This document shows, one piece after another, positions 1 through 64,000 of a stretch of DNA of 64,000 nt. Within the stretch, counting starts at the first letter, position 1. Each line of letters starts with the position of its first letter. The stretch is from contig CAWHCQ010000040.1 in the NCBI GenBank assembly GCA_963827755.1, forward strand, positions 39,716 to 103,715. The letters are read 5' to 3'. The notes below the pieces were generated by a model that made no database searches, was not told the origin of the DNA, and worked only from the letters and a program-made list of their open reading frames with translations. This DNA comes from an uncultured Gammaproteobacteria bacterium (GTDB lineage Bacteria > Pseudomonadota > Gammaproteobacteria > UBA9214). A program made the translations under genes and the position numbers.

Positions 1-834
1 ACCGAGGCGCTTGGCGACGCGTGCCGCGTCCATGGCGGTGTTGCCGCCACCGTAGACCGCCACGCGGCGGCCCAGTTTCGGCGCGCTCCCTGCCTCAACC
101 TCGCGCAGGAAACTGACCGCATCGAGCATCTTGCCGGCGTCGCGCGCCGGGATATCGATGCGCTTGCTGAGGTGTGCACCAATCGCGACAAACACCGCGT
201 CAAAACCTCCGGCCTGCTGCTCGGCCAACAGGTCTTCGACCTTGTGATTGAGGACGATGTTGACGCCCATCTCCTCGATGCGGCGAATATCCGCATCGAG
301 GTCCTTGCGCGGCAGCCGGTAGGCGGGAATGCCGAAATGCATCATGCCACCCGCGAGTGGCCCGGCATCACGGATCTCGACACTGTGGCCGAGGCGCGCC
401 AGCTGCCAGGCCGCGGACAGGCCGCTGGGACCGGCCCCCACGACGAGGATTTTCCTGCCACTGGCGGCCGCCGTGCTGTCGATCTTCCAGCCCAGCTCGT
501 TGGCGCGGTCACCCAGAAACCGCTCCACCGCGTGGATACTCACCGTTTCGTCGAGCATGCCGCGGTTACAACTGTCTTCGCAGGGGTGGTAACAGACCCG
601 GCCATGGACCGCCGGCAGGGGATTGTCGGCGACCAGCGTCTCCCAGGCCTGCCTGAATTCGCCTGCCTGGGCATGCGCCAGCCAGGCCTGGATATTCTCC
701 CCGGCCGGGCAGGCGTGATTGCAGGGTGGCAGCATGTCCACGTACACGGGGCGCTGCACGCGCCGCTGCTGACCGATCCGCTTTTCGTGGGTCAGGTCCA
801 GCGTGCGGGTCATATCACTGGGTTTTCTACTCAT
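1..834 (-). CDS. NAD(P)/FAD-dependent Fe-S oxidoreductase, GltD/SudA-like (runs off the window edge)
   Basis: Manual translation from ATG at 834: MSRKPSDM...PPCNHACPAG...GRVCYHPCEDSCNR...VVGAGPSG...YGGGNTAMDAAR; absent from the ORF track because there is no stop in the window. Confidence 0.85.
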   Translation of the reverse strand, partial: MSRKPSDMTRTLDLTHEKRIGQQRRVQRPVYVDMLPPCNHACPAGENIQAWLAHAQAGEFRQAWETLVADNPLPAVHGRVCYHPCEDSCNRGMLDETVSIHAVERFLGDRANELGWKIDSTAAASGRKILVVGAGPSGLSAAWQLARLGHSVEIRDAGPLAGGMMHFGIPAYRLPRKDLDADIRRIEEMGVNIVLNHKVEDLLAEQQAGGFDAVFVAIGAHLSKRIDIPARDAGKMLDAVSFLREVEAGSAPKLGRRVAVYGGGNTAMDAARVAKRLG

Positions 835-943
835 ATATTCAGCACCATTACATCAGGCCACACTAAAAAGGTTGATACAGCAACAAGGTGTAGTGGATGC
901 ATTATTCATCCTTTTGCCCGATATCCACATGATCTCGGTCAAC

Positions 944-2672
<1,729 letters not shown>

Positions 2673-2767
2673 CTACAACCGGGACCATGCCGGCGGGTAA
2701 GATAGCGGCAACGCCATCAATCCAGCCATATCCAACACATAACGCAGCGGAGCACGGCAATTCACTG

Positions 2768-3280
2768 ATGCAGGTACAAACCACCCCGGAAGACCACCGA
2801 ATCGCCTGGCTTACGGCGCTGGCGATCAGCATTCACCTGCTGGAAAGCGCCTTTCCCTCGCCGTTGCCCGGCTTCAAGCCGGGACTCGCCAATGTCATTA
2901 CCATTGTTGTCCTGATCCAGTTTGGCTGGCGGACCGCCGCCTGGGTGAGCCTGTTGCGGGTGCTGTGCGGCAGCCTGATACTGGGCACCTTTCTCACGCC
3001 CGGCTTTCTCCTCAGCCTCGGCGGCGCCGTCTGCAGCCTCGCGGTCCTCTGGCTCGGCAGCCGTCTGCCCGGCGAGGGCTTTGGCCCGGTCGGTTACAGC
3101 GTGCTGGCGGCGCTGGCTCACATGACCGGGCAATTTACGATTGCATGGCTGCTGTTTGTCCCGCACCCGGCATTGTGGCGCCTGTTTCCGGTTCTGCTGA
3201 CAGCGGCACTGCTGTTTGGATGCTTTAGCGGTATAATTGCCCGTGCAATGTGTCGCCGCCGGTTATTATGCAAAACGTAA
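2768..3280 (+). CDS. Gx transporter family membrane protein
   Basis: LESAFPSPLPGFKPGLAN motif, hydrophobic protein. Confidence 0.75.
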   Translation: MQVQTTPEDHRIAWLTALAISIHLLESAFPSPLPGFKPGLANVITIVVLIQFGWRTAAWVSLLRVLCGSLILGTFLTPGFLLSLGGAVCSLAVLWLGSRLPGEGFGPVGYSVLAALAHMTGQFTIAWLLFVPHPALWRLFPVLLTAALLFGCFSGIIARAMCRRRLLCKT

Positions 3281-4125
3281 ATACCCCCTTGCTGGAAGAG
3301 TCGACTGTAACAGCCACCGACCGCCTGGCGCTGACCCTGTTTTTTGCACTGGTCATCCACGCCATGATTATCCTGGGAATAACCTTCGGCACGCATGAAA
3401 ACCCGCCACCCCGGCATGAGCTGCCGACGCTGGATATCACCATCTCCACGCGCAACACACCACCGCCGGAGGAAGCCGATTACCTCGCGCAAACCAGCCA
3501 GGATGGCGGCGGCAACGTCAGCGAAAAAATTAAACCGACCATGGCTATTCCGGAGATGGCGCCGAATATCGCTCCGCAACAACCCGTATATGTGCCCACG
3601 CAGATCATCACCGCGCAGGAAGCCGCGATCGAGGTCATCCAGGAACAGCAGGAAATACCTGAAATAGAAGAACCGGACATTACAGCCACCGAGCTGATCG
3701 AGCGCAGCATGGAAATGATCAACCTGAGCGAACAAATCAGCCAGTCAATGCAGGCCTATGCACAACGTCCAAGGCAGGATTTTGTATCGGCCCGCACCCA
3801 GGAATACAAGTACGCGAATTACATGAGCGAGTGGGTGAAGAAAGTTGAACGTGTCGGCAACCTCAACTACCCGGATGCCGCGAGACGCAAGAATATCTCC
3901 GGAAGCCTGATGATGGACGTGGCCCTGAATACCGACGGCACGGTACATGAAATCAACATTCTGCGTCCATCCGGTGAACCCATCATTGACGAGGCTGCCA
4001 AGCGGATCGTCAGGATGGCTGCGCCCTATGCACCGTTTCCACCCGAAATCCTTGAAAATACCGACATCCTGCACATAACGCGCACATGGGAGTTTTCGTC
4101 ATCCAACCAGTTGAGCAGCCGTTAA
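3268..4125 (+). CDS. Energy transducer TonB-like protein
   Basis: N-terminal TM, Pro/Glu-rich linker, C-terminal LNYPDAARR...AAPYAPFP...ITRTWEF; usual position upstream of yqgE. Confidence 0.85.
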   Translation: MQNVNTPLLEESTVTATDRLALTLFFALVIHAMIILGITFGTHENPPPRHELPTLDITISTRNTPPPEEADYLAQTSQDGGGNVSEKIKPTMAIPEMAPNIAPQQPVYVPTQIITAQEAAIEVIQEQQEIPEIEEPDITATELIERSMEMINLSEQISQSMQAYAQRPRQDFVSARTQEYKYANYMSEWVKKVERVGNLNYPDAARRKNISGSLMMDVALNTDGTVHEINILRPSGEPIIDEAAKRIVRMAAPYAPFPPEILENTDILHITRTWEFSSSNQLSSR

Positions 4126-4180
4126 CTATATATATTAAGAGAGGCTTGATAGGGGCCGGACACTGCCTGATACTACAGAA

Positions 4181-4744
4181 ATGGACGAAAACACTTCATT
4201 AAGCAACCACTTCCTCATCGCAATGCCGACGCTGGATGACCCGAATTTTCATCACACCACGACCTATATCTGTGAACACAATGAAGACGGCGCACTTGGT
4301 GTTGTCATCAACCGCCCCCTGGAAATACAACTCGGGGAAATCCTCCGGCACATGGACATAGCGACAGATATCGAGGCCGTTAACAAGCAGACGGTGTACA
4401 TGGGCGGGCCAGTGCAGAGTGACCGCGGTTTCGTACTGCACGAGCCGGTCGGTACCTGGGAAGCAACACTCAAGGTCACGGACACGATTGGCATTACTTC
4501 CTCGCGGGATATCCTCGCCGACATCGCCAAAGGGGAAGGCCCCGAACACGCCATCATCACCCTCGGCTATGCCGGCTGGGGCGCCGGCCAGCTTGAACAG
4601 GAACTCGCCGAAAATACCTGGCTCAGCGGCCCGGCCAGTTCCCGCATTGTGTTCGAGACACCCAGCGAGCAACGCTGGCTGGCAGCTGCGGCACTGCTTG
4701 GCATTGACCTCAACCTGATGTCCAGCGATACAGGGCATGCCTGA
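4181..4744 (+). CDS. yqgE: YqgE/AlgH family protein
   Basis: HFLIAMP, GGPVQ, LGYAGWGAGQLEQE motifs. Confidence 0.95.
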   Translation: MDENTSLSNHFLIAMPTLDDPNFHHTTTYICEHNEDGALGVVINRPLEIQLGEILRHMDIATDIEAVNKQTVYMGGPVQSDRGFVLHEPVGTWEATLKVTDTIGITSSRDILADIAKGEGPEHAIITLGYAGWGAGQLEQELAENTWLSGPASSRIVFETPSEQRWLAAAALLGIDLNLMSSDTGHA

Positions 4745-4794
4745 ATAATGGCAATGACAGCCTTGCACGCCGGCACGTGGCAGGTTGAATAGCC

Positions 4795-5202
4795 TTGCAG
4801 ACGCTGTTGGGATTTGACTTCGGGGAGAAACATATCGGCATCGCCGTTGGACAGCAGGTCACAGGAACGGCGACCGCCATTTGCACGCTGCACTCCCGTG
4901 AGGGTAAACCAGACTGGGATGGCATCTCCGCCCTGGTAGACGAATGGCAACCGGATGCCCTGGTTGTCGGACTGCCGCTGCATGCAGATGACCGGGAATC
5001 GGAAACCTCACTGGCCGCCCGCAGGTTTGCACGCCAGCTGGAAGGACGTTTCCGCCTGGCGGTGCACACCATGGACGAACACCTGAGTTCTCACGCTGCC
5101 GCGGAACTGCAGGGCGTGGACAGGAAAGCGGCTACAACCGGGATCGATGCCATCGCCGCACGGATAATCCTGCAGAACTGGCTGGAAACGCACAAGACAT
5201 GA
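4795..5202 (+). CDS. ruvX: Pre-16S rRNA nuclease YqgF / RuvX
   Basis: LGFDFGEKHIGIAVG, VVGLP, DEHLSS, IDAIAARIIL. Confidence 0.92.
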   Translation: MQTLLGFDFGEKHIGIAVGQQVTGTATAICTLHSREGKPDWDGISALVDEWQPDALVVGLPLHADDRESETSLAARRFARQLEGRFRLAVHTMDEHLSSHAAAELQGVDRKAATTGIDAIAARIILQNWLETHKT

Positions 5203-5705
5203 ATGACATCGACAACGTCCCGGCCATCATCGACGACATGGCCGCGCAACTCGGCTCGCTGATGAACACCCGCGGCTATGCTGACCCGGCAATGGTCGGC
5301 ATTCATACCGGCGGCGTCTGGATTGCAAGGCTGCTGCATGCAAGGCTTGGCATCAATGACCCGCTGGCCAGCCTGGATATCGCCTTCTACCGTGATGACT
5401 TCACCCGTATAGGCATGAACCCGGTGGTACAACCCTCGCAACTGCCCTTCAGCATTGACGACCGGCACATCATTATCGTCGATGACGTGCTGCATACCGG
5501 CCGCACCATTCGCGCGGCAATGAATGAACTGTTTGACTACGGCAGGCCGGCGTCCATCACGCTGGCAACACTGATCGATCGCGGCGGACGCGAATTGCCG
5601 ATCGAGGCAGCCGTGGTCGGGCGTCATGTCGAACTGGAACCCCGTCAGCACATCAAGCTGACGGGACCGGAGCCACTTGCACTGGAAATACAAACGACGG
5701 CATGA
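5199..5705 (+). CDS. pyrR: PyrR regulator / uracil phosphoribosyltransferase
   Basis: [32 protein letters not shown]. Confidence 0.95.
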
Positions 5706-6676
5706 ACCTCAAAAGCCTGCAAATCGATGACCAGGGACGCTTGCGTCATTTGCTCTGCATCAGCGGACTGACCAGGGAATTACTGACCGGAATTCTCGAC
5801 ACGGCCGAATCGTTTGCCGGGGTTACCGAGCAATCGATCAAGAAAGTCCCGCTGCTGCGCGGCAAGACCATCACCAACCTGTTTTTCGAGGCCAGCACCC
5901 GCACCCGCACCACCTTCGAACTGGCCGCCAAACGACTCTCCGCCGATGTGCTCAATATCAATGTCAGCACATCCAGCGCCGTCAAGGGCGAGACCCTGCT
6001 CGATACATTGCGCAACCTGGAGGCCATGCATGTGGATATGTTCGTGGTCCGGCATGCCGACAGTGGTGCTGCCCATTTCATGGCCAGCAACGTCGCACCC
6101 CATATCAGCATCATCAACGCCGGTGACGGCAGCCATTCCCACCCGACACAGGCGCTGCTGGACATGTTTACCATACGCCGCGTCAAGGGACCCGACTTCG
6201 GACGCTTGCGTGTTGCCATTGTCGGCGACATTCTGCACTCGCGGGTTGCGCGCTCGCAGATCCATGCACTGAACATCCTCAATACCGGCGAGGTTCGCAT
6301 CGTTGCCCCGAAAACCCTCATCCCGCTGCAGGCGGAAACACTGGGCGCACATGTCTACCATGACCTGCGTGCCGGCATAAAGGATGCCGATGTCATTATC
6401 ATGCTACGCCTGCAGAATGAACGCATGCAGGGAGCGCTGCTGCCGAGCGAACATGAATACTTCGAGTTATTCGGTCTCACCGAGGAGAAGCTGGCCCACG
6501 CCAGTGCAGATGTAACCGTCATGCATCCCGGCCCGATCAACCGCGGCATCGAGATGGACTCGGAAGTCGCCGACGGCCCGCGCTCGGTCATCCTCGAGCA
6601 GGTGACACACGGCATTGCCGTGCGCATGGCGGTCATGTCCATGGCCATGCATCACCGGGAAGACAGGACGGCATAA
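5702..6676 (+). CDS. pyrB: Aspartate carbamoyltransferase catalytic subunit
   Basis: [30 protein letters not shown]. Confidence 0.97.
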
Positions 6677-6681
6677 GGCTT

Positions 6682-8004
6682 ATGGGACGCTCCCGCACCA
6701 GTGACCCGAAAAGCATCCGCATCCACGGCGGCCGTGTCATAGACCCCGCGAATACTGTTGATGCAACACAGGATGTGTATATCGTCGACGGCAGGATCGC
6801 CGCCCTCGGCAAGGCCCCGCAGGGATTCAGGGCCGATCATGAAATCAATGCCGCCGGCTGTATCGTTTGCCCCGGACTGGTCGACCTCAGCGCCCGGTTC
6901 CGCGAACCGGGCATGGAAAGAAAGGCAACCATCGCATCGGAGTCAAGCGCCGCGGCAAGCGCCGGCATCACCACGCTGTGCTGCCCGCCGGATACCGACC
7001 CGGTCATTGACACACCGGCCGTCGCCGAACTCATCCGGCTGCGCGCGGAGGCTGCCGGGAAAACCCGCCTGGTGACACTTGGCGCACTGACCCTTGGCCT
7101 GGATGGTGAACAGTTAAGCGAAATGGCGGCACTCAAGCGGGCCGGGTGTGTCGGTGTCAGCAATGCGCTGCAGCCGCTTGCCAACCCGCTGATACAACGC
7201 CGCGCGCTGGAATACGCGGCGACTTTCGACCTGACCGTGTTCCTCTATGCCAACGACCACTGGCTGGCCAATAACGGCTGCGCCCACGAAGGCCGGGTGG
7301 CCGCACGCCTGGGTCTGCCCGGAATCCCCGAGGCAGCGGAGACCGCCGCCGTCGCCAGGGACCTGGCACTGATCGAGCAGACCGGCGTACGTGCACACTT
7401 CTGCCGGCTGACCACCGCCCGCGCCGCGCAGATGGTGGCACGCGCCCAGTTCGATGGCGTGCCGGTGACCGCCGATGTCGCCATACCGTACCTCTACCTG
7501 TCAGAGGTCGACATCAGTGACTTCGACAGCCGCGCCCACCTGATTCCGCCATTGCGCACCACGGAAGACCGGCAACGCCTGCGCGAAGCGCTGCGACGCG
7601 GCACCTTCGCCGCCCTCTGTTCCGACCACCAACCGCATGAACCGGACGCCAAGCAGGGGCCGTTTCCGTCGACCGAACCGGGAATATCCGGGCTCGACAC
7701 ACTGCTGCCACTGGGACTGCGGCTGGTGGAAGAACAGGCAATCGAGCTGGTGGACCTGCTGCGCCGGCTGACGGCAGGACCTGCCGCCATCCTCGGCCTG
7801 CCCTGTGGCACACTCGCGGTCGATGCCAGTGCCGATGTCTGTATCTTCGATCCGGATCTGACCTGGCAACTGGATACAGGCAGCATGCACAGCCGCTGTC
7901 ACAACACGCCGTTCATGGGCTGGGAACTGAAGGGCCGGGTTAAACACACCCTGCTGGCCGGCAAGCCGGTTTATTCACTGGATGACCATGTCGAGCAGCC
8001 GTAA
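6682..8004 (+). CDS. pyrC: Dihydroorotase-like protein, probably the inactive PyrC' subunit
   Basis: PGLVDLSARFREPG (no HxH), SDHQPH, NTPF; follows pyrB. Confidence 0.88.
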   Translation: MGRSRTSDPKSIRIHGGRVIDPANTVDATQDVYIVDGRIAALGKAPQGFRADHEINAAGCIVCPGLVDLSARFREPGMERKATIASESSAAASAGITTLCCPPDTDPVIDTPAVAELIRLRAEAAGKTRLVTLGALTLGLDGEQLSEMAALKRAGCVGVSNALQPLANPLIQRRALEYAATFDLTVFLYANDHWLANNGCAHEGRVAARLGLPGIPEAAETAAVARDLALIEQTGVRAHFCRLTTARAAQMVARAQFDGVPVTADVAIPYLYLSEVDISDFDSRAHLIPPLRTTEDRQRLREALRRGTFAALCSDHQPHEPDAKQGPFPSTEPGISGLDTLLPLGLRLVEEQAIELVDLLRRLTAGPAAILGLPCGTLAVDASADVCIFDPDLTWQLDTGSMHSRCHNTPFMGWELKGRVKHTLLAGKPVYSLDDHVEQP

Positions 8005-8872
8005 GCGGGCACACCGCGACACCCTGTTTGTCGAGGATGCAAGCATCCTGATGCAGGATGCCTGGCCGGGGAAGCAGTATGTATTGCGGGTGCACGCGCC
8101 TAAGTGTGCGGCCCATGCCACCCCGGGCAGTTTTGCCCATGTGCAATGCGGACCGGGCCTGCCCATGCGCCGGCCACTGTCAATCATGCGCGCGCACGCC
8201 ACGGCAGGCTGGATCGAATTCCTCTACAAGGACGTCGGCAGCGGCACCCATGAATTATCAACCCGTACCGTCGGCGAAACCATCAGCCTGATTGGCCCGA
8301 TTGGCGTCGGGTTTACCCCGAACCCGGCACGACCACGCACGCTGCTGCTGGGTGGCGGTGTCGGTATCCCGCCCATGGTGTTTCTCGCCGATCACCTGCG
8401 CAAGGATGCCGGCTGGCAACCCGTGGTATTGATGGGCTCGGAAGTACCCTTCCCGTTCAATGCAGAACCTTCACGCATCCTGCTGCCCGGCATGCCGGAC
8501 GGCATCATTGCCGCCATGCCCCTGCTTGAGGGCTGGGGCATCCCCAGCCGCCTTGCCAGCCTGCAGCATTATCCGGGTTGTTACACGGGCTACATTACCG
8601 ACCTCGCGCGCCACTGGCTGGATGCACTGGATGACGACGAGCGTGCCAGGGTCAGCCTGTTTGCCTGTGGCCCGCACCCGATGCTGGCGGCCAGCGCTGC
8701 GCTGGCAGAGGAATATGGCCTGCCCTGCCAGGTGTCGCTGGAGGAATATATGGCGTGTGCGGTGGGCGGCTGTGCCGGCTGCGCGGTTGCCATCAATACG
8801 GCGGACGGCCCGGCGATGAAGCGGGTGTGCGTAGACGGCCCGGTATTCGACGCGGGCACGGTCGCCTGGTGA
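7982..8872 (+). CDS. pyrK: Dihydroorotate dehydrogenase electron transfer subunit
   Basis: RRPLSI, GGGVGIPP, MACAVGGCAGC...RVCVDGPVF. Confidence 0.9.
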   Translation: MTMSSSRKRAHRDTLFVEDASILMQDAWPGKQYVLRVHAPKCAAHATPGSFAHVQCGPGLPMRRPLSIMRAHATAGWIEFLYKDVGSGTHELSTRTVGETISLIGPIGVGFTPNPARPRTLLLGGGVGIPPMVFLADHLRKDAGWQPVVLMGSEVPFPFNAEPSRILLPGMPDGIIAAMPLLEGWGIPSRLASLQHYPGCYTGYITDLARHWLDALDDDERARVSLFACGPHPMLAASAALAEEYGLPCQVSLEEYMACAVGGCAGCAVAINTADGPAMKRVCVDGPVFDAGTVAW

Positions 8873-9018
8873 CCCTCCGTGGGGCGAACCCGCAGACTGC
8901 CCCGCCAGACCCCTAAAGCCAGCCCCGATTCTGCCGAAACAGGTTAGAGAGCCTTGCAACCGCAGTTCACGGCTGCAGGCAAGAAGATGCAATGATCATC
9001 CTCCAGGGGTTATTCGCT

Positions 9019-9300
9019 ATGGATAAAGAACAACGCAAGGGTATGAACCCGGTTCCGGACAATATTGAGGAACTGCTCAACGAAGCACAGCTGCGCACAT
9101 TGCTCGGGATAAGACAGTTCGGCTGGGAACTCTTCTTCGTACGCAGACCGTTATTCCAGGATGCCATTCCGGTATTGATCAACAGGGATGCCAACAAGAC
9201 CATTGTCCTGGAGGTAAACGGCAGTATCAACGAAAATCCGGATATTGATATTCGCGAGTGCGTACCTGCAGCAGAGCATCTGAAGAAAGCTGCAGGCTGA
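9019..9300 (+). CDS. Small hypothetical protein (FGW-x-L-x-x-VRRPLF family), paralog of 56498..56740
   Basis: Clear similarity to a second ORF in this window. Confidence 0.75.
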   Translation: MDKEQRKGMNPVPDNIEELLNEAQLRTLLGIRQFGWELFFVRRPLFQDAIPVLINRDANKTIVLEVNGSINENPDIDIRECVPAAEHLKKAAG

Positions 9301-9335
9301 CCCGGGCAGACAAGCCCGAACAGGGTTTGCGGAAG

Positions 9336-10454
9336 TCAGTCCTGCTCTTCCAGAAAGACATCCTCCATCGCAGCGCTGTATTCATCGACATCGCTCTTGT
9401 CCAGCTTGATCATAAGGCGTACCTCATTCGCTGAATCGGCATAGTGCAAGGCATCGTCGATGCTGATCTCACCTTGCTTGTAGAGGGTGAACAGAGCCTG
9501 GTCAAAGGTAATCATGCCCTGCTGGCTGGACTGCTTCATCAGCTCTTTCAGCTTGTAGACTTCGCCCTTGCGAATAATTTCACGCGCCAACGGTGTACCC
9601 AGCAGGATTTCCACACATACCCGTCGACCATTTCCATCGGCCCGCGGTATCAACTGCTGGGCAAGAAAGGCCTTCAGATTCATTGACAGGTCCATGAACA
9701 GTTGCGGGCGGCGGTCTTCCGGAAAAAAGTTGACAATACGGTCCATGGCCTGGTTGGCGTTATTCGCATGCAGGGTCGCGAGACAGAGGTGACCGGTCTC
9801 TGCAAAGGCAATGGCATGGTTCATGGTCTCGCGTTCCCGGACCTCGCCGATCAGGATGACATCCGGCGCCTGGCGCAGGGTGTTTTTCAGCGCCGTCTCG
9901 TAGGATTCGGTATCAATACCCACCTCGCGCTGGGTAATAATGCATTGATCATGCTGGTGAACAAATTCAATAGGGTCTTCAATTGTGATGATGTGCCCGC
10001 TACTGTGTTTGTTACGATAGCCGATCATGGAGGCCAGCGAGGTCGATTTGCCGGTACCTGTGGCCCCGATAAAAACAATCAGACCACGCTTGGTCATGGC
10101 GAGGTTCTTCAGGATCGGTGGCAGGTTCAGCTCTTCGATGCTGGGAATAAAGGTCTCAATCCGGCGCAACACAACACCGGCCTGGCCACGCTGGATAAAG
10201 GCGCTGGCTCGAAAACGCCCGATACCCTTCTCACCGATTGCAAAATTGCATTCGCGCGTGGCCTCGAATTCCTCGCGCTGTCCGGGACTCATCATGCCGG
10301 TAACAATTTCCATTGTTTCATCTGCCCTGAGGGCATCCCCGGAAATCGTAGATATCTTTCCATCGACCTTGATGGCAGGCGCGAGGCCCGTGGTTATAAA
10401 CAGGTCCGAAGCCTTTTTGTCTCGCATCAACTCCAGCAGTGGAATCAAATCCAT
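9336..10454 (-). CDS. pilU: Type IV pilus retraction ATPase PilU
   Basis: GATGTGKST, TIEDPIE, LRQAPD, TLHANNANQA; follows pilT. Confidence 0.95.
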   Translation of the reverse strand: MDLIPLLELMRDKKASDLFITTGLAPAIKVDGKISTISGDALRADETMEIVTGMMSPGQREEFEATRECNFAIGEKGIGRFRASAFIQRGQAGVVLRRIETFIPSIEELNLPPILKNLAMTKRGLIVFIGATGTGKSTSLASMIGYRNKHSSGHIITIEDPIEFVHQHDQCIITQREVGIDTESYETALKNTLRQAPDVILIGEVRERETMNHAIAFAETGHLCLATLHANNANQAMDRIVNFFPEDRRPQLFMDLSMNLKAFLAQQLIPRADGNGRRVCVEILLGTPLAREIIRKGEVYKLKELMKQSSQQGMITFDQALFTLYKQGEISIDDALHYADSANEVRLMIKLDKSDVDEYSAAMEDVFLEEQD

Positions 10455-10477
10455 TACTACACCCCTAATCTGATCTG

Positions 10478-11515
10478 TTAGCGGAAATTATCTTTAAGAG
10501 CCGCCTTGGAACGCGCATCCTGCTTGCTGACCAGGCCCCTTTGCAGCAAATCCTGAAGATACTGATCCAGCGTTATCATCCCCGAGGATTGCCCTGTCTG
10601 TATCGATGAATACATTTGCGCCACCTTGTCCTCGCGGATCAGGTTTCGAATCGCGGGGGTACCAATCATGATTTCCCAGGCCGCTATACGGCCACCACCG
10701 ATCTTTTTCAGCAGCGTCTGGGCGATAACCGCGCGCAGTGATTCAGACAACATCGAACGCACCATGGTTTTTTCTGCCGCCGGGAATACATCGATAATAC
10801 GGTCGATCGTCTTCGATGCCGAGGTGGTATGCAGGGTACCGAATACCAGGTGTCCGGTCTCTGCTGCAGTCAATGCCAGTCGAATCGTTTCCAGGTCACG
10901 CATTTCGCCGACCAGGATGATATCCGGATCTTCGCGCAGGGCGGAACGCAGTGCCTCGTTGAAGCCCAGGGTATCGCGGTGAACTTCGCGCTGATTGACC
11001 AGGCACTTTTTGCTCTCGTGAACGAATTCAATCGGGTCTTCAATCGTCAGTATGTGTTCATAGGCCTTGTTATTGATGTAATCGATCATGGCGGCCAGGG
11101 TCGTGGACTTGCCGGAACCGGTCGGCCCCGTTACCAGCACCAGGCCACGCGGGGTATCGGAAATTTCCTTGAAAATCGGCGGGGTTCCCAGGTCTTCAAG
11201 TGCGAGTATCTCGGAGGGAATTGTGCGGAAGACGGCCCCTGAACCCCGGTTGTGGTTAAACGCATTGACGCGAAACCTGGCCAGGTTCGGTATCTCGAAG
11301 GAAAAATCGGTTTCAAGGTATTCTTCGTAGTCCTTGCGTTGCTTGTCATTCATGATGTCATAAACAAGCCCGTGAACCGTTTTATGGTCCAGCGCGGGTA
11401 CATTGACCTTGCGCATATCGCCATCGACACGAATCATCGGTGGCAGGCCCGCGGAGAGGTGTAAATCCGAGGCGCCATTCTTGACACTGAAAGCCAGTAA
11501 TTCAGCAATATCCAT
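10478..11515 (-). CDS. pilT: Type IV pilus retraction ATPase PilT
   Basis: MDIAELLAF, GPTGSGKST, LREDPD, AIRNLIRE. Confidence 0.97.
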   Translation of the reverse strand: MDIAELLAFSVKNGASDLHLSAGLPPMIRVDGDMRKVNVPALDHKTVHGLVYDIMNDKQRKDYEEYLETDFSFEIPNLARFRVNAFNHNRGSGAVFRTIPSEILALEDLGTPPIFKEISDTPRGLVLVTGPTGSGKSTTLAAMIDYINNKAYEHILTIEDPIEFVHESKKCLVNQREVHRDTLGFNEALRSALREDPDIILVGEMRDLETIRLALTAAETGHLVFGTLHTTSASKTIDRIIDVFPAAEKTMVRSMLSESLRAVIAQTLLKKIGGGRIAAWEIMIGTPAIRNLIREDKVAQMYSSIQTGQSSGMITLDQYLQDLLQRGLVSKQDARSKAALKDNFR

Positions 11516-11874
11516 AGCCGTTCCCTTACGTTATTGTACTCATCACAGCGTATCGACCATGACCTTGAATACTTGAAAAGACCTTCTTGATGACGCTAAC
11601 TTGCCACACGGCACAGGGACCCTGGAATCGCTCAAACCGACCATCGAAAAACCACCCACGGGACGGCGCCCCTCCAGCCTCCGCCCAACGCGCTCGAGTA
11701 TGCCGCATTACGCCGATTTTTCAAGTCAGTCGACCTTGTTATCCTGTGTAAATCAGTTACCTGAAAAACGGGTGCTCGCCCCCGACCGCGGACCGTTGGT
11801 CACGGCTGCCGCGCAGGCCGCTGTACTGGCATGGTGCTTGTGGTGCGCCGCTTTCATCCTGTATTGTCAATTCC

Positions 11875-12699
11875 ATGACCGAGAGCAAACTGACGTTTAT
11901 CGGCGGCGGTAATATGGCGGCCAGCCTGGTTGGCGGCCTGATCGCCGACGGCTGGAAACCGGCAAACATCTGCGTTGCCGATACGGATACCGGGCGGCTG
12001 AAACGACTGGCAGAGCGCTTCGGGGTGGAGACAAGTGCCGACAATCGCGCCGCGGCCGGGTCAGCGGATGTCATCGTGCTGGCCGTCAAGCCAGATGTAA
12101 TAAAAGCGGTGGCGCAGGATCTGGCGGCACTGCTTGAAACCCGGCGGCCACTGGTCATCTCGATTGCAGCCGGTATCCGCGAAGCCAGTTTGCGTGACTG
12201 GCTGGGGCAACAGAGTGCGATTGTACGCACCATGCCGAACACCCCGGCACTGGTGCAAAGCGGCGCCACCGCACTGTATGCGAATGCGAATACCAGTGAA
12301 GACCAGCGCAATATTGCTGAATCGATCCTGCGTGCCGTTGGAATTGCCATCTGGGTCGATGACGAAGCATTGATGGATGCCGTGACCGCACTCTCGGGCA
12401 GCGGACCGGCCTATTTTTTCCTGTTCATGGAGGCCATGCAGGCGGCCGGCCGTGAACTCGGACTGCCGGAAAAGACAGCGCGCCTGCTGACGCTGCAAAC
12501 GGCCTTTGGTGCCGCTAAAATTGCCCTGGAAAGCAGCGAGGACGTGGCAACGCTGAGGCAGCATGTCACCTCCCCCGGCGGCACGACTGAACGCGCCATC
12601 CAGAGTCTCCAGGGCGACGGGCTTGAGGTCATTGTGCGCAAGGCACTTGAATCCGCCGCTGCACGCTCCCGCGAACTCGGCGATGAACTGGGAAAATAG
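11875..12699 (+). CDS. proC: Pyrroline-5-carboxylate reductase
   Basis: FIGGGNMA, RTMPNTP, SGSGPAY, VTSPGGTT. Confidence 0.97.
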   Translation: MTESKLTFIGGGNMAASLVGGLIADGWKPANICVADTDTGRLKRLAERFGVETSADNRAAAGSADVIVLAVKPDVIKAVAQDLAALLETRRPLVISIAAGIREASLRDWLGQQSAIVRTMPNTPALVQSGATALYANANTSEDQRNIAESILRAVGIAIWVDDEALMDAVTALSGSGPAYFFLFMEAMQAAGRELGLPEKTARLLTLQTAFGAAKIALESSEDVATLRQHVTSPGGTTERAIQSLQGDGLEVIVRKALESAAARSRELGDELGK

Positions 12700-12700
12700 G

Positions 12701-13255
12701 ATGCCGGCAACATACTTCACAAACCCGCTGGAATTCCTGATCTCAACCCTGTTCAGCCTGTACATACTCGCGGTCATGCTGCGTTTTCTGCTGGGCGTGG
12801 TGCGCGCCGACTTCTACAACCCGGTCAGTCAGTTCCTGGTTCGCATTACCAATCCCCTGCTGGTGCCGCTGCGCAGGATAATTCCCGGCATCGGCAAATA
12901 TGACACCGCTGCCCTGGTACTGTTGCTGATTCTGCAACTGGTCTCGCTCGCCGTGACCATTTTACTGCGCGGCGGCAACATCATGTTCCTTGACCTGCTG
13001 ATGCATGCTGTTTTCGAAATCGTTTTACTGATGATCAATGTCTTCATCATCGCGATCTTCGTGCAGGTCATCCTTAGCTGGATAAATCCCGGCACTTACA
13101 ACGCTGTCACTGCCATGCTCTCCAGTCTCACCAGCCCGCTGCTGCAGCCTGTCCAGCGCCTGCTGCCACCCGTTGCCGGCATGGATCTGTCCCCGCTGTT
13201 TGCACTTATCGGCCTGCAGGTCCTGAAGATGCTGGTGATGCCGCTGATTGCCTGA
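12701..13255 (+). CDS. yggT: YggT family membrane protein
   Basis: RADFYNPVSQF, MDLSP; follows proC. Confidence 0.9.
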   Translation: MPATYFTNPLEFLISTLFSLYILAVMLRFLLGVVRADFYNPVSQFLVRITNPLLVPLRRIIPGIGKYDTAALVLLLILQLVSLAVTILLRGGNIMFLDLLMHAVFEIVLLMINVFIIAIFVQVILSWINPGTYNAVTAMLSSLTSPLLQPVQRLLPPVAGMDLSPLFALIGLQVLKMLVMPLIA

Positions 13256-13349
13256 CACCCATGCCAGGAGCAGTCACCGGCAACCGCAACGTCGCCAACC
13301 CGGCTGCAATGGTCTATGGTTACAATCAGGAGGTCATCGGGAACTGACA

Positions 13350-13799
13350 ATGAATCCGGCACGTATTTCAATTGCATTATTACTGGCGCTCACCTGCCTG
13401 GCCCCGCCCGGTCTACTGGCGGAAAACTCCAAAGACTTTGGCGAATACGTGGTCCATTTCAATGCACTGGCCACCGATATGCTGCCGTCGAGAGTCGCAC
13501 GTGATTACCGTATCGTGCGCAGCCGCAACCGCGGCATGCTCAACATCACGGTCCTGAAGAAAGTGCCGGACAGCCTCGCCCGGCCGGTGCCTGCCAGGGT
13601 TGAGGCGCATGCCAGGAACCTTGTCGGCCAGGGTCGTGATATCAAGCTGCGCGAAATACGCGAGGGCAGTGCCATCTATTATCTCGGTGAGTTCCGTATC
13701 ACCCATGAAGAGACCCTGAAATTCAGCATCAGGGCACAGCCGCTGGGGAGCGAGGAAATACTCGAAGCGGATTTCAGCCAGGACTTCTACACCCGTTGA
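13350..13799 (+). CDS. DUF4426 family exported protein
   Basis: Signal peptide, VHFNAL, VARDYRIVRSRNRGMLNI, EGSAIYY. Confidence 0.8.
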   Translation: MNPARISIALLLALTCLAPPGLLAENSKDFGEYVVHFNALATDMLPSRVARDYRIVRSRNRGMLNITVLKKVPDSLARPVPARVEAHARNLVGQGRDIKLREIREGSAIYYLGEFRITHEETLKFSIRAQPLGSEEILEADFSQDFYTR

Positions 13800-13894
13800 A
13801 CCCCCACCGCCGCGGCCCGGGCCGACCCTGGCGCGGCAATCCCGTGCAAAAAAATCCCGCGAAATGTGGTTAATTTTCGCAAATTGACAGGATA

Positions 13895-15277
13895 ATGAGA
13901 GAAAAATCCCCGAACTCCAGAAACTGGCGCGAACTCCTGTCCATCTACCGCCATCCCCGCGTGCTGGGGATGATCTGCCTGGGTTTCTCGGCGGGATTGC
14001 CATTCCTGCTGGTTTTTTCGACGCTGTCCGCCTGGTTAAGGGATATCGGCATTGCCCGCACTACCATCGGCTTCTTCAGCTGGGTGGGTATCACCTACTC
14101 CATCAAGTTCTTCTGGGCACCCGTGGTCGACCGGTTGCCGTTGCCGGGGCTGACCACGCGGCTGGGAAAAAGGCGCGGCTGGATGCTCGCCGCGCAATGC
14201 ACCATCGCCCTCGGCCTGGCAGGCATGGCCCTGACCAATCCGCATAATGAACTGGCACAACTGACGTTTTTCGCCTTGCTGGTCGCCTTTGGTTCCGCGA
14301 CCCAGGACATCACGGTCGACGCCTATCGCATCGAAGCCGTGAAACAGAGCCTGCAGGGCGCCATGGCAGCCACCTATGTTTTCGGATACCGGGTCGCCCT
14401 GCTGGTCGCCGGCGCCGGCGCTTTTTACATGGCTGAGGCCTGGTCCTGGCCGGCTGCCTACCTCGTCATGGCCGCACTCATGGGCGTTGGCATCTGCACG
14501 ACACTGATCATCCGCGAGCCTGTGCATGTTACCGACGCGCGCACCCGGGAACTGGAAGAACAGCTGGAAAGGTCGATCGGGGTCGTGGAAAAACGCACCC
14601 GGCTCGCACGTTTCATCGCCTGGTTCTCGGATGCCGTGGCCAGCCCGTTTGTGGAATTCTTCCAGCGCAACGGCGCAATGGCGGTCATCATCCTGCTGCT
14701 GGTCGGCACCTACAAGATCAGTGATATCACCATGGGCGTAATGGCCAACCCCTTCTACCTCGACCTCGGCTTCAGCAAAACAGAGATTGCAAACATCACC
14801 AAGGTCTTCGGCTTCTTCATGACCATCGCAGGCGCCGCCCTCGGTGGCCTGCTGGTGTTGCGCTACGGCATGCTGCGTCCCCTGCTGGTCGGCGCCATCC
14901 TCATCATGACGACCAATCTGCTGTTCGTCTGGCTGGCCGTCGGTGAACCCGGCCTGGTATCACTGGCAATCGTCATCAGCGCAGACAACCTGGGTGGCGG
15001 GTTTGCAACGTCGGCCTTTATCGCCTACCTGTCGAGCCTCACCAACACGGCCTACACGGCAACCCAGTACGCACTGTTCAGTTCCCTGATGACGCTCCCG
15101 GCGAAGTTCATCGGCGGTTTTTCCGGCTGGGTCGTGGATACAACGGACTACGCCACGTTCTTCCTCTACGCGGGTCTCCTCGGGCTGCCGGCCATCCTGC
15201 TGGTGCTGTATCTGCTCCGCCAGCAGCACCGGGATGGCGTGGACACCCCTGAAACCGGGCTCTATCGAGAATCCTGA
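13895..15277 (+). CDS. ampG: AmpG family muropeptide MFS transporter
   Basis: LGFSAGLPF, KFFWAPVVD, SATQDITVDAYRIE, TATQYALFSS. Confidence 0.93.
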   Translation: MREKSPNSRNWRELLSIYRHPRVLGMICLGFSAGLPFLLVFSTLSAWLRDIGIARTTIGFFSWVGITYSIKFFWAPVVDRLPLPGLTTRLGKRRGWMLAAQCTIALGLAGMALTNPHNELAQLTFFALLVAFGSATQDITVDAYRIEAVKQSLQGAMAATYVFGYRVALLVAGAGAFYMAEAWSWPAAYLVMAALMGVGICTTLIIREPVHVTDARTRELEEQLERSIGVVEKRTRLARFIAWFSDAVASPFVEFFQRNGAMAVIILLLVGTYKISDITMGVMANPFYLDLGFSKTEIANITKVFGFFMTIAGAALGGLLVLRYGMLRPLLVGAILIMTTNLLFVWLAVGEPGLVSLAIVISADNLGGGFATSAFIAYLSSLTNTAYTATQYALFSSLMTLPAKFIGGFSGWVVDTTDYATFFLYAGLLGLPAILLVLYLLRQQHRDGVDTPETGLYRES

Positions 15278-15430
15278 AAAAACCGTCACGTTATCGCAAC
15301 TGACTGTTTATATGGATTTATATGAATTGCCCTACATGAAAATCAGCTCCTGATTCCCTGCAGTATGCAGGGTTATGGGGCACGCGCCGGGCGTCTTCGG
15401 TTAACCTTTGCAGGGTGCAGGAGTGAATCC

Positions 15431-15631
15431 ATGCTTGAACGACGCAACAAGGGAAAACGCCGCTGGGGCCTCGCTAACGGGTTCCCGCTAAAAGACTGTA
15501 ACGGTATCGCCGTCATCGCCGAGCGACGGCGTATGGCTGACCGTCGCCTGACCAATACCTCGCTGGAAGAACGCCTGATGATGCTCTCCGAAATGCCGCT
15601 GCTTCACCCCGAGCAGAAGAAAAAGCACTAG
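15431..15631 (+). CDS. Small Arg-rich hypothetical protein with ERR/DRR motifs
   Basis: GGAG RBS before ATG 15431; MLERRNKGKRR...FPLKDCNG...ERRRMADRR. Confidence 0.6.
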   Translation: MLERRNKGKRRWGLANGFPLKDCNGIAVIAERRRMADRRLTNTSLEERLMMLSEMPLLHPEQKKKH

Positions 15632-15762
15632 GAGCTGTCACGGAGGACACTGCGCCGCGAGAAAGCCATTTTCCGATCCCCGTCAAAAGCTACGGCATTC
15701 TCCTCGAACGATCGAAAAATGACTCGTTCTCATGGCTCGCAGATCCCCAAGTCGACAGCTAG
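15629..15762. repeat. Degenerate MITE-like long hairpin
   Basis: agctgtc (15633-15639) / gacagct (15754-15760) termini with TAG at both ends; internal ctgcg/cgcag and cgatc/gatcg pairing. Confidence 0.5.
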
Positions 15763-15780
15763 GATTTGAAATTTTTGCCC

Positions 15781-15826
15781 ACGACTGCGGGATGCAGGGG
15801 GTAGTGTAATGCAGGAGCAATTACCG
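15781..15826 (+). repeat. ANGGA double-hairpin module, copy 1
   Basis: Close copy of 16727-16774; sits in the loop of tttgccc/gggcaaa. Confidence 0.7.
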
Positions 15827-15842
15827 AGAGGGCAAAGATCTT

Positions 15843-16616
15843 CTACAACTCATAGTCGTAATCCATAATCAGCGGTGCATGATCTGAAAAACGCTTGTCC
15901 TTGTAGATACGCGCCGCCTGCACGGTCTTGCCGATTGCGGGTGATGTCACCTGGTAGTCGATCCGCCAACCGACGTTTTTTGCCCAGGCCTGGCCACGAT
16001 TCGACCACCAGGTGTACTGGTCCGGCTTGTCGTTGACGACACGAAATGCATCAACGAAGCCTGCCCGGCCGAACAGATCATCCATCCAGGCGCGTTCCTC
16101 GGGAAGAAAGCCGGAATTTTTCCGGTTACCGCGCCAGTTTTTCAGGTCAATCTCCCTGTGCGCGATATTCCAGTCGCCGCAGAGCACATACTCACGCCGC
16201 TTCAGCCTGAGCTTGTTTAAATAAGGCATGAATCGATCGAGAAAACCGAACTTGACGGCCTGGCGCTCCTCGCTGGAAGAACCTGAGGGCAGGTAAACCG
16301 AAATCACGCTCAAGGCCCCGAAGCGTGCCTCGATATAACGTCCTTCCGCATCCATGTCAGGCCAGCCCAGCCCGGGAATGACCTTGTCCGGTTTGCGCCT
16401 GCTGTAGATGGCAACTCCGCTGTAGCCCTTTTTTTCGGCATCATGGAAAAAGGCATGCCAGCCGCGCGGCCAGAATACCTTGTCCTCCAGTTGCGAAACC
16501 CGGGCCCTGGTTTCCTGGAGACAGACCACGTCGGCACGCTGGCGCACCATCCACTGGAAAAAACCCTTTTTTGCGGCTGCACGAATACCGTTTACATTGA
16601 CCGTGATGATGCGCAT
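15843..16616 (-). CDS. xth: Exodeoxyribonuclease III (ExoA/Crc-locus type)
   Basis: MRIITVNVNGIRAA, CLQE, GDWNIAH, GWRIDY, SDHAP. Confidence 0.92.
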   Translation of the reverse strand: MRIITVNVNGIRAAAKKGFFQWMVRQRADVVCLQETRARVSQLEDKVFWPRGWHAFFHDAEKKGYSGVAIYSRRKPDKVIPGLGWPDMDAEGRYIEARFGALSVISVYLPSGSSSEERQAVKFGFLDRFMPYLNKLRLKRREYVLCGDWNIAHREIDLKNWRGNRKNSGFLPEERAWMDDLFGRAGFVDAFRVVNDKPDQYTWWSNRGQAWAKNVGWRIDYQVTSPAIGKTVQAARIYKDKRFSDHAPLIMDYDYEL

Positions 16617-16690
16617 GGTATTTCCCGTTTCAACCCGATATGCATGATATAGCAAGATGTACGGATATACCGCAGTCCTGCAAAGGCTTT

Positions 16691-16950
16691 GCCACTGAGG
16701 GCACAGAGAACAAAACATTCTCGCGCACGACTGCAGGGATGCAGGAGGTAGAGCAATGCATGGAGCAATTGCCGCAAAGGCGCAAAGAAATTCATTATTA
16801 CTCCTGTTTCTATATGCCCTGGAGATTACGCACACATACGAATGCATGCTGTATATTTGATTGGTAATAATTGTAATTCCTGGATTTCCCTGGCGGCTTT
16901 GCGCGATATTTATTTTCTGTATACTCTGTGCCCTCTGTGTTCTCTGTGGC
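16691..16950. repeat. Nested inverted repeat (CACAGAG/CTCTGTG and CGCAAAG/CTTTGCG units) containing ANGGA module copy 2 (16727-16774)
   Basis: gagggcacagag pairs with ctctgtgccctc; tcgcgc[module]aaagg pairs with ctttgcgcga. Confidence 0.65.
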
Positions 16951-16968
16951 AATAAAGACTTCCCCTGA

Positions 16969-17613
16969 ATGAAAGACTACCAGCACGAATTTATCGACTT
17001 CGCCATTAATGCCGGCGTGCTGCGCTTTGGCGATTTCACCCTGAAATCCGGGCGCACCAGCCCGTATTTCTTCAATGCAGGACTGTTCAATGATGGTGAA
17101 CAGCTGGCGCGCCTGGGGCGTTTCTACGCACAGGCCATTACCGACAGCAAGACGGGGTTTGACGTGCTCTTTGGTCCGGCCTACAAGGGTATCCCGCTGG
17201 CAGCGGCAACCAGCATTGCGCTGGCCGACCATCACCGGCGGAACGTACCCTGGTGTTTTAATCGCAAGGAGGCCAAGGACCACGGCGAAGGCGGCAACCT
17301 GGTCGGTGCCGGCCTGAACGGCCGGGTACTCATCATCGATGATGTCATCACCGCCGGCACTGCGATTCGCGAAGCCCTCGAAATTATTCACAGCGCCGGG
17401 GCAACCCCGGCCGGCGTGGTGATCGCACTCGACCGCCAGGAAAGGGGGCAAGGCAGGACTTCAGCCATCCAGGAGGTCGAAGCGACCCTGAAGATCCCGG
17501 TCACCAGCATTATCAAGCTGGAACACCTGCTGGAATACCTGCAGGACCAGCCCGCACGCGGAAAGGACGTTGCAAGGATACAGGCCTACCGGGAAGAGTA
17601 CGGTGTGTCCTGA
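16969..17613 (+). CDS. pyrE: Orotate phosphoribosyltransferase
   Basis: [36 protein letters not shown]. Confidence 0.97.
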
Positions 17614-17619
17614 CGGCAC

Positions 17620-18375
17620 TCAGCCGAGTATTAATTTGATGCCGACCAGCAGGGTGACGATTTCAAAGCCACGCTTGATCCAGCGGTTGCCCGACTTGAT
17701 GGCCATGTGCGCACCCAGGTAGCCGCCAAGCAGGGAACCGGCCAGCAGGACCGGTAACCAGTCCCAGCGGATTTCGGTGAGTATTCCAAGTGTTAATGCC
17801 CCGCTGGCGTTCCAGAACAGGCCGACAAGGATCAGTGTGTAGGCAATCGCCCGGCGATAGTCCAGCCCAAACCAGCGCACCAGCCAGAGGGTGACGAACA
17901 GCCCGGTGCCAGAGGTCAGCGAACCGTTCAGGACGCCGATCCCGAACAGCACCAGCCCGCCAACCAGCACGCCCGTACGATCACGGTGGACCGGCACCAC
18001 GATTTGCCCCAAACCCGGGTTGAGCATGGAATAAACCCCCAATCCCGCCGTCAGGATACCCAGGCTCATTTCCGCGCCGCGTTCAGGTACACTGAGAATG
18101 ATATTTGCGCCAAGCACCACCCCGGGCAGGCCAAAGGCCAGGATATAGCTAACCAGGCGGCGTTCCAGCCTTTCTTCTCTCAAGTGCCTGATTGTCGCGC
18201 CGATACCTAAGGCAACACTGGCGACTTTATGTGTTCCCAGGGCCACACCAAAAGGCAGTCCGAGAAAGATGAGGGCCGGAAGCTGGATCAGGCCGGCTCC
18301 ACCGCCTGAAAATGCGGAGAACAGATTGGCCACCAGGGAAATCAGGAAAAGAGAAAATTGCTCAAGTGCGTTCAC
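17620..18375 (-). CDS. Sulfite exporter TauE/SafE family protein
   Basis: SGGGAGLIQLPAL; multi-TM with internal repeat. Confidence 0.8.
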   Translation of the reverse strand: MNALEQFSLFLISLVANLFSAFSGGGAGLIQLPALIFLGLPFGVALGTHKVASVALGIGATIRHLREERLERRLVSYILAFGLPGVVLGANIILSVPERGAEMSLGILTAGLGVYSMLNPGLGQIVVPVHRDRTGVLVGGLVLFGIGVLNGSLTSGTGLFVTLWLVRWFGLDYRRAIAYTLILVGLFWNASGALTLGILTEIRWDWLPVLLAGSLLGGYLGAHMAIKSGNRWIKRGFEIVTLLVGIKLILG

Positions 18376-18455
18376 AGTTGTTCCCGGTTCGCGCTAGTAT
18401 TGGCCGAGGAAGTCATGACTCAGGATACCGCCTACACTCCGGTAATAGTTAGCTG

Positions 18456-19085
18456 ATGAAATTTGCTTCGATAACTGTTTTTTCGACCCTGCTGGCCTGG
18501 GGCCTTTTATACGGCCCGGTGGCTGGTGCCTTTGTCTATAAATGGGTCGATGACCAGGGCGAGGTCCATTACAGTGACAGCGTACCTCCTGAATACTCTG
18601 ACAAGGAGCGCAAAAAAATCAACGAACAGGGCAGGACCGTCAAGGTGCTCGAAGCCGCCAAGACCCCTGAGGAAGTTGCCGAAGAGAATCGCCTGGAGGC
18701 CCTCAGGCTGGAGCAACTGCAGCAGGCCGAAGACCGGGCAAGGAAAGACAACGTCCTGCTGGCAACCTATTCCAGTGAAGATGATTTACTGAAGACACGG
18801 GACGGCAGACTGGCGTCACTGGAAGGCCTGATACAATTGACCCACAGACGCATCAGGTCCATGAACCATCGCATCAAACAACTCACGGAAGATGCCGCAG
18901 ACTTCGAGCGCAGCGGAAAGCCGGTTCCCGAAATGCTCTCTCGCCAGATTGAAAATATCCGCTCCCAGACTATCGAGAACGAGTCCTTTATACTGGTTAA
19001 AAAGGCTGAACAGGCGGAAATCGAAAAAGAGTTCGAGGAAGATATTAAACGTTTCCGTGCCTTGAAAAAAGAAAATCAGGAATAA
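18456..19085 (+). CDS. DUF4124 domain exported protein
   Basis: Signal peptide, VYKWVDDQGEVHYSDSVPP, coiled-coil tail. Confidence 0.85.
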   Translation: MKFASITVFSTLLAWGLLYGPVAGAFVYKWVDDQGEVHYSDSVPPEYSDKERKKINEQGRTVKVLEAAKTPEEVAEENRLEALRLEQLQQAEDRARKDNVLLATYSSEDDLLKTRDGRLASLEGLIQLTHRRIRSMNHRIKQLTEDAADFERSGKPVPEMLSRQIENIRSQTIENESFILVKKAEQAEIEKEFEEDIKRFRALKKENQE

Positions 19086-19088
19086 TAT

Positions 19089-20015
<927 letters not shown>

Positions 20016-20091
20016 TCAGGTTCCTGCAGAGTGTACGCGGGAAAAAGGTGAACTAACAAGTGATCCGGGTTTTTTAAAAATCCCGGTAATT

Positions 20092-22758
20092 CTAGAACGG
20101 CAAATCGAGACCGGTGTCAACCTGCTGAATGACGCGCCTGAATTCACCCATGATGCGCATCAGGGCCGCATCATTGTCGGCCTCGAATCGCAACACCAGT
20201 ACCGGCGTTGTATTGGATGCACGGATCAGGCCCCAACCATCATCAAAATCAGCACGCAACCCATCGATCGTGGAGACCGTGGCATCACCAAAATGTGCCG
20301 TCTCCAGCAGCTTGTTCATAAACACCGGCGGTTCACCTTCCTGCATCTGCACATTCAGTTCAGGCGTGTTGATGCTGTCCGGCAGGCCGGCAAATACTTC
20401 AGCAGAGGGACGCTTGTCCTTGCCCAGTATTTCCAGCAGGCGTGCGCCCGCATAGAGGGCATCATCAAAACCAAACCAGCGTTCACTGATAAAGATATGG
20501 CCACTCATCTCACCCGCCAGCAGTGCGCCGGTTTCCTTGATCTTTGCCTTGATAAAGGAGTGCCCGGTCTTCCACATCAGTGGCTTGCCGCCGTGCTCAC
20601 GTATCATCTTGTCGAGATGGCGGGTACATTTAACATCGTAGATGATCTGGGCGCCGGGATTCCGCGTGAGGATATCCAGGGCATACAGCATGAGGACACG
20701 GTCCGGCCAGATAATATCGCCCCCGGAGGAAACCACCCCGAGACGATCGCCATCACCGTCAAAGGCGAGGCCAAGATCCGCCTGGTTCGCGGCAACCGCC
20801 TTGATCAGGTCCTTCAGGTTCTCGGGCTTGCTCGGATCCGGGTGGTGGTTCGGGAAGTTGCCATCCACCTCACAGAAAAGTTCGATCACCGTGCAGCCAA
20901 GCTTTTTCAGCAGTTGCGGTAGAACACCGCCCGCAACCCCGTTGCCGCAGTCAACCACCACCTTGAGTGGCCTGGAAACAGCCACGTCTTTGCAAATACG
21001 TTCGATATAAGCGGGAACGATATCACGCGCATTCACCCGGCCCTGGCCGGAAATGAAGTTTTTCGCCTCGATACGCTCGCGTAACTGCTGGATGGACTGA
21101 CCCGAGAGGGTCTCACCATCAATCATTATTTTCAGACCATTGTAATCCGGTGGATTGTGACTGCCGGTCACGATAACACCGCTATGGGTATCCAGGCTGT
21201 GCGTTGCAAAGTACAGGACCGGCGTGGGTACGCAACCGACATCCGTCACATTACAGCCCGTACTTGTAATACCTTCTGTCAGGGCCTCGGCAAGCTTGCG
21301 GCCCGACAAGCGGCCATCACGACCAACAACGATCGTATCCCGCCCCCGCTGCAGGGCTTCACTGCCAATGGCCCGGCCGATCAGTTTGACAGCCGCGACC
21401 GTCAGCGTCTGATCGACGATTCCACGAATGTCATAGGCCCTGAATATTGACGCATCAATACCGGTGTTTTCGTGGGTAGCGGGTGTATTATCCAGCGGAA
21501 CTTCCTCCACAATCAGATTATCACTCGGTATGGCGGAATCATATTTTGCCGCCACCCCTTCTTTCATATCCGGCACCCTGGTTTCTTCTTCGGCGGGCCA
21601 TTCCTGCGAGGCTGCCCGGGTGTCATTCGCTGCATCCCTTTCCCGAGGTGCAGCGTTGCCCGACTTATGGACAATTCCGCCGCCGGCAAGCTGGGTCATG
21701 AACTCGATCGAGGCACGCATCTCGACCAGGCCAACGGGGTATTCACGCCGCACGCGCCCGTCGCGGTAATCCTTGATCAGGGTTGCCATGCTGGCCTGAT
21801 CCAGGCGCAGCGCGGCATTGAGCCGGCGAAACAATACCATGATCAGGGCAATAATAGCCGTCGCCGATGACAGAAATGCAGCCAGCACCCAGATACTCAG
21901 GCTGTCCAGGTACATCAGGCTGCTCATGGCCGGCCAGTAGGCAACCTGCCAGCGGCTGTCCCCGATCTTCAAGACCCGTTCTGCAGCGCCACTATTGAGG
22001 GCCGCGTCACCTGAAGATGCAACCTTTATCTGCGAACCCTGGACACCGGACTGCTGCAACTCGATATAGCCATTGAGCTCCGGCAGATTATCGAGGATAT
22101 CCTGTAAAATGTTATTCGCTAACGACAGCATGATATGCCCGACGACACCGCTTCCCGCCGGGTCCATTACCCGGCGCACAATATTCACATGCTGCTGCGG
22201 TGAATTCACCAGGTGAACCTCGATCGGCGGCACCTTTTTACCCTGTTCTGCGGCACGAAGCTGGGTCAGCGCCGCATAACTGAGCGGCGGTGAAGCCTGC
22301 AAGTCGATCGTCTCGATACCCGGCAGCAACAGGCGCAAATTAATCGCATCCGGGTAAGCGTAACGCAGTGATTCTTCTCTTGCCTGTAATGCGCCCCGGG
22401 TGCCACTCATGAGCAATTCGGCAAGGCCGGGGTCTTTGGCCAGCATCGATACACTTGCGCCATAGTGATCCACCACAGCAGAGACGCGCGCTGCCACCTG
22501 TTCCGTAACCAGGCTGGCTTCATTTTCAATTGCGCGCGTAATCGTCCCGGACATCAGCTGGAAACAGAACGCGGCAAGCACACCCAGTAATAACACGGCC
22601 GCAAGCAGGAGTTGCATGCGGACCCTGGCAAGGCTGGCGGTCTTGCTGCCACCCGCCAGTTGCGGTAGCGGCGTTGAGGCCGGTGTGCCGTCTTCTTTCT
22701 TCCTGCCCCTGAAGAAGCCAGGAAGTATAGATTTGCTTGTAATATCAGCTACGCCCAT
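20092..22758 (-). CDS. algC: Phosphomannomutase/phosphoglucomutase with long membrane-anchored N-terminal extension
   Basis: C-terminal half IFRAYDIRG, VTGSHNP, FDGDGDR, GEMSGH; lies between dut and argB. Confidence 0.92.
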   Translation of the reverse strand: MGVADITSKSILPGFFRGRKKEDGTPASTPLPQLAGGSKTASLARVRMQLLLAAVLLLGVLAAFCFQLMSGTITRAIENEASLVTEQVAARVSAVVDHYGASVSMLAKDPGLAELLMSGTRGALQAREESLRYAYPDAINLRLLLPGIETIDLQASPPLSYAALTQLRAAEQGKKVPPIEVHLVNSPQQHVNIVRRVMDPAGSGVVGHIMLSLANNILQDILDNLPELNGYIELQQSGVQGSQIKVASSGDAALNSGAAERVLKIGDSRWQVAYWPAMSSLMYLDSLSIWVLAAFLSSATAIIALIMVLFRRLNAALRLDQASMATLIKDYRDGRVRREYPVGLVEMRASIEFMTQLAGGGIVHKSGNAAPRERDAANDTRAASQEWPAEEETRVPDMKEGVAAKYDSAIPSDNLIVEEVPLDNTPATHENTGIDASIFRAYDIRGIVDQTLTVAAVKLIGRAIGSEALQRGRDTIVVGRDGRLSGRKLAEALTEGITSTGCNVTDVGCVPTPVLYFATHSLDTHSGVIVTGSHNPPDYNGLKIMIDGETLSGQSIQQLRERIEAKNFISGQGRVNARDIVPAYIERICKDVAVSRPLKVVVDCGNGVAGGVLPQLLKKLGCTVIELFCEVDGNFPNHHPDPSKPENLKDLIKAVAANQADLGLAFDGDGDRLGVVSSGGDIIWPDRVLMLYALDILTRNPGAQIIYDVKCTRHLDKMIREHGGKPLMWKTGHSFIKAKIKETGALLAGEMSGHIFISERWFGFDDALYAGARLLEILGKDKRPSAEVFAGLPDSINTPELNVQMQEGEPPVFMNKLLETAHFGDATVSTIDGLRADFDDGWGLIRASNTTPVLVLRFEADNDAALMRIMGEFRRVIQQVDTGLDLPF

Positions 22759-22994
22759 AGTCCGCCATTCCAGTTGAATGATTAGTTACCTGTAAGGCAG
22801 CTATCGGCAGGCCTGTATATATCATTAAGTGTGAAAATCCCCGGGAACGGGAACATCCTGGCGGGCATTTCAGGGAACATTCAAGACCCGCTTCACGGAA
22901 TCACGTCAAAGGCCCTGTTTTTTTATAATAATCTATTAAAAACAATCAGATATGAATTATTCAGGGCAGCCTGGAGTATGAACAGGCCTGCGGG

Positions 22995-23450
22995 CTAACC
23001 ACGGCCCGTGTGACCAAAGCCGCCGGCGCCGCGCTTGCTGGCGACAAACTCTTCAACAATCTCAAAATCCGCGTGCACCACGGGGACAATGACCATCTGC
23101 GCAATACGTTCGCCGGGCTCGACCGTGAAGGACTTGTCGCCACGGTTCCAGCAGGATACAAACACCTGCCCCTGGTAATCCGAATCGATCAAACCCACCA
23201 GGTTGCCGAGCACGATTCCGTGCTTGTGTCCCAGCCCGGAACGCGGCAACAGGATGGCTGCCAGGCCCGGGTCCTCGACATGAATGGCCATACCGGTCGG
23301 TATCAGGTGTGTTTCACCGGGAGCCATTTCCAGCGCCTCGTCAACACAGGCGCGCAAGTCCATCCCGGCAGATCCGTCAGTGGCATAGTGTGGTAACGGG
23401 AATTCCCCGCCAAGGCGCGGATCAAGGATCTTAAGCTGAATCTTTTGCAT
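22995..23450 (-). CDS. dut: dUTP diphosphatase
   Basis: [32 protein letters not shown]. Confidence 0.97.
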
Positions 23451-24681
23451 GGGACTCCGTAATATCGACGACATTGCCGTGCCTGCGACTGCCTGACAGG
23501 CGCCCGGCAATCACTTCAATCAATTGTCTTGCCAGCTTGTTTTTGCCGGTACGGGCAAGCGTGACGGAACCGCCCTTCCAGTACACCTGCAGGGCATTTT
23601 CTTCCTGATCAAAGCCGAGCTGCGGACCCACCTCGTTGGCCGCAATCATATCGACGCCCTTGGCTTCCAGCTTGCCCCGGGCATTCGCTTCCAGGGCCTC
23701 GGTCTCGGCGGCAAAACCGACCGTGAACGGACCATTGGGGAGCGCGGCCACGGCCGCCAGGATATCCGGATTACGCGCTAATTCCAGGGTCATTGTATCC
23801 CCGGACTTCTTGAGCTTCTGCCCCGCCACCCGAATGGGCCGGTAATCGGCAACCGCTGCCACAGCGATAAAAACATCATTGCCTGCGGCCTGTTCGATGA
23901 CGCATTCATGCATCGCCAGGGCCGTCTCCACATCGATGCGTTGCACATGCGGCGGCGTCTCCAGGCCTGCCGGGCCGCTGACCAGCGTGACCTGCGCCCC
24001 GGCCTCGGCGGCAGCGGCGGCAATCGCAAAGCCCATGCGCCCTGAACTGCGGTTGCTGATATAACGCACCGGGTCGATCGGCTCACGCGTCGGCCCCGCC
24101 GTTACCAGCACCCTTGTGCCTGCCAACACCCCGCTGTGGAGCATGCCGGACAGTGCACTGACCAGCGCATCCACCTCGAGCAGGCGACCCGGGCCGGTTT
24201 CACCGCAGGCCTGCAGGCCGTCTGCCGGGCCCAGCAGGCGCACACCCCGATCCTGCAAGGTGGCGACATTGGCCTGCGTGGCAGGCTGTTCCCACATGAC
24301 GCGGTTCATCGCCGGCGCGACGCCGAGCGGCGCATCACAGGCCAGGCACACGGCTGCCAGCAGGTCATCCGCACGGCCCTGCACCAGCCGGGCAATAAAA
24401 TCCGCCGTCGCCGGAGCAACCAGCAGGACATCCGCCCAGCGCGCCAGCTCGATGTGCCCCATGGCGGCCTCGGCCCCGCTGTCGAGCAGTTCACTGTGCA
24501 CCGGGTGTCCCGACAGCGCCTGCAGGGTGAGTGGCGTGATAAATTCCCCCGCGGCACGGGTCATGACCACGCGCACCATGGCCCCCTGCTCACGCAGCTG
24601 CCGAACCAGCTCGGCGCTCTTGTAGGCCGCGATGCCGCCGGTTACGCCCAGCAGAATGTGTTTTCCGGATAAAGTGTTCAT
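23431..24681 (-). CDS. coaBC: Phosphopantothenoylcysteine decarboxylase/ligase
   Basis: [46 protein letters not shown]. Confidence 0.97.
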
Positions 24682-24734
24682 GGATAAGGAGTTTAACAGA
24701 ATATTCTGCACAACCCTGCAATCGCAGGGTATCA

Positions 24735-24870
24735 ATGAAGTGCGAGTGAGTTGTGAGCGGATGACGCGTGAACGAGACGTGGTGGTGATCCGTCCGAGTG
24801 AGACGTGCGATGTGATCGACGTGAGGAGCGGGTAAAGGTGATCACTGATCACGCTGACGTTCACTTCCGT
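24735..24870. repeat. Degenerate GTGAG-rich short tandem repeat
   Basis: Recurrent gtgag/gagacgtg/gtgat units followed by complementary tcac units. Confidence 0.45.
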
Positions 24871-24886
24871 CTTTCAGGCAGGCAAT

Positions 24887-24911
24887 AAAAAACCCGGCGC
24901 TGCCGGGTTTT
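24887..24911 (-). terminator. Intrinsic terminator after rpmG
   Basis: Minus strand AAAACCCGGCAGCGCCGGGTTTTTT. Confidence 0.85.
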
Positions 24912-24935
24912 CTGACTCGCGCTGCATCCGGGCAG

Positions 24936-25092
24936 CTACTTGATCTTTCGCTTCCTTGTAGATGACGTGCTGGCGCACCACCGGGTCGAATTTTTTGATC
25001 TCCATCTTTTCAGGCATGTTGCGCTTGTTCTTGGTCGTCGTGTAGTAGTGACCGGTGCCGGCGCTGGAGACGAGTTTGATCTTGTCACGCAT
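24936..25092 (-). CDS. rpmG: 50S ribosomal protein L33 (apparent +1 error near the 3' end)
   Basis: [24 protein letters not shown]; removing one A restores EAKIK-stop. Confidence 0.95.
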
Positions 25093-25109
25093 GATTTTTC
25101 TCCCTGGAC

Positions 25110-25340
25110 CTATTTGCCGCGGCTGCGGATATCAGCCAGCACGGTATCAATACCCAGCTTGTCGATGATGCGCATGCCATGGGCAGATACACGCAGTTTC
25201 ACGAAGCGCTTTTCAGCCGCAACCCAGAAACGGTGCTCGTGCAGGTTCGGCAGGAAACGGCGGCGGGTTCTGTTGTTGGCGTGGGACACGTTGTTGCCGC
25301 TTTGCGGGCGTTTTCCCGTGACCTGGCATACTCTGGACAT
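25110..25340 (-). CDS. rpmB: 50S ribosomal protein L28
   Basis: [33 protein letters not shown]. Confidence 0.97.
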
Positions 25341-25494
25341 TGCTCTAAACCTCGTAAAAAAAGCCCGCAACTGCGGGAAGGGCGGCAATTTATACCAGAA
25401 ACAATTGCCGGATACAAGGCTGAGTACGGCCAGGCGATCCCACAAGCCTTAATACTTTCAGTGACATAGACGGAAAAACAGGCACGGCCGGTGA

Positions 25495-26172
25495 TTAAAT
25501 CAGGCCGCGTTCTGCAAATGAAACCCCGTCCCCGTCGCCAATGACCACGTGGTCGAGAATACGCACATCCACCAGCGCCAGGGCATCGATCAGTCGCCGG
25601 GTGAGCTGGATATCGGCCCGGCTGGGCTCGGCCACCCCGGACGGGTGATTGTGGGCGAGGATGATGGCGGCGGCATTGTGGTGCAACGCCCGCCGCACAA
25701 CTTCACGCGGATGAACGCTGGCCCCGTCGATGGTGCCGCGAAACAGCTCTTCAAAAATAATGATGCGGTGACGGTTGTCCAGAAACAGGCAGGCAAACAT
25801 CTCGTGGGGATGATGGCGCATGCGGCTGGCAAGGTAACGGCGCGTGGCGGCGGGGTTTTCGAGCAGATCTTCACGCTGCAACTGTTCGGCCAGATGCCGC
25901 CGTGTCATCTCGAGCATGGCCTGCAGCATAGTATATTTCGCCTCACCCAGGCCGTGCCGGGCACAGAACGCCTGCTGGTCGGCCTCAAGCAGCGGGCGCA
26001 GGCCGCCAAAATCGCCAAGCAACTCACGCGCCAGGTCAACAGCTGTTTTTCCGCTCACGCCGGTGCGCAAAAAGATCGCGAGCAACTCCGCGTCCGAGAG
26101 CGCGGCCGCACCGCGGGCAAGCAGCTTCTCCCGGGGACGCTCGCCGGCCGGCCAGTCACGGATGGAATACAT
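25495..26172 (-). CDS. radC: RadC (JAB/MPN) family protein
   Basis: [36 protein letters not shown]. Confidence 0.95.
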
Positions 26173-26262
26173 GAGGCCATCATTGCATTTGGCCACGGTG
26201 TTTACAGCGGGAGATCACGATACGGACTGTAGGAATGGATCGCATCCTGATTTTTTCCGGTT

Positions 26263-26930
26263 TGCCCTGCGGGGCGAGGTGCTGTTCTTTGCTGCGCTCA
26301 TTTGTTGGTGCGCCTTGCAGGCGCGGTTTTATTGTATGCGGGCTCTCGCGCCCGCGCGGCGAGATACTTTTCTTTGCTCCGCCAAAGAAACGTATCCAAA
26401 AGAAAGGCGGCCCGGAGGCAGCTCGATACTCGTCTGAGCGCGGGTTCCCTGCGCTTCTCGCGAAAACCGGCGCATGCGCAACTCGCAATCTCGCTGCGCT
26501 CGAAAGCTCAAACAGGGCGCATGCTTCATCCGGTTTTCACTGCGATGCTCGGCTGCGCCTACGGGAGGGGTAGATCAAACCCCAATCGGTGAGTATGGGG
26601 GGTTGATCTACCCCTCCCGTAGCACTCACCGAGTACCGCAGCCAATCCGGGGAATAGCCGCGCACCCTGTCTGAGCTTTCGAGCGCAGCGAGATTGCGAG
26701 TTGTGCGCGGCCCCCGGATTGGCGAGGAACGCAGGGGACCGTATTAGGCAAGACAGCGTAGCTGTCTTGCCTAATACGGTGAGTGCTCCGGGTGCCTTTC
26801 TCTTTGGGTACTTTCTCTTGGGCAAGCAAGAGAAAAGTATCTCGCCGCGCGGGCGCGAGAGCCCGCATCCAATAAAACCGCGCCTGCAAGGCGCCCCAAC
26901 AAGTTAACCAGCAAAAGCAGCAAAAAAATA
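26263..26930. repeat. Large nested palindromic non-coding element, copy 1
   Basis: 26302-26373 is the near reverse complement of 26831-26902; central hairpin 26561-26620; homologous to 34499-35252. Confidence 0.9.
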
Positions 26931-26979
26931 AAAAATATCCGAGCTTGTAATCACAGGTACAAAAGCAATAATAGCCGCC

Positions 26980-27933
26980 ATGCCCAGTGAGCCACTTATC
27001 CGCGCCGAACACCTGACCCGCTATTACAGCGGCACCTGCGCCGTCAACGATGTCAGCTTTGAACTCGCCAAGGGCGAAGTCCTGGGTTTTCTCGGGCCCA
27101 ATGGTGCCGGCAAATCCAGCACCATGCAGATCATCAGCGGCAACCTGGCTCCCAGCGCCGGCAGCGTCAGCATCCTGGGTATCGACCTGCTTGATCAGCC
27201 AAAACGTGCCAAGGCCGCGATTGGCTACCTGCCCGAACGCCCCCCGGTGTACCGCGAACTCACGGTCGATGAATATCTCGATTATTGTGCACGGCTTAAC
27301 CGCATAGCACGCGGCGACAAGGCACGGGCAATCGCCACCGCCAAGGACCGCTGCGGCCTGGGAGACGTCGGCCCGCGCCTGATCGGCAACCTGTCCAAGG
27401 GCTTCCAGCAACGTGTCGGTATTGCACAGGCCATCATCCATACCCCTGCCCTGGTGATCCTGGATGAACCCACCGTGGGCCTCGACCCCAACCAGATTCG
27501 CGAGATCCGCACCCTGATCCGTGAACTCGGTGAAGACCACGGCATCATTTTATCCACGCACATCCTGCCCGAGGTACAGGCCACCTGTAACCGGGTGCAG
27601 ATTATTCACCAGGGAAGACTGGTGTTCTCAGACACCATCGAGGGGCTTGAACAGGGCCTGAACGCCAGCTCTTTCCTGGTACATTTTGAAAATGCCCCGG
27701 CGATTACCGCGCTGCAGCAGATTGCCGGCGTTGAACGCGTGGAAGCCCTTGCCGATGGCCGCTTCCGGATTCACCACGCGGATGCAAACCCCGTCGAGGC
27801 CGTACTCGAGCAGGCAGTCAGCAACCATTGGCGCCTGTGTGAACTGACACCGGAGCGCCGCACGCTGGAGCAGATCTTCGTTGAACTCACCATCTCGGAA
27901 ACACACCTGGCTACCAGCGGAGATGCCGCCTGA
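26980..27933 (+). CDS. ABC transporter ATP-binding protein (GldA-like)
   Basis: GPNGAGKS, LSKGFQQRVG, ILDEPT. Confidence 0.9.
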   Translation: MPSEPLIRAEHLTRYYSGTCAVNDVSFELAKGEVLGFLGPNGAGKSSTMQIISGNLAPSAGSVSILGIDLLDQPKRAKAAIGYLPERPPVYRELTVDEYLDYCARLNRIARGDKARAIATAKDRCGLGDVGPRLIGNLSKGFQQRVGIAQAIIHTPALVILDEPTVGLDPNQIREIRTLIRELGEDHGIILSTHILPEVQATCNRVQIIHQGRLVFSDTIEGLEQGLNASSFLVHFENAPAITALQQIAGVERVEALADGRFRIHHADANPVEAVLEQAVSNHWRLCELTPERRTLEQIFVELTISETHLATSGDAA

Positions 27934-28685
27934 TGATTTTCACCATTGCCGGGCGTGAACTGCGCAGCCTGTTCCTGTCGCCGCTGGCCTGGACCATCCT
28001 TGGCGTGGTGCAGTTCATATACGCCTACATGTTCCTTTCCCAGATCGATACCTTTCTTGGCTTGCAGTCCCGGCTTGCAACCCTTGATGGCGCGCCGGGC
28101 GTTGTCGACATCGTGGTCGCACCGTCGCTTGCGAATGCCGCCGTCCTGCTGCTGTTGATCACGCCCCTGATTACCATGCGCGTACTCAGTGAAGAACGCC
28201 GCAACAACACGCTCAGCCTGCTGTTCTCGGCGCCGGTTTCCATGACCGAGATCATTGTCGGAAAATATCTCGGTGTCCTGTCGTTCGTCCTGATCCTGAT
28301 CGGCATGCTGGCACTGATGCCACTGTCGCTGCTGGCCGGCACCGACCTCGATCTCGGCAAGCTGGCAGCCGGCCTGCTCGGCCTGACACTGGTCGTGTCC
28401 GCGTTCACGGCGATCGGCATCTTCATGTCATCGTTGACCGAACAACCGACCGTTGCCGCCATCAGCACCTTCGGCCTGTTACTGTTGCTGTGGATTCTCG
28501 ACTGGGCCGGCAGCACCGGCGCGCCTTCCAGCGGCCTGCTGGGCTACCTGTCGGTACTGCATCATTATGAGCCGCTGCTGAAAGGCCTGTTCAGCAGTGT
28601 CGACGTCATCTATTACCTGCTGGTCATCACCCTGTTTCTCGTCTTCAGCATCCGCAGGCTGGATGCGGACCGCCTGCAACACTGA
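27933..28685 (+). CDS. ABC-2 permease (GldF-like)
   Basis: RELRSLFLSP, TMRVLSEERR, GKYLG. Confidence 0.88.
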   Translation: MIFTIAGRELRSLFLSPLAWTILGVVQFIYAYMFLSQIDTFLGLQSRLATLDGAPGVVDIVVAPSLANAAVLLLLITPLITMRVLSEERRNNTLSLLFSAPVSMTEIIVGKYLGVLSFVLILIGMLALMPLSLLAGTDLDLGKLAAGLLGLTLVVSAFTAIGIFMSSLTEQPTVAAISTFGLLLLLWILDWAGSTGAPSSGLLGYLSVLHHYEPLLKGLFSSVDVIYYLLVITLFLVFSIRRLDADRLQH

Positions 28686-28691
28686 ACGCCG

Positions 28692-30053
28692 ATGAAAATT
28701 ACCCCTCATTCCCGGCTTTTGCTGCGCCTGCAAGGATATGCAACCACGCTGCTGTTTACCGTCATCATCGGCCTGCTGGCCTGGCTGAGCACGGAATACG
28801 TATACCAGGCTGACTGGACAGCCAGCAGCCGCAACACGGTATCGGAGGACACCCGCAGGCTGCTCGACAGCATGAAGCAGCCGATCAGCATTACGGCCTT
28901 CGTCCGGGAAAACACTTTGCTGCGCTCGCAAATCCGCGATGTCATCGGCAGCTACCAGCGCTTCAAGGACGACATCATCCTGGAATTCGTCAACCCGGAC
29001 ACCGCACCCGAACGCGTGCGTGAACTGGGCATCACCATGGAGGGCGAGCTGCTGGTCAGCTACCGTGGCCGCAGCGAGAACGTTCGCAGGCTGAGTGAAC
29101 AACAACTGACGAATGCCCTGTTGCGCATCTCCAGGCAGGACGAACGCTGGATTGTTTTCGTCAGCGGGCACGGCGAACGCTCGCCCTTCGGACAGGCCAA
29201 TCATGACCTCGGCCTCTTCGGCAAGGAGCTGGAGCGCAAGGGGCTTAACATACAGACCGTCAACCTTGCCGAGACCGGTATCCCGCGAAACACCCATACA
29301 CTGGTACTGGCCAGCCCGCGCGTCAGGCTGCTGCCCGGCGAAATCAGGCGCCTGCAGGACTATGTCCGGGACGGGGGTAACCTGCTATGGCTGGCAGACC
29401 CGGGTGAACTGCAGGGACTGGAACCGCTGGCCGAGCAACTCGGCATCGCGTTCCTGCCCGGCATGGTGGTGGATGCCACGGCGCAGATGTTCGGTGTGGA
29501 GAACCCGGCCTTTGTCGTCGTGACCGATTACCCGCGTCATGAAAGCACCAGCGACATGGATACGGTAACGGTATTTCCGGAAGCAGTGGCGCTTGAGATA
29601 ACCGCGACGGACACATGGAACGGCATGCCGCTGCTGCTGACACTGGAGCGCTCCTGGACCGAACTCGACAAGCTGGAGGGTGACATCGGGTTTGATCCCG
29701 GGACAGATGAACGTGCCGGCCCGCTGGATATCGGCGTTGTACTGACACGCATGGTTAGCAGCGTGGACGAGGAAGATACCAGTGAACAGCGTGTCATCGT
29801 CATCGGTGATGGTGACTTTCTCTCCAACACCTATCTTGGCAATGCCGGCAACCTGGACCTCGGCCTGAACGTGACCCACTGGCTCAGCCATGACGAGACC
29901 CTGATCGACATTCGCATCAAGTCTGCACCGGACACCTCGCTGGTACTTGGAAAGATTTCCCAGGCCTTTATCGGTCTCGGTTTCCTGCTTGGCCTGCCGG
30001 CACTGCTGCTTGTCAGCGGCATCGTCATCTGGATAAGACGGCGACGCCGTTAA
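28692..30053 (+). CDS. GldG-like ABC auxiliary protein
   Basis: DWTASSRNTVSEDT, GHGE, IGDGDFLSN, C-terminal TM plus RRRRR. Confidence 0.85.
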   Translation: MKITPHSRLLLRLQGYATTLLFTVIIGLLAWLSTEYVYQADWTASSRNTVSEDTRRLLDSMKQPISITAFVRENTLLRSQIRDVIGSYQRFKDDIILEFVNPDTAPERVRELGITMEGELLVSYRGRSENVRRLSEQQLTNALLRISRQDERWIVFVSGHGERSPFGQANHDLGLFGKELERKGLNIQTVNLAETGIPRNTHTLVLASPRVRLLPGEIRRLQDYVRDGGNLLWLADPGELQGLEPLAEQLGIAFLPGMVVDATAQMFGVENPAFVVVTDYPRHESTSDMDTVTVFPEAVALEITATDTWNGMPLLLTLERSWTELDKLEGDIGFDPGTDERAGPLDIGVVLTRMVSSVDEEDTSEQRVIVIGDGDFLSNTYLGNAGNLDLGLNVTHWLSHDETLIDIRIKSAPDTSLVLGKISQAFIGLGFLLGLPALLLVSGIVIWIRRRRR

Positions 30054-30054
30054 C

Positions 30055-30918
30055 ATGCACGCACGCAATCTGCTCAACCTTGCGCTGGTTGCCGTCGCCA
30101 TCTTCCTGGGACTGGTGGTTTACTTCAAGCCGGGGTTGCAACCCGAGCCCGCACCACAACCCCTGACGACCCTGCATGGCCCGGAGCAGGCCGGCAGTAT
30201 TCATATCGAGCGGCTCACGCGTGACCCGCTGTCGTTTACCAGGCGCGATGATCGCTGGTACCTCGTCAACGCTGAACAGGAACTGCCCGCCTCGAAATTC
30301 CAGCTGCAGGCCCTGTTGCGCCTGCTCGACGCGACCTCAACCAGCCATTACACAGCGGGCACGGTTGATCTCGAAGCCCTCGGCCTGGAACCGCCGCAGG
30401 TCACGGTGACGATTGATGACGTGAAAATCCTGCTCGGCAATACCGAACCGCTGGGCAACAGGCGCTACGCACTCATCGATGGAACGGTGCACCTGATCGA
30501 AGACCGCTACCAGCACCTCATCAATGCCGGCTGGACCAATTTCATCGAACGCAAGCTGGTCCCGGAAGGCAGGGTAATTCGCAGCCTGCAATTGCCTGAC
30601 ATGAAGCTGGCATTTACAGACAGCGGTCAATGGCAATTGTTGCCCGATAAACCGGGGGTCAGCGCCGACACAATCGCGCAACTGATCGATCACTGGAGCA
30701 ACGCCAGCGCACTTTATGCACGTCCTTACGAGAGCGGCAAGTCCGGTGAGAATATTATACTGGGCTTCGAGGACACCCCGGAAATCCTGACATTCAGGCT
30801 GGTTGCGAATTCCCCCGAGCTCGATCCTTGCGCGACCGGACCGGGGCATTCAATACCACCTCTCCGGCAGCATGGCAGCATCCCTGCTGACCCTGCAGGA
30901 TGCAGGGCGGAACAGTAG
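30055..30918 (+). CDS. DUF4340 family protein (probable +1 frameshift near 30823)
   Basis: N-terminal TM, LGLEPP; fourth gene of the Gld-like operon; shifted frame reads ILARPDRGIQYHL. Confidence 0.7.
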   Translation: MHARNLLNLALVAVAIFLGLVVYFKPGLQPEPAPQPLTTLHGPEQAGSIHIERLTRDPLSFTRRDDRWYLVNAEQELPASKFQLQALLRLLDATSTSHYTAGTVDLEALGLEPPQVTVTIDDVKILLGNTEPLGNRRYALIDGTVHLIEDRYQHLINAGWTNFIERKLVPEGRVIRSLQLPDMKLAFTDSGQWQLLPDKPGVSADTIAQLIDHWSNASALYARPYESGKSGENIILGFEDTPEILTFRLVANSPELDPCATGPGHSIPPLRQHGSIPADPAGCRAEQ

Positions 30919-30936
30919 TTTCCTGATGAGCCGGTC

Positions 30937-31752
30937 ATGCCCGAACTCCCCGAGGTAGAAACCACGCGCCGCGGTATTGCGCCACACATCACCGGGAAGA
31001 AGGTTACACGTGTCATTGTGCGCAACCCGAACCTGCGCTGGAAAGTACAAGCACGAATCGACCGTGAAATGTCGGGCCAGACCATCGATGAAGTATCACG
31101 CCGCGGCAAGTATCTGCTGCTGACAACTGCGGCCGGCAGCGCCATCCTGCATCTCGGCATGTCCGGCAGCGTGCGCCTCGTCAATGCCGACACAGCGCCG
31201 AACAAGCATGATCACATCGACATCGTATTTGCCAACAGACAGGCCCTGCGCCTTACCGACCCGCGCCGTTTCGGCAGCCTGCACTGGACACGCCGGCCTC
31301 CGCTGCAACACAAGCTGCTCTGCAACCTGGGCGTGGAACCCCTGGGCGACGCATTCAACGGGGACTACCTGTACAGGATCTCGCGCAAACGCAAGGTGGC
31401 CATCAAGCAGTTCATCATGAACAGTCACATCGTTACCGGGATCGGCAATATTTACGCCTGCGAGGCCCTGTTCATGGCCGGCATCCATCCCGGGCGTGCA
31501 GCCGGGCGCATCAGCAGGAAGAAATACGCGCTGCTTGCCGAGGTCAGCAAGGAGGTCCTCAGCGACGCCATCGCCGCAGGCGGCACAACGCTGCGCGACT
31601 ACGTCGGCGGTCACGGTCAGGCCGGCTGGTTCAAACAGGAACTGCACGTCTACGGACTGGCAGGCAAACCCTGCATCAGTTGCAGGACCCTGATACGGGA
31701 AATGCGCCAGGGTCAACGCGCAACGTTTTACTGCCCGCAATGCCAGAAATAG
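30937..31752 (+). CDS. mutM: Formamidopyrimidine-DNA glycosylase
   Basis: MPELPEVET, HLGMSG, GIGNIYA, C-terminal zinc finger. Confidence 0.97.
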   Translation: MPELPEVETTRRGIAPHITGKKVTRVIVRNPNLRWKVQARIDREMSGQTIDEVSRRGKYLLLTTAAGSAILHLGMSGSVRLVNADTAPNKHDHIDIVFANRQALRLTDPRRFGSLHWTRRPPLQHKLLCNLGVEPLGDAFNGDYLYRISRKRKVAIKQFIMNSHIVTGIGNIYACEALFMAGIHPGRAAGRISRKKYALLAEVSKEVLSDAIAAGGTTLRDYVGGHGQAGWFKQELHVYGLAGKPCISCRTLIREMRQGQRATFYCPQCQK

Positions 31753-31760
31753 TTAATTGA

Positions 31761-31914
31761 CGGATCCGCTGCGCTTGATCCGCCCTACACTAAAGGGTGA
31801 ATTCCTGTAGGCCGGGTCAAGGAGCAACGCGACGGACCCGGCATACCCCGATCGCGCTTGAGAAGCGCTCCTGCAACACACACAACACCAGCAGGAGCGG
31901 ATCTCATCCGCGAT
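31761..31914. repeat. Two REP doublets (GTAG/GCAG type) between convergent mutM and ggt
   Basis: ...gatccgccctaca / tgtaggccgggtc...gacccggca; atcgcg...gctcctgca / gcaggagcggatctcatccgcgat. Confidence 0.75.
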
Positions 31915-31926
31915 GATGCAGCTGCG

Positions 31927-33645
31927 TTAATTCCGTTGCGCCTGCCGAGCGCTCCTGCCAAGCAGTCCGACCCGGGCCTCGCCGATGCCGCGCGGATCAC
32001 TGGCAGCCGAGACCCGGCCGGTCTTGCGGTCCCAGTAAATCGCCTGCATGTTGCCGTAGGTCGAATCCAGCGGCTTCAGCCTGTGCCCGCGCGCCTCGAG
32101 TGCGCTGATTGTCGGTGCATCAAAGGCGCCCGCTTCATATTGCACCTCATCGGGCAGGTACTGATGGTGGAAGCGCGGCTGGCTGACCCAGTCTTGCGGC
32201 AGCTTGCCGTCTGCAATATCCAGGATACCGAGCAGCACCATGGTAATAATACGACTGCCACCGGGTGTACCGAGTATCGCAATGCCGGCCGGGCTTTCAA
32301 CAAAGGTTGGTGACATGCTCGAGAGCGGTCGCTTCCCGGCTGCAACGGCATTGGCCTCTGCACCGACCAGTCCATAGACGTTCGGTACACCCGGCTTTGC
32401 AGAGAAATCATCCATCTCGTCGTTCAGCAACACGCCAGTGCCGGGCGGCACCACACAGGCACCGAAGGGATAGTTGATACTCAGGGTTGCGGCAACCCGG
32501 TTACCCTCGCTGTCAAGGATGGAAAAATGGGTGGTATCGCGCCCGCCCTGCAGACTTGCACGTCCCGGCAGACTTGCACTGGGTGTTGCCGCTTCCAGCC
32601 GAATCGTTGCGCGCAGCTGCTGTGCATGGGCGGCACTCGTCAAACGCTCTAACGGCACCGTGACAAAGTCCGGATCACCGAGAAACTCGGCACGATCACG
32701 ATAGGCCCGGCGCATGGCCTCGATCATCACGTGGCGACGGGCTGCCTCGTCAAGTCCGTCGAGATCATAGCCTGAAAGAATATTCAGCATCGTTGCCAGG
32801 GCAACGCCTCCCGAAGACGGCGGTGCAACGGCGGTGATATGCATACCCCGGTATTCAAAACGAACCGGTTCACGTTCGACCACGCGATAGTCGGCAAGGT
32901 CTGCAGCACTCCAGATGCCCCCGGCAGCACGCACACCGTTCACCAGCCGTTCGGCTACCGGACCCAGGTAGAACCCGGCCCGGCCGTAACGTGCGATGGA
33001 CGCCAGCGTCGCCGCCAGGTCCGGCTGCAGAATGCGTTCACCGACTGCGGGTACTTCATTATCCACCAGGAATATTCCGGCGGCCTGTGCATCATTCTTC
33101 AGGGCAGCAAGCCGGAACCGTGCCATGCGCCGGTAGTACTCATCGACAGGAAAACCATCACGCGCGAGGCGGATGGCCGGTGCCAGTGTCCGTCTCAGCG
33201 GCAGGCGTCCGTAGTGCTCTGCGATGTGCACCAGCGCAGCCGGCTCACCCGGAATGCCGGCCGCCAGTGCACCGTCAACCGACAGGCCCGGCTCAACATC
33301 ACCGTTGGCATCAAGGTACATGGTACGGCTGGCTACCATGGGCGCCCGTTCACGGCCATCCACCATGACATCATGTCCGTCACGCTGACGGTGCAACAGC
33401 CAGAAGCCGCCGCCACCGAGCCCTGAACTGTAGGGCTCAACCACGGCCAGCGCGGCACTGACTGCAACGGCCGCATCAAAGGCATTACCGCCGACAGCGA
33501 GAACCTCCATACCGGCCCGGGTCGCCAGCGGGTGTGCACTGGCAATTGCCGGAGCGGGCGGCCGGCCGGCGACTGCACCCGCGGAAAAAACCCAAAGGAC
33601 AAACAGCAAAAAGGCCCCTGCACGGAGCCCCGAAGAACACAGCAT
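31927..33645 (-). CDS. ggt: Gamma-glutamyltransferase
   Basis: GGNAFDAAVA, TTHFS, LNDEMDDF, KRPLSSMSP, SDPRG. Confidence 0.96.
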   Translation of the reverse strand: MLCSSGLRAGAFLLFVLWVFSAGAVAGRPPAPAIASAHPLATRAGMEVLAVGGNAFDAAVAVSAALAVVEPYSSGLGGGGFWLLHRQRDGHDVMVDGRERAPMVASRTMYLDANGDVEPGLSVDGALAAGIPGEPAALVHIAEHYGRLPLRRTLAPAIRLARDGFPVDEYYRRMARFRLAALKNDAQAAGIFLVDNEVPAVGERILQPDLAATLASIARYGRAGFYLGPVAERLVNGVRAAGGIWSAADLADYRVVEREPVRFEYRGMHITAVAPPSSGGVALATMLNILSGYDLDGLDEAARRHVMIEAMRRAYRDRAEFLGDPDFVTVPLERLTSAAHAQQLRATIRLEAATPSASLPGRASLQGGRDTTHFSILDSEGNRVAATLSINYPFGACVVPPGTGVLLNDEMDDFSAKPGVPNVYGLVGAEANAVAAGKRPLSSMSPTFVESPAGIAILGTPGGSRIITMVLLGILDIADGKLPQDWVSQPRFHHQYLPDEVQYEAGAFDAPTISALEARGHRLKPLDSTYGNMQAIYWDRKTGRVSAASDPRGIGEARVGLLGRSARQAQRN

Positions 33646-33657
33646 GCCAGCGATGCC

Positions 33658-33921
<264 letters not shown>

Positions 33922-33971
33922 TTATACCTGCGAGGACAGCCGGACATAGTTCTTCAATACCAAAGATGACT

Positions 33972-35252
<1,281 letters not shown>

Positions 35253-35271
35253 CCCCAGCAAACTGCAAACG

Positions 35272-35844
35272 CTAGTTATTTTTCACGCGCCTTACAAGAT
35301 GGTAATCCACCTGCCCGGCTTGCTTGCTGCGATGCAGCGTCCAGTTTTCGGGCAAATCAGGAACCAGCCCGTGCTCCGCTTCAAGGTACACCCAGGCCTC
35401 TGCTGCCAGCCAGCCACGCGTTTCAAGGGAATGCATGCATTCATCCAGGCGGCCTTCCCGAAACGGCGGATCAAGAAACACAATATCAAAGGCCCGCGGC
35501 AGCCCGGAAAGATAGTACCCGACATCTGCCTGCACCACCTCGACCTGTGTTGCCTGCAGCAGCGCCAGCTGTTCGCGCAGGCCTTCAACAACACGCGGCT
35601 GTTTTTCCACCAGCACCACTTCCGCGGCACCGCGTGATGCGGCCTCGATCCCCAACGCCCCGCTACCGGCAAACAGATCCAGGCAATGCCGCCCCCTGAT
35701 CACCGGCTCAAGCCAGTTAAACAGCGTTTCGCGAACGCGATCGGGCGTCGGTCGCAGGCCCGCTACCGGGGAAAATGCCAGTTTACGGCCACGCCAGGTA
35801 CCCGCAATAATGCGTACGCGATTGTTTGCCTGCCTTGAATCCAT
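35272..35844 (-). CDS. rsmD: 16S rRNA m2G966 methyltransferase
   Basis: RIIAGTWRGR, LRPTPDRVRETLFNWL, DLFAGSGALG, FLDPPF. Confidence 0.96.
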   Translation of the reverse strand: MDSRQANNRVRIIAGTWRGRKLAFSPVAGLRPTPDRVRETLFNWLEPVIRGRHCLDLFAGSGALGIEAASRGAAEVVLVEKQPRVVEGLREQLALLQATQVEVVQADVGYYLSGLPRAFDIVFLDPPFREGRLDECMHSLETRGWLAAEAWVYLEAEHGLVPDLPENWTLHRSKQAGQVDYHLVRRVKNN

Positions 35845-35887
35845 TGCACATCATGATCAGGCCTTGCCCGGTACCCGTCAAACAAAA

Positions 35888-36542
35888 TCACTTTCGCAAG
35901 CGGCGGCTTACTCCCGCCAGGCCGGCAACACCCGACATGAACAGCACAAGGGCCGGTGGCAGCGGCACCGTGACCACCTCCAGGGCACCCGGCGACGGCG
36001 TGTCCAGCATGATGAAATCCGCCAGGTTGTCATTGCTGTCCAGGCGCGGATCAATGCGCGCAAGGCTGCGACCGGCGGGCACATCGACAGCGGCGCGGCC
36101 TTCGCCGCCAAAAACGCCTGCAATAAAATCCCCGTAACCGAGGGCATCCAGCACCATCACGGCGATTACGCAACACGAGTGAGTCCGGACCGTTTTGTAA
36201 ATCCACCTCGACAACCAGGTCGGCATTCGCGACCAGGCTGGCGCCATCACCCCGGTCATCGGCAACAAGGAATATCCCGTCAGCCGGAATCTCGCCTGCC
36301 AGGGGTACACGCCGGTAGACCACACCATCCTTGCCATTGATACCCTCCAGCAGCAGCCCATCGAGCACTGTTCCGGGTTCGCCGAACAACTCGACAAACA
36401 CGTAGCCGTTGTCCGTACCTGTTGCATCGTATAAAACTTCCGAGATCACCGTGCCTGCATCGCACTGTACCCCCGCCAGCAAGGCCACCGTAATCGAGAC
36501 ACTCCGAAGTGTCGGTAATACGAATCTTTTTTTGACAGACAT
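35888..36542 (-). CDS. Lamin-tail-like surface protein with VPLP(A/P) PEP-CTERM-type sorting signal (+1 frameshift near 36165)
   Basis: VISEVLYD...FVEL in 36051..36554; VPLPPALVLFMSGVAGLAGVSRRLRK in 35888..36427. Confidence 0.75.
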
Positions 36543-36710
36543 AATCCCCTCCATGGCAACTGAACCCGCCTTTCACCGCAACTCCCTTGCAGGTCAGGCA
36601 ACAATAGAATCACTCGGACAAATCAGGCGTCCCTGCCCGGGCCCGTCAACGGGTGTCCTTGCATGCAAGTCTATGCCTGCACCCGTGGGCCTGGCAGCCG
36701 GCGTAACGAA

Positions 36711-36744
36711 ACACGGCCTGTCGGTCAAGCCCGACAGGCCGTGT
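36711..36744. terminator. Strong hairpin downstream of the M16 peptidase genes
   Basis: acacggcctgtcgg-tcaagc-ccgacaggccgtgt; lacks a clear U tract. Confidence 0.5.
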
Positions 36745-36775
36745 AGTTACATGCAAAAAAGTAAAGGAATGTGCT

Positions 36776-38098
36776 TTAAGGCTCACCGCCAACAATGACA
36801 GTCGCCATCCTGTCCGGTATCACGCGACGCTTGTACGCATCCATAATCTGTTCACGCGTCACGGCCATCACCTTGTCATTGAAGGTTTCCAGGTAATCCA
36901 GGGGCAGGTCGTAGAATGCAATCATGTTGACATACTCGCGGATACTGGTATTGCTCTCGATACGCAGGGGAAAGCCGCCGGTAATGTTCTTTTTCGCCGC
37001 CACCAGTTCGTCTTGCGTTGGCCCTTCATCAATAAACGTCTGCAGGGTCTGGCGCAGCACGGCAAGGGCCTCGTCGACCTGCGTGTTTTTCGTTTGCAGG
37101 GACAGGATGTAGGGACCTGCCTGTTCCATGGGAGATAAATCACTGCTCACCCCGTATGAAAGCCCGCGGTCCTCGCGGACTTCCTGGAACAGGCGCGACA
37201 CCAGCCCACCGCCACCGAGGATGTGGTTACCGACATAGAGGGGAAAAAAGTCGGGATCGCCACGGCGAACCAGTGGCGCACCCATGCGCACGTGCGTCTG
37301 TGTAGAGGGATGAAATATCCGCTTCTCGGTCGCCTCCCCCAGCAGCGGGACCGGTGGCACCGGGGCTGCGCGCTCACCCGCCGGCAGACCGCTCAGCAAC
37401 TCCGCGGCCAGCGCCTCGGCGGCCTTGCGATCGAGGGCACCGACAATGGTAACCACGGCATTTTTCGCAACATAGTAGCGGTCATAATAGGCACGCAGGT
37501 CTTTCGGTCCCAGCTTCTTCAGACCTTCCTCGGTGCCTTCCGGTCGCGCGGCATAGGGGTGCTCGCCAAAAGCGGCATAAAAGAACTGGTAGCCGGCAAT
37601 CGTAGACGGCGACTGGTCGCCGCGACGCAATGCAACCAGCAGGCGCTCTCGTTCGCGCTCCAGGTCCTTCTCTTTAAAGTCGGGTTTGGTGAGCACATCG
37701 CGGAAGATCTCCAGTGCCGGTTGCAGGTAGGCTGCATCACTCAGGCTGCGCAATGTCAGCCAGGCCATGTCACGCGCCGAGCCCGTGCCCAGCTGTGCGC
37801 CAAGTGCCTCGGCACGAATCGCGATTTCGTCGGCACTGAGGCCGGCCGCACCCTTGTCCAGCAGCGTTGACGTCAAAAGAGCCACGCCCGGCTGGCCGTC
37901 ATCGTGCGAACTGCCGGCCGCAAACGTAATTCCGACATCGACAATCGGCAGCTCCGGCGCCGGCACAAAATACACCCGGGCACCGTTGCCTGTTTGCCAG
38001 TGCTGTATCGGCTGCATCGCCAGCACCGGGGCAGCACAGAGCAAACAGCCCGCCACCAGGCCAAGCAGGGGTATTATCCTGCGCCCCGCCATCTGCAA
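36776..38098 (-). CDS. M16 peptidase, non-catalytic subunit
   Basis: M16 fold, GGGGLVSRLFQEVREDRGLSY, no HxxEH. Confidence 0.9.
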   Translation of the reverse strand: MQMAGRRIIPLLGLVAGCLLCAAPVLAMQPIQHWQTGNGARVYFVPAPELPIVDVGITFAAGSSHDDGQPGVALLTSTLLDKGAAGLSADEIAIRAEALGAQLGTGSARDMAWLTLRSLSDAAYLQPALEIFRDVLTKPDFKEKDLERERERLLVALRRGDQSPSTIAGYQFFYAAFGEHPYAARPEGTEEGLKKLGPKDLRAYYDRYYVAKNAVVTIVGALDRKAAEALAAELLSGLPAGERAAPVPPVPLLGEATEKRIFHPSTQTHVRMGAPLVRRGDPDFFPLYVGNHILGGGGLVSRLFQEVREDRGLSYGVSSDLSPMEQAGPYILSLQTKNTQVDEALAVLRQTLQTFIDEGPTQDELVAAKKNITGGFPLRIESNTSIREYVNMIAFYDLPLDYLETFNDKVMAVTREQIMDAYKRRVIPDRMATVIVGGEP

Positions 38099-39474
38099 AC
38101 CTGTCCGGTTAATGCTCCATGACCACCCCCCGCAGCGGCCGGTCGCCGTTTCTTCTGCTCCATGGGTAACGGGTCCAGCATGCCGATCGTCAGCTGGTCC
38201 TCGACAAGATATTTCCTTGCCACGGCCTGTACCTGTTCGGCGGTGACCGCATCGATACGCTCGACGTACTCATCCAGCAGTTGCCAGTCGAGATCGACAG
38301 CCTCGAGCATGCCGATTTTCATCGCCTGGTAAAACGTCGAATCCTGCTGATAGACCTCCCCCGCGACAACGGATGTCTTGACCCGCGCCAGTTCGTCCTC
38401 GCTGACCGGTGATTCCTGTACGCGCCTGACCTGTTCCAGCAGCGCATCCTGCAACTCGGCCATGGTATGTGCATCGGCAGGAACACCATCGATCAGAAAC
38501 AGCGACTGCTGCCGCTCATATGGGTCATAACTGGCACCGGCACTGTTCGCAACCTGGCTGCCGCGTACCAGCTCGCGGGAAAACCGCGCACTGTCGCCGC
38601 CATCGAGGATACCCGACAGCACATCCAGCGCGTACGGTTCCCACGCCTCGCTGGCCGTTTTCAAGACCGGGGCCTTGTATCCCATAACGAGATAGGGCAC
38701 TTCGGCCGGCGCCTTCACGGTAATGCGCCGCAGTCCGCTCTGTGCCGGTTCCAGCCGCGGTTTCGGCTTGACGACCTTCTCGGGTTTCAGCGGGCCGAAA
38801 TATTTCTTCGCCAGCGCCAGCACCTCTTCCGCCTCGACGTCACCGACCACCACGACAATCGCATTGTTCGGTGCATACCAGCGCTGATACCAGTCCCGCA
38901 GATCGTCCGCCTCCATGTTCTCCAGGTCGTTCATCCAGCCAATGGTTGGAATACGCACCGGGCTGCTGATAAAAGCCGTTGCGACAAATTGTTCGTAGGT
39001 CAGTGAAACAGGCTTGTCTTCGGTGCGCAGGCGGCGCTCTTCCATGACAACATTTATTTCTTTCAGGAATTCCTCATCCTGCAGGTGCAGGTTGCGCATG
39101 CGGTCGGCCTCGAGTTCGAAGCTGATCGGCAGGCGGCTTTTTTCGAGACGCTGGTAATAAGCGGTATAATCCTGGCTGGTGAAGGCATTCTGGCTGCCGC
39201 CGTTCTCGGCGATTATCCGTGAAAACTCACCCGGCGGGTGTTTGTCGGTACCCTTGAACATCATGTGTTCCAGCACATGGGACACGCCGGTGATGCCGTC
39301 GTGTTCGTAACTGGCCCCGACGCGATACCACACCTGCGAGACCACTGTCGGGGCCCGGTGATCCTCCCTGACGACCAGCTTGAGGCCGTTATCAAGGTAA
39401 TATTCGTGCACCTGGCCGGCGGCCAGCAGCAGATTACTGCCGGCAAACAGGATTATTGCAATCAAACTACGCAT
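38074..39474 (-). CDS. M16 zinc peptidase, catalytic subunit
   Basis: HVLEHMMFKG, NAFT, WYAPNNA. Confidence 0.93.
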   Translation of the reverse strand: MRSLIAIILFAGSNLLLAAGQVHEYYLDNGLKLVVREDHRAPTVVSQVWYRVGASYEHDGITGVSHVLEHMMFKGTDKHPPGEFSRIIAENGGSQNAFTSQDYTAYYQRLEKSRLPISFELEADRMRNLHLQDEEFLKEINVVMEERRLRTEDKPVSLTYEQFVATAFISSPVRIPTIGWMNDLENMEADDLRDWYQRWYAPNNAIVVVVGDVEAEEVLALAKKYFGPLKPEKVVKPKPRLEPAQSGLRRITVKAPAEVPYLVMGYKAPVLKTASEAWEPYALDVLSGILDGGDSARFSRELVRGSQVANSAGASYDPYERQQSLFLIDGVPADAHTMAELQDALLEQVRRVQESPVSEDELARVKTSVVAGEVYQQDSTFYQAMKIGMLEAVDLDWQLLDEYVERIDAVTAEQVQAVARKYLVEDQLTIGMLDPLPMEQKKRRPAAAGGGHGALTGQVCRWRGAG

Positions 39475-39576
39475 TCAGCCACTCCTGAATAAAATATCGA
39501 TGGTTAACCCGAACGGGTATGGGATGATAGGATATCCGCCATTAAAATTCCCGAACTATTACTGACAGATAATTTC

Positions 39577-40545
39577 ATGCTTGGTTTCCGCAAAAACAGA
39601 ACATCGGCTGAAAAAGACAAAGCTGTAAAAACCGGGCTGTTATCCCGCCTCAAGGAAGGCCTGTCCCGCACCCGTCAGAACCTGACCGGGGGTATTGCCG
39701 ACCTGGTCCTTGGCAGCAAATCGATTGACGAGGATTTACTGGAGGAAATCGAAACCCGGCTGCTGATGGCCGATGTCGGCGTGGACGCAACCCGTGAAAT
39801 CATCGACAAACTGACGCAGCAGGTGGCACGCAGGGAACTTGGCGATGCCGATACGCTGATGGCCGCCCTGCACGATCACATGCAAACCATTCTCGAGCCG
39901 GTCTCGCAACCGCTCATCCCGGCAGCACCCGGCGGTACTTTTGTCATCCTCATGGTCGGCATCAACGGTGCCGGCAAGACCACGACCATCGGCAAGCTTG
40001 CGCACCGCTTCCAGCAGGACGGCAAAAGTGTGATGCTCGCGGCAGGCGACACCTTCCGCGCCGCCGCCGTCGAACAACTGCAGATATGGGGCGAACGCAA
40101 CGACATACCCGTGATTGCCCAGCAGCAGGGCGCTGATGCTGCCTCGGTCATCTTCGATGCCCTGCAGTCGGCCCGCGCCCGTGGCATCGACGTGCTCATC
40201 GCCGATACCGCGGGAAGACTGCACACCCAGTCCAACCTTATGGAAGAGCTGAAAAAAATCAAGCGCGTCATGGGCAAGGTCGACGAACACGCCCCGCACG
40301 AGGTGATGCTGGTGGTCGATGCCGGCACCGGCCAGAACGCACTGAACCAGGCGCAGGAATTCAACAAGGCCGTGGGACTTACCGGCATCACCCTGACCAA
40401 GCTGGACGGCACCGCCAAGGGCGGCATCGTGTTTGCCATTGCCCGACAGCTGAATATCCCGCTGAGATTTATCGGTGTCGGTGAGGGTATCGAGAACCTG
40501 CGCGAATTCAATGCGAGCGAGTTTGTCGATGCGATGACAGCGTGA
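39577..40545 (+). CDS. ftsY: SRP receptor FtsY
   Basis: GINGAGKTTTIGK, DTAGR, TKLDGTAKGG. Confidence 0.97.
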   Translation: MLGFRKNRTSAEKDKAVKTGLLSRLKEGLSRTRQNLTGGIADLVLGSKSIDEDLLEEIETRLLMADVGVDATREIIDKLTQQVARRELGDADTLMAALHDHMQTILEPVSQPLIPAAPGGTFVILMVGINGAGKTTTIGKLAHRFQQDGKSVMLAAGDTFRAAAVEQLQIWGERNDIPVIAQQQGADAASVIFDALQSARARGIDVLIADTAGRLHTQSNLMEELKKIKRVMGKVDEHAPHEVMLVVDAGTGQNALNQAQEFNKAVGLTGITLTKLDGTAKGGIVFAIARQLNIPLRFIGVGEGIENLREFNASEFVDAMTA

Positions 40546-40709
40546 TCGGCGTAAAACGCACCCTGCGAATGGCGGGTGCAATGGCCGGAGATGCATCCAT
40601 GCCCATTCGGGAGCCGGAACGTACCGTACGGTTGTCTGGATGGGTCATGTGCGTAAAACGCACCTGCACAAATTTCACAAATATCCCAGAGGCGCCCTGA
40701 CAGACAGCA

Positions 40710-41381
40710 ATGATCCGTTTCGACAACATCAGCAAGCGCTACCCGGGCGGCTTTGAGGCGCTCAGTAATGTCAGCTTTCACCTGCACGCAGGTGCGATGG
40801 CCTTTCTGACCGGGCATTCCGGCGCCGGGAAAAGCACGCTGTTGAAGCTGATCGCACTGATCGAACGCAGCACGCGCGGACAGATCTTCGTTGACGGCAA
40901 GAATGTTTCAAACATCAGCGCCCGTCGCATACCCTATGTACGCCGCAAGATCGGCTTCATCTTCCAGGACCATAACCTGCTGTTCGACAGGACCGTGTTC
41001 GAGAATGTCGCCCTGCCGCTGGTTATCGCCGGCTACCGGCACCAGGAAATCGGCCGCCGGGTACGCGCGGCCCTCGACAAGGTTGGCCTGCTCAGCAAGG
41101 AAAAACTCCTGCCCATTACACTTTCCGGCGGGGAGCAGCAACGCGTCGGCATCGCACGCGCCGTCGTCAACAAGCCCATGCTGCTGCTTGCCGACGAACC
41201 TACCGGAAACCTCGACCCCGGCCTGTCGCGCGAAGTCATGGCGCTGTTTTCGCAATTCAATGATGTCGGCGTCAGCGTGCTGATCGCCAGCCACGACATC
41301 ACGCTGATCGAGGAACTCGACTACCCGGTACTTGCCCTGGACCATGGCAGGCTGGCGTTTGCGGGGACAGATAACGCATGA
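40710..41381 (+). CDS. ftsE: Cell division ATP-binding protein FtsE
   Basis: [23 protein letters not shown]; between ftsY and ftsX. Confidence 0.96.
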
Positions 41382-42364
41382 GCCGGTCACAGAAGAACAA
41401 GCGTCACTCGCAATATCACTGGCGCAACCGGCTGCGCCGCCTGCTGTCACCACGAACCTGGCTGCAACTCCATGCCAGCGTCGCCCTCGACAGCCTCAGG
41501 CGCATGGCCCGCAACCGCTCGTCCTCGGTCATGACAGCTGCGGTCATCGGCATTGCGCTGGCCATGCCTTCCGGCCTGTACCTGTTGTTGAACAACATCG
41601 AGCGGTTGAGTGGCTCCTGGGATGGCCAGGCATCACTGTCCGTTTTTCTCAAGGATTCGGTCACACCGGACGCCGCCATGCGACTGATGAAAACCGTGCA
41701 GGGCTGGCCGGAGATCGACCGTGTAGAACTCATAACGCCACAACAGGCACTTGATGAATTCAGCCGGCACTCGGGCTTTGCAGATGTACTCGGCACCCTT
41801 GAGCGCAACCCCTTGCCGAGCGTGCTGATTGTCCAGCCAATCGCGGCGCATGCCGGGCCTGCGACCGCCGCGGCCCTGCGCGACAAGTTCACCAGGCTGC
41901 CGGAAACCGGGCTTGCCCAGCTGGACCTGGAATGGGTACAACGGCTCTCCGCCATGATCGAGATTGCCCGGCGCGGCGTGCTGGTCGTCAGTTCACTGCT
42001 GGCACTGGCGGTATTACTGGTAATCGGCAATACCATCCGCCTGGAGATCCAGAACCGTCGCGACGAAATCGTGGTCACCAAGCTGATCGGTGCCACCAAC
42101 GGCTTTGTGCGCCGCCCGTTTCTCTACAGCGGTGTCTGGTACGGTGTGCTGGGTGCGATCATCGCCTGGTTACTGGTCGAGGGCGGTTTCATTGTGCTTT
42201 CGGCCCCGGTCGCAAAACTGGCCGGTCTCTATGAAAGCGGCTTCAGCCTGCAGACCCTGCCCCTGCAACTCCTGTTACTGCTGCTCGGCGCCGGCATGCT
42301 GCTCGGCCTGCTCGGTTCCTGGCTGGCGGTCGGGCGCCACCTCAGCGCCATCCGCCCGAGATAA
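41378..42364 (+). CDS. ftsX: Cell division permease FtsX
   Basis: NPLP, GNTIRLEI, KLIGATNGFVRRPF. Confidence 0.95.
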   Translation: MSRSQKNKRHSQYHWRNRLRRLLSPRTWLQLHASVALDSLRRMARNRSSSVMTAAVIGIALAMPSGLYLLLNNIERLSGSWDGQASLSVFLKDSVTPDAAMRLMKTVQGWPEIDRVELITPQQALDEFSRHSGFADVLGTLERNPLPSVLIVQPIAAHAGPATAAALRDKFTRLPETGLAQLDLEWVQRLSAMIEIARRGVLVVSSLLALAVLLVIGNTIRLEIQNRRDEIVVTKLIGATNGFVRRPFLYSGVWYGVLGAIIAWLLVEGGFIVLSAPVAKLAGLYESGFSLQTLPLQLLLLLLGAGMLLGLLGSWLAVGRHLSAIRPR

Positions 42365-42529
42365 GCCACCGGATCGCAGCGCGTCGCCCGAATGCAGCGC
42401 AGCGAAATCCGGGGATGCGGCCATGCACCCGGATTCCGGCCTTTGACCGCCATCCAGGCGATGCTGTTTCGGGCCGGCCAACACCGGCACGGGCAACTCA
42501 AGAATGCCTTGCGGCGGCCGATTTCCCTG

Positions 42530-42571
42530 GAACTTTTCAGTCAATTGGCACTCTCATGACATGAGTGCTAA
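42530..42571 (+). promoter_or_regulatory. Sigma-E-like promoter overlapped by a CIRCE element upstream of rpoH
   Basis: GAACTT-16-TCTCA (42530-42556); TTGGCACTC-N9-GAGTGCTAA (42545-42571). Confidence 0.85.
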
Positions 42572-42602
42572 TATTGATAGCAACTGTAACCAGGGACACC
42601 CT

Positions 42603-43472
42603 ATGACTACTGACTTAATTATTAAAAATCAGTCACTTGCCATACCTCTGCCGACCGGCAGCCTGGATCAGTATATTCGGGCGGCCTTTACCATTCCGGT
42701 CCTCAGCGCCGAGGAAGAGCGCGCGCTGGCCCTGCGCCTGCAGAACGAAAACGACCTCGATGCGGCACGCACCCTGGTGATGTCGCACCTGCGCTTCGTG
42801 GTGCGCGTCGCACGCGGCTACAGCGGCTATGGGCTGGCACTCGCCGACCTGATACAGGAAGGCAACATCGGCCTGATGAAGGCGGTCAAGCGCTTCGATC
42901 CGGATGCCGGCGTCCGCCTGGTGTCCTACGCCGTGCACTGGGTGCGTGCCGAAATGCACGAGTTCATCCTGCGCAACTGGCGCATCGTCAAGGTCGCCAC
43001 CACCAAGGCACAGCGCAAGCTGTTCTTTAACCTGCGCGGCAAGAAACAGCGCCTCGGCTGGTTAAACCAGGATGAAGTCAACGGCATCGCCGAGGACCTC
43101 GGCGTGAAACCGGAGGTCGTCCAGGAAATGGAATCACGCCTCAGCGGCCACGACATCGGCTTTGACCTGAGTGCAGCCGATGACGACGAAGACACGCGCT
43201 GTTTCGCACCGGCGGCCTACCTGACCGATGAATCAAATGACCCCGCCCTCACCGTCGAGCAGCAGGAATGGAGCTCGACCAATACCACTGACCTGGGCGA
43301 GGCACTGAAGACGCTCGACGAGCGCAGCCGGGTTATCCTCGAGGAACGCTGGCTGAGTGATGAAAAAAGCACCCTGCATGAACTTGCTGCCCGCTTTGAC
43401 GTCTCGGCCGAGCGCATCCGCCAGCTTGAAAAGAACGCCATCGGCAAACTGAAGAAAACAATGCTGGCCTGA
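42603..43472 (+). CDS. rpoH: RNA polymerase sigma-32
   Basis: [14 protein letters not shown], RpoH box [16 protein letters not shown]. Confidence 0.97.
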
Positions 43473-43533
43473 TACAGCGGTCTGTTTGAATAAAAACGGC
43501 CCTGGCTTGCTGTTATTCGTGTGTCGGTGACTG

Positions 43534-43989
43534 TCAGGCCTGGTTCTCCAGCCTGGCCGGCCCGGATCGATGCTTCCTGATAACCACCGTACCCGCAAGC
43601 TTGTCATGCCAGCCTTGCTTGCGTTTATCAAAAGCAACCCAGATGAAGCCGAGACAAAGGGGAATCGCTGACAAATAATACGCCAGGTAGCGCCCGATAA
43701 ACTGGCCGGTCGAAGGCTTGCCCCCGGTTTTTGCATCGACGATGACCAGCCTGGTTACCATCTTCCCCGGTGTTGCAGACTTGTAAATCCAGAAGACAAT
43801 GACTGCGACTGCCGGAAGTACGTAGCTGAACAAGACGTCCCAGACACCCAGTGACAACGACCCGCTTGACCAGTAAGCCTTGCCATAAATAGCAGAGAGC
43901 AGCGGGTAAATGATGATCATCAGCAGGATGGTGTCTATTAATGAGGCAACGACCCTGATCCAGAATCCGGCGTATTCCTGTTCACCCAT
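43534..43989 (-). CDS. RDD family membrane protein
   Basis: YAGFWIRVVASLID, TPGK, KQGWHDKLAGT. Confidence 0.9.
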   Translation of the reverse strand: MGEQEYAGFWIRVVASLIDTILLMIIIYPLLSAIYGKAYWSSGSLSLGVWDVLFSYVLPAVAVIVFWIYKSATPGKMVTRLVIVDAKTGGKPSTGQFIGRYLAYYLSAIPLCLGFIWVAFDKRKQGWHDKLAGTVVIRKHRSGPARLENQA

Positions 43990-44103
43990 AATTACTCCTG
44001 AAAACCCTGAGCAACTCGCCATTGAAATATAATGCATTCATCAAACAGCGTGTCGTTGCAATTTACCGGCATATAAAACACAGCAGTCACGACGGATATA
44101 TAC

Positions 44104-45300
44104 CTAGCGCACCACGATGCGCACGCCGTCCTCGACATCTTCACCGGGATGATTGATAACCGTTTCCCCCTCGGCCAGGCCGGCAAGAATCTGCGCGCTC
44201 AGACCGTTGCGCTGTCCCACGCTGACCTCGCGGCGCATGGCGCGATTACCCTCGATGACAAACACGGCCCATCCCCCGTTGTAGCGGAACAGGCTGCTGG
44301 CCGGGACCTGCAGGATATCGTCTTCATGCCAGAGCATGAAACTCGCCTCGACCCGGTAACCATCTCCCAGGCGCTGCCATTGTTCTGCGGCGCTGGTGAA
44401 GTCCGAAATGATCAGCACCCGCTGCTCTTCCACCCCCAGGGCGGAGATCTTGGTAAAGCCGACCGGTTCGATATTGCGCACGATACCCTCAAGCGGCTGA
44501 TCGCCGCCCCAGCGATCGAACAGCACCTTCATGCCCGGCTTGATCTTCACGGCATCGGCGGAGAGCACATCGACTTCCACTTCCAGCGCCGCGGGGTCGC
44601 CCACTTCCAGCAGCGGATCACCGGTGCGAACCGGGCCCTCGCATTCGTGCGCGACTTTGAGAATCCTGCCGCTAACAGGGGAGCGTACCGGCACCCGTTC
44701 AGCCGGTTCATCGCCGCTGCCGGCACCGTATTCAAGCACGCTCTCGGCCGCTTCCAGTTCATAACTGGCCACTTCGACATTGAAGTCGGCCGAGCGTTTC
44801 GCGGCCGCGCTGGTCTGCGCCCCGGTTTCGGCCTTGTCGAAGGCATCGCGTGAAATCAGGCCCTTCTCGACCAGCGGCCGCAGACGTTCGAGTTCGGCCG
44901 TGGCCAGTTTTGCAGCAGCGGCAGTCGAGCGGACCTGTTCCCTGGCCGCGTGCAGGGCGGATTTTGCCGCCGCCACCTGCGCTGTTGCCCGGGCGCGGCT
45001 GCGTGGATCGAGCACCTGTGATTCCAGCGGTGTAATGCCCAGCAGCACCTGTCCCTGTTCAACAGGGTCACCGACATTCAGATCCACGCGACAGGCGACA
45101 CCATCCACCGGCGCCGCGATGCTGTAACGATCGATCACCCGCGTGCGGCCCTCTTCTTCGATGGTGATCGTCAGTGCCGCACGCCTCACTTTGACGGTTT
45201 CGACCAGCACCGGTTGCGGCCAGAAGCCCCACACCAGCAACCCGGCAATCAGCACGGCGATCAGCGTCATGACCGGATGTAATTTGAACGGCAGGACCAT
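44104..45300 (-). CDS. Efflux membrane fusion (periplasmic adaptor) protein
   Basis: EEGRTRV, lipoyl halves, KISALGVEEQRV, LGDGYRVEA. Confidence 0.9.
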   Translation of the reverse strand: MVLPFKLHPVMTLIAVLIAGLLVWGFWPQPVLVETVKVRRAALTITIEEEGRTRVIDRYSIAAPVDGVACRVDLNVGDPVEQGQVLLGITPLESQVLDPRSRARATAQVAAAKSALHAAREQVRSTAAAAKLATAELERLRPLVEKGLISRDAFDKAETGAQTSAAAKRSADFNVEVASYELEAAESVLEYGAGSGDEPAERVPVRSPVSGRILKVAHECEGPVRTGDPLLEVGDPAALEVEVDVLSADAVKIKPGMKVLFDRWGGDQPLEGIVRNIEPVGFTKISALGVEEQRVLIISDFTSAAEQWQRLGDGYRVEASFMLWHEDDILQVPASSLFRYNGGWAVFVIEGNRAMRREVSVGQRNGLSAQILAGLAEGETVINHPGEDVEDGVRIVVR

Positions 45301-45303
45301 CGG

Positions 45304-47667
45304 TTACTCCTTGCTCTTCAGGACTGCCACCATATCGAGATGCGACAGGTTTCGCCAGATCATAATGGCCGAAATAATGGATGAAACAATCACCACCAGC
45401 GCGGCGAAGGCGTAGACCTTCAAGCCCAGCACCAGCGGAATGCGGTACAGGTCGGAGTCGAACTGGAACGCCAGGTAGGCACACAGGCCATAGCCGATGA
45501 GCAGGCCCAGCGGAATCGCCAGCAGCGTCAGCAGGCCCATCTCGCCAAGCAGGATATAGGCGACCTCGCTGCGTTCGAAGCCGAGCACGCGCAGACTGGC
45601 CAGTTCGCGGTTACGCTCCGACAGGGCAATGCGCATGCTGTTGTAGACCACGCCGAAGGAGATGCTCGCGCCCAGCAGGGTGGTGATAAAGGTAAAGAAC
45701 AGGATGGTTTCCGCCATCGTGTCATAAAAAGAAGCAATGGCCGAGCGCTGCTCGACCACGCCGGCGATGCGCGGCATCTCCTTGAGGTCGGCATAGACCT
45801 CGCGCTGGTAACGCTCGTCCACCGTCAAGAGCGCACCGGAGATGGCATCGCCCTCCTTCAACAGGCGGTTCAGGGCCACGCGCTGCATGTAGGCATTCAC
45901 GCCGAGGTATTCTTTCGCGGTGCCGACCACCTGCACCTGCACCGTGGGGCGATGGCCTTCCAGCACTTCGATGGTGAGCATGTCACCGGTCTTTATATGC
46001 AGCAGTTCGGCCAGGTAGTCGGTGAGGATCACGCCGTCCCCGGGCAGTTCGATGCGTTTCAGATCGGTGTCGAGCAGGCGTTTCAGTTCCCCGTCCGGCT
46101 GGATGCCCTGCACCGAGGTGCGGTAGAAGCGATGCTCGAACTGCAACCTGGCCGGCACGTTGCGAAAGCCCTCGACATGTTCCACCCCCTGCAGGCTGCG
46201 CAGCGAATAAAGCGAGCGCAGCGAGGTTGGCTCGGTATAGTTGGCAACCAGGTCCTCGCGCTGGCTCAGGCTGTACTGCACGTCGACCATGTGATCGATG
46301 GCGCCTTCCTGGAAGCCGCCGATCATCATGATGGCGCTCGCCATGCTGATGCCCAGCGTGGTCAACAACGACTTCACCGGCTTGCGTTCGATGTGGCGCA
46401 GGATCATGCGCGTCGGCTGGGAGAACCAGCGCTGCAGCCCGAGCCGCTCGACCAGGGTGGCATGAAACAGTGCAGGCGGCTCCGGGCGCATCGCCTGGGC
46501 CGGCGGCAGGCGCGCGGCGCTGCGCACGGCGTAGAGCGTGCCGAGAATGGCCACCGCAAAACTGATCACGACGGCGGAAAAAATCACCTGCGGCTTGAGG
46601 GTATAGACCATGAACGGCAGGCTGTAGAACTCCATGTAGATGTGGCTCATGCCCTTGCCCATCCAGATGCCCGCAACGATGCCGCCGAGCACACCGATCG
46701 ACACGATCAGCAGCACCAGCTTGGTGTAATGCAGACCCACGGAAAAATTGCTGTAGCCGAACGCCTTCAGGCCGGCGATCTGTTCACGTTCGAGACTGAT
46801 CAGGCGGCTGATGACCACGTTGAGCAAAAAGGCCGCCACGCCGAAGAAGATCACCGGGAAAACCGTGGCAATGGTCTTCTGCTGTTTCAGTTCCTCGGTG
46901 AGAAAACGGTTCGACAGCTGGTCCTTGCGCGCGTAGGCGCCGATGCCGCCATAGGGTTTCAGCAGTTCGTCAAGCCGGTCGATGACGTCCTGTTCGTTGC
47001 CGCCCTTCTCCAGGGTGAGCGTGACATCGTTGAAGGCACCGTCCATGTCATAGGCAGTGGCCAGCGGTTTGCGGCTCATCCACAACACCCCGTAGCGCTG
47101 GAAATCGGGGAACATGGCGCCGGGTGCGATCTGGTAGATGTATTCCGGCGAGAGCGCCTGGCCGACCACGGTCAGCGTCTTGCGCCGCCCGTTGATGGTG
47201 GCGCGCAGGGTGTCGCCGGCCTGCAGGCCATGGGCGTTGGCGAACTCCTCGCTGAGCAGCACCTCGTTGTCGCGGCCCGGTTCGGGCAGGCGCCCCTTGC
47301 GCAGGTAGACCTGGTTCAGCAGGCCGCGGCTGTTATCGGGCAGCGACAGCAGGTGCCCGCTGACCGGGTCGGTAAAACCGGCGACATCGAGGTTCACGTA
47401 CGCGACCACGCGCGACTCCACCTTGTCGACAGCCGGAAGCGCCTCGATGCGGCCGAGCAGCGACAGCGGTGCGCGCTTCAGCGAGGTGAATACGTGGGCG
47501 AAATGATTGCTGCGGTAATAGTTCTCGCGGGTTTCAAACAGGGAATCCAGGGTACTCAGCGACATGATGAAGATGCTCACGCCGCTGACGATCACCAGCG
47601 CAATCGCAATCGCCTGCATGCGCATGCCCCAGAGTTCGCGCACGAGTTTTCTATCGAGGGCTTTCAT
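45304..47667 (-). CDS. MacB/FtsX-type ABC permease
   Basis: Duplicated MacB/FtsX domains, ELASLRVLGF. Confidence 0.9.
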   Translation of the reverse strand: MKALDRKLVRELWGMRMQAIAIALVIVSGVSIFIMSLSTLDSLFETRENYYRSNHFAHVFTSLKRAPLSLLGRIEALPAVDKVESRVVAYVNLDVAGFTDPVSGHLLSLPDNSRGLLNQVYLRKGRLPEPGRDNEVLLSEEFANAHGLQAGDTLRATINGRRKTLTVVGQALSPEYIYQIAPGAMFPDFQRYGVLWMSRKPLATAYDMDGAFNDVTLTLEKGGNEQDVIDRLDELLKPYGGIGAYARKDQLSNRFLTEELKQQKTIATVFPVIFFGVAAFLLNVVISRLISLEREQIAGLKAFGYSNFSVGLHYTKLVLLIVSIGVLGGIVAGIWMGKGMSHIYMEFYSLPFMVYTLKPQVIFSAVVISFAVAILGTLYAVRSAARLPPAQAMRPEPPALFHATLVERLGLQRWFSQPTRMILRHIERKPVKSLLTTLGISMASAIMMIGGFQEGAIDHMVDVQYSLSQREDLVANYTEPTSLRSLYSLRSLQGVEHVEGFRNVPARLQFEHRFYRTSVQGIQPDGELKRLLDTDLKRIELPGDGVILTDYLAELLHIKTGDMLTIEVLEGHRPTVQVQVVGTAKEYLGVNAYMQRVALNRLLKEGDAISGALLTVDERYQREVYADLKEMPRIAGVVEQRSAIASFYDTMAETILFFTFITTLLGASISFGVVYNSMRIALSERNRELASLRVLGFERSEVAYILLGEMGLLTLLAIPLGLLIGYGLCAYLAFQFDSDLYRIPLVLGLKVYAFAALVVIVSSIISAIMIWRNLSHLDMVAVLKSKE

Positions 47668-47677
47668 CCAGCGGTGA

Positions 47678-48430
47678 CTACCAGCTGAGCTCGCGGGGCT
47701 CGAGCTTCGTCTCGTTGACGTGCATCTCGCTGATACGCCCGTCGGAGAGGTGAATCACCCGGTCCGCCATCTGTGCGATCCCCGCGTTGTGCGTGATCAC
47801 GGCCGTGGTCGTACCCAGCTCCCGGTTGACCCGCTGCAGCGCCTCCAGCACCACGATGCCGGTTTCGGAGTCGAGCGCACCGGTCGGTTCGTCGCACAGC
47901 AGCACGCGCGGGTTCTTGGCAATGGCGCGGGCAATCGCCACGCGCTGCTGCTCGCCGCCGGAAAGCTGGGCCGGAAAATGATCGAGGCGCTCGGCCAGGC
48001 CGACCAGTTGCAGCGCCTCTTCCGGCGGCATCGGGTCTTTCGCAATCTCGGTGACCACGGCGACATTCTCGCGCGCAGTCAGGCTCGGGATCAGGTTGTA
48101 AAACTGGAACACGAAGCCGACGTGGAAACGCCGGTATTGCGTCAATTCCGATTCACTGGCACGGGTCAGTTCGCGCTCGCCGTAGAACACGTGACCCTCG
48201 GTCGGCGTATCCAGCCCGCCGAGGATATTCAACAGCGTGGATTTACCACTGCCCGAGGCGCCCAGCAACACCGCGAATTCCCCGCTGTACAGGTCGAGGT
48301 CCACCCCGCGCAGGGCGTGCACCTGCACCTCTCCCATCTGGTAGACCTTGGTGACGCCGTGGACGTGAAACACCACGTCTTTACCGAGTGGTTCATGCGC
48401 CTGCTGCACGTCATCCGTTACCTTGTTCAC
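47678..48430 (-). CDS. ABC transporter ATP-binding protein
   Basis: [29 protein letters not shown]. Confidence 0.93.
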
Positions 48431-48520
48431 CGCTGAAGTATAACAGGCGGGAACGTCAGGTCAGACATGCAGGCACTCGAACCTCTATCGCCGCAGCGCG
48501 CTCTGCGCAAAGCTGCAGCG

Positions 48521-49126
48521 CTACGCAAAGCTGTTTTTAATGACCACCTCATCCAGATCCAGCTGACCCGGCCGTGGCCACGCCTCCTTTGTGCCCTTGC
48601 CAATCGCGACGAACATGGCGATCACATGGTCGTCGGGAAGCTGAATCAGCTCGGCAACCTTGTCGAAATCGAAGCCATCCATCGGGCATGAGTCATAGCC
48701 CAGCGCTTTTGCGGCAAGCATCAATGTCTGTGCGACGATGCCGCAGGAGCGCATGGCCTCGTCCCGCTGCACCTGGTCCTTGTCCCGATAGTAGGCATCG
48801 ATCGCCGGCAGCATGAACGCCTGGACATCTTTATGTGCGTTGGCCCAGTAGCGTTCCGGCTGCTTCTCCCATGACTTCAGGTCGGCACACAGCACGATGA
48901 ACAGCGACGTATCCGTCACCTGCGCCTGGTCCCAGGCAACCTCCCTGATCTGTTTTCTCAAATCCGGATCAGAGACCACGACAAAACGCCAGTTTTGTAT
49001 ATTGAACGCCGTTGGAGAAAGTATCGCCAAAGACAGCAACTCATCCACTTCAGCTTCGCTCATGCGGTGGCCTGCATCGAAGTGCTTGATTGCCCGGCGT
49101 GTACGTATTGCATCGACTGTTTTCAT
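48521..49126 (-). CDS. Nitroreductase family protein
   Basis: RRAIKHF, SPTAFNIQNWRF, SCPMDGFD. Confidence 0.92.
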   Translation of the reverse strand: MKTVDAIRTRRAIKHFDAGHRMSEAEVDELLSLAILSPTAFNIQNWRFVVVSDPDLRKQIREVAWDQAQVTDTSLFIVLCADLKSWEKQPERYWANAHKDVQAFMLPAIDAYYRDKDQVQRDEAMRSCGIVAQTLMLAAKALGYDSCPMDGFDFDKVAELIQLPDDHVIAMFVAIGKGTKEAWPRPGQLDLDEVVIKNSFA

Positions 49127-49471
49127 CTACTCTCTCCGTGTTTCTGTAAATAGCACTATAAAGGCTTGGGAATACTTTTTGCACCCGCCTCCCTCAAATC
49201 CAGGGACTGCTGTTATTTCATCGAGACCCGGGACATCGGGTCGGGACATTTGTTTGCCGTAAGGGCCATCATCTTCCTTACCTGGGTTTGCGGCCCCTGA
49301 AGGCATTTGCACACATCACTACCGGCTGCATTCAAATCAGGGCCGGCAAGGACCGGGTGAATAGCAGCGCGACAGCATGGACCTTGCATCGGTACCAATA
49401 CCAAGTATGTTAATCGGCCCCGTTGATGCGGCCGCACCGTGCGCATGCCGCCGCCTGGTACCGGGTTTGCG

Positions 49472-50302
49472 TTATTGCCCGGCCAATGCATTGCCGAGAA
49501 AGCTTTCCAGCCCCTGCACATAGTCCCTGCCGCTGACCATGAAGCCGTCATTGTGCCCGCCGCGCAGTTCGAGAAACTGCTTCGGTTCATTGGCCGCCGC
49601 AAACAGGCGCTTGCCGTTGGCGAACGGAATGATTTCGTCATCGCGGCTGTGCACGATCAATACCGGGCTATGGATATCCGCCAGTTTCTTCCCGGTGTTG
49701 TAGCGGAAGCGGCTCAGCCAGCGCACCGGCAGCCAGGGATAGAGCGTGGCCGCGATGTCGGGCACCGAGGTAAACGCGGACTCCAGGATCACACCGGCAG
49801 CGCGCTGCCGGCTCGCCAGGTCAGCGGCAATCGCCGCGCCGAGCGAGCGGCCGAACAGAATGACCTGCTGCGGCGGAATCCCGCGCTGCGCGACAAGATA
49901 CTCCCAGGCGGCGTCCACATCCCGGTATGTTCCCTGTTCGCCTGGCCGGCCGCTGCTGCGCCCGTAGCCACGGTAGTCGAAGATCAGCACCGCCAGGCCA
50001 AGGTCGTGGAACAGGCGAATGGAGTCGAGCCGGTGGGCGATGTTGCCGGCATTGCCGTGGCAGAACAGCAGCACGCCGCGCGCGTCGCCTGCCGGAACGA
50101 ACCAGGCGTCGAGCTGCTCGCCGTCGCGGGTGGCGAGGGTCAGCGGCTCGAAGTCCAGACCGATATCCGCGGGGGTCGCCACGATCTCGCGGGAGGGCAT
50201 ATCGGGAAAGTAGAGTAGCCCGGGCTGGTAGAAAAACAGTGCAGCGGCGAGTGCGGCATAGCCGACGGCAAAGACGGATACAGCAGACAGGAGCGTGTTC
50301 AT
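49472..50302 (-). CDS. Alpha/beta hydrolase (ABHD-like)
   Basis: HGNAGN, DYRGYG, GRSLG, GGHND. Confidence 0.92.
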   Translation of the reverse strand: MNTLLSAVSVFAVGYAALAAALFFYQPGLLYFPDMPSREIVATPADIGLDFEPLTLATRDGEQLDAWFVPAGDARGVLLFCHGNAGNIAHRLDSIRLFHDLGLAVLIFDYRGYGRSSGRPGEQGTYRDVDAAWEYLVAQRGIPPQQVILFGRSLGAAIAADLASRQRAAGVILESAFTSVPDIAATLYPWLPVRWLSRFRYNTGKKLADIHSPVLIVHSRDDEIIPFANGKRLFAAANEPKQFLELRGGHNDGFMVSGRDYVQGLESFLGNALAGQ

Positions 50303-50371
50303 GGCATCAGTCCTTCAGGCGCGGGTAAACGGTGCGTTTATCATATATCCCCGGCATAAGCCTGTTACAGG

Positions 50372-50665
50372 CTACAGACAGGCGGCCCGCGTGGACAGGC
50401 ATTCGTCACCGCCCATCTCGAAGTCGCGGCAAATCCACGGCCGCTGCGCGTAAATCATGCAGCGCATGGAATCCCGGTCCAGGGCCGCACACCAGCCATC
50501 GTCCAGTCGCGCCATGGTCCGGCCGCCCCACGCGTCTTCCTGGATGTAATTTTCGGGCACCCCGGTCTCGGTAACAAGCATCACCTCCAGGCGGCAACAG
50601 CAGGCATCGCAGTTTATACAGGTGGTCTCGCTTGCAGACGGGGGGACAGGATCGATGCTCATCAT
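50372..50665 (-). CDS. YkgJ family cysteine cluster protein
   Basis: CINCDACC...CAAL...CMIYAQRPWICRDF. Confidence 0.88.
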   Translation of the reverse strand: MMSIDPVPPSASETTCINCDACCCRLEVMLVTETGVPENYIQEDAWGGRTMARLDDGWCAALDRDSMRCMIYAQRPWICRDFEMGGDECLSTRAACL

Positions 50666-50772
50666 TGACTTTTCATGACCGGTAAAGGCACCCGCTTATA
50701 TCCCGCCGGGTGTATGGCAGAGGATTTTAACGCTGCAGCGCGTACGGCTGACAGCAAGGCCCGGAACTTTTT

Positions 50773-51018
50773 TCAAAAACCGGCACTGAGCACCAGAAAT
50801 ACATAGGGTATCCCCAGGGCGCTGCCGATGGTGACCAGGAACAGGGGCCATGACCAGTCCGTAAAAAAACGGGCCCGCTTCGAGAAACGGGAAACCAGGA
50901 ACAGGACCGACAGCACGACCCAGGCCAGAAGACAGACCTGTATACCCGGGAAACCGATCACCAGGGCGAGGATGGTCCCTGCTATCAGGCCAAGCGATTT
51001 AAGCAGCTTTGCTGTCAT
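50773..51018 (-). CDS. Small membrane hypothetical protein
   Basis: About three hydrophobic segments; fills the gap co-directionally. Confidence 0.55.
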   Translation of the reverse strand: MTAKLLKSLGLIAGTILALVIGFPGIQVCLLAWVVLSVLFLVSRFSKRARFFTDWSWPLFLVTIGSALGIPYVFLVLSAGF

Positions 51019-51069
51019 ATAAAGTTCCGGCTCAGCCTGTTTTCAGGCCCTGACTGCCCCCAAAATAAT

Positions 51070-51130
51070 GGAAATAATGGGGTCAGATCCTGGTTGCATC
51101 TAATATTAGCGGAAACTGGGATCTGACCCC
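51070..51130. repeat. GGGGTCAGATCC...GGATCTGACCCC hairpin, direct-repeat copy 1
   Basis: 12 bp stem 51079-51090 / 51119-51130; repeated at 51658-51711. Confidence 0.85.
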
Positions 51131-51132
51131 TG

Positions 51133-51645
51133 TTATTCTTTCTCAGCCAGATCCTTCAATGCCTTGTTCATTGAATTCAGCATCGGGGGAACACCTTTTT
51201 CCATCTGTCCGCAAAAAACCGGAGCGAGCAAACCACTAAACATCTCTTTGTGCGTCAATCGCGTGCCTGAGTCAGTTTGTTCAAGTTCAAATATCTTGTC
51301 GTTAGTGAAAATAAATCCAGCCAACATGTGAGCACGCCAGTGAAAATAATATGGCTCTTCAAGTTCAGTGATTGCTGGATTATATTTCGGACCATCCTTG
51401 CCTTTCTCTTTACCCGCCATGGTTATACTGAGCGTCGACCCAACAGTGGCTGCACCATGTGATTCATTGATAATCGGGCTCCATTCCTGCCAATTGTCAA
51501 TGTCCGTTATGATGGACCAGACTTTAGATGGCGGCGCTGAAATTTCGATGACGGTTTTAATTTCCTGCACTTTGCTTCCTTCTATCGCAAGGTATATGAG
51601 CCCGGCAAAAACCAGCCCCACGAATATTATTACAGTTTTCTTCAT
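51133..51645 (-). CDS. SRPBCC family protein
   Basis: IEISAPPSKVWSIITD...WQEWSP, MNKALK; low GC. Confidence 0.85.
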   Translation of the reverse strand: MKKTVIIFVGLVFAGLIYLAIEGSKVQEIKTVIEISAPPSKVWSIITDIDNWQEWSPIINESHGAATVGSTLSITMAGKEKGKDGPKYNPAITELEEPYYFHWRAHMLAGFIFTNDKIFELEQTDSGTRLTHKEMFSGLLAPVFCGQMEKGVPPMLNSMNKALKDLAEKE

Positions 51646-51657
51646 AATCTTGACTGC

Positions 51658-51711
51658 GGAAATAATGGGGTCAGATCCTAGTTGCTTCTAATATTAGCGG
51701 AAACTGGGATC
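51658..51711. repeat. Direct-repeat copy 2 (truncated hairpin)
   Basis: 52 of 54 bases identical to 51070-51123. Confidence 0.85.
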
Positions 51712-51753
51712 ATAATTACACCTCAGTGATAGTCTTCATAATCAACAAGGTCA

Positions 51754-51842
51754 GCATAACGATTAGCATAAGGTGCGGACAAAAGCGGAGCTTTTGTTCG
51801 TCCAGTGAGCGAAAGCGAACGTGCTTGATGCGCTTGTTATAC
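51754..51842 (-). other. attC site
   Basis: Minus strand GTATAAC...GTTATGC with internal dyad. Confidence 0.85.
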
Positions 51843-51851
51843 GCTTTTTCA

Positions 51852-52229
51852 TTAATTCTCTACAGGCTGCATTAAATGAACAACTGCACCTGTTGGGTCA
51901 GAAACTGCACATACACGACCAACATCAGGGACATCATGTGGTGGTACTAAAACTTCACCACCAAGTGCTTTTGTTTGTTTTACGCAATCATCAATATCAT
52001 CAACTGCTATATATGAGTGCCAATACGAACCTTTTCCTGGTGTATCCATAGTTGGGTTCATCATGCCTGCAACATCTTCGCCATTCTTTTGAAACAAAGT
52101 GTATGTACCGAATTCACCTGCATCAACTTTTTTCAACTTCCAACCAAATAGCTTACTAAAAAATGTACCACTTGTATCTTGATCGGAGGTTACGAGTTCT
52201 TGCCAAATAAAAGGATTCTGTTCAGACAT
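51852..52229 (-). CDS. VOC/glyoxalase family cassette
   Basis: FIWQEL, FFSKLFGW, WHSYIAVDD, DPTGA. Confidence 0.88.
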   Translation of the reverse strand: MSEQNPFIWQELVTSDQDTSGTFFSKLFGWKLKKVDAGEFGTYTLFQKNGEDVAGMMNPTMDTPGKGSYWHSYIAVDDIDDCVKQTKALGGEVLVPPHDVPDVGRVCAVSDPTGAVVHLMQPVEN

Positions 52230-52252
52230 GAATATTCTCCATTTATTATTGC

Positions 52253-52327
52253 GTATAACGATTGAATTGAGCGGTGCGCGTTAGCGCGTCCGGCCCCGAA
52301 GGGGCGCACTCGAATGACTTGTTAGGG
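52253..52327 (-). other. attC site
   Basis: Minus strand CCCTAAC...GTTATAC. Confidence 0.85.
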
Positions 52328-52330
52328 CTA

Positions 52331-52675
52331 TTACCCTTTAGGTTGAGTAATTGCATGTTTTACTACAGCCTTCAGGTCTTGAAGAGGCAATTGGTCATGG
52401 GGCTTAAAATTAATGCAGCCTTTACCTGTTTTGATTTTTGGATGCTTTTCTTTGAAACCAGCAATATGGTGATATCCACAAGTATAAAGCGAAACGTAGT
52501 TTTTCTGATTTGCCAATGCCACCCATCCATCACCATATTGATAGGTTGGCATTTTGTATTTCATATCGACTCTAACCTTTGGATATAAGCCGACAATTAG
52601 ATTATGTAGTGCATCCATCATCTGTTTCCGATCTTTTGGAACCGATGCAAAATACGTTTCAACAGCTTTATCCAT
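52331..52675 (-). CDS. DUF1801/YdhG-like cassette
   Basis: VETYF, YKMPTY, QKNYVSLY, GKGCINF. Confidence 0.8.
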   Translation of the reverse strand: MDKAVETYFASVPKDRKQMMDALHNLIVGLYPKVRVDMKYKMPTYQYGDGWVALANQKNYVSLYTCGYHHIAGFKEKHPKIKTGKGCINFKPHDQLPLQDLKAVVKHAITQPKG

Positions 52676-52690
52676 CGTCGTATGTATTTT

Positions 52691-52780
52691 CCCTAAGGTT
52701 TGAGCCATGCCGCGCTGCCACTGACATCCCCGCGCAGCGCCACAATACTATCGAGCGTCGGTTCGGACGACTTGATATAT
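52691..52780 (-). other. Degenerate attC site
   Basis: Minus strand ATATAtC...cTTAGGG; each box is one base from the core predicted by the neighbouring cassettes. Confidence 0.65.
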
Positions 52781-52791
52781 GCCGGCATGCA

Positions 52792-53124
52792 CTAAACCTG
52801 CTGAGCAGCTGCTAAAAAATATTTTCTCCATCTACTCCTCTTTCCATCATCAGGGTTATCAAAAAGAGCATACCCCCTTTTTACATGCCCATTAGGAAAA
52901 TACTTTAATGGTTTTGCCTCTCCATTTCTTATCAGCTTTTCGACTTCGTGCTCTGGTAATTTGAACGCCAATCCTACAGGCGACCACGAAGCACAAATTG
53001 CTTTATTGACATAAAGTACCGCACCGCTAAAAAAGTGTTTGGTCTCCATTGGCAACTCAACCTCATCCTTAATATTAAGTTCGGAGATGAGATGAGAGAG
53101 TTTTTCAAGATACTCTTTAGCCAT
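52792..53124 (-). CDS. TfoX N-terminal-like cassette
   Basis: KHFFSGAVLYVN, GLAFKLP, KYFPNG. Confidence 0.65.
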   Translation of the reverse strand: MAKEYLEKLSHLISELNIKDEVELPMETKHFFSGAVLYVNKAICASWSPVGLAFKLPEHEVEKLIRNGEAKPLKYFPNGHVKRGYALFDNPDDGKRSRWRKYFLAAAQQV

Positions 53125-53138
53125 AAACCTTCAGAGGC

Positions 53139-53270
53139 ATATAACGCCAAGTTAAGCGGCGGCCAGTGCGGAGCGCCGTTTGCGCAACAATGACGAAGCC
53201 ATGCGCAATAAGGTACGGAGTACTGGACGTCCGAGTGAGCGCAGCGAACGGCTTGAATACCTTGTTATGC
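53139..53270 (-). other. attC site
   Basis: Minus strand GCATAAC (contains the stop of the upstream gene)...GTTATAT. Confidence 0.85.
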
Positions 53271-53681
53271 GTTTTCATCTTTTGGGCCCACCCAGAACAA
53301 CGGATTATGGGCGATCTCCCACAGGTGTCCATCGAGATCTTTGAAGTAACCACTGTAGCCACCCCAGAACGCCTTCTGGGGCTTTTTAACCAGCGTTGCG
53401 CCAGCCGCCACTGCTTGATCTACAACCTTATTAACCTCTTTTTCCGATTCGACGTTGTGGGCCAGGGTAAATGCTTCAAACCCAATTCCCTCAGCCGAAA
53501 CCTGGGCATCCTCCGCCAATGCTTCGCGCCCGTACAGACCTAGCCAAGTGCCATTCAGCGTGAAGAAGGCCACTTCCGGTGGGGACTCCATTCGAGGCAA
53601 CCCCAGCCCCTTTTCGTAAAAATCGATAGCCGCAGCCAGTTCTCGAACACCGAGAGTGATCATGCTAATTCTTGGCTTCAT
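53265..53681 (-). CDS. VOC/glyoxalase family cassette
   Basis: MKPRISMITLGV, FWGGYSGYFKDLDGHLWEIA. Confidence 0.9.
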   Translation of the reverse strand: MKPRISMITLGVRELAAAIDFYEKGLGLPRMESPPEVAFFTLNGTWLGLYGREALAEDAQVSAEGIGFEAFTLAHNVESEKEVNKVVDQAVAAGATLVKKPQKAFWGGYSGYFKDLDGHLWEIAHNPLFWVGPKDENA

Positions 53682-53703
53682 TACTTGATCGATCCTTTCT
53701 CAC

Positions 53704-53760
53704 GCATAACGTCTAAGCCAGGCAGCGGCGAAGTCGTCTGACTTGGGCGCCTTGTTAGCC
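53704..53760 (-). other. attC site (57 bp)
   Basis: Minus strand GGCTAAC...GTTATGC. Confidence 0.85.
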
Positions 53761-53762
53761 AC

Positions 53763-54020
53763 CTATAACTCGTACTCTTTTACAATAAATGCCGATGACT
53801 TTGAATGATCGATGAAATTCCCTTCATCTGCCAGTAACGCAGCACCCAATTTCCGGCCCTCAGGTGAACTCATGCCCTCAACCAGTGCTTCTTCTGATTC
53901 AAACCATACCTCGGCGACCCCATCATATTCAGGCAACATTCCTCGAGAAGTTTTTAGGCCTTCGTTCAACGGGGTATCCAGTGTGTGTGATTGAACAGTA
54001 TCTTTTTGCGCCCATCGCGA
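53763..54020 (-). pseudogene. 5'-truncated EthD-family cassette
   Basis: Y-VQSHTL...YDGVAEVWF...DEGNFID; N-terminus replaced by an attC half. Confidence 0.7.
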
Positions 54021-54140
54021 GCGCCTTGTTATGCGTCACTTGCCTACCTTTGAAATATTCTTACCTTATTTAGTACTTCTTCCGCGGTTTGAGAATGCTC
54101 TTAGGCACTATTTCCCATGCCCGAGCTTTGGCGCAGCAAC

Positions 54141-54329
54141 CTACAAAGCATCAAATTTCGCCTTCATGTCGGCCATCCATTTCATTCCTTCTTCCCTGGA
54201 CTTGTTTGCATTGTTGGCCATTACGTCCGCATGATCAGACAAATAATGACGCTTCATCTGCTCGAACCATTTATCGAAGGTGTCTGCTGAGATATTCTTA
54301 TCGCACATGTCACAGGAAAGAGTTTTCAT
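54141..54329 (-). CDS. Small cassette protein (DUF1059-like, CxxC plus HxxxxH)
   Basis: GAGGAGG RBS; MKTLSCDMCD...HYLSDH. Confidence 0.65.
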   Translation of the reverse strand: MKTLSCDMCDKNISADTFDKWFEQMKRHYLSDHADVMANNANKSREEGMKWMADMKAKFDAL

Positions 54330-54354
54330 AACTTACCTCCTCAGTTGTTTTGAC

Positions 54355-54415
54355 GCCTAACGCCTCGCATCAGCGGCCCAGCTTTGCTGGGTCCGTCTGC
54401 ATGCGTTTGTTAGCG
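54355..54415 (-). other. attC site
   Basis: Minus strand CGCTAAC...GTTAGGC. Confidence 0.85.
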
Positions 54416-54419
54416 GGCT

Positions 54420-54965
54420 CTACTCCCGCCAATGCTGGAGTTGATTTAAAACATCTGAACACTGAACCCTCCCTTTTTTCATACCGATTACACCGGCCTT
54501 CAATTCGCGAACCATCCAGGCATCTGCGTGCTCCGATGGAATCGGATAAGGAGCTTCAAAGCAAAACTGTCCCGCGGCTTGAAACCCAAACTTCGGATAG
54601 TAACCAGGATGACCCAGCACGAAAACCAAGTCCACACCTGATTCTGCCAAATGTTTCAGACCTTCTCTAATCAATGCACTTCCAATACCCTGGCCTTGAA
54701 AGTCACTTGAAATTGCTAGTGGTGCGAGTATCCGAACTGTGGTTTCTTGATCCTCGGGTAGGATTCGAGCCACTGTGAAAAGAATATGGCCTACCAGCTT
54801 TTCGTCTGTTTCTGCTACTAACGAAAGCAAAGGCTTTGCTGTCTCATCGTCCAGCAAACTATTGACCAGTTCCACAATCTCCTGGCCTTGACTCTGCCCA
54901 AAGGCACTCATGTGGATAGCATCAATTGCAGTACGGTCAGATTCGGTAGCCCTCCTTATATTCAA
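54420..54965 (-). CDS. GNAT acetyltransferase (YhbS-like) cassette
   Basis: VGHILF, LAPLAI, QGQGIGSALI, VLGHPGYYPKFGF; TTG start after attC. Confidence 0.88.
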   Translation of the reverse strand: MNIRRATESDRTAIDAIHMSAFGQSQGQEIVELVNSLLDDETAKPLLSLVAETDEKLVGHILFTVARILPEDQETTVRILAPLAISSDFQGQGIGSALIREGLKHLAESGVDLVFVLGHPGYYPKFGFQAAGQFCFEAPYPIPSEHADAWMVRELKAGVIGMKKGRVQCSDVLNQLQHWRE

Positions 54966-54985
54966 AATGGCCTTCTCGTACAGCC

Positions 54986-55060
54986 TGCTAACGTTTAAAC
55001 TCTGTCGCCGCCGAAGAAGCACCAGCGACGGAGGTGGTCGGCAGGGGTGACTTGATGTGT
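54986..55060 (-). other. attC site with mutated R'' box
   Basis: Minus strand ACACAtC...GTTAGCA. Confidence 0.65.
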
Positions 55061-55489
55061 TTAGCCCTCTGGTGGTGCAAATTTTGCAAAGACCTCCTCA
55101 CCCGTCATTTCCTTGGTCTTATTTCCGAAATAATAGTAAGACGGTTTGGATTCAATAAATATTTGGTGATCGAATACAAATGGTATATCGGTATCGAATA
55201 ACCCAACAGGCATAATGTGTTGGTTGTGCTCCTTTAATCGATAATACAAATGACTTCCGCATTTATTGCAAAAAGCGCGTTCGGCCCACTCGGAAGAATC
55301 GTATACCGAAATATTTTCCTGGCCCTCGAATGAAACATCGGTTCCACAATCTACGGCTAGCAATGGGCCGCCGGTCCACTTTCGGCACATACCACAATGG
55401 CAAGCTCCCACCTCGCTGCTTAAGCTCTTTACCAATATCTTCACAGCACCGCAGAGGCAACTCCCTTTTCCTTCACGCACATCTGTCAT
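55061..55489 (-). CDS. GFA (CENP-V/Mss4-like) family cassette
   Basis: GSCLCGAV, CHCGMCRK, FCNKCGS. Confidence 0.92.
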   Translation of the reverse strand: MTDVREGKGSCLCGAVKILVKSLSSEVGACHCGMCRKWTGGPLLAVDCGTDVSFEGQENISVYDSSEWAERAFCNKCGSHLYYRLKEHNQHIMPVGLFDTDIPFVFDHQIFIESKPSYYYFGNKTKEMTGEEVFAKFAPPEG

Positions 55490-55526
55490 GATTGACTCCG
55501 AAATTCATTAATACTTGTTTACACAT

Positions 55527-55649
55527 ATCGAAAAATTGAATAGCGCCTTCATCATAAAAAGCGGTGCGAGCCTCCACGAAGGAGACCCCGTGCTTTTTTA
55601 CGTTTGCAGTTTCTTTTCTTTTATCCCATTCGAACTCAAGCTCTTTCAT
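55527..55649 (-). pseudogene. Truncated BrnT (DUF497) toxin
   Basis: Manual translation MKELEFEWDKRKETANVKKHGVSFVEARTAFYD; not in the ORF track. Confidence 0.8.
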
Positions 55650-55655
55650 ATGTAC

Positions 55656-55683
55656 ATTGTACTTATGATTATGAAAAAAGCAA
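55656..55683 (-). promoter_or_regulatory. Sigma-70-like promoter of the toxin cassette
   Basis: TTGCTT-16-TACAAT, 6 nt before the ATG. Confidence 0.55.
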
Positions 55684-55843
55684 GATGCTTCTATGGAGCC
55701 GAACAGTGGATTCGACTGATTGCGTAGTAATGTGTATATGTCGGAATCGTCCTATTGTGCGAACGACCGACGCGGCCTAGCATAAAACTCAACATAGCTA
55801 TCTCCGGGCAGGATGCCCTCTCATTACGACATGGAAGGTCTGT

Positions 55844-56403
55844 ATGTTTGATTCAAATCCCCCGGCACCTGATGCCATTGCGCGCTTCTATGATAACTAC
55901 CTGAACTGCCTGCATAAAGCATCCATTCCAGAGAAGCAAAGACGGTGGTATGTAAAGCGTATTGAGGAGTTTATTAAGACCCATTCCGGATGCAAGATCA
56001 AGTCGCTTTCCGACCAGGAAGTGAGCAGATATCTGGAGATGATAGGCCGAAAAAACCGGCTTTCTGGCTGGCAATTTGCTCAGTGTATCGATGCAATACG
56101 GATTCTCTATTGCGAACTACTCTCAACACCAGCTTGCCAGGGCCTGGACTGGGAATACCGGCAAGACTCAGCCAGGCAACTTGATAATAGCCATCCGATG
56201 CCTGTGGCATCAACAAACGGGTGGGCTGCCACACGCTACGCCATTGCTTTGCAACTCACCTGCTGGAAGCGAACTATGATATCCGCACAGTGCAGGAACT
56301 GCTCGGACATGCCCATGTTTCCACGACCATGATCTATACCCATGTACTCAGTCGCCCCGGGGTCGGGGTGTTCAGTCCGCTGGATCAGCCACGCGGCGAA
56401 TAA
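55844..56403 (+). pseudogene. intI: Integron integrase with large internal deletion
   Basis: N-terminal SAM-like domain joined near 56200, out of frame, to [21 protein letters not shown]...[11 protein letters not shown]...TTMIYTHV...SPLD. Confidence 0.88.
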
Positions 56404-56497
56404 CGGGAACATGGACTAAAGATTCAATTAATCCGGGGTAAAGGCATGGTGGAGCGGCGGCGATGAGCTGGTGATCAGGGCGGGATATTTATCCTGC

Positions 56498-56740
56498 TTA
56501 TTTTCTTGTTTCTATATCTGATTCCAGATTCAGTCTTCCATCCTCTTCCAGAATACCTATCTTGCTGCCATCCGCATTCGATATAACTATCACCGGATCT
56601 TCGAATAATGGACGGCGAACATAGGCCAGGCTCCAGCCAAAACCTTCTATTTTGTGTAACGCAACACGCTGGGCATCATTAAGATAATATTTCAGATTAT
56701 CCGGTACAGGTTTGTCGCCTTTCCTTTTTTCTTCGCTCAT
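56498..56740 (-). CDS. Small hypothetical protein, paralog of 9019..9300
   Basis: RKGDKPVPDN, FGWSLAYVRRPLF. Confidence 0.75.
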   Translation of the reverse strand: MSEEKRKGDKPVPDNLKYYLNDAQRVALHKIEGFGWSLAYVRRPLFEDPVIVISNADGSKIGILEEDGRLNLESDIETRK

Positions 56741-56816
56741 GATTGTTTTACAGCCTGGTCCTGTTGATAAATATAATCCAGTCGGCCCGCAAACAGACAA
56801 AGCTGACTGGCCGGTC

Positions 56817-57309
56817 TCATGGCCTGGGTTGCTTTTCCTTCAGCTGCTCGACATGGACGATAAGGGTGTCAACGGTTTCCTTCAACAGATCGAGCTCATC
56901 GACCGTCAGATCATCCAGCTGTTCCAGGTTGTACTCGATCGTCTCGATTATTTTCTTGTGCGGGCGCTGCATGGGGCGCATGAAATAGGTTGCAACAGTG
57001 GCCACGATGGCACCAAAGAACAATACTGAACCAAGCACCATCCATAGTCCGCCTACCAGCTGGCCTGTACCGGATACCGGTGCAAAGGCGATCCCTACTG
57101 TAGAAAATGCGGCAACACCCCAGTACAGGGCATCTCCATAAGCAATCAATAGATGCCCCCTCAACACCCCGCTCTGACAGGTACATGCCGGTAGAAAACA
57201 TCAACCATAGCATTATCAGTAACAGCACCATTTTGACAAATGGCGTGTGTACGGAGACATCTTTAATGAATCTTTTCAGGCGTGCGGGTGGCCTTGCTCT
57301 TTTTGTCAT
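56817..57309 (-). CDS. 2-TM ion channel (KcsA-like fold), +1 frameshift near 57148
   Basis: TM1, YGDALYW pore helix, STVG, TM2, C-terminal coiled coil. Confidence 0.7.
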
Positions 57310-57474
57310 TTTTCGCACTCACATTGAAAAAGGAGACGGCGAGATAATTTCAACAGCTTCATCCCTTTATTAAACCAATCTTACTCCCTCCCCATCGGTA
57401 AAAGATTGCGACCTTTATACCCCCTCTCTCCGGGAGAGGGGATGCTCTATTTGGGTCTACGGGGAGTGTATCGA

Positions 57475-57867
57475 CTAGCCCTGCGCCTCGAAACCAAAGG
57501 CACGGTCGTGCACGTAGACGAGTTTGCAGTCCTCGATATATTTAGCGTCGTGGATTCTTCCGGCCTTGACGTAACCGCTGTCGCCCTTGTTGAGGATGAC
57601 CGGCGCGCCGTCGGCTTCGAGGCCGTTCGCGCCTTTAGTATAGAACTGGATGGCCATTTTGCCTTCAACGACCACCGTCATGTCATCGCCCGGGTGCGAG
57701 TGCGGCGGCTCTTCACTGCCGGCGTCCCACTTCTCCAGCATGACTTCCACGCCATCCTGGTTTCCGGGAAAGGTTGTCCTCAGGGTGAAACCTTCCGGGG
57801 TATCGGGCACGGTAACGTGGTTATCCCAGACCTTGCTGGTTGCTGAAGTCACTTCCTTATTCGACAT
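57475..57867 (-). CDS. Cupin domain protein
   Basis: PHSHPGD...VVVEG...GDSGYVKAGRIH. Confidence 0.85.
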   Translation of the reverse strand: MSNKEVTSATSKVWDNHVTVPDTPEGFTLRTTFPGNQDGVEVMLEKWDAGSEEPPHSHPGDDMTVVVEGKMAIQFYTKGANGLEADGAPVILNKGDSGYVKAGRIHDAKYIEDCKLVYVHDRAFGFEAQG

Positions 57868-57889
57868 GCGTGCTCTCCTGTTCAGATTG

Positions 57890-58768
57890 TTAGGCCAGTA
57901 ACGGCAAGTAATGATCCACCAGCAACAGGGCGAAGATTGCCATCAGGTACCAGATCGAGTAACCGAAGGTGCGCATGGCGACGCTTTCGTCCTCGCCCTT
58001 CATCAGCAGCAGGGCGTAATAGAGAAAACCGCCGCCGAGCAGCAGCGCGCCCGCAAGATAAAACAGTCCGCTCATATGCATGGCAAAAGGCAGTACGCTG
58101 ACAACCAGCAACAGGATGGTATAGAGCAGGATCTGCAGGCGGGTGAACGGCACGCCGTGCGTCACCGGCAGCATCGGGATGTCCACCCTGGCGTATTCCT
58201 CGCGGCGGTGAATGGCGAGCGCCCAGAAGTGCGGCGGCGTCCAGATGAAGATTATCAGGAACAGCAACAGTGCATGCGGGTCGATGGAGTTGGTAACCGC
58301 CACCCAGCCGAGGATCGGCGGTGCGGCACCGGCAGCGCCGCCGATGACGATATTCTGCGGGGTCGCGCGTTTCAGGTACATGGTGTACACCACGGCGTAA
58401 CCCAGCAACGAGAAAAACGTCAGCATGGCGGTCAGGGGGTTGACCAGCACGACCAGCACGACCATGGCCAGCGCACCCAGCAGGACGGCAAACACCATGG
58501 CCTGGCGGGGGCTGATCTCGCCCTGCGGCAGCGGGCGGTCACTGGTACGTTTCATCTTGGCGTCTTCACGCGCATCGAGCACATGGTTGATGGCGGCGGC
58601 CGCAGAGGCCGCCATGCCGATGCCGAGGTTGCCGAACAGCAGCACGTCCCAGGGCACCATGCCGGGTGGCGAGGTCGCCATGAACATACCGACCATGGCG
58701 GTGAATACAATCAGCGCCACGACCTTCAGCTTGCACAGGCCAAGATAACTGTTTACCAGGTTGCGCAT
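57890..58768 (-). CDS. cyoE: Protoheme IX farnesyltransferase (heme O synthase)
   Basis: [35 protein letters not shown]. Confidence 0.96.
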
Positions 58769-59430
58769 CAGCCGATCTTCGAGTTCTTGAGTAATTTCTT
58801 CAGGTCTTTATGCAGGCCGCGCGGATCTGCACCGGGTGGGTAGTACATCATCAGATTGCCAAGCGGGTCGATGATGTAGACACGTTCGGCAGCCTGCATG
58901 GAGACACCGTCGATCATGAAATCAGGCGCGATCTGTTCTGCCTGCGCCTGCGTGATGCTGACCACGGTCATATCCGGGTATTCATTCGCAAGCAGCTTTG
59001 CCAGCGGCTCCGGTATGCTTGCACCGCGCAGCAGGTACAGGCGCTGCACACGGCGCATATGCTCGTTCTGCAGGATATGCACCTGGCGCATATTGTAGAG
59101 GCTGGTGTTGCAGGCGGTATCACAGTCGGTGTCACCGATGTACAGCAGGGTCCACCTGCCCTGCAGGAAGTCGTTCAGCGGGGCGTCGCCGGCCAGCAGT
59201 TCTGCCGGCAAGTCCAGGGGACGGGCGGGATGCACCAGCACACCGTTGTTGGTACTGCCCGCCGGCTTCCAGCCGCCTTCGCCGCTGTGGTGCATGACCC
59301 AGGCAACAAAGGTCGGCGCCAGGAAGATGAGCGCCAGCAATACCATCCCCTGGCGCGTGCTCAGGAATCCCTTTTGCCGCCGCGCAGGCCGATGGCCGCT
59401 GGATGCCGTTTTATCAGTACGCTTGATCAT
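58768..59430 (-). CDS. Thioredoxin/SCO-like cox cluster accessory protein
   Basis: [28 protein letters not shown]. Confidence 0.8.
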
Positions 59431-60175
59431 TGTCTTTCCGCAGGTTTTCATAGGTAATTCGTTTGCTGTTCACGCCGATGTAAATCATCAGCAATACCGC
59501 GGCAAGTGTAAACCATTGCAGGGCATAGGCGCGGTGCTTGTCAGGAGTGACGCCGTAGACGGCCTTCCACTCGCGCACAAAACCGTACTCGTCCACCGGG
59601 TCGAGCAGCAGGATTACCGGCAACAACGAATGGCCGAGGCGCTGTTCCAGTTGTGACAATCGCAACTGCTGTACGACCTGCGGCCAGCCCTCATGGACCT
59701 CTTCCGCATCATCGAGCCTGATGAACCTCTCGGGTGGCAGCCTGATGCTCGCATTCACAATCAGTTCATCATCGGGCCCGGGCAGTTCCGGCAAGCGCGA
59801 GCGATATTCACCCACCGGCACCCAGCCACGGTTCACCAGTACCATGCTGTCCCGGTCACTCAGCAGCAGCGGTGTGAGCACGTGATAACCGGCATACCCC
59901 TTATGAGTACGGTTGTCGAGCAACAGCTGGTGCTCCAGGTCGTAGCGGCCACGTGCCGCGACCGGGCGATATTCGAGCGCTTCATCCCGGGCCAGCAATA
60001 ACTCGAGCAGCACACGCGCCTGCGTGGCGCGCGCGGCCTGGGCGTCAATCAGTTCCTGCTTCCAGCTGGCGCGCTCCATCTGCCAGATGCCCAGGCCGGC
60101 GAGAAAGGGCAACAGGACCAGGGTCGCGATACTCGGCCAGAACCCGGGATTGAAATCAAAGGCACCGATCCTCAT
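59414..60175 (-). CDS. SURF1 family protein
   Basis: LGIWQMERASWK, LVNRGWVP, HRAYALQWF. Confidence 0.93.
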   Translation of the reverse strand: MRIGAFDFNPGFWPSIATLVLLPFLAGLGIWQMERASWKQELIDAQAARATQARVLLELLLARDEALEYRPVAARGRYDLEHQLLLDNRTHKGYAGYHVLTPLLLSDRDSMVLVNRGWVPVGEYRSRLPELPGPDDELIVNASIRLPPERFIRLDDAEEVHEGWPQVVQQLRLSQLEQRLGHSLLPVILLLDPVDEYGFVREWKAVYGVTPDKHRAYALQWFTLAAVLLMIYIGVNSKRITYENLRKDNDQAY

Positions 60176-60231
60176 GAAACCACCTGTTTTGATATACTTC
60201 CCGAATTCATTCCTATCGAGCCCCTCATATC

Positions 60232-60444
60232 ATGTACACCAAGATCATAGTCGTCCTGTTCCTGATCTTCATTATTGGCAGCCTGTTTAGCGGGCTGTAT
60301 TACCTGGTAAAGGACAAGGGCACCTCGGAAAGAACCGTCCGTGCCCTTACCGTGCGCATCAGCCTGTCCGTGCTGTTGTTCATACTGCTGATCATTGGCT
60401 ATGCAACCGGTCTGTTGCAACCGCACGGGGTTGTGCCGGGCTAG
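60232..60444 (+). CDS. Twin transmembrane helix small protein (DUF2909)
   Basis: SLFSGLYYLVKD...ALTVRISLS...GLLQPH; typical inverted position in cox clusters. Confidence 0.88.
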   Translation: MYTKIIVVLFLIFIIGSLFSGLYYLVKDKGTSERTVRALTVRISLSVLLFILLIIGYATGLLQPHGVVPG

Positions 60445-60484
60445 TCCTCCAAACTGCAAATTTTTCCGCTGCTGCGGTATTTTC

Positions 60485-60613
60485 TTCGCGGATTAGATCC
60501 GCTCCTGCAGCAATTACCTGCGATATCCGCGGAATTACTCGCGGATGTCCGCCCCTGCAGAATTACCTTCGCGGATTAGATCCGCCCCTGTAGGAGCGGA
60601 TCTAATCCGCGAT
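60485..60613. repeat. Tandem and inverted REP cluster (GTAGGAGCGGATCTAATCCGCGA family)
   Basis: Three full or partial ttcgcggattagatccgc copies plus one inverse copy; same family as 31891-31914. Confidence 0.75.
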
Positions 60614-60625
60614 CGGGTGTGCAAC

Positions 60626-60654
60626 AAAAAGGGCGCTGCAAGCAGCGCCCTTTT
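60626..60654. terminator. Bidirectional intrinsic terminator
   Basis: aaaaagggcgctgc-aa-gcagcgccctttt. Confidence 0.85.
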
Positions 60655-60675
60655 CCACAGCAGAACCTGCCTTGC

Positions 60676-61539
60676 CTATACCAGCCAGTATACAAACACA
60701 AACAGGCCGAGCCAGACCACGTCGACGAAGTGCCAGTACCAGGCCACTGCCTCGAAGGCAAAGTGGTGTTCCTCGCTGAAGTGCCCTTTCATGGCGCGCA
60801 GCAGGATAATCAGCAGCATGGTGGCACCGAGGGTCACGTGCAGTCCGTGGAAACCGGTCAGCATGTAGAAGGTCGTGCCGTACATGCCGGTCTTGAGCGT
60901 CAGGTTCAGATCGTGGTAGGCGTGGATGTACTCATAGGCCTGCAAGCCGAGGAACAGGAAGCCGAGGAAAACCGTCGCCATCAGGCCGAGGATCATCTGG
61001 GTACGGTCGTTTTTCTTCAGACCCCAGTGCGACCAGGTCAGCGTCACGCCACTGGACAGCAGGATCAGGGTATTGATGGCCGGAATGCCCCAGGCGCCCA
61101 TCATGGTGTAATCACCACCCATGGCGGCGGGACCATTGGTCGGCCAGACGGCCTCGAAGGCCGGCCATAACAGCTCGTTGGTCATGACATTGTTGCCGGC
61201 GCCGCCGAGCCACGGAATCGACCACATGCGCGCATAGAACAGGGCGCCGAAGAAGGCCGCGAAAAACATCACTTCCGAAAAGATGAACCAGCCCATGCTG
61301 AGACGGAATGACATGTCCACCTGGTCGTTGTACTTGCCGGCCAGGCTCTCGTTGATGACGGTGCCGAACCAGCCAAACAGCATGAAGATAATGACGGCTG
61401 CACCGACCGCCATGACGATCCAGTTCCCGCCGTGCAGAAAATTGGCAAAACCGCCCAGCATGAGGAACATGCCGACCGAGCCAACGATCGGCCAGTGGCT
61501 GGGTTCCGGCAGATAATAACCCCCGTTAGATGCTGACAT
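60676..61539 (-). CDS. coxC: Cytochrome c oxidase subunit III
   Basis: WFIFSEVMFF, TGFHGLHV, WYWHFVDVVW. Confidence 0.96.
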   Translation of the reverse strand: MSASNGGYYLPEPSHWPIVGSVGMFLMLGGFANFLHGGNWIVMAVGAAVIIFMLFGWFGTVINESLAGKYNDQVDMSFRLSMGWFIFSEVMFFAAFFGALFYARMWSIPWLGGAGNNVMTNELLWPAFEAVWPTNGPAAMGGDYTMMGAWGIPAINTLILLSSGVTLTWSHWGLKKNDRTQMILGLMATVFLGFLFLGLQAYEYIHAYHDLNLTLKTGMYGTTFYMLTGFHGLHVTLGATMLLIILLRAMKGHFSEEHHFAFEAVAWYWHFVDVVWLGLFVFVYWLV

Positions 61540-61658
61540 TGATAACTCCCTCTCTATACAAGTTTATTCGTTAAACGTTTCAACGGGGTCAGACTCGACT
61601 GGTCCGACCTCCATCACAAAACAATCATTTCAATCCGGGACTGATCCCTGCAATAAAA

Positions 61659-62261
61659 TCACAAAACGGAATCAATCGTCTCCAGCCCCGTCGAGACAGC
61701 ACCGATTGGCTCGAGGCCCGGCTGCTGTTCTTCAGCCGGGAAAAAGGTATAGGACAATGACACCGTCCTGATCTCTTCCGGCAGCGCCGGGTCGACGACA
61801 AACCGCAGCGGCATTTCCTTGCCCTCGTTCGCCTGCAGGGTCTGCCGGGTAAAACAGAAGCATTCCGTCTTGTTGAAATACTTTGCCGCCAGCCCCGGTG
61901 CCACGCTCGGAACCGCCTGCCCTGCCACCATGCCATTCGTCTTGTTCCTGGCGTAATAATTCACTTCCGTCACTTCACCCGGGTGCACCTTGATCCTGCT
62001 GACCATCGGCTTGAAATCCCAGGGCAACTTGCTGTTGACCGATGAAAGGAATTCCACGGTCACCAGGCGGTCTTCGTCCACTTTCTGGCTGAGCGCGGCC
62101 TCCGTCTCTATGCGACCGGTCTTGCCGTTGATCCCGGTGATGTCGCAGAACACGTCATACAGCGGCACCAGCGCGAAACCAAAGCCGAACATGGCAAGCG
62201 CGGCTATTCCGAGGCGTTTCACAACCCGGGTGTTTGCTGCCTGTCGTTCGCCGTTTTGCAT
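61659..62261 (-). CDS. ctaG: Cytochrome c oxidase assembly protein CtaG/Cox11
   Basis: VPLYDVFC, KTECFCF, LSYTFF. Confidence 0.95.
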   Translation of the reverse strand: MQNGERQAANTRVVKRLGIAALAMFGFGFALVPLYDVFCDITGINGKTGRIETEAALSQKVDEDRLVTVEFLSSVNSKLPWDFKPMVSRIKVHPGEVTEVNYYARNKTNGMVAGQAVPSVAPGLAAKYFNKTECFCFTRQTLQANEGKEMPLRFVVDPALPEEIRTVSLSYTFFPAEEQQPGLEPIGAVSTGLETIDSVL

Positions 62262-62265
62262 CTGT

Positions 62266-62377
62266 TTATGTCAGCACGAAAAAACTGGCTGCAAAAAATC
62301 CCGCCGCCAGCAGCACCAGCACGATCACGGTAATAACGACCCCGTTGTGTCTGCTGCCTGTTACGCTGTTCTGCCAT
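62266..62377 (-). CDS. Putative single-TM small oxidase-associated protein (needs one base removed near 62341)
   Basis: MAEQRNRQQTQR-VVITVIVLVLLAAGFFAASFFVLT-stop. Confidence 0.45.
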
Positions 62378-62432
62378 TGACGTCATCCGTTAAAAGGCGG
62401 GTGCATGCGCAAAAGCCCATGCACCCGCTGTA

Positions 62433-64000
62433 TTACTTGACCTGCGGTGCTTCCGCAAAGGTGTGGTACGGCGCCGGTGAAGGAATCGTCCATTCCAGAC
62501 CGTGTGCACCTTCCCATACCTGGCCCGTCGCCTTCTCGCCACCGCGAATGGTCTTGATCAGGACATAGATGAAGAACACCTGGGCCAGGCCGAAGGCGAA
62601 GCCGCCGATACTGGAGATCATGTTCCAGTCCGCGAACTGCAGCGAGTAATCCGGGATGCGGCGTGGCATGCCGGCCAGGCCGATGAAGTGCTGCGGGAAG
62701 AACAGCACGTTCACGGAAATGACAGACCACCAGAAGTGAATCAGGGCGAGCTTGTCATTGACCATGTGGCCGGTCCACTTCGGCAGCCAGTAATAGACCG
62801 CCGCGATAATGCCGAACAGCGCGCCGGTCACCAGCACGTAATGGAAATGCGCCACGATAAAGTAGGTATCGTGGTACTGCATGTCACTCGGGGCAATACC
62901 CATCATCAGCCCGGTGAAACCACCGATGGTAAACAGAAACACAAAGGCAATCGCCCACAGCATCGGCGGCTCGAAGGTCATGGAGCCGCGCCACATGGTG
63001 GCGGTCCAGTTGAACACCTTCACGGCCGTCGGCACCGCGATCAGCACCGTGGCGTACATGAAGTACAGCTCACCGGCGACCGGCATGCCCGTGGTGAACA
63101 TGTGGTGCGCATAAACGATGAACGACAGGAAGGCGATCGAGGCGGTTGCGTAGACCATGGAGCTGTAACCAAACAGCTTCTTGCGGGCAAAGGTCGGGAT
63201 GATTTCCGAAATCACGCCGAAGGCCGGCAGGATCATGATGTACACCTCGGGATGCCCGAAGAACCAGAATATGTGCTGGAACAGGACCGGGTCACCGCCA
63301 CCGGCGGCATCAAAGAAACTGGTGCCGAAATTACGGTCGGTCAGCATCATGGTCACGGCACCGGCGAGTACCGGCATCACGGCAATCAGCAGGAAGGCGG
63401 TGATGAACCAGGTCCAGACGAACATCGGCATCTTCATCAGGGTCATGCCCGGGGCACGCATGTTCAGCACCGTGGCGATGATGTTGATGGCACCCATGAT
63501 GGAAGAGAAACCCAGCATGTGTACGGCGAAAATAAAGTAGTCCGTGCTGTCCGGTGCAAACGTGGTGGACAGCGGAGCATAGAAGGTCCAGCCAAACGCC
63601 GGGGCGCCGCCTTCCATGAAGAAGGTGCTCAACAGCATGGTGCCGGCAAACGGCAGGATCCAGAAACTCCAGTTGTTCATGCGCGGCAGGGCCATGTCAG
63701 GTGCACCGATCATCATCGGTATCTGCCAGTTGGCCAGTCCCACCATGCCCGGCATGATGGCGCCGAACACCATGATCAGGCCATGCATGGTCGTCATGGA
63801 GTTAAAGAAATGCGGATCGACGATCTGCATGCCGGGCTGGAACAGCTCGGCGCGAATCACCATCGCAAAGGCGCCGCCGATCAGCAGCATGGTGAACGCA
63901 AACCACAGGTACAGGGTACCGATGTCCTTGTGGTTGGTGGTCGTGACCCAGCGCATCAGGCCGCTTGGTGCACCGTGGTCGTGATGGTCGTCGTGTGTGG
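62433..64000 (-). CDS. coxA: Cytochrome c oxidase subunit I (start lies beyond the window)
   Basis: TTNHKDIGTLY, WFFGHPEVY, AHHMF, AHFHYV. Confidence 0.97.
   Translation of the reverse strand, partial: THDDHHDHGAPSGLMRWVTTTNHKDIGTLYLWFAFTMLLIGGAFAMVIRAELFQPGMQIVDPHFFNSMTTMHGLIMVFGAIMPGMVGLANWQIPMMIGAPDMALPRMNNWSFWILPFAGTMLLSTFFMEGGAPAFGWTFYAPLSTTFAPDSTDYFIFAVHMLGFSSIMGAINIIATVLNMRAPGMTLMKMPMFVWTWFITAFLLIAVMPVLAGAVTMMLTDRNFGTSFFDAAGGGDPVLFQHIFWFFGHPEVYIMILPAFGVISEIIPTFARKKLFGYSSMVYATASIAFLSFIVYAHHMFTTGMPVAGELYFMYATVLIAVPTAVKVFNWTATMWRGSMTFEPPMLWAIAFVFLFTIGGFTGLMMGIAPSDMQYHDTYFIVAHFHYVLVTGALFGIIAAVYYWLPKWTGHMVNDKLALIHFWWSVISVNVLFFPQHFIGLAGMPRRIPDYSLQFADWNMISSIGGFAFGLAQVFFIYVLIKTIRGGEKATGQVWEGAHGLEWTIPSPAPYHTFAEAPQVK

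Follow-up and report, generated by a model that had tools for sequence, protein, structure and literature searches.

REPs, palindromes of 20 to 40 nt marked by a conserved GTAG or CGTC tag, probably act as folded single-stranded DNA and belong with cognate RAYT (Y1) transposase genes, which they flank; REP/REPIN elements are reportedly the subject of a 2013 paper by Di Nocera et al. Integron attC sites also act as folded single strands and are imperfect hairpins with a variable central part and RYYYAAC/GTTRRRY boxes at the hairpin base; they occur in cassette arrays next to an integrase gene. For bacterial MITEs and long palindromic repeats (Correia/NEMIS, ERIC/IRU, RUP), the defining features are terminal inverted repeats and target duplications, and their occurrence is limited to one genus or family. 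NTS/SRM hairpin repeats are read as single-stranded DNA by separately encoded Ssn nucleases, as described by Chenal et al. (2025, PMC11893778). The TMECO motif is G/C-rich, is approximately 35 to 40 nt long, and has the consensus CCCTCNCCC N3-6 GGGNGAGGG N3 GGGNGAGGG (Holder et al. 2015, PMC4666352), and the same paper links PIT/BoxC-type repeats to rearranged loci.

The locus described here lies in a window of 64,000 nt, the whole stretch of DNA that was analyzed. Positions 26302 to 26902 consist of two facing (convergent) copies of a directional non-coding repeat unit, each approximately 200 nt long. Like REP/REPIN elements, the unit is a non-coding hairpin repeat present in tens of copies per genome, often as inverted doublets, and persists for long within a lineage. 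In contrast with those elements, it has a length of approximately 200 nt and five helices, it has no GTAG/CGTC tag at its base, and no Y1 gene is flanked by units. The unit shares with MITEs an intergenic location, multiple copies, a lack of coding sequence, inverted symmetry, and the possible presence of terminator or promoter signals, but the conserved entity here is a single directional unit that occurs across phyla and has covarying internal helices. No autonomous relative with the same ends and a transposase was found in an 11-kb block or in 21 Marinobacterium loci. As in attC sites, there is an imperfect hairpin with a variable part, and an array-like toxin-antitoxin layout was seen only in Desulfosarcina. 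Unlike attC, the unit has its conserved unpaired letters at the hairpin tip and not at the base; boxes of the RYYYAAC/GTTRRRY type were not seen, and the hairpin base reads CCCTGYG... / ...CTGCGRTRCTCGG in all arms.

The BoxC/PIT/TMECO repeats (PMC4666352) resemble the unit in their class II strand order and in being multicopy, intergenic, and present in many bacteria. Compared with TMECO as described there, the module found here is A/T-rich, the loop of its hairpin is predicted to pair with the strand after the third arm, and it forms only the front part of a 200-nt unit that is mostly a covarying 120-nt hairpin with an invariant tip. No composite of a triplex module and a long hairpin is described in the abstract of PMC4666352 or in its section on G/C- versus A/T-rich motifs. 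Likewise, no description of the unit came to light among the papers covered on intrastrand triplex repeats, Xanthomonadaceae stem-loop families, and Stenotrophomonas palindromic repeats. The NTS/SRM system, as described in PMC11893778, sets a precedent: a hairpin repeat that is widespread, has conserved non-palindromic flanks, and is recognized by a dedicated enzyme. However, NTS is approximately 30 nt long (CGTCATTCCCGCGMAVGCGGGAATCYRG) and unrelated in sequence. NTS-like hairpins occur in relatives as a separate repeat. The Ssn/NTS case indicates that such enzymes can be common and useful as tools (PMC11893778).

Make-up of the element

The first-pass annotation had placed a selected fold at 26410 to 26792. 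The stretch is real, but it was drawn too small and represents the inner part of an element of approximately 600 nt (approximately 26302 to 26902). What was called an arm is one copy of a directional unit of approximately 200 nt, and two units face each other in each element. Each unit contains a small GC hairpin, a pyrimidine/purine hairpin followed by a third strand that mirrors the purine arm, and an irregular hairpin of approximately 120 nt (P0-P1-P2-P3), whose tip is invariant and unpaired (AACTCG...CTCARACAG) and which has two slots for exchangeable, unrelated small hairpins. That the arms are copies of a widespread directional unit, and that the fold runs outward into a triplex-type module, had not been noticed.

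Unit A reads on the plus strand. Its outer hairpins (26310 to 26355) are H1 (GCGCCTTGCAGGCGC, 26310 to 26324), which is followed by GGTTTTATTG, and H2 (GCGGGCTCTCGCGCCCGC, 26338 to 26355). H1 with GGTTTTATTG is terminator-like and faces inward. With one mismatch allowed, the window's own genome contains 50 occurrences of the H1 motif and 30 of the H2 motif. The triplex-type module (26364 to 26410) comprises a pyrimidine arm (26364 to 26376), a purine arm (26383 to 26395), and a third strand (26396 to 26407), with a tail, GGCGG (26406 to 26410), that is complementary to the hairpin loop CCGCC. The main hairpin, arm A, occupies 26411 to 26565. Its 5′ side runs through P0 (AGGCAGC, 26416 to 26422), the slot-1 hairpin (approximately 26423 to 26446), J1/P1 (26447 to 26460), P2 (GAAAACCGG, 26462 to 26470), and P3 (GCATGCGC, 26472 to 26479) to the tip region, which consists of AACTCG (26480 to 26485), P4 (26486 to 26506), and CTCAAACAG (26507 to 26515). 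The 3′ side returns through P3′ (GCGCATGC, 26517 to 26524), P2′ (CCGGTTTTC, 26530 to 26538), J2/P1′ (26540 to 26552), and P0′ (GCTGCGCCT, 26552 to 26560), followed by ACGGG.

A central hairpin (AGGGGTAGATCAAACCCC ... GGGGTTGATCTACCCCT, 26566 to 26615) separates the units. It is variable or missing in relatives, where the place is A/C-rich, and in two copies in the window's own genome another GTAG-type repeat is inserted at the center. Unit B reads on the minus strand. Along the window, its main hairpin, arm B (26616 to 26792), comprises P0′ (26621 to 26628), J2 (26629 to 26641), P2′ (26641 to 26650), P3′ (26657 to 26665), CTCAGACAG (26667 to 26675), AACTCG (26697 to 26702), P3 (26703 to 26711), P2 (26714 to 26723), J1 (26723 to 26736), the slot-1 hairpin (26738 to 26780), and P0 (26777 to 26787). 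Its triplex-type module (26795 to 26839) has the third strand at 26795 to 26808, the purine arm at 26809 to 26820, and the pyrimidine arm at 26827 to 26839. The outer hairpins H2 (26849 to 26866) and H1 (26880 to 26894) complete the unit (26849 to 26902). Here the minus strand carries a terminator-like T-run, and approximately 26902 marks the end of the element. The one promoter-like match in the first range scanned, at 26945 to 26972, is outside the element.

A second whole copy of the element, inverted relative to the first, is located at approximately 34495 to 35250. Its unit B is on the plus strand (J1, 34725 to 34738; tip, 34759 to 34764; J2, 34817 to 34829) and its unit A on the minus strand (J2, 34905 to 34917; tip, 34971 to 34976; J1, 34996 to 35009; slot hairpin, 35011 to 35042). 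A GTAG-type REP doublet is nested in this copy at approximately 34620 to 34700, and in its B arm the P3 stem is broken, being a chimera of types A and B. The gene contexts of the two copies differ, with one amid divergent genes and the other amid co-directional genes.

Matched base changes keep each unit foldable

The annotation had proposed three stem pairs whose letters differ between the arm types while pairing is kept. All were found where it placed them, the arm A pairs being P0, P2, and P3 as given above and the arm B pairs, on the minus strand, joining 26777 to 26787 with 26621 to 26628, 26714 to 26723 with 26641 to 26650, and 26703 to 26711 with 26657 to 26665. Its constant segments hold: CCCTGCG, AACTCG, CTCA(A/G)ACAG, CTCGG, and ACGGG are identical in both arms, but some of these supposed linkers are paired. 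CCCTGCG..TTC and G.T..CTCGG form a further helix, P1, and are not unpaired linkers. In the 73-arm alignment described below, P1 differs between the arm types in a compensatory manner, with 37 C-G and 33 U-A pairs at columns 8/126 and 37 U-A and 33 C-G pairs at columns 10/124. The slot for freely replaceable hairpins is also as proposed, since a perfect 20-bp hairpin at 26738 to 26780 corresponds to a different hairpin at 35011 to 35042 and to still others in further copies in the same genome. Each arm has a second such slot as well: the first follows the 5′ strand of P0, the other is P4 at the tip, and the center varies too.

Covariation was scored in three alignments. A1 contained 73 distinct arms from the same genus and was not fitted to the model structure. 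In A1, 94.3% of cells were paired, compared with 78.9% after shuffling and 33 to 45% in slid controls; both sides had changed in 14 of 24 pairs, and the score of 0.407 (0.143 in shuffles) was attained in 0 of 500 shuffles. A2 (118 distinct arms from three genera) and A3 (126 distinct units from 98 of 100 loci in many taxa) were each fitted to the model's structure, which favors pairing. Pairing amounted to 93.3% against 73.7% in A2, with change on both sides in 16 of 24 pairs, and to 93.0% against 62.5% in A3, where 22 of 24 pairs had changed on both sides and the score was 0.716 against 0.159. Several positions in A3 use all four Watson-Crick pairs roughly equally. Covariation counts were above all 500 shuffles and every slid control, and the complementarity of P0 was unit specific (5.59 versus 4.56). 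A lack of covariation in a larger alignment had been named as what would speak against the fold; strong covariation was found in 73, 118, and 126 distinct sequences. Thus, matched changes on both sides of nearly every pair keep the units foldable, and each unit of an element folds on itself.

The 386-nt stretch folds far more stably than 100 shuffled versions (z = −21.5 as DNA and −22.1 as RNA). Covariation inside the arms supports the proposal that each is a conserved domain folding on itself, but the whole element, taken as one strand, favors pairing of arm A with arm B in a global hairpin over two separate arm folds. One long functional hairpin was rejected as an explanation: it is thermodynamically preferred, but covariation backs the intra-arm pairs, and the arm types stay different. 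Because the arm types differ in every stem, a perfect palindrome of 300 bp is avoided and each arm's own fold is kept.

The triplex-type module and the level at which the fold acts

The module has the strand order of a class II intrastrand triplex, that is, a pyrimidine arm, a complementary purine arm, and a third purine block that is the mirror image of the second. Among 139 distinct units, the third strand mirrored the purine arm perfectly (8/8) in 79 and at 7/8 in 35. The mean match was 7.06, compared with 6.42 (sd 0.055, maximum 6.55) when third strands were re-dealt to other units in 200 re-pairings. A direct-repeat reading was perfect in only 23 of the 139 units. The run of complementarity between loop and tail was likewise longer (mean of 4.22 versus 3.28). 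Arm B carries a compensated module (CTTTCTCTTG / CAAGAGAAAG / CAAAGAGAAGG), and the window's two arms differ compensatorily in all three blocks. As judged from sequence, the module has the layout of an intrastrand triple helix with pseudoknot-like closure. It is A/T-rich (e.g., CTTTTCTTTG / CAAAGAAAAG / CAAAAGAAAGG) and does not match the TMECO/BoxC consensus; it shares the design of TMECO but not its sequence family.

Wobble pairs were scored as an indication of whether the fold acts in DNA or RNA. Of 2,872 cells in A3, 2,613 were Watson-Crick, 48 were G·T, 56 were A·C, and 155 were others; A2 had 2,463 Watson-Crick, 22 G·T, and 50 A·C cells. Wobble is thus rare, G·T being no more frequent than A·C, and there is no preference for either strand. 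Structured RNA families usually show far more G·U. In both window copies, each end has a terminator-like hairpin that points inward, and no sigma-70-like site was found in the interior; no conserved promoter-like block was found upstream of 12 Marinobacterium units. In searches with Rfam 15, window positions 25500 to 36000 yielded only RT-13, at the central hairpin, with 23.5 bits against a gathering threshold of 69.1 (E = 0.65), and no family overlapped the unit at eight loci from distant taxa. Pieces of the element were present in contigs of three metatranscriptome runs from one study (7 to 8% of sampled words). Summed depth of short contigs over the element exceeded that over the flanking genes, for a multicopy repeat from several organisms and in data that are not strand resolved. 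Neither transcription nor silence can be concluded from these contigs, to which DNA carry-over may contribute. Many units are followed by A/C-rich or short tandem-repeat tails.

Pairing that is almost entirely Watson-Crick, together with inward terminator-like hairpins and the lack of a promoter-like site, favors a DNA-level fold over an RNA. The evidence as a whole, including the mirror strand of the triplex type, leans toward a fold that acts in DNA, without settling the matter. The triplex argument is compatible with RNA as well, as the complementary strand would encode a pyrimidine-type (U·A-U) version that RNA could form. If the fold acts in DNA, it would rank with the most elaborate of the conserved DNA structures known from bacterial chromosomes, combining a triple-helix module with a 120-nt hairpin that covariation has preserved from Xanthomonadales to Desulfobacterales, and it would imply a protein, still to be found, that reads folded single-stranded DNA.

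Distribution, mobility, and competing explanations

The window's own genome contains approximately 12 full copies of the element and fragments at contig ends. An exact-pattern scan located at least 122 loci in many taxa, from Xanthomonadales to Desulfobacterales. A covariance-model search detected arms in 25 of 36 genomes of the genus, in 4 of 5 and 2 of 5 genomes of two other genera, and in 0 of 7 genomes of three further genera of the family. The number of arms per genome within the genus ranges from 0 to 29; one Marinobacterium chromosome has 26 units and one Stenotrophomonas genome has 10. At 98 loci, with approximately 300 nt compared per side, 26 arrangements were convergent, 2 divergent, 2 tandem, and 68 single, and facing pairs are the preferred pairing. 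Copies are 87 to 100% alike within a genome, compared with 66 to 78% in most other species of the genus. BLAST searches of plasmids with a Xanthomonas unit gave no match, and BLAST searches of E. coli genomes and of phages gave no look-alike. In Desulfosarcina alkanivorans, units alternate with toxin-antitoxin cassettes at a spacing of 1.1 to 1.4 kb; in the window's genome, they are scattered among ordinary genes and form no array. The unit family accounts for long "empty" intergenic stretches and for contig breaks in metagenome-assembled genomes, units mark sites of rearrangement, and a covariance model of the unit is usable by annotators.

At one orthologous site, the element is present in four genomes (G023, G022, G015, and G003), present in the opposite orientation in G050, and absent from G020 (which has a 117-nt spacer), G017, G024, and G004. 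At least five species of the genus carry the element there, a pattern that does not demonstrate recent movement. Empty and filled sites are too diverged to give an exact insertion boundary, and no target-site duplication was visible at the ends of 12 copies in the window's own genome. Two lone A arms in contig C4 face each other across 11 kb, and none of the 13 ORFs scanned between them encoded a transposase. No gene recurred beside the units in 21 Marinobacterium loci (6 to 11 kb), save one IS-like ORF pair at 2 loci, and the similarities that tblastx found among the flanks of the 122 listed loci were second units and not genes. Two candidate partners were rejected. The presence of Y1 (RAYT) genes does not track that of the unit across 54 genomes: G044, G013, and G056 have 11, 12, and 6 arms, respectively, and no Y1 match, while a genus with arms in 0 of 5 genomes has 5 to 10 Y1 matches per genome, and the surroundings of the four Y1 transposase genes in the window's own genome yielded no arm (E up to 1). 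A DUF559 nuclease was not found in that genome, which is 91.8% complete.

The matched base changes point to a function that reads folded single-stranded DNA. With modest confidence, we hold it probable that the element consists of facing copies of a widespread unit whose fold matters in DNA and is read by a candidate trans-acting protein. The fold would matter when one strand is free, as in replication, repair, or supercoil-driven extrusion, and a protein able to bind or cut folded single-stranded DNA would recognize the invariant tip and the junctions. By analogy with the enzymes that act on REP or NTS/SRM hairpins, this protein may copy, move, or maintain the units. A side effect for the host is the supply of inward-facing terminator-like hairpins. 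Rearranged copies and rearranged neighboring genes suggest that the elements can serve as recombination substrates. A more far-reaching proposal, which we offer tentatively and consider rather unlikely, is that the unit is the cis signal of an undescribed single-stranded DNA system across several phyla. Its triplex pseudoknot and tip hairpin would be recognized by a dedicated candidate enzyme that copies, cuts, or recombines units, with facing pairs as the active form and their centers as landing sites for other DNA. Examples of such DNA would be the REP doublet in two copies in the window's own genome and the low-GC gene block of 11 kb in contig C4.

Three other explanations were weighed against that of a fold acting in DNA. 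Units could instead be genes for small structured RNAs, in arm sense or antisense, with the antisense strand forming a U·A-U triple-helix pseudoknot and the tip making an RNA-protein or RNA-RNA contact. In favor of such genes are the strong covariation, together with unpaired segments that stay invariant across phyla, the directional nature of the unit, and the A/C-rich or repeat tails that follow it; co-transcriptional folding would naturally favor arm-by-arm folds over the global hairpin, and pieces of the element do occur in contigs from three RNA libraries. Those contigs are not strand resolved, however, are summed over many copies and species, and may reflect DNA carry-over. Only 1.7% of cells are of the G·U type, no more than A·C on either strand. 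The window copies have inward terminator-like hairpins and no promoter-like site inside, the 12 Marinobacterium units have no conserved promoter-like block upstream, and Rfam had no match in the window region or at the eight distant loci. Paired elements also keep both units in mirror symmetry, so that one transcript cannot hold both in sense. We therefore regard RNA genes as unlikely; were they real, the unit would be a widespread new RNA family, possibly with a triple-helix pseudoknot.

A chromosomal job of immobile host elements, such as bidirectional termination, insulation, or the binding of nucleoid or topology proteins (similar roles have been proposed for BIME/REP), is more doubtful still. 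It would fit the shared site in at least five species, the terminator-like hairpins at both ends, and the intergenic location of the window copies in different contexts, but a terminator requires neither a 120-nt hairpin nor an invariant tip. Such a job also fits poorly with a patchy spread over distant phyla with near-identical tip motifs, an arm count of 0 to 29 among genomes of one genus, and a likeness of 87 to 100% within a genome against 66 to 78% in most other species. It is very improbable that a DDE transposase binds the two arms, in double-stranded form, as terminal inverted repeats and that the internal stems are incidental. Inverted arms, many copies, copies at contig ends, presence and absence at one orthologous site, and the two lone A arms facing each other across 11 kb in contig C4 all resemble such an element. 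The unit stands alone, however, at 68 of 98 loci of other taxa (approximately 300 nt per side), which indicates that the unit and not the pair is conserved. Double-stranded binding sites would leave the compensatory changes in five helices and the mirror third strand unexplained; no target-site duplication was seen at the ends of 12 copies, and no transposase was found between the lone arms of contig C4 or beside the units in 21 Marinobacterium loci.

GTAG motifs are missing from beside the central hairpin in relatives; among copies in the window's own genome, they occur only at that place, and this genome has three separate GTAG-type REP families.

Structure and covariation of the arms

The region at 26410-26792 forms the inner portion of a roughly 600-nt quasi-palindromic element spanning window positions 26302-26902, the outer arms of which (26302-26403 and 26801-26902) are 84% complementary. 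A second copy lies inverted near 34495-35250, with 97-99% complementarity between its arms and those of the first. The stem pairings that the first-pass annotation listed for two arm types, A and B, were each found at the position given, and the replaceable hairpins at 26738-26780 and 35011-35042 do differ. Type A stems are GAAAACCGG/CCGGTTTTC, GCATGCGC/GCGCATGC and CTGCGATGCTCGG; type B stems are GCCAATCCGG/CCGGATTGGC, GCCGCGCAC/GTGCGCGGC and CTGCGGTACTCGG. Folding of the 26410-26792 region gave z-scores of -21.5 (DNA) and -22.1 (RNA), equalled by 0 of 100 shuffles. About 12 full copies were found in the genome's assembly (2.85 Mb, 52 contigs, 91.8% complete), along with fragments at two contig ends and a further two lone A-type arms; outer and inner parts are both present in 12 of 12 full copies. 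A few chimeric arms have a broken stem, for example one in each of contigs C7 and C19 and the B arm of the second copy in the window, so some copies are not intact.

To derive a consensus fold, 90 arms were parsed by anchors, and the 73 distinct ones were aligned with MAFFT and folded with RNAalifold. The arm is a long irregular hairpin with, from base to tip, helix P0, a slot, helices P1, P2 and P3, and an unpaired tip; the slot, between P0 and P1, carries a replaceable small hairpin. The tip reads AACTCG-[P4]-CTCArACAG, in which P4, 0-40 nt long, is the second of the replaceable hairpins. Of the segments first described as constant linkers, those of the tip are indeed unpaired, but CCCTGCGyTTC and GrTr..CTCGG pair with each other as P1. 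Beyond P0 lies a further module, which one or two GC hairpins precede; it consists of a pyrimidine arm, a purine arm and a third strand made of purines. The arm is a copy of a widespread unit that combines a triplex-type module with a long hairpin.

Covariation was scored in three arm alignments. A1 is the MAFFT alignment, unfitted to structure (73 distinct rows). A2 (118 distinct rows; arms of three genera of the window's family) and A3 (126 distinct rows; 98 of 100 loci from many taxa) were fitted to R1, a covariance model of the arm, and are therefore biased toward its structure. Paired cells amounted to 94.3% in A1 (78.9% shuffled, 33-45% slid), 93.3% in A2 (73.7% and 34-44%) and 93.0% in A3 (62.5% and 35-51%). 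Both sides had changed in 14, 16 and 22 of 24 pairs, respectively, with scores of 0.407, 0.482 and 0.716 versus 0.143, 0.151 and 0.159 for shuffled alignments. The observed score was equalled by 0 of 500 shuffles in each alignment, a test that is inflated by the relatedness of the sequences; the slid controls and the unfitted A1 agree in direction with A2 and A3. Two P1 pairs in A1 switch by arm type (37 C-G versus 33 U-A, and 37 U-A versus 33 C-G). Several P2 positions in A3 carry all four Watson-Crick pairs in near-equal numbers (e.g., AU 34, CG 33, GC 26 and UA 26), and across A3 cells 938 both-side changes stand against 47 one-side changes. P0, interrupted by the slot, was examined separately. 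Its longest complementary run averaged 5.59 over 228 distinct units, versus 4.56 when the 3′ strands were dealt to other units (200 trials; sd, 0.057; maximum, 4.71). The larger alignments named as a check by the first-pass annotation thus yielded strong covariation rather than none, which supports and extends its proposal of a single-strand fold under selection in each arm.

As a free strand of 386 nt, the inner element prefers a global hairpin (-155 kcal/mol for DNA, -269 for RNA), because arms A and B are complementary to each other in their constant segments. Despite this preference, covariation supports the intra-arm helices, and A and B arms stay distinct in helices H3, P0, P1, P2 and P3 across the genus. 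The arms would fold singly, at times when the element is only partly single-stranded. Given the instability of long perfect palindromes in bacteria, arm divergence may be favored.

The front module and the nature of the folded strand

The front module reads CTTTTCTTTG / CAAAGAAA(C)G / CAAAAGAAAGG in arm A of the window and CTTTCTCTTG / CAAGAGAAAG / CAAAGAGAAGG in arm B. In both, the third block mirrors the purine arm, and the two blocks change in concert. Among 139 distinct units, the mirror match was 8/8 in 79 and 7/8 in 35, with a mean of 7.06 versus 6.42 (sd, 0.055) on re-pairing; a direct-repeat reading was perfect in only 23. The hairpin loop is complementary to the bases just after the third strand (mean run, 4.22 versus 3.28). 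Since the chain would reach the loop after running along the helix, closure of the module would be pseudoknot-like. The layout of the module is that of an intrastrand triple helix. The order pyrimidine, purine, mirror purine corresponds to class II as Holder et al. (2015; PMC4666352) describe it. The TMECO/BoxC motif, as presented in that paper, is G/C-rich and far shorter than the unit, which therefore shares its design but not its sequence family.

Several lines of evidence bear on whether the unit acts as DNA or as RNA. The pairing cells of A3 comprised 2,613 Watson-Crick, 48 G·T, 56 A·C and 155 others, and those of A2 2,463 Watson-Crick, 22 G·T and 50 A·C; such scarce, symmetric wobble favors DNA. 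Both window copies have terminator-like hairpins at each end, pointing inward, and no sigma-70-like site was found inside either copy, which likewise points to DNA, as does the mirror-symmetric conservation of both units in paired elements. The arm-sense strand encodes the purine-type triplex, a form that RNA is stated not to adopt (PMC4666352), and this too argues for DNA. Taken together, we lean toward a unit that acts as folded DNA and regard action as RNA as rather unlikely. RNA can form U·A-U triple helices, however, and the complementary strand encodes a pyrimidine-type triplex, so the triplex argument leaves room for an antisense RNA. The coupling of purine-type and pyrimidine-type strands is stated for A-A-T triads (PMC4666352). 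The A/C-rich tracts or short tandem repeats that follow many units also speak for RNA. Three metatranscriptome runs of a single study include contigs with pieces of the element, but these contigs are unstranded and come from a multicopy repeat in mixed organisms, and they weigh neither for DNA nor for RNA.

Distribution and site history

Contigs of one genome per species were scanned for an exact pattern of tip plus 3′ junction, and at least 122 stretches matched. The matches listed include, by record title, Stenotrophomonas, Xanthomonas hortorum, Pseudoxanthomonas, Lysobacter, Rhodanobacteraceae, Marinobacterium, Methylophaga, Zhongshania, Ketobacter, Sedimenticola, Thiohalobacter, Thiohalomonadaceae, Ectothiorhodospiraceae, Methylotenera, Burkholderiales, Desulfosarcina and other Desulfobacterales, Desulfurivibrio, Hydrosulfovibrio and one Spirochaetota metagenome-derived genome. 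These loci show the same part order. R1 detected the unit in 98 of the first 100 of these loci: 68 with a single unit, 26 with a facing pair, 2 divergent and 2 tandem, as counted in loci spanning only about 300 nt on either side. Whole genomes contained 26 units (Marinobacterium chromosome), 10 (Stenotrophomonas maltophilia), 7 (Desulfosarcina alkanivorans), 4 (Methylophaga thiooxydans) and 2 (Xanthomonas hortorum). Within the window's family, R1 detected arms in 25 of the 36 genomes from the genus; two other genera gave 4 of 5 and 2 of 5, and three further genera together 0 of 7; blastn found arms in 0 of 16 genomes from 16 other families of the class. Short tandem repeats follow some units: ACCCGTT (three to four times) in genome G022 (at the element center in L079 and L080), and GCGACAA, CAACAGC or AGCCGA in Xanthomonadaceae loci L118, L145, L166 and L169.

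We place the unit, as a variant, among the triplex/REP-type structured DNA repeats of intergenic regions. We found no earlier description of the unit itself in Rfam, nor in the articles searched.

At one site (locus L035 of genome G023), the element occupies the same position in G022, G015 and G003 and has the opposite orientation in G050, with flanks 77-89% identical across these genomes. The same genes lie without the element 117 nt apart in G020 and 254-410 nt apart in G017, G024 and G004, where the spacers contain other small repeats. The element has therefore been gained, lost or flipped here, though it is old at the site. Copies are 87-100% alike within the window's genome, 66-78% alike to those of most other species of the genus and up to 94% alike to those of the closest relative, G012; the within-genome likeness would reflect either copy-to-copy homogenization or turnover. 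No target duplications could be defined at the element ends. The small repeats at this site in relatives lacking the element (compared at L106 and L109 from G020 and G004 and at L107, L108 and L035 from G017, G024 and G023) include a hairpin with a CGTC tag that resembles the NTS/SRM motif (GTCGTTCCCGCGCAGGCGGGGA..) and a G/C-rich TMECO-like triplex motif (CCCTCTCCC TCA GGGAGAGGG TCA GGGAGAGGG). A different repeat of about 200 nt adjoins the element at L035:1927-2128 in G023 and has many copies in G015 and G048 (75-99% identity).

Neighboring genes and repeats

No recurrent gene was found beside the units in an 11-kb block of contig C4, 21 Marinobacterium loci and the flanks of 122 loci. Four Y1 (RAYT/IS200-type) genes are present in the window's genome, as are three GTAG-type REP families; no arm lies near any of the four Y1 loci. 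Y1 was rejected as a partner because its presence does not track that of the unit across genomes: G044, G013 and G056 (96%, 90% and 93% complete) carry 11, 12 and 6 arms without a Y1 match, and five genomes of genus g19 have 0 arms yet 5-10 Y1 matches each. DUF559 was not found in the window's genome (91.8% complete). In the Ssn/NTS system, a separately encoded enzyme is described as reading a hairpin repeat as single-stranded DNA (PMC11893778), and this is the best precedent for a separately encoded reader.

The three REP families carry GTAG/CTAC tags. REP1 (GTAGGAGC.AGCGCCAGC; 77 hits in the genome, mainly inverted doublets) is nested in the second window copy (34620-34700; C40:74334-74389), two elements have REP2 (GTAGGATGGGTAA; 49 hits) within their central hairpin, and REP3 (CTACAAGGC.GC; 87 hits) occupies the slot of several arms; further example sites are C17:40037-40102 and C4:87660.

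The first window copy lies, within 25495-27933, between divergent radC (minus strand) and an ABC-transporter operon (plus strand), and the second lies between co-directional rsmD and coaD. In most relatives within the genus, radC lies 2.5-3.4 kb from the ABC gene and is inverted with respect to it, so a rearrangement ends at the first copy. At C4:87685-98955 (L031), an 11-kb block is bounded by two lone A-type arms that are 98% alike and face one another. The block has 42-55% GC versus about 60% and ordinary genes (SoxY, cytochrome c, CBS and PDZ proteins and a two-component system), with no transposase among 13 ORFs scanned. Two copies in the genome have another GTAG-type repeat inside the central hairpin. 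Triplex repeats have been linked to rearranged loci (PMC4666352), and these cases fit that link but are anecdotes.

On the Desulfosarcina alkanivorans chromosome (4476000-4483000; L234), three same-strand units spaced 1.3-1.4 kb apart alternate with toxin-antitoxin cassettes (HicB-like; HigB-like with HTH; PIN/DUF4411 with an IrrE-HTH protein), and a second pair of units elsewhere (L235) is spaced at 1.1 kb; the layout recalls a cassette array. Elsewhere in the window, a 54-nt sequence unrelated to the element occurs twice (51070-51130 and 51658-51711; 96% alike, 588 nt apart), each copy internally palindromic. Two 46-nt direct repeats lie at 60465-60593, 83% alike and 83 nt apart (TCCGC..CTGC.G....TTCGCGGATTAGATCCGC.CCTG.AG).

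Follow-up and report, generated by a model that had tools for sequence, protein, structure and literature searches.

REPIN hairpins border an SRPBCC gene cassette at the end of a decaying integron array in an uncultured gammaproteobacterium

The window analyzed here, i.e. the whole stretch of 64,000 nucleotides from an uncultured gammaproteobacterium (assembly GCA_963827755.1), contains an integron cassette array on the minus strand, the last cassette of which carries an SRPBCC gene bordered by two copies of a hairpin-type repeat. The attC sites of the array were located with two home-made covariance models, R2 and R3 (7 and 26 seeds, respectively), with filters off; a loose signature was used solely for picking seeds, which the covariance models then confirmed. 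The features are as follows (window positions):

51017-51048, minus strand: weak, non-significant attC-like stretch (R2 8.9 bits, E = 0.87; R3 11.1 bits, E = 0.39)
51052-51058, plus strand: TGACTGC heptamer beside the distal repeat copy, with 12 nt between heptamer and copy
51070-51138, unstranded: distal REPIN, complete; 52-nt hairpin (51079-51130) with the A/T-rich tails GGAAATAAT and TGTTATTC
51133-51645, minus strand: SRPBCC (Polyketide_cyc2) gene, 170 aa, GC 0.44; last cassette of the array, without an attC
51652-51658, plus strand: TGACTGC heptamer abutting the proximal repeat copy; GCAGTCA on the minus strand, where the ATG follows after 5 nt
51658-51711, unstranded: proximal REPIN copy, 54 nt, 96% identical to the distal copy, lacking the outer 7 nt of the stem
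51712-51753, minus strand: stub of another cassette (42 nt), with the truncated REPIN on one side and the last attC on the other
51754-51842, minus strand: attC, last of the array (R2 33.6 bits; R3 33.3 bits)
52253-52327, minus strand: attC (R3 28.6 bits; R2 13.2 bits)
53139-53270, minus strand: attC (R3 30.6 bits)
53704-53760, minus strand: attC (R3 48.3 bits)
54355-54415, minus strand: attC (R2 82.9 bits; R3 68.1 bits)
55844-56403, plus strand: intI remnant, with an N-terminal SAM-like part and a C-terminal HTLRH..GH..Y part in different frames and the middle of the protein missing
61586-61604, plus strand: lone half-site of a sister REP subfamily (D), between ctaE-like and ctaG-like genes

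Together, R2 and R3 recover five to seven attC sites in the array, five of them at 10.3 to 82.9 bits (R2) or 28.6 to 68.1 bits (R3); with R3, two weaker ones are also recovered (52691-52780 and 54986-55060). All six aligned attCs of the window have TAACAA...CGTTA in common. Attempts to detect attCs by regular expressions or pairing rules were dropped as either non-specific (143 matches in the window) or over-strict (2 of 45 vs. 1.1 expected). The intI remnant scores 25.9 bits against TIGR02249, for which the cut-off is 265. The array is sedentary and decaying, with an integrase that is now a remnant.

The SRPBCC/Polyketide_cyc2 domain is matched at E = 2e-13, and the gene is indeed of low GC content, as the earlier note on this DNA had stated (0.44 vs. 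0.61 for the left flank). Synteny on that left flank is limited to a CxxCxxCC gene, for which conservation at the DNA level was seen in 9 of 36 genomes of the genus; the neighbourhood in genome G041 is unrelated. The repeats around the SRPBCC gene had been described as 54-nt direct repeats with two mismatches and as a hairpin with a 12-bp stem, and both descriptions are borne out. Positions 51070-51123 and 51658-51711 are 96% identical, and the distal (left) copy forms a full palindrome (51079-51130), the 12-bp foot of which is perfect (GGGGTCAGATCC/GGATCTGACCCC) and the arms of which (26 and 26 nt) are 81% complementary. Its predicted fold has a free energy of −15.9 kcal/mol (z = −4.5), equaled by none of 200 shuffled sequences. 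The foot 12-mer has three exact matches in the window, where 0.28 occurrences at up to one mismatch are expected. The proximal copy, which precedes the SRPBCC start codon by 21 nt, ends at 51711, without the last 7 nt (TGACCCC), and folds no better than shuffled sequences (z = −1.1). The degenerate relative placed by the earlier note at 61585-61612 is related, although only as a single half-site: GGGTCAGACTCGA shares 13 identical nt with the foot of a sister subfamily found on contigs C3 and C9, and the site lacks a partner arm (fold z = 0.37). No Rfam family was detected at E ≤ 1 in positions 50500-52500.

On the minus strand, the distal copy begins 2 nt past the SRPBCC stop codon, i.e. where the attC of the cassette is expected, directly 3' of a cassette open reading frame in an array next to intI. 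This placement is a resemblance of position only. With filters off and both strands searched, neither R2 nor R3 matches either hairpin copy at E ≤ 10, and the inverse core sites R'' (RYYYAAC) and R' (GTTRRRY) are absent: ATAACA is present on one side only, and the other side reads ATTAT, not GTTAT. The hairpin is not an attC, as the earlier note had maintained. No significant attC remnant adjoins the distal copy; the weak stretch at 51017-51048, just beyond it, could be the 3' remnant of the attC of the cassette, but we treat it as a hint only.

The hairpin is a REPIN, consisting of two inverted REP units with A/T-rich tails. Its motif was found in 20 of 24 genomes of the same genus, with no matches to a reversed control, in the form of 52-nt hairpins or of inverted pairs 740-840 nt apart; near-identical copies occupy non-orthologous places across these 20 genomes. 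The genus consensus is aaaACA|GGGGTCAGATCC, with the A/T-rich tails belonging to the conserved unit; the GTAG located 5' of the palindrome in the studied REP groups 2 and 3 is absent. On contig C13 of this genome, inverted copies of GGGTCAGATCCCA(A/G)TTTTCCCTAATATA bracket a Y1_Tnp gene (positions 5726-6463; PF01797, E = 1.9e-8), the best NCBIfam match of which is REP_Tyr_transpos. This arrangement ties the hairpin to a Y1/HUH enzyme, a link that the earlier note had suspected. An intact gene for a REP-associated tyrosine transposase (RAYT) of 234 aa on C3 is likewise flanked by a sister motif, GGGGTCAGAGTACTTGAA (family C). Both proteins fall below the curated cut-off of NF047646 (74.7 and 37.4 bits vs. 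80), which is still their best NCBIfam match. Compared with an intact orthologue in genome G010, the C13 gene of the window's family (family A) has lost about 40 internal codons and changes frame, so that recent transposition by the C13 enzyme is doubtful. We regard the REP family as genus-specific and its cognate enzyme as a REP-associated Y1/HUH tyrosine transposase, predicted to bind and cleave the folded REP. A separate, GTAG-tagged REP family flanks a Y1 gene on C17.

Two other candidate identities of the repeat were rejected. The GGGG foot was considered as a Tn3-type inverted repeat or MITE, and this reading was dropped because the C13 inverted pair encloses a Y1 rather than a DDE gene; by eye, no target duplication was seen beside that pair, whereas Tn3-derived MITEs, bounded by inverted repeats of at least 38 nt, have one of 5 bp. 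An IS200/IS605 element with a passenger gene would carry tnpA and distinct left and right subterminal hairpins and would be inserted 3' of a fixed tetra- or pentanucleotide; it was rejected as well, since there is no tnpA between the repeats and the ends are the same palindrome in direct order. It is also conceivable that the hairpins are immobile, i.e. ordinary bidirectional terminators or regulatory palindromes that are similar by chance, given that they adjoin stop codons and have a strong stem followed by T-rich tails. However, the inverted copies around RAYT genes and the near-identical copies at non-orthologous places in the genus make this highly improbable, and a consensus terminator scan does not call the REPIN because its loop is too long for the scan rule, which allows loops of 3-8 nt.

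Apart from the palindrome itself, the sequence common to the two copies reaches past the hairpin to a 9-nt tail and TGACTGC, for a total of about 68 nt. The earlier note had reported TGACTGC before each copy; the heptamers are there, but each starts one base further (51052 and 51652, not 51051 and 51651), and at the distal copy 12 extra bases separate heptamer and repeat. The proximal heptamer belongs either to a copied REPIN unit that reaches as far as a cleavage site or to the 5' untranslated region of the cassette, which in homologous cassettes has the consensus GGAGTCGAA. This shared sequence raises the question of whether the direct repeat arose by homologous, RecA-type recombination rather than by two transpositions, either through local tandem duplication followed by partial loss or through integration of a circle carrying one REPIN and the gene into a resident REPIN. 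The 7-nt flank fits a duplication, the likeness of the proximal heptamer to the cassette 5' untranslated region suggests that cassette sequence was copied along with the REPIN, and two of the genome's only three family-A sites are at the SRPBCC gene. Nevertheless, we consider recombination unlikely. The distal copy is interrupted by the 12-nt insertion, and the contig of a related strain (run X5) is joined 51019->51072, without the 52 nt in which the distal heptamer lies. Furthermore, the heptamer terminates in CA, which is among the dinucleotides at which a TnpA-REP was shown to cut in a published account (PMC8266576), and could simply be the end of a copied unit. Finally, 54-68 nt is short for efficient homologous recombination.

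The DNA was also compared with 24 sequencing runs, all represented by sediment or marine metagenome contigs (best share 0.29); only the parts that these cover were interpreted. The earlier note had the proximal copy cut one base after an ATG, whereas the join between REPIN and stub falls inside the ATG: the G of this minus-strand ATG is the final base in common with the repeat. The stub is not the 5' untranslated region of the SRPBCC cassette, an assignment rejected after blastn-short comparison with 36 homologous loci gave only chance matches of 10-11 nt. The junction 51711|51712 was seen only in this metagenome-assembled genome. A contig of run X3 matches 51607-51711 exactly and then diverges, the match of a contig of run X1 starts or diverges at 51710, and none of the matches listed bridges 51711. 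The junction might therefore be a chimeric assembly join.

Relatives of the SRPBCC protein are encoded at 18 genome loci and 35 metagenome loci, with up to 87% identity. An R3 search of 52 sources, counting one locus of a second species, G017 (L032, without an attC), gave 33 attC matches, all on the strand of the gene, in 13 of the 51 other-taxon loci searched. The start of an attC falls −3 to +31 nt from the SRPBCC stop codon at six loci, and an attC is present at most 90 nt upstream at eight. Homology to the cassettes of the relatives stops at the borders of the open reading frame, and the terminus E(K/Q/R)-stop falls at the same codon in 33 of 35 homologues; in the window gene and its REP-flanked G017 counterpart, one additional codon precedes the stop, and a hairpin follows. 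The hairpin family itself was found at 0 of the 51 other-taxon SRPBCC loci. Thus, in other taxa, the SRPBCC gene is an ordinary attC-bounded integron cassette, so that its capture is accounted for by the integron route.

Of 22 hairpins in this genome, 21 are located outside called open reading frames and eight are within 10 nt of a gene 3' end, and REPs of the superfamily are generally intergenic, abutting stop codons genome-wide. The copies are clustered, not dispersed: 48 of 68 half-sites are on C3 and C9, which make up 5% of the genome and both carry attC arrays, and REPs lie inside or beside attCs at C9:102046, C9:97094, C9:109209, C3:20130 and C3:20901. REP hairpins are therefore concentrated in the cassette arrays of this genome. 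In an array of G017, too, a REP-B hairpin occupies the expected attC place between two cassettes. Targeting of attCs by REPs is not established, since within arrays most intergenic DNA is attC anyway and the adjacency may simply reflect the scarcity of other intergenic DNA; in G002 and G008, the REP clusters among the matches listed are far from attCs found by R2, as is often the case for those listed in other genus genomes. When scored with R2, a REP-C hairpin at C3:12589-12669 reached a non-significant 11.3 bits (E = 1.9). A literature search found no published description of REP or REPIN elements in integron arrays; REP termini that provide stop codons and REPs inserted into other palindromes do appear in a published account (PMC3733652).

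The earlier note had advanced a second, IntI-independent capture system that would feed integron arrays, an idea that the present results do not support. The hairpins are resident in this genus, missing from the other-taxon loci and intergenic near stop codons, which argues for the reverse direction, i.e. that REPINs entered the array and displaced an attC. A narrower form of the idea is that the paired REPINs are the two ends of a substrate of a Y1 transposase, such that the gene is excised and reinserted as a unit independently of IntI. The direct repeats with common tails and a 7-nt flank would fit, and so would the G017 SRPBCC gene, which is tightly bracketed by REP-type hairpins among higher-GC neighbours, with no attC array detectable around it even with filters off. 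The window gene is closer to an attC-borne copy (87%) than to that of G017 (79%), so that the bracketing probably arose twice. Two more REP-bracketed modules are present in this genome, around two low-GC genes (C9:111208/112195) and around a toxin-antitoxin cassette with attCs (C3:20130/20901), and contigs from other samples break at the borders of the SRPBCC module. However, such breaks at repeats are expected from assembly alone, and the hairpins flanking the G017 gene belong to two different subfamilies and so are not a duplicated site. Neither an identical hairpin-gene-hairpin module at two loci nor an empty site was seen; at the G017 locus, the exonuclease neighbour has orthologues in four other genomes, with a different upstream context. 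Superfamily REPs abut stop codons throughout the genome, the module itself encodes no transposase, and the cognate RAYT looks broken. In addition, one end is cut within the stem, a place other than those given in a published account of Y1 cleavage, which lie 5' or 3' of the REP (PMC8266576). Movement of the gene as a unit is thus improbable. We see an equally small chance that REPINs home to folded single-stranded cassette junctions and convert attC-bounded into REPIN-bounded cassettes, pairs of which then move genes to chromosomal sites via the Y1 transposase or recombination, with the G017 SRPBCC gene as an example.

The explanation that best accounts for the locus as a whole, with a probability of about 0.7 in our estimate, is placement of REPINs at both borders of a cassette in a decaying array, the distal one replacing the attC. 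The order of events and the acting enzyme are what we infer. Copies of the REPIN would have been put at both borders of the SRPBCC cassette, most likely in a RAYT-type reaction that cuts and joins folded single-stranded DNA, with the distal copy taking over the attC place from the stop codon or the R'' box onward and the proximal copy settling in the 5' untranslated region. Under this scenario, the copies would be in direct order because both are at junctions of the same co-oriented array, rather than because they form the two ends of a capture device. Subsequently, the proximal copy may have lost its outer 7 nt, together with most of the preceding cassette, through a deletion or an illegitimate join that left the 42-nt stub.

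REPINs are usually portrayed as dispersed, vertically inherited passengers of extragenic DNA, and integron arrays as punctuated by attC sites alone. In this genome, most REP-type hairpins are on array-carrying contigs, and some replace or interrupt attCs. If general, this would provide a concrete path for the decay of sedentary arrays, with cassettes locked in place because the site needed by IntI is lost, and would account for attC-less "cassettes" missed by automated integron finders. Two systems of folded single-stranded DNA, IntI/attC and RAYT/REP, are present within the same few kilobases, so that cross-talk between them is testable. For annotation, hairpin-flanked genes at array ends should not be read as a new capture system. 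If homing and mobilization were nonetheless real, cassettes would have a second, IntI-independent afterlife and a route to fixation.

Among known systems, the closest is REPIN-RAYT, described in published accounts as REP doublets that form hairpins together with a REP-associated tyrosine transposase (PMC3116915, PMC3337134) and as REPtrons with TnpA-REP (PMC8266576). The elements analyzed here share with it a Y1/HUH transposase gene between inverted REPs, extragenic hairpin doublets with conserved feet, and lineage-specific families, with several families and several RAYTs per genome. They differ in that the GTAG tag of the biochemically studied systems is absent, copy number is low (eight family-A half-sites), and copies are concentrated in cassette arrays instead of being dispersed, some of them in attC places. 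Like attCs, they are hairpin-forming elements of 50-130 nt right after a cassette open reading frame, one or two genes apart in a co-oriented array, and by analogy would be acted on as folded single-stranded DNA; unlike attCs, the hairpin lacks the R''/R' core (TAAC..GTTA), extrahelical bases and an unpaired spacer, and is associated with a Y1 enzyme rather than with IntI. IS1111-attC insertion sequences and group IIC-attC introns home to attC sites. As with these, mobile DNA accumulates in arrays at or in attCs and can cripple them; however, those elements are autonomous and use a defined attC position, whereas here non-autonomous hairpins of about 70 nt are involved and attC targeting is not demonstrated. 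Genes bracketed by short repeated sites are also known from MITE-bracketed integrons or integron mobilization units and from the pdif (Xer) modules of Acinetobacter plasmids, in which, as might be the case here, short repeats may move genes independently of IntI. The repeats of those systems are transposase-type inverted repeats with target duplications or XerC/D sites, in contrast to the window, where REPINs in direct order, with neither a target duplication nor a sign of unit movement, border the cassette.

In the window (positions 39716-103715 of contig C40 of the source genome, G000; assembly of 2.85 Mb in 52 contigs), the GC profile drops from ~0.60 to 0.42-0.50 between about 51050 and 57400, and this low-GC stretch is a cassette array that reads on the minus strand. 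Cassettes with attC sites between them run from an integrase remnant down to 51754, and the SRPBCC gene is the final cassette.

Features of the window array
55844-56403, plus strand: integrase remnant, in split frames, with the middle of the protein absent
51133-51645, minus strand: SRPBCC gene, final cassette (Polyketide_cyc2, E = 2e-13)
51658-51711: proximal copy of the 54-nt repeat
51070-51123: distal copy of the 54-nt repeat
51017-51048, minus strand: weak attC-like stretch, GGCTGAGCCGGAACTTTATAT, resembling the 3' ends of the neighbouring attCs (8.9-11.1 bits, non-significant)

The integrase remnant retains an N-terminal SAM-like domain (PF13495) in one frame and a C-terminal HTLRH...GH...Y box in a different one, and it matches TIGR02249 with 25.9 bits (cut-off 265) over positions 15-82 of 315. 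Given that the two ends of the protein lie in different frames and its middle is missing, the integrase is dead and the array is no longer rearranged by an integrase of its own. The first cassette past the remnant (55500-55700, minus strand) starts with MKELEFEWDKRKETANVKKHGVSF and resembles a small toxin, cut short, from a toxin-antitoxin pair. At the other border, the CxxCxxCC gene at 50372-50665 corresponds to an attC-bounded cassette in G017, a genome of the same genus (L033, C13:196000-204000, locus positions 3195-3485), so that the window array may once have extended to the left of the border given by the GC drop.

The direct repeat around the SRPBCC gene is real, with 2 mismatches in 54 nt. 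The distal copy, which the weak attC-like stretch adjoins on its outer side, is a complete 52-nt palindrome with a perfect 12-bp foot (fold of -15.9 kcal/mol, z = -4.5), whereas the proximal copy stops at 51711, 7 nt short, and adjoins a 42-nt stub behind the last attC. TGACTGC is found at 51052-51058 and 51652-51658, and the 9-nt GGAAATAAT is common to both copies.

The earlier note had taken the hairpin to be something other than an attC, and this holds. Three home-made, narrow covariance models of attC took their seeds at first from this genome and later more widely: R1 (2 seeds), R2 (7 structure-aligned sites) and R3 (26 sites from this genome, G017 and other taxa). With filters off, R2 recovered five attCs in 50500-56000 at exactly the coordinates assigned by eye (82.9 to 10.3 bits), and R3 recovered the same five in 49000-58000 (68.1 to 28.6 bits) together with two weaker ones; neither hairpin copy was matched by R2 in 50500-56000 at E ≤ 10 or by R3 in 49000-58000. 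All six aligned window attCs share TAACAA...CGTTA, a motif that the hairpin lacks. The attC score that would have refuted the earlier note is thus absent, and the hairpin is not an attC. Rfam gave no match in the region around the hairpins.

A hairpin search of the whole genome identified relatives on contig C13, where an inverted pair of copies, 738 nt apart, surrounds an ORF that starts with MPRKPRFQLPGIPQHIVQRGNNR, contains HVHLL and matches Pfam Y1_Tnp (E = 1.9e-8); its best NCBIfam match is the REP-associated tyrosine transposase (RAYT; 37.4 bits, under the cut-off of 80). Compared to an intact orthologue in G010 (65% identity), it lacks about 40 internal codons and changes frame, and it is probably defunct. 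Four Y1 genes are present in the source genome. On C3, an intact one (234 aa; 74.7 bits vs. NF047646) lies between inverted copies of the sister motif GGGGTCAGAGTACTTGAA; its final ~94 nt, along with the downstream REP-C, are tandemly duplicated (C3:16790-16990, L037). The fourth (C17:34152-34655, L038) lies between classical GTAG-tagged REPs, many copies of which (GTAGGAGCGGATCTAATCCGCGAT) surround it; they form a REP family of their own. Inverted REPs around a transposase gene are the layout described for RAYT/REP systems in the available parts of PMC3116915, PMC3337134 and PMC8266576.

The motif GGGGTCAGATCCNNGTT (≤1 mismatch) is present in 20 of 24 genomes of the same genus. Of 16 genomes that represent other genera of the class, 3 have it, and the reversed motif, run as a control, gave 0 matches. 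Its copies are either 52-nt hairpins or inverted pairs 740-840 nt apart. When aligned, they include A/T-rich tails within the conserved unit (aaaACA|GGGG...CCCC|TGTTtt), which account for GGAAATAAT in both window copies. The window hairpin is a REPIN-type element, i.e. two inverted REPs folding as a hairpin, of a RAYT-linked family.

Relatives of the SRPBCC gene occur in many lineages, with 18 loci in species genomes (83% identity in a Methylococcales MAG; 76-78% in Ectothiorhodospiraceae and Methylophaga MAGs; lowest, 54-62%, in Bacteriovoracaceae, Nitrospinales and Cytophagales MAGs) and 35 loci on metagenome contigs (top identity 87%). In their flanks, attC sequences are recognisable by eye. 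Among 52 sources searched with R3 (51 other-taxon loci and L032, the locus of G017), 33 matches at E ≤ 0.05, all on the strand of the gene, fell in 13 of the 51 other-taxon loci. In six loci (L046, L047, L052, L075, L078 and L083) the distance between the stop codon and the start of an attC is -3 to +31 nt, and in eight an attC lies ≤90 nt upstream of the gene, with four loci having both; a TCAGA-footed hairpin was found in 0 of the 51. With attCs flanking its relatives and no such hairpins there, the gene is an integron cassette of a common kind, to which the hairpins have been added locally. L046 and L047 come from one Methylococcales MAG, in which the same SRPBCC cassette, with ~150 nt of identical flanks, occurs in two attC arrays 2.2 Mb apart. 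The protein itself faintly matches the Rv0910-family toxin model of NCBIfam (24.5 bits vs. a cut-off of 100), and a hydrophobic N-terminal stretch looks, from sequence, like a signal or membrane anchor.

Nucleotide homology with the attC-borne copies spans the ORF and ends at its borders. In 33 of 35 homologues, E(K/Q/R)-stop falls at the same codon; the window copy ends GAGAAA-GAA-TAA-CA|GGGG, that is, one extra codon followed by the REPIN. Stop codons supplied by REP termini are on record in the available part of PMC3733652. The SRPBCC gene is a former attC cassette whose attC is gone, with a REPIN in its place.

G017 is the sole other genome of the genus with the gene (79% identity). The genes on either side of it there have a higher GC, and with filters off no attC was detectable within 19 kb. 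Its ATG follows 30 nt behind the end of a subfamily-C hairpin, and a GGGGGCAGATC-type hairpin starts 5 nt past its stop, which is likewise shifted by one codon. Thus, both copies have REP-type hairpins at the ORF borders; the window copy being closer to an attC-borne copy (87%) than to that of G017 (79%), the two were probably acquired separately.

In the likeliest course of events, a REPIN unit (hairpin and tails, perhaps to a cut site) would have been copied onto both cassette borders by a RAYT with folded single strands as its substrate. A deletion would then have fused the proximal stem, from within, to the front of the preceding cassette. The heptamer GCAGTCA may mark where the copied unit stops, its terminal CA being a dinucleotide cut by a TnpA-REP according to the available part of PMC8266576, or it may be cassette 5' UTR carried along by recombination (compare GGAGTCGAA in homologous cassettes).

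Contigs from other sequencing runs, compared at ≥90% identity, fit a derived junction at 51711|51712. A 151-nt contig (X3) matches 51607-51711 without difference and its final 46 letters depart from the stub, and a 214-nt contig (X1) matches 51710-51888 and its initial 36 letters depart from the REPIN. A chimeric assembly join at 51711|51712 would fit them equally well; among the pieces listed, none bridges it. In X2 and X5 contigs, the gene is present from 51134, with divergence at the stop codon; a contig of X5 joins 51019 to 51072, which confirms in a relative that the 81-aa gene and the distal REPIN are linked, there without the 52 nt that carry the distal TGACTGC.

In the source genome, a census yielded 21 hairpins with G(G/T)CAGA feet in four subfamilies.

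Subfamilies of REP feet
A: foot GGGGTCAGATCC (family of the window copies)
B: foot GGTGTCAGAGCAC
C: foot GGGGTCAGAGTAC
D: foot GGGTCAGACTCGATTGAT

By our own greedy, heuristic ORF calls, 21 of 22 checked sites are non-ORF and 8 are within ≤10 nt of a gene 3' end (20 census hairpins, plus the window copy that is cut off at 51711 and a small hairpin at C3:24645; the C14 hairpin, which lacks a subfamily foot, was left out); many neighbouring genes have a GC of 0.43-0.49. Half-sites (≤1 mismatch) number 68 (A 8, B 48, C 5, D 7), and 48 of them are on C9 (30) and C3 (18). The two contigs amount to 5% of the assembly, and both carry cassette arrays. These two arrays (C9:~93000-118463 and C3:~20100-21000; L099-L101) read on the minus strand, with attCs and REP hairpins alternating at the junctions.

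Sites in the C9 and C3 arrays
C9:96231, 107307, 107811, 109109, 116005, 116775 and C3:20201: attCs found by model
C3:20798-20884: attC by signature only
C9:102046: REP-B behind ~35 nt of the attC 5' part (by eye)
C9:97094: REP-D in place of the attC 5' half, 3' half intact (by eye; weak attC match, 15.9 bits, E 0.083)
C9:109209: REP-B, end 5 nt from an attC
C3:20130 and C3:20901: REP-D hairpins on the outer sides of the two attCs of a toxin-antitoxin cassette, at 10 and 14 nt from them (order REP-D, attC, two genes, attC, REP-D)

In the ORF map of the C9 array, about five junctions have an attC alone, about five a REP alone and three a REP with a whole or partial attC. In the G017 C13 array, a REP-B hairpin lies between two cassettes at the expected attC position. 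Non-coding DNA of arrays is nearly all attC, so that REP-attC adjacency is expected to some degree even if REPs do not aim at attCs; in the congeneric genomes G002 and G008, REP clusters are, among the matches listed, far from the attCs detected by R2. A third short palindromic repeat, GTAGGGTCGAATTCATTCGACC, adjoins REP-B hairpins on C9 (near 102040 and 109270) and C8 (near 15900). A simple route to a REP in place of an attC would be recombination between REPs on either side of it, as arranged on C3, with loss of the attC and an ORF-REP-ORF order as the outcome.

The second capture system feeding integrons that the earlier note had proposed is unsupported, the gene being an attC cassette elsewhere and the hairpins a local addition. 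What remains is a less dramatic pattern, in which REPINs move into cassette arrays and take the place of attC sites. It is unreported as far as the literature was searched: in a full-text search, of main texts, no paper dealt with REPs or REPINs in integron arrays, and the available part of PMC3733652, which has both attC and RAYT terms, does not treat them. Compared to the REPIN/RAYT system, the GTAG tag is absent, the copy number is low and the RAYT scores are below the curated cut-off, whereas the window hairpin agrees with it in the structural tests and would work alike. Of the mobile DNA that settles at attC sites, IS1111-attC elements and group IIC-attC introns come closest as analogies; where cassettes are bracketed independently of IntI, MITE-flanked integrons and pdif modules do.
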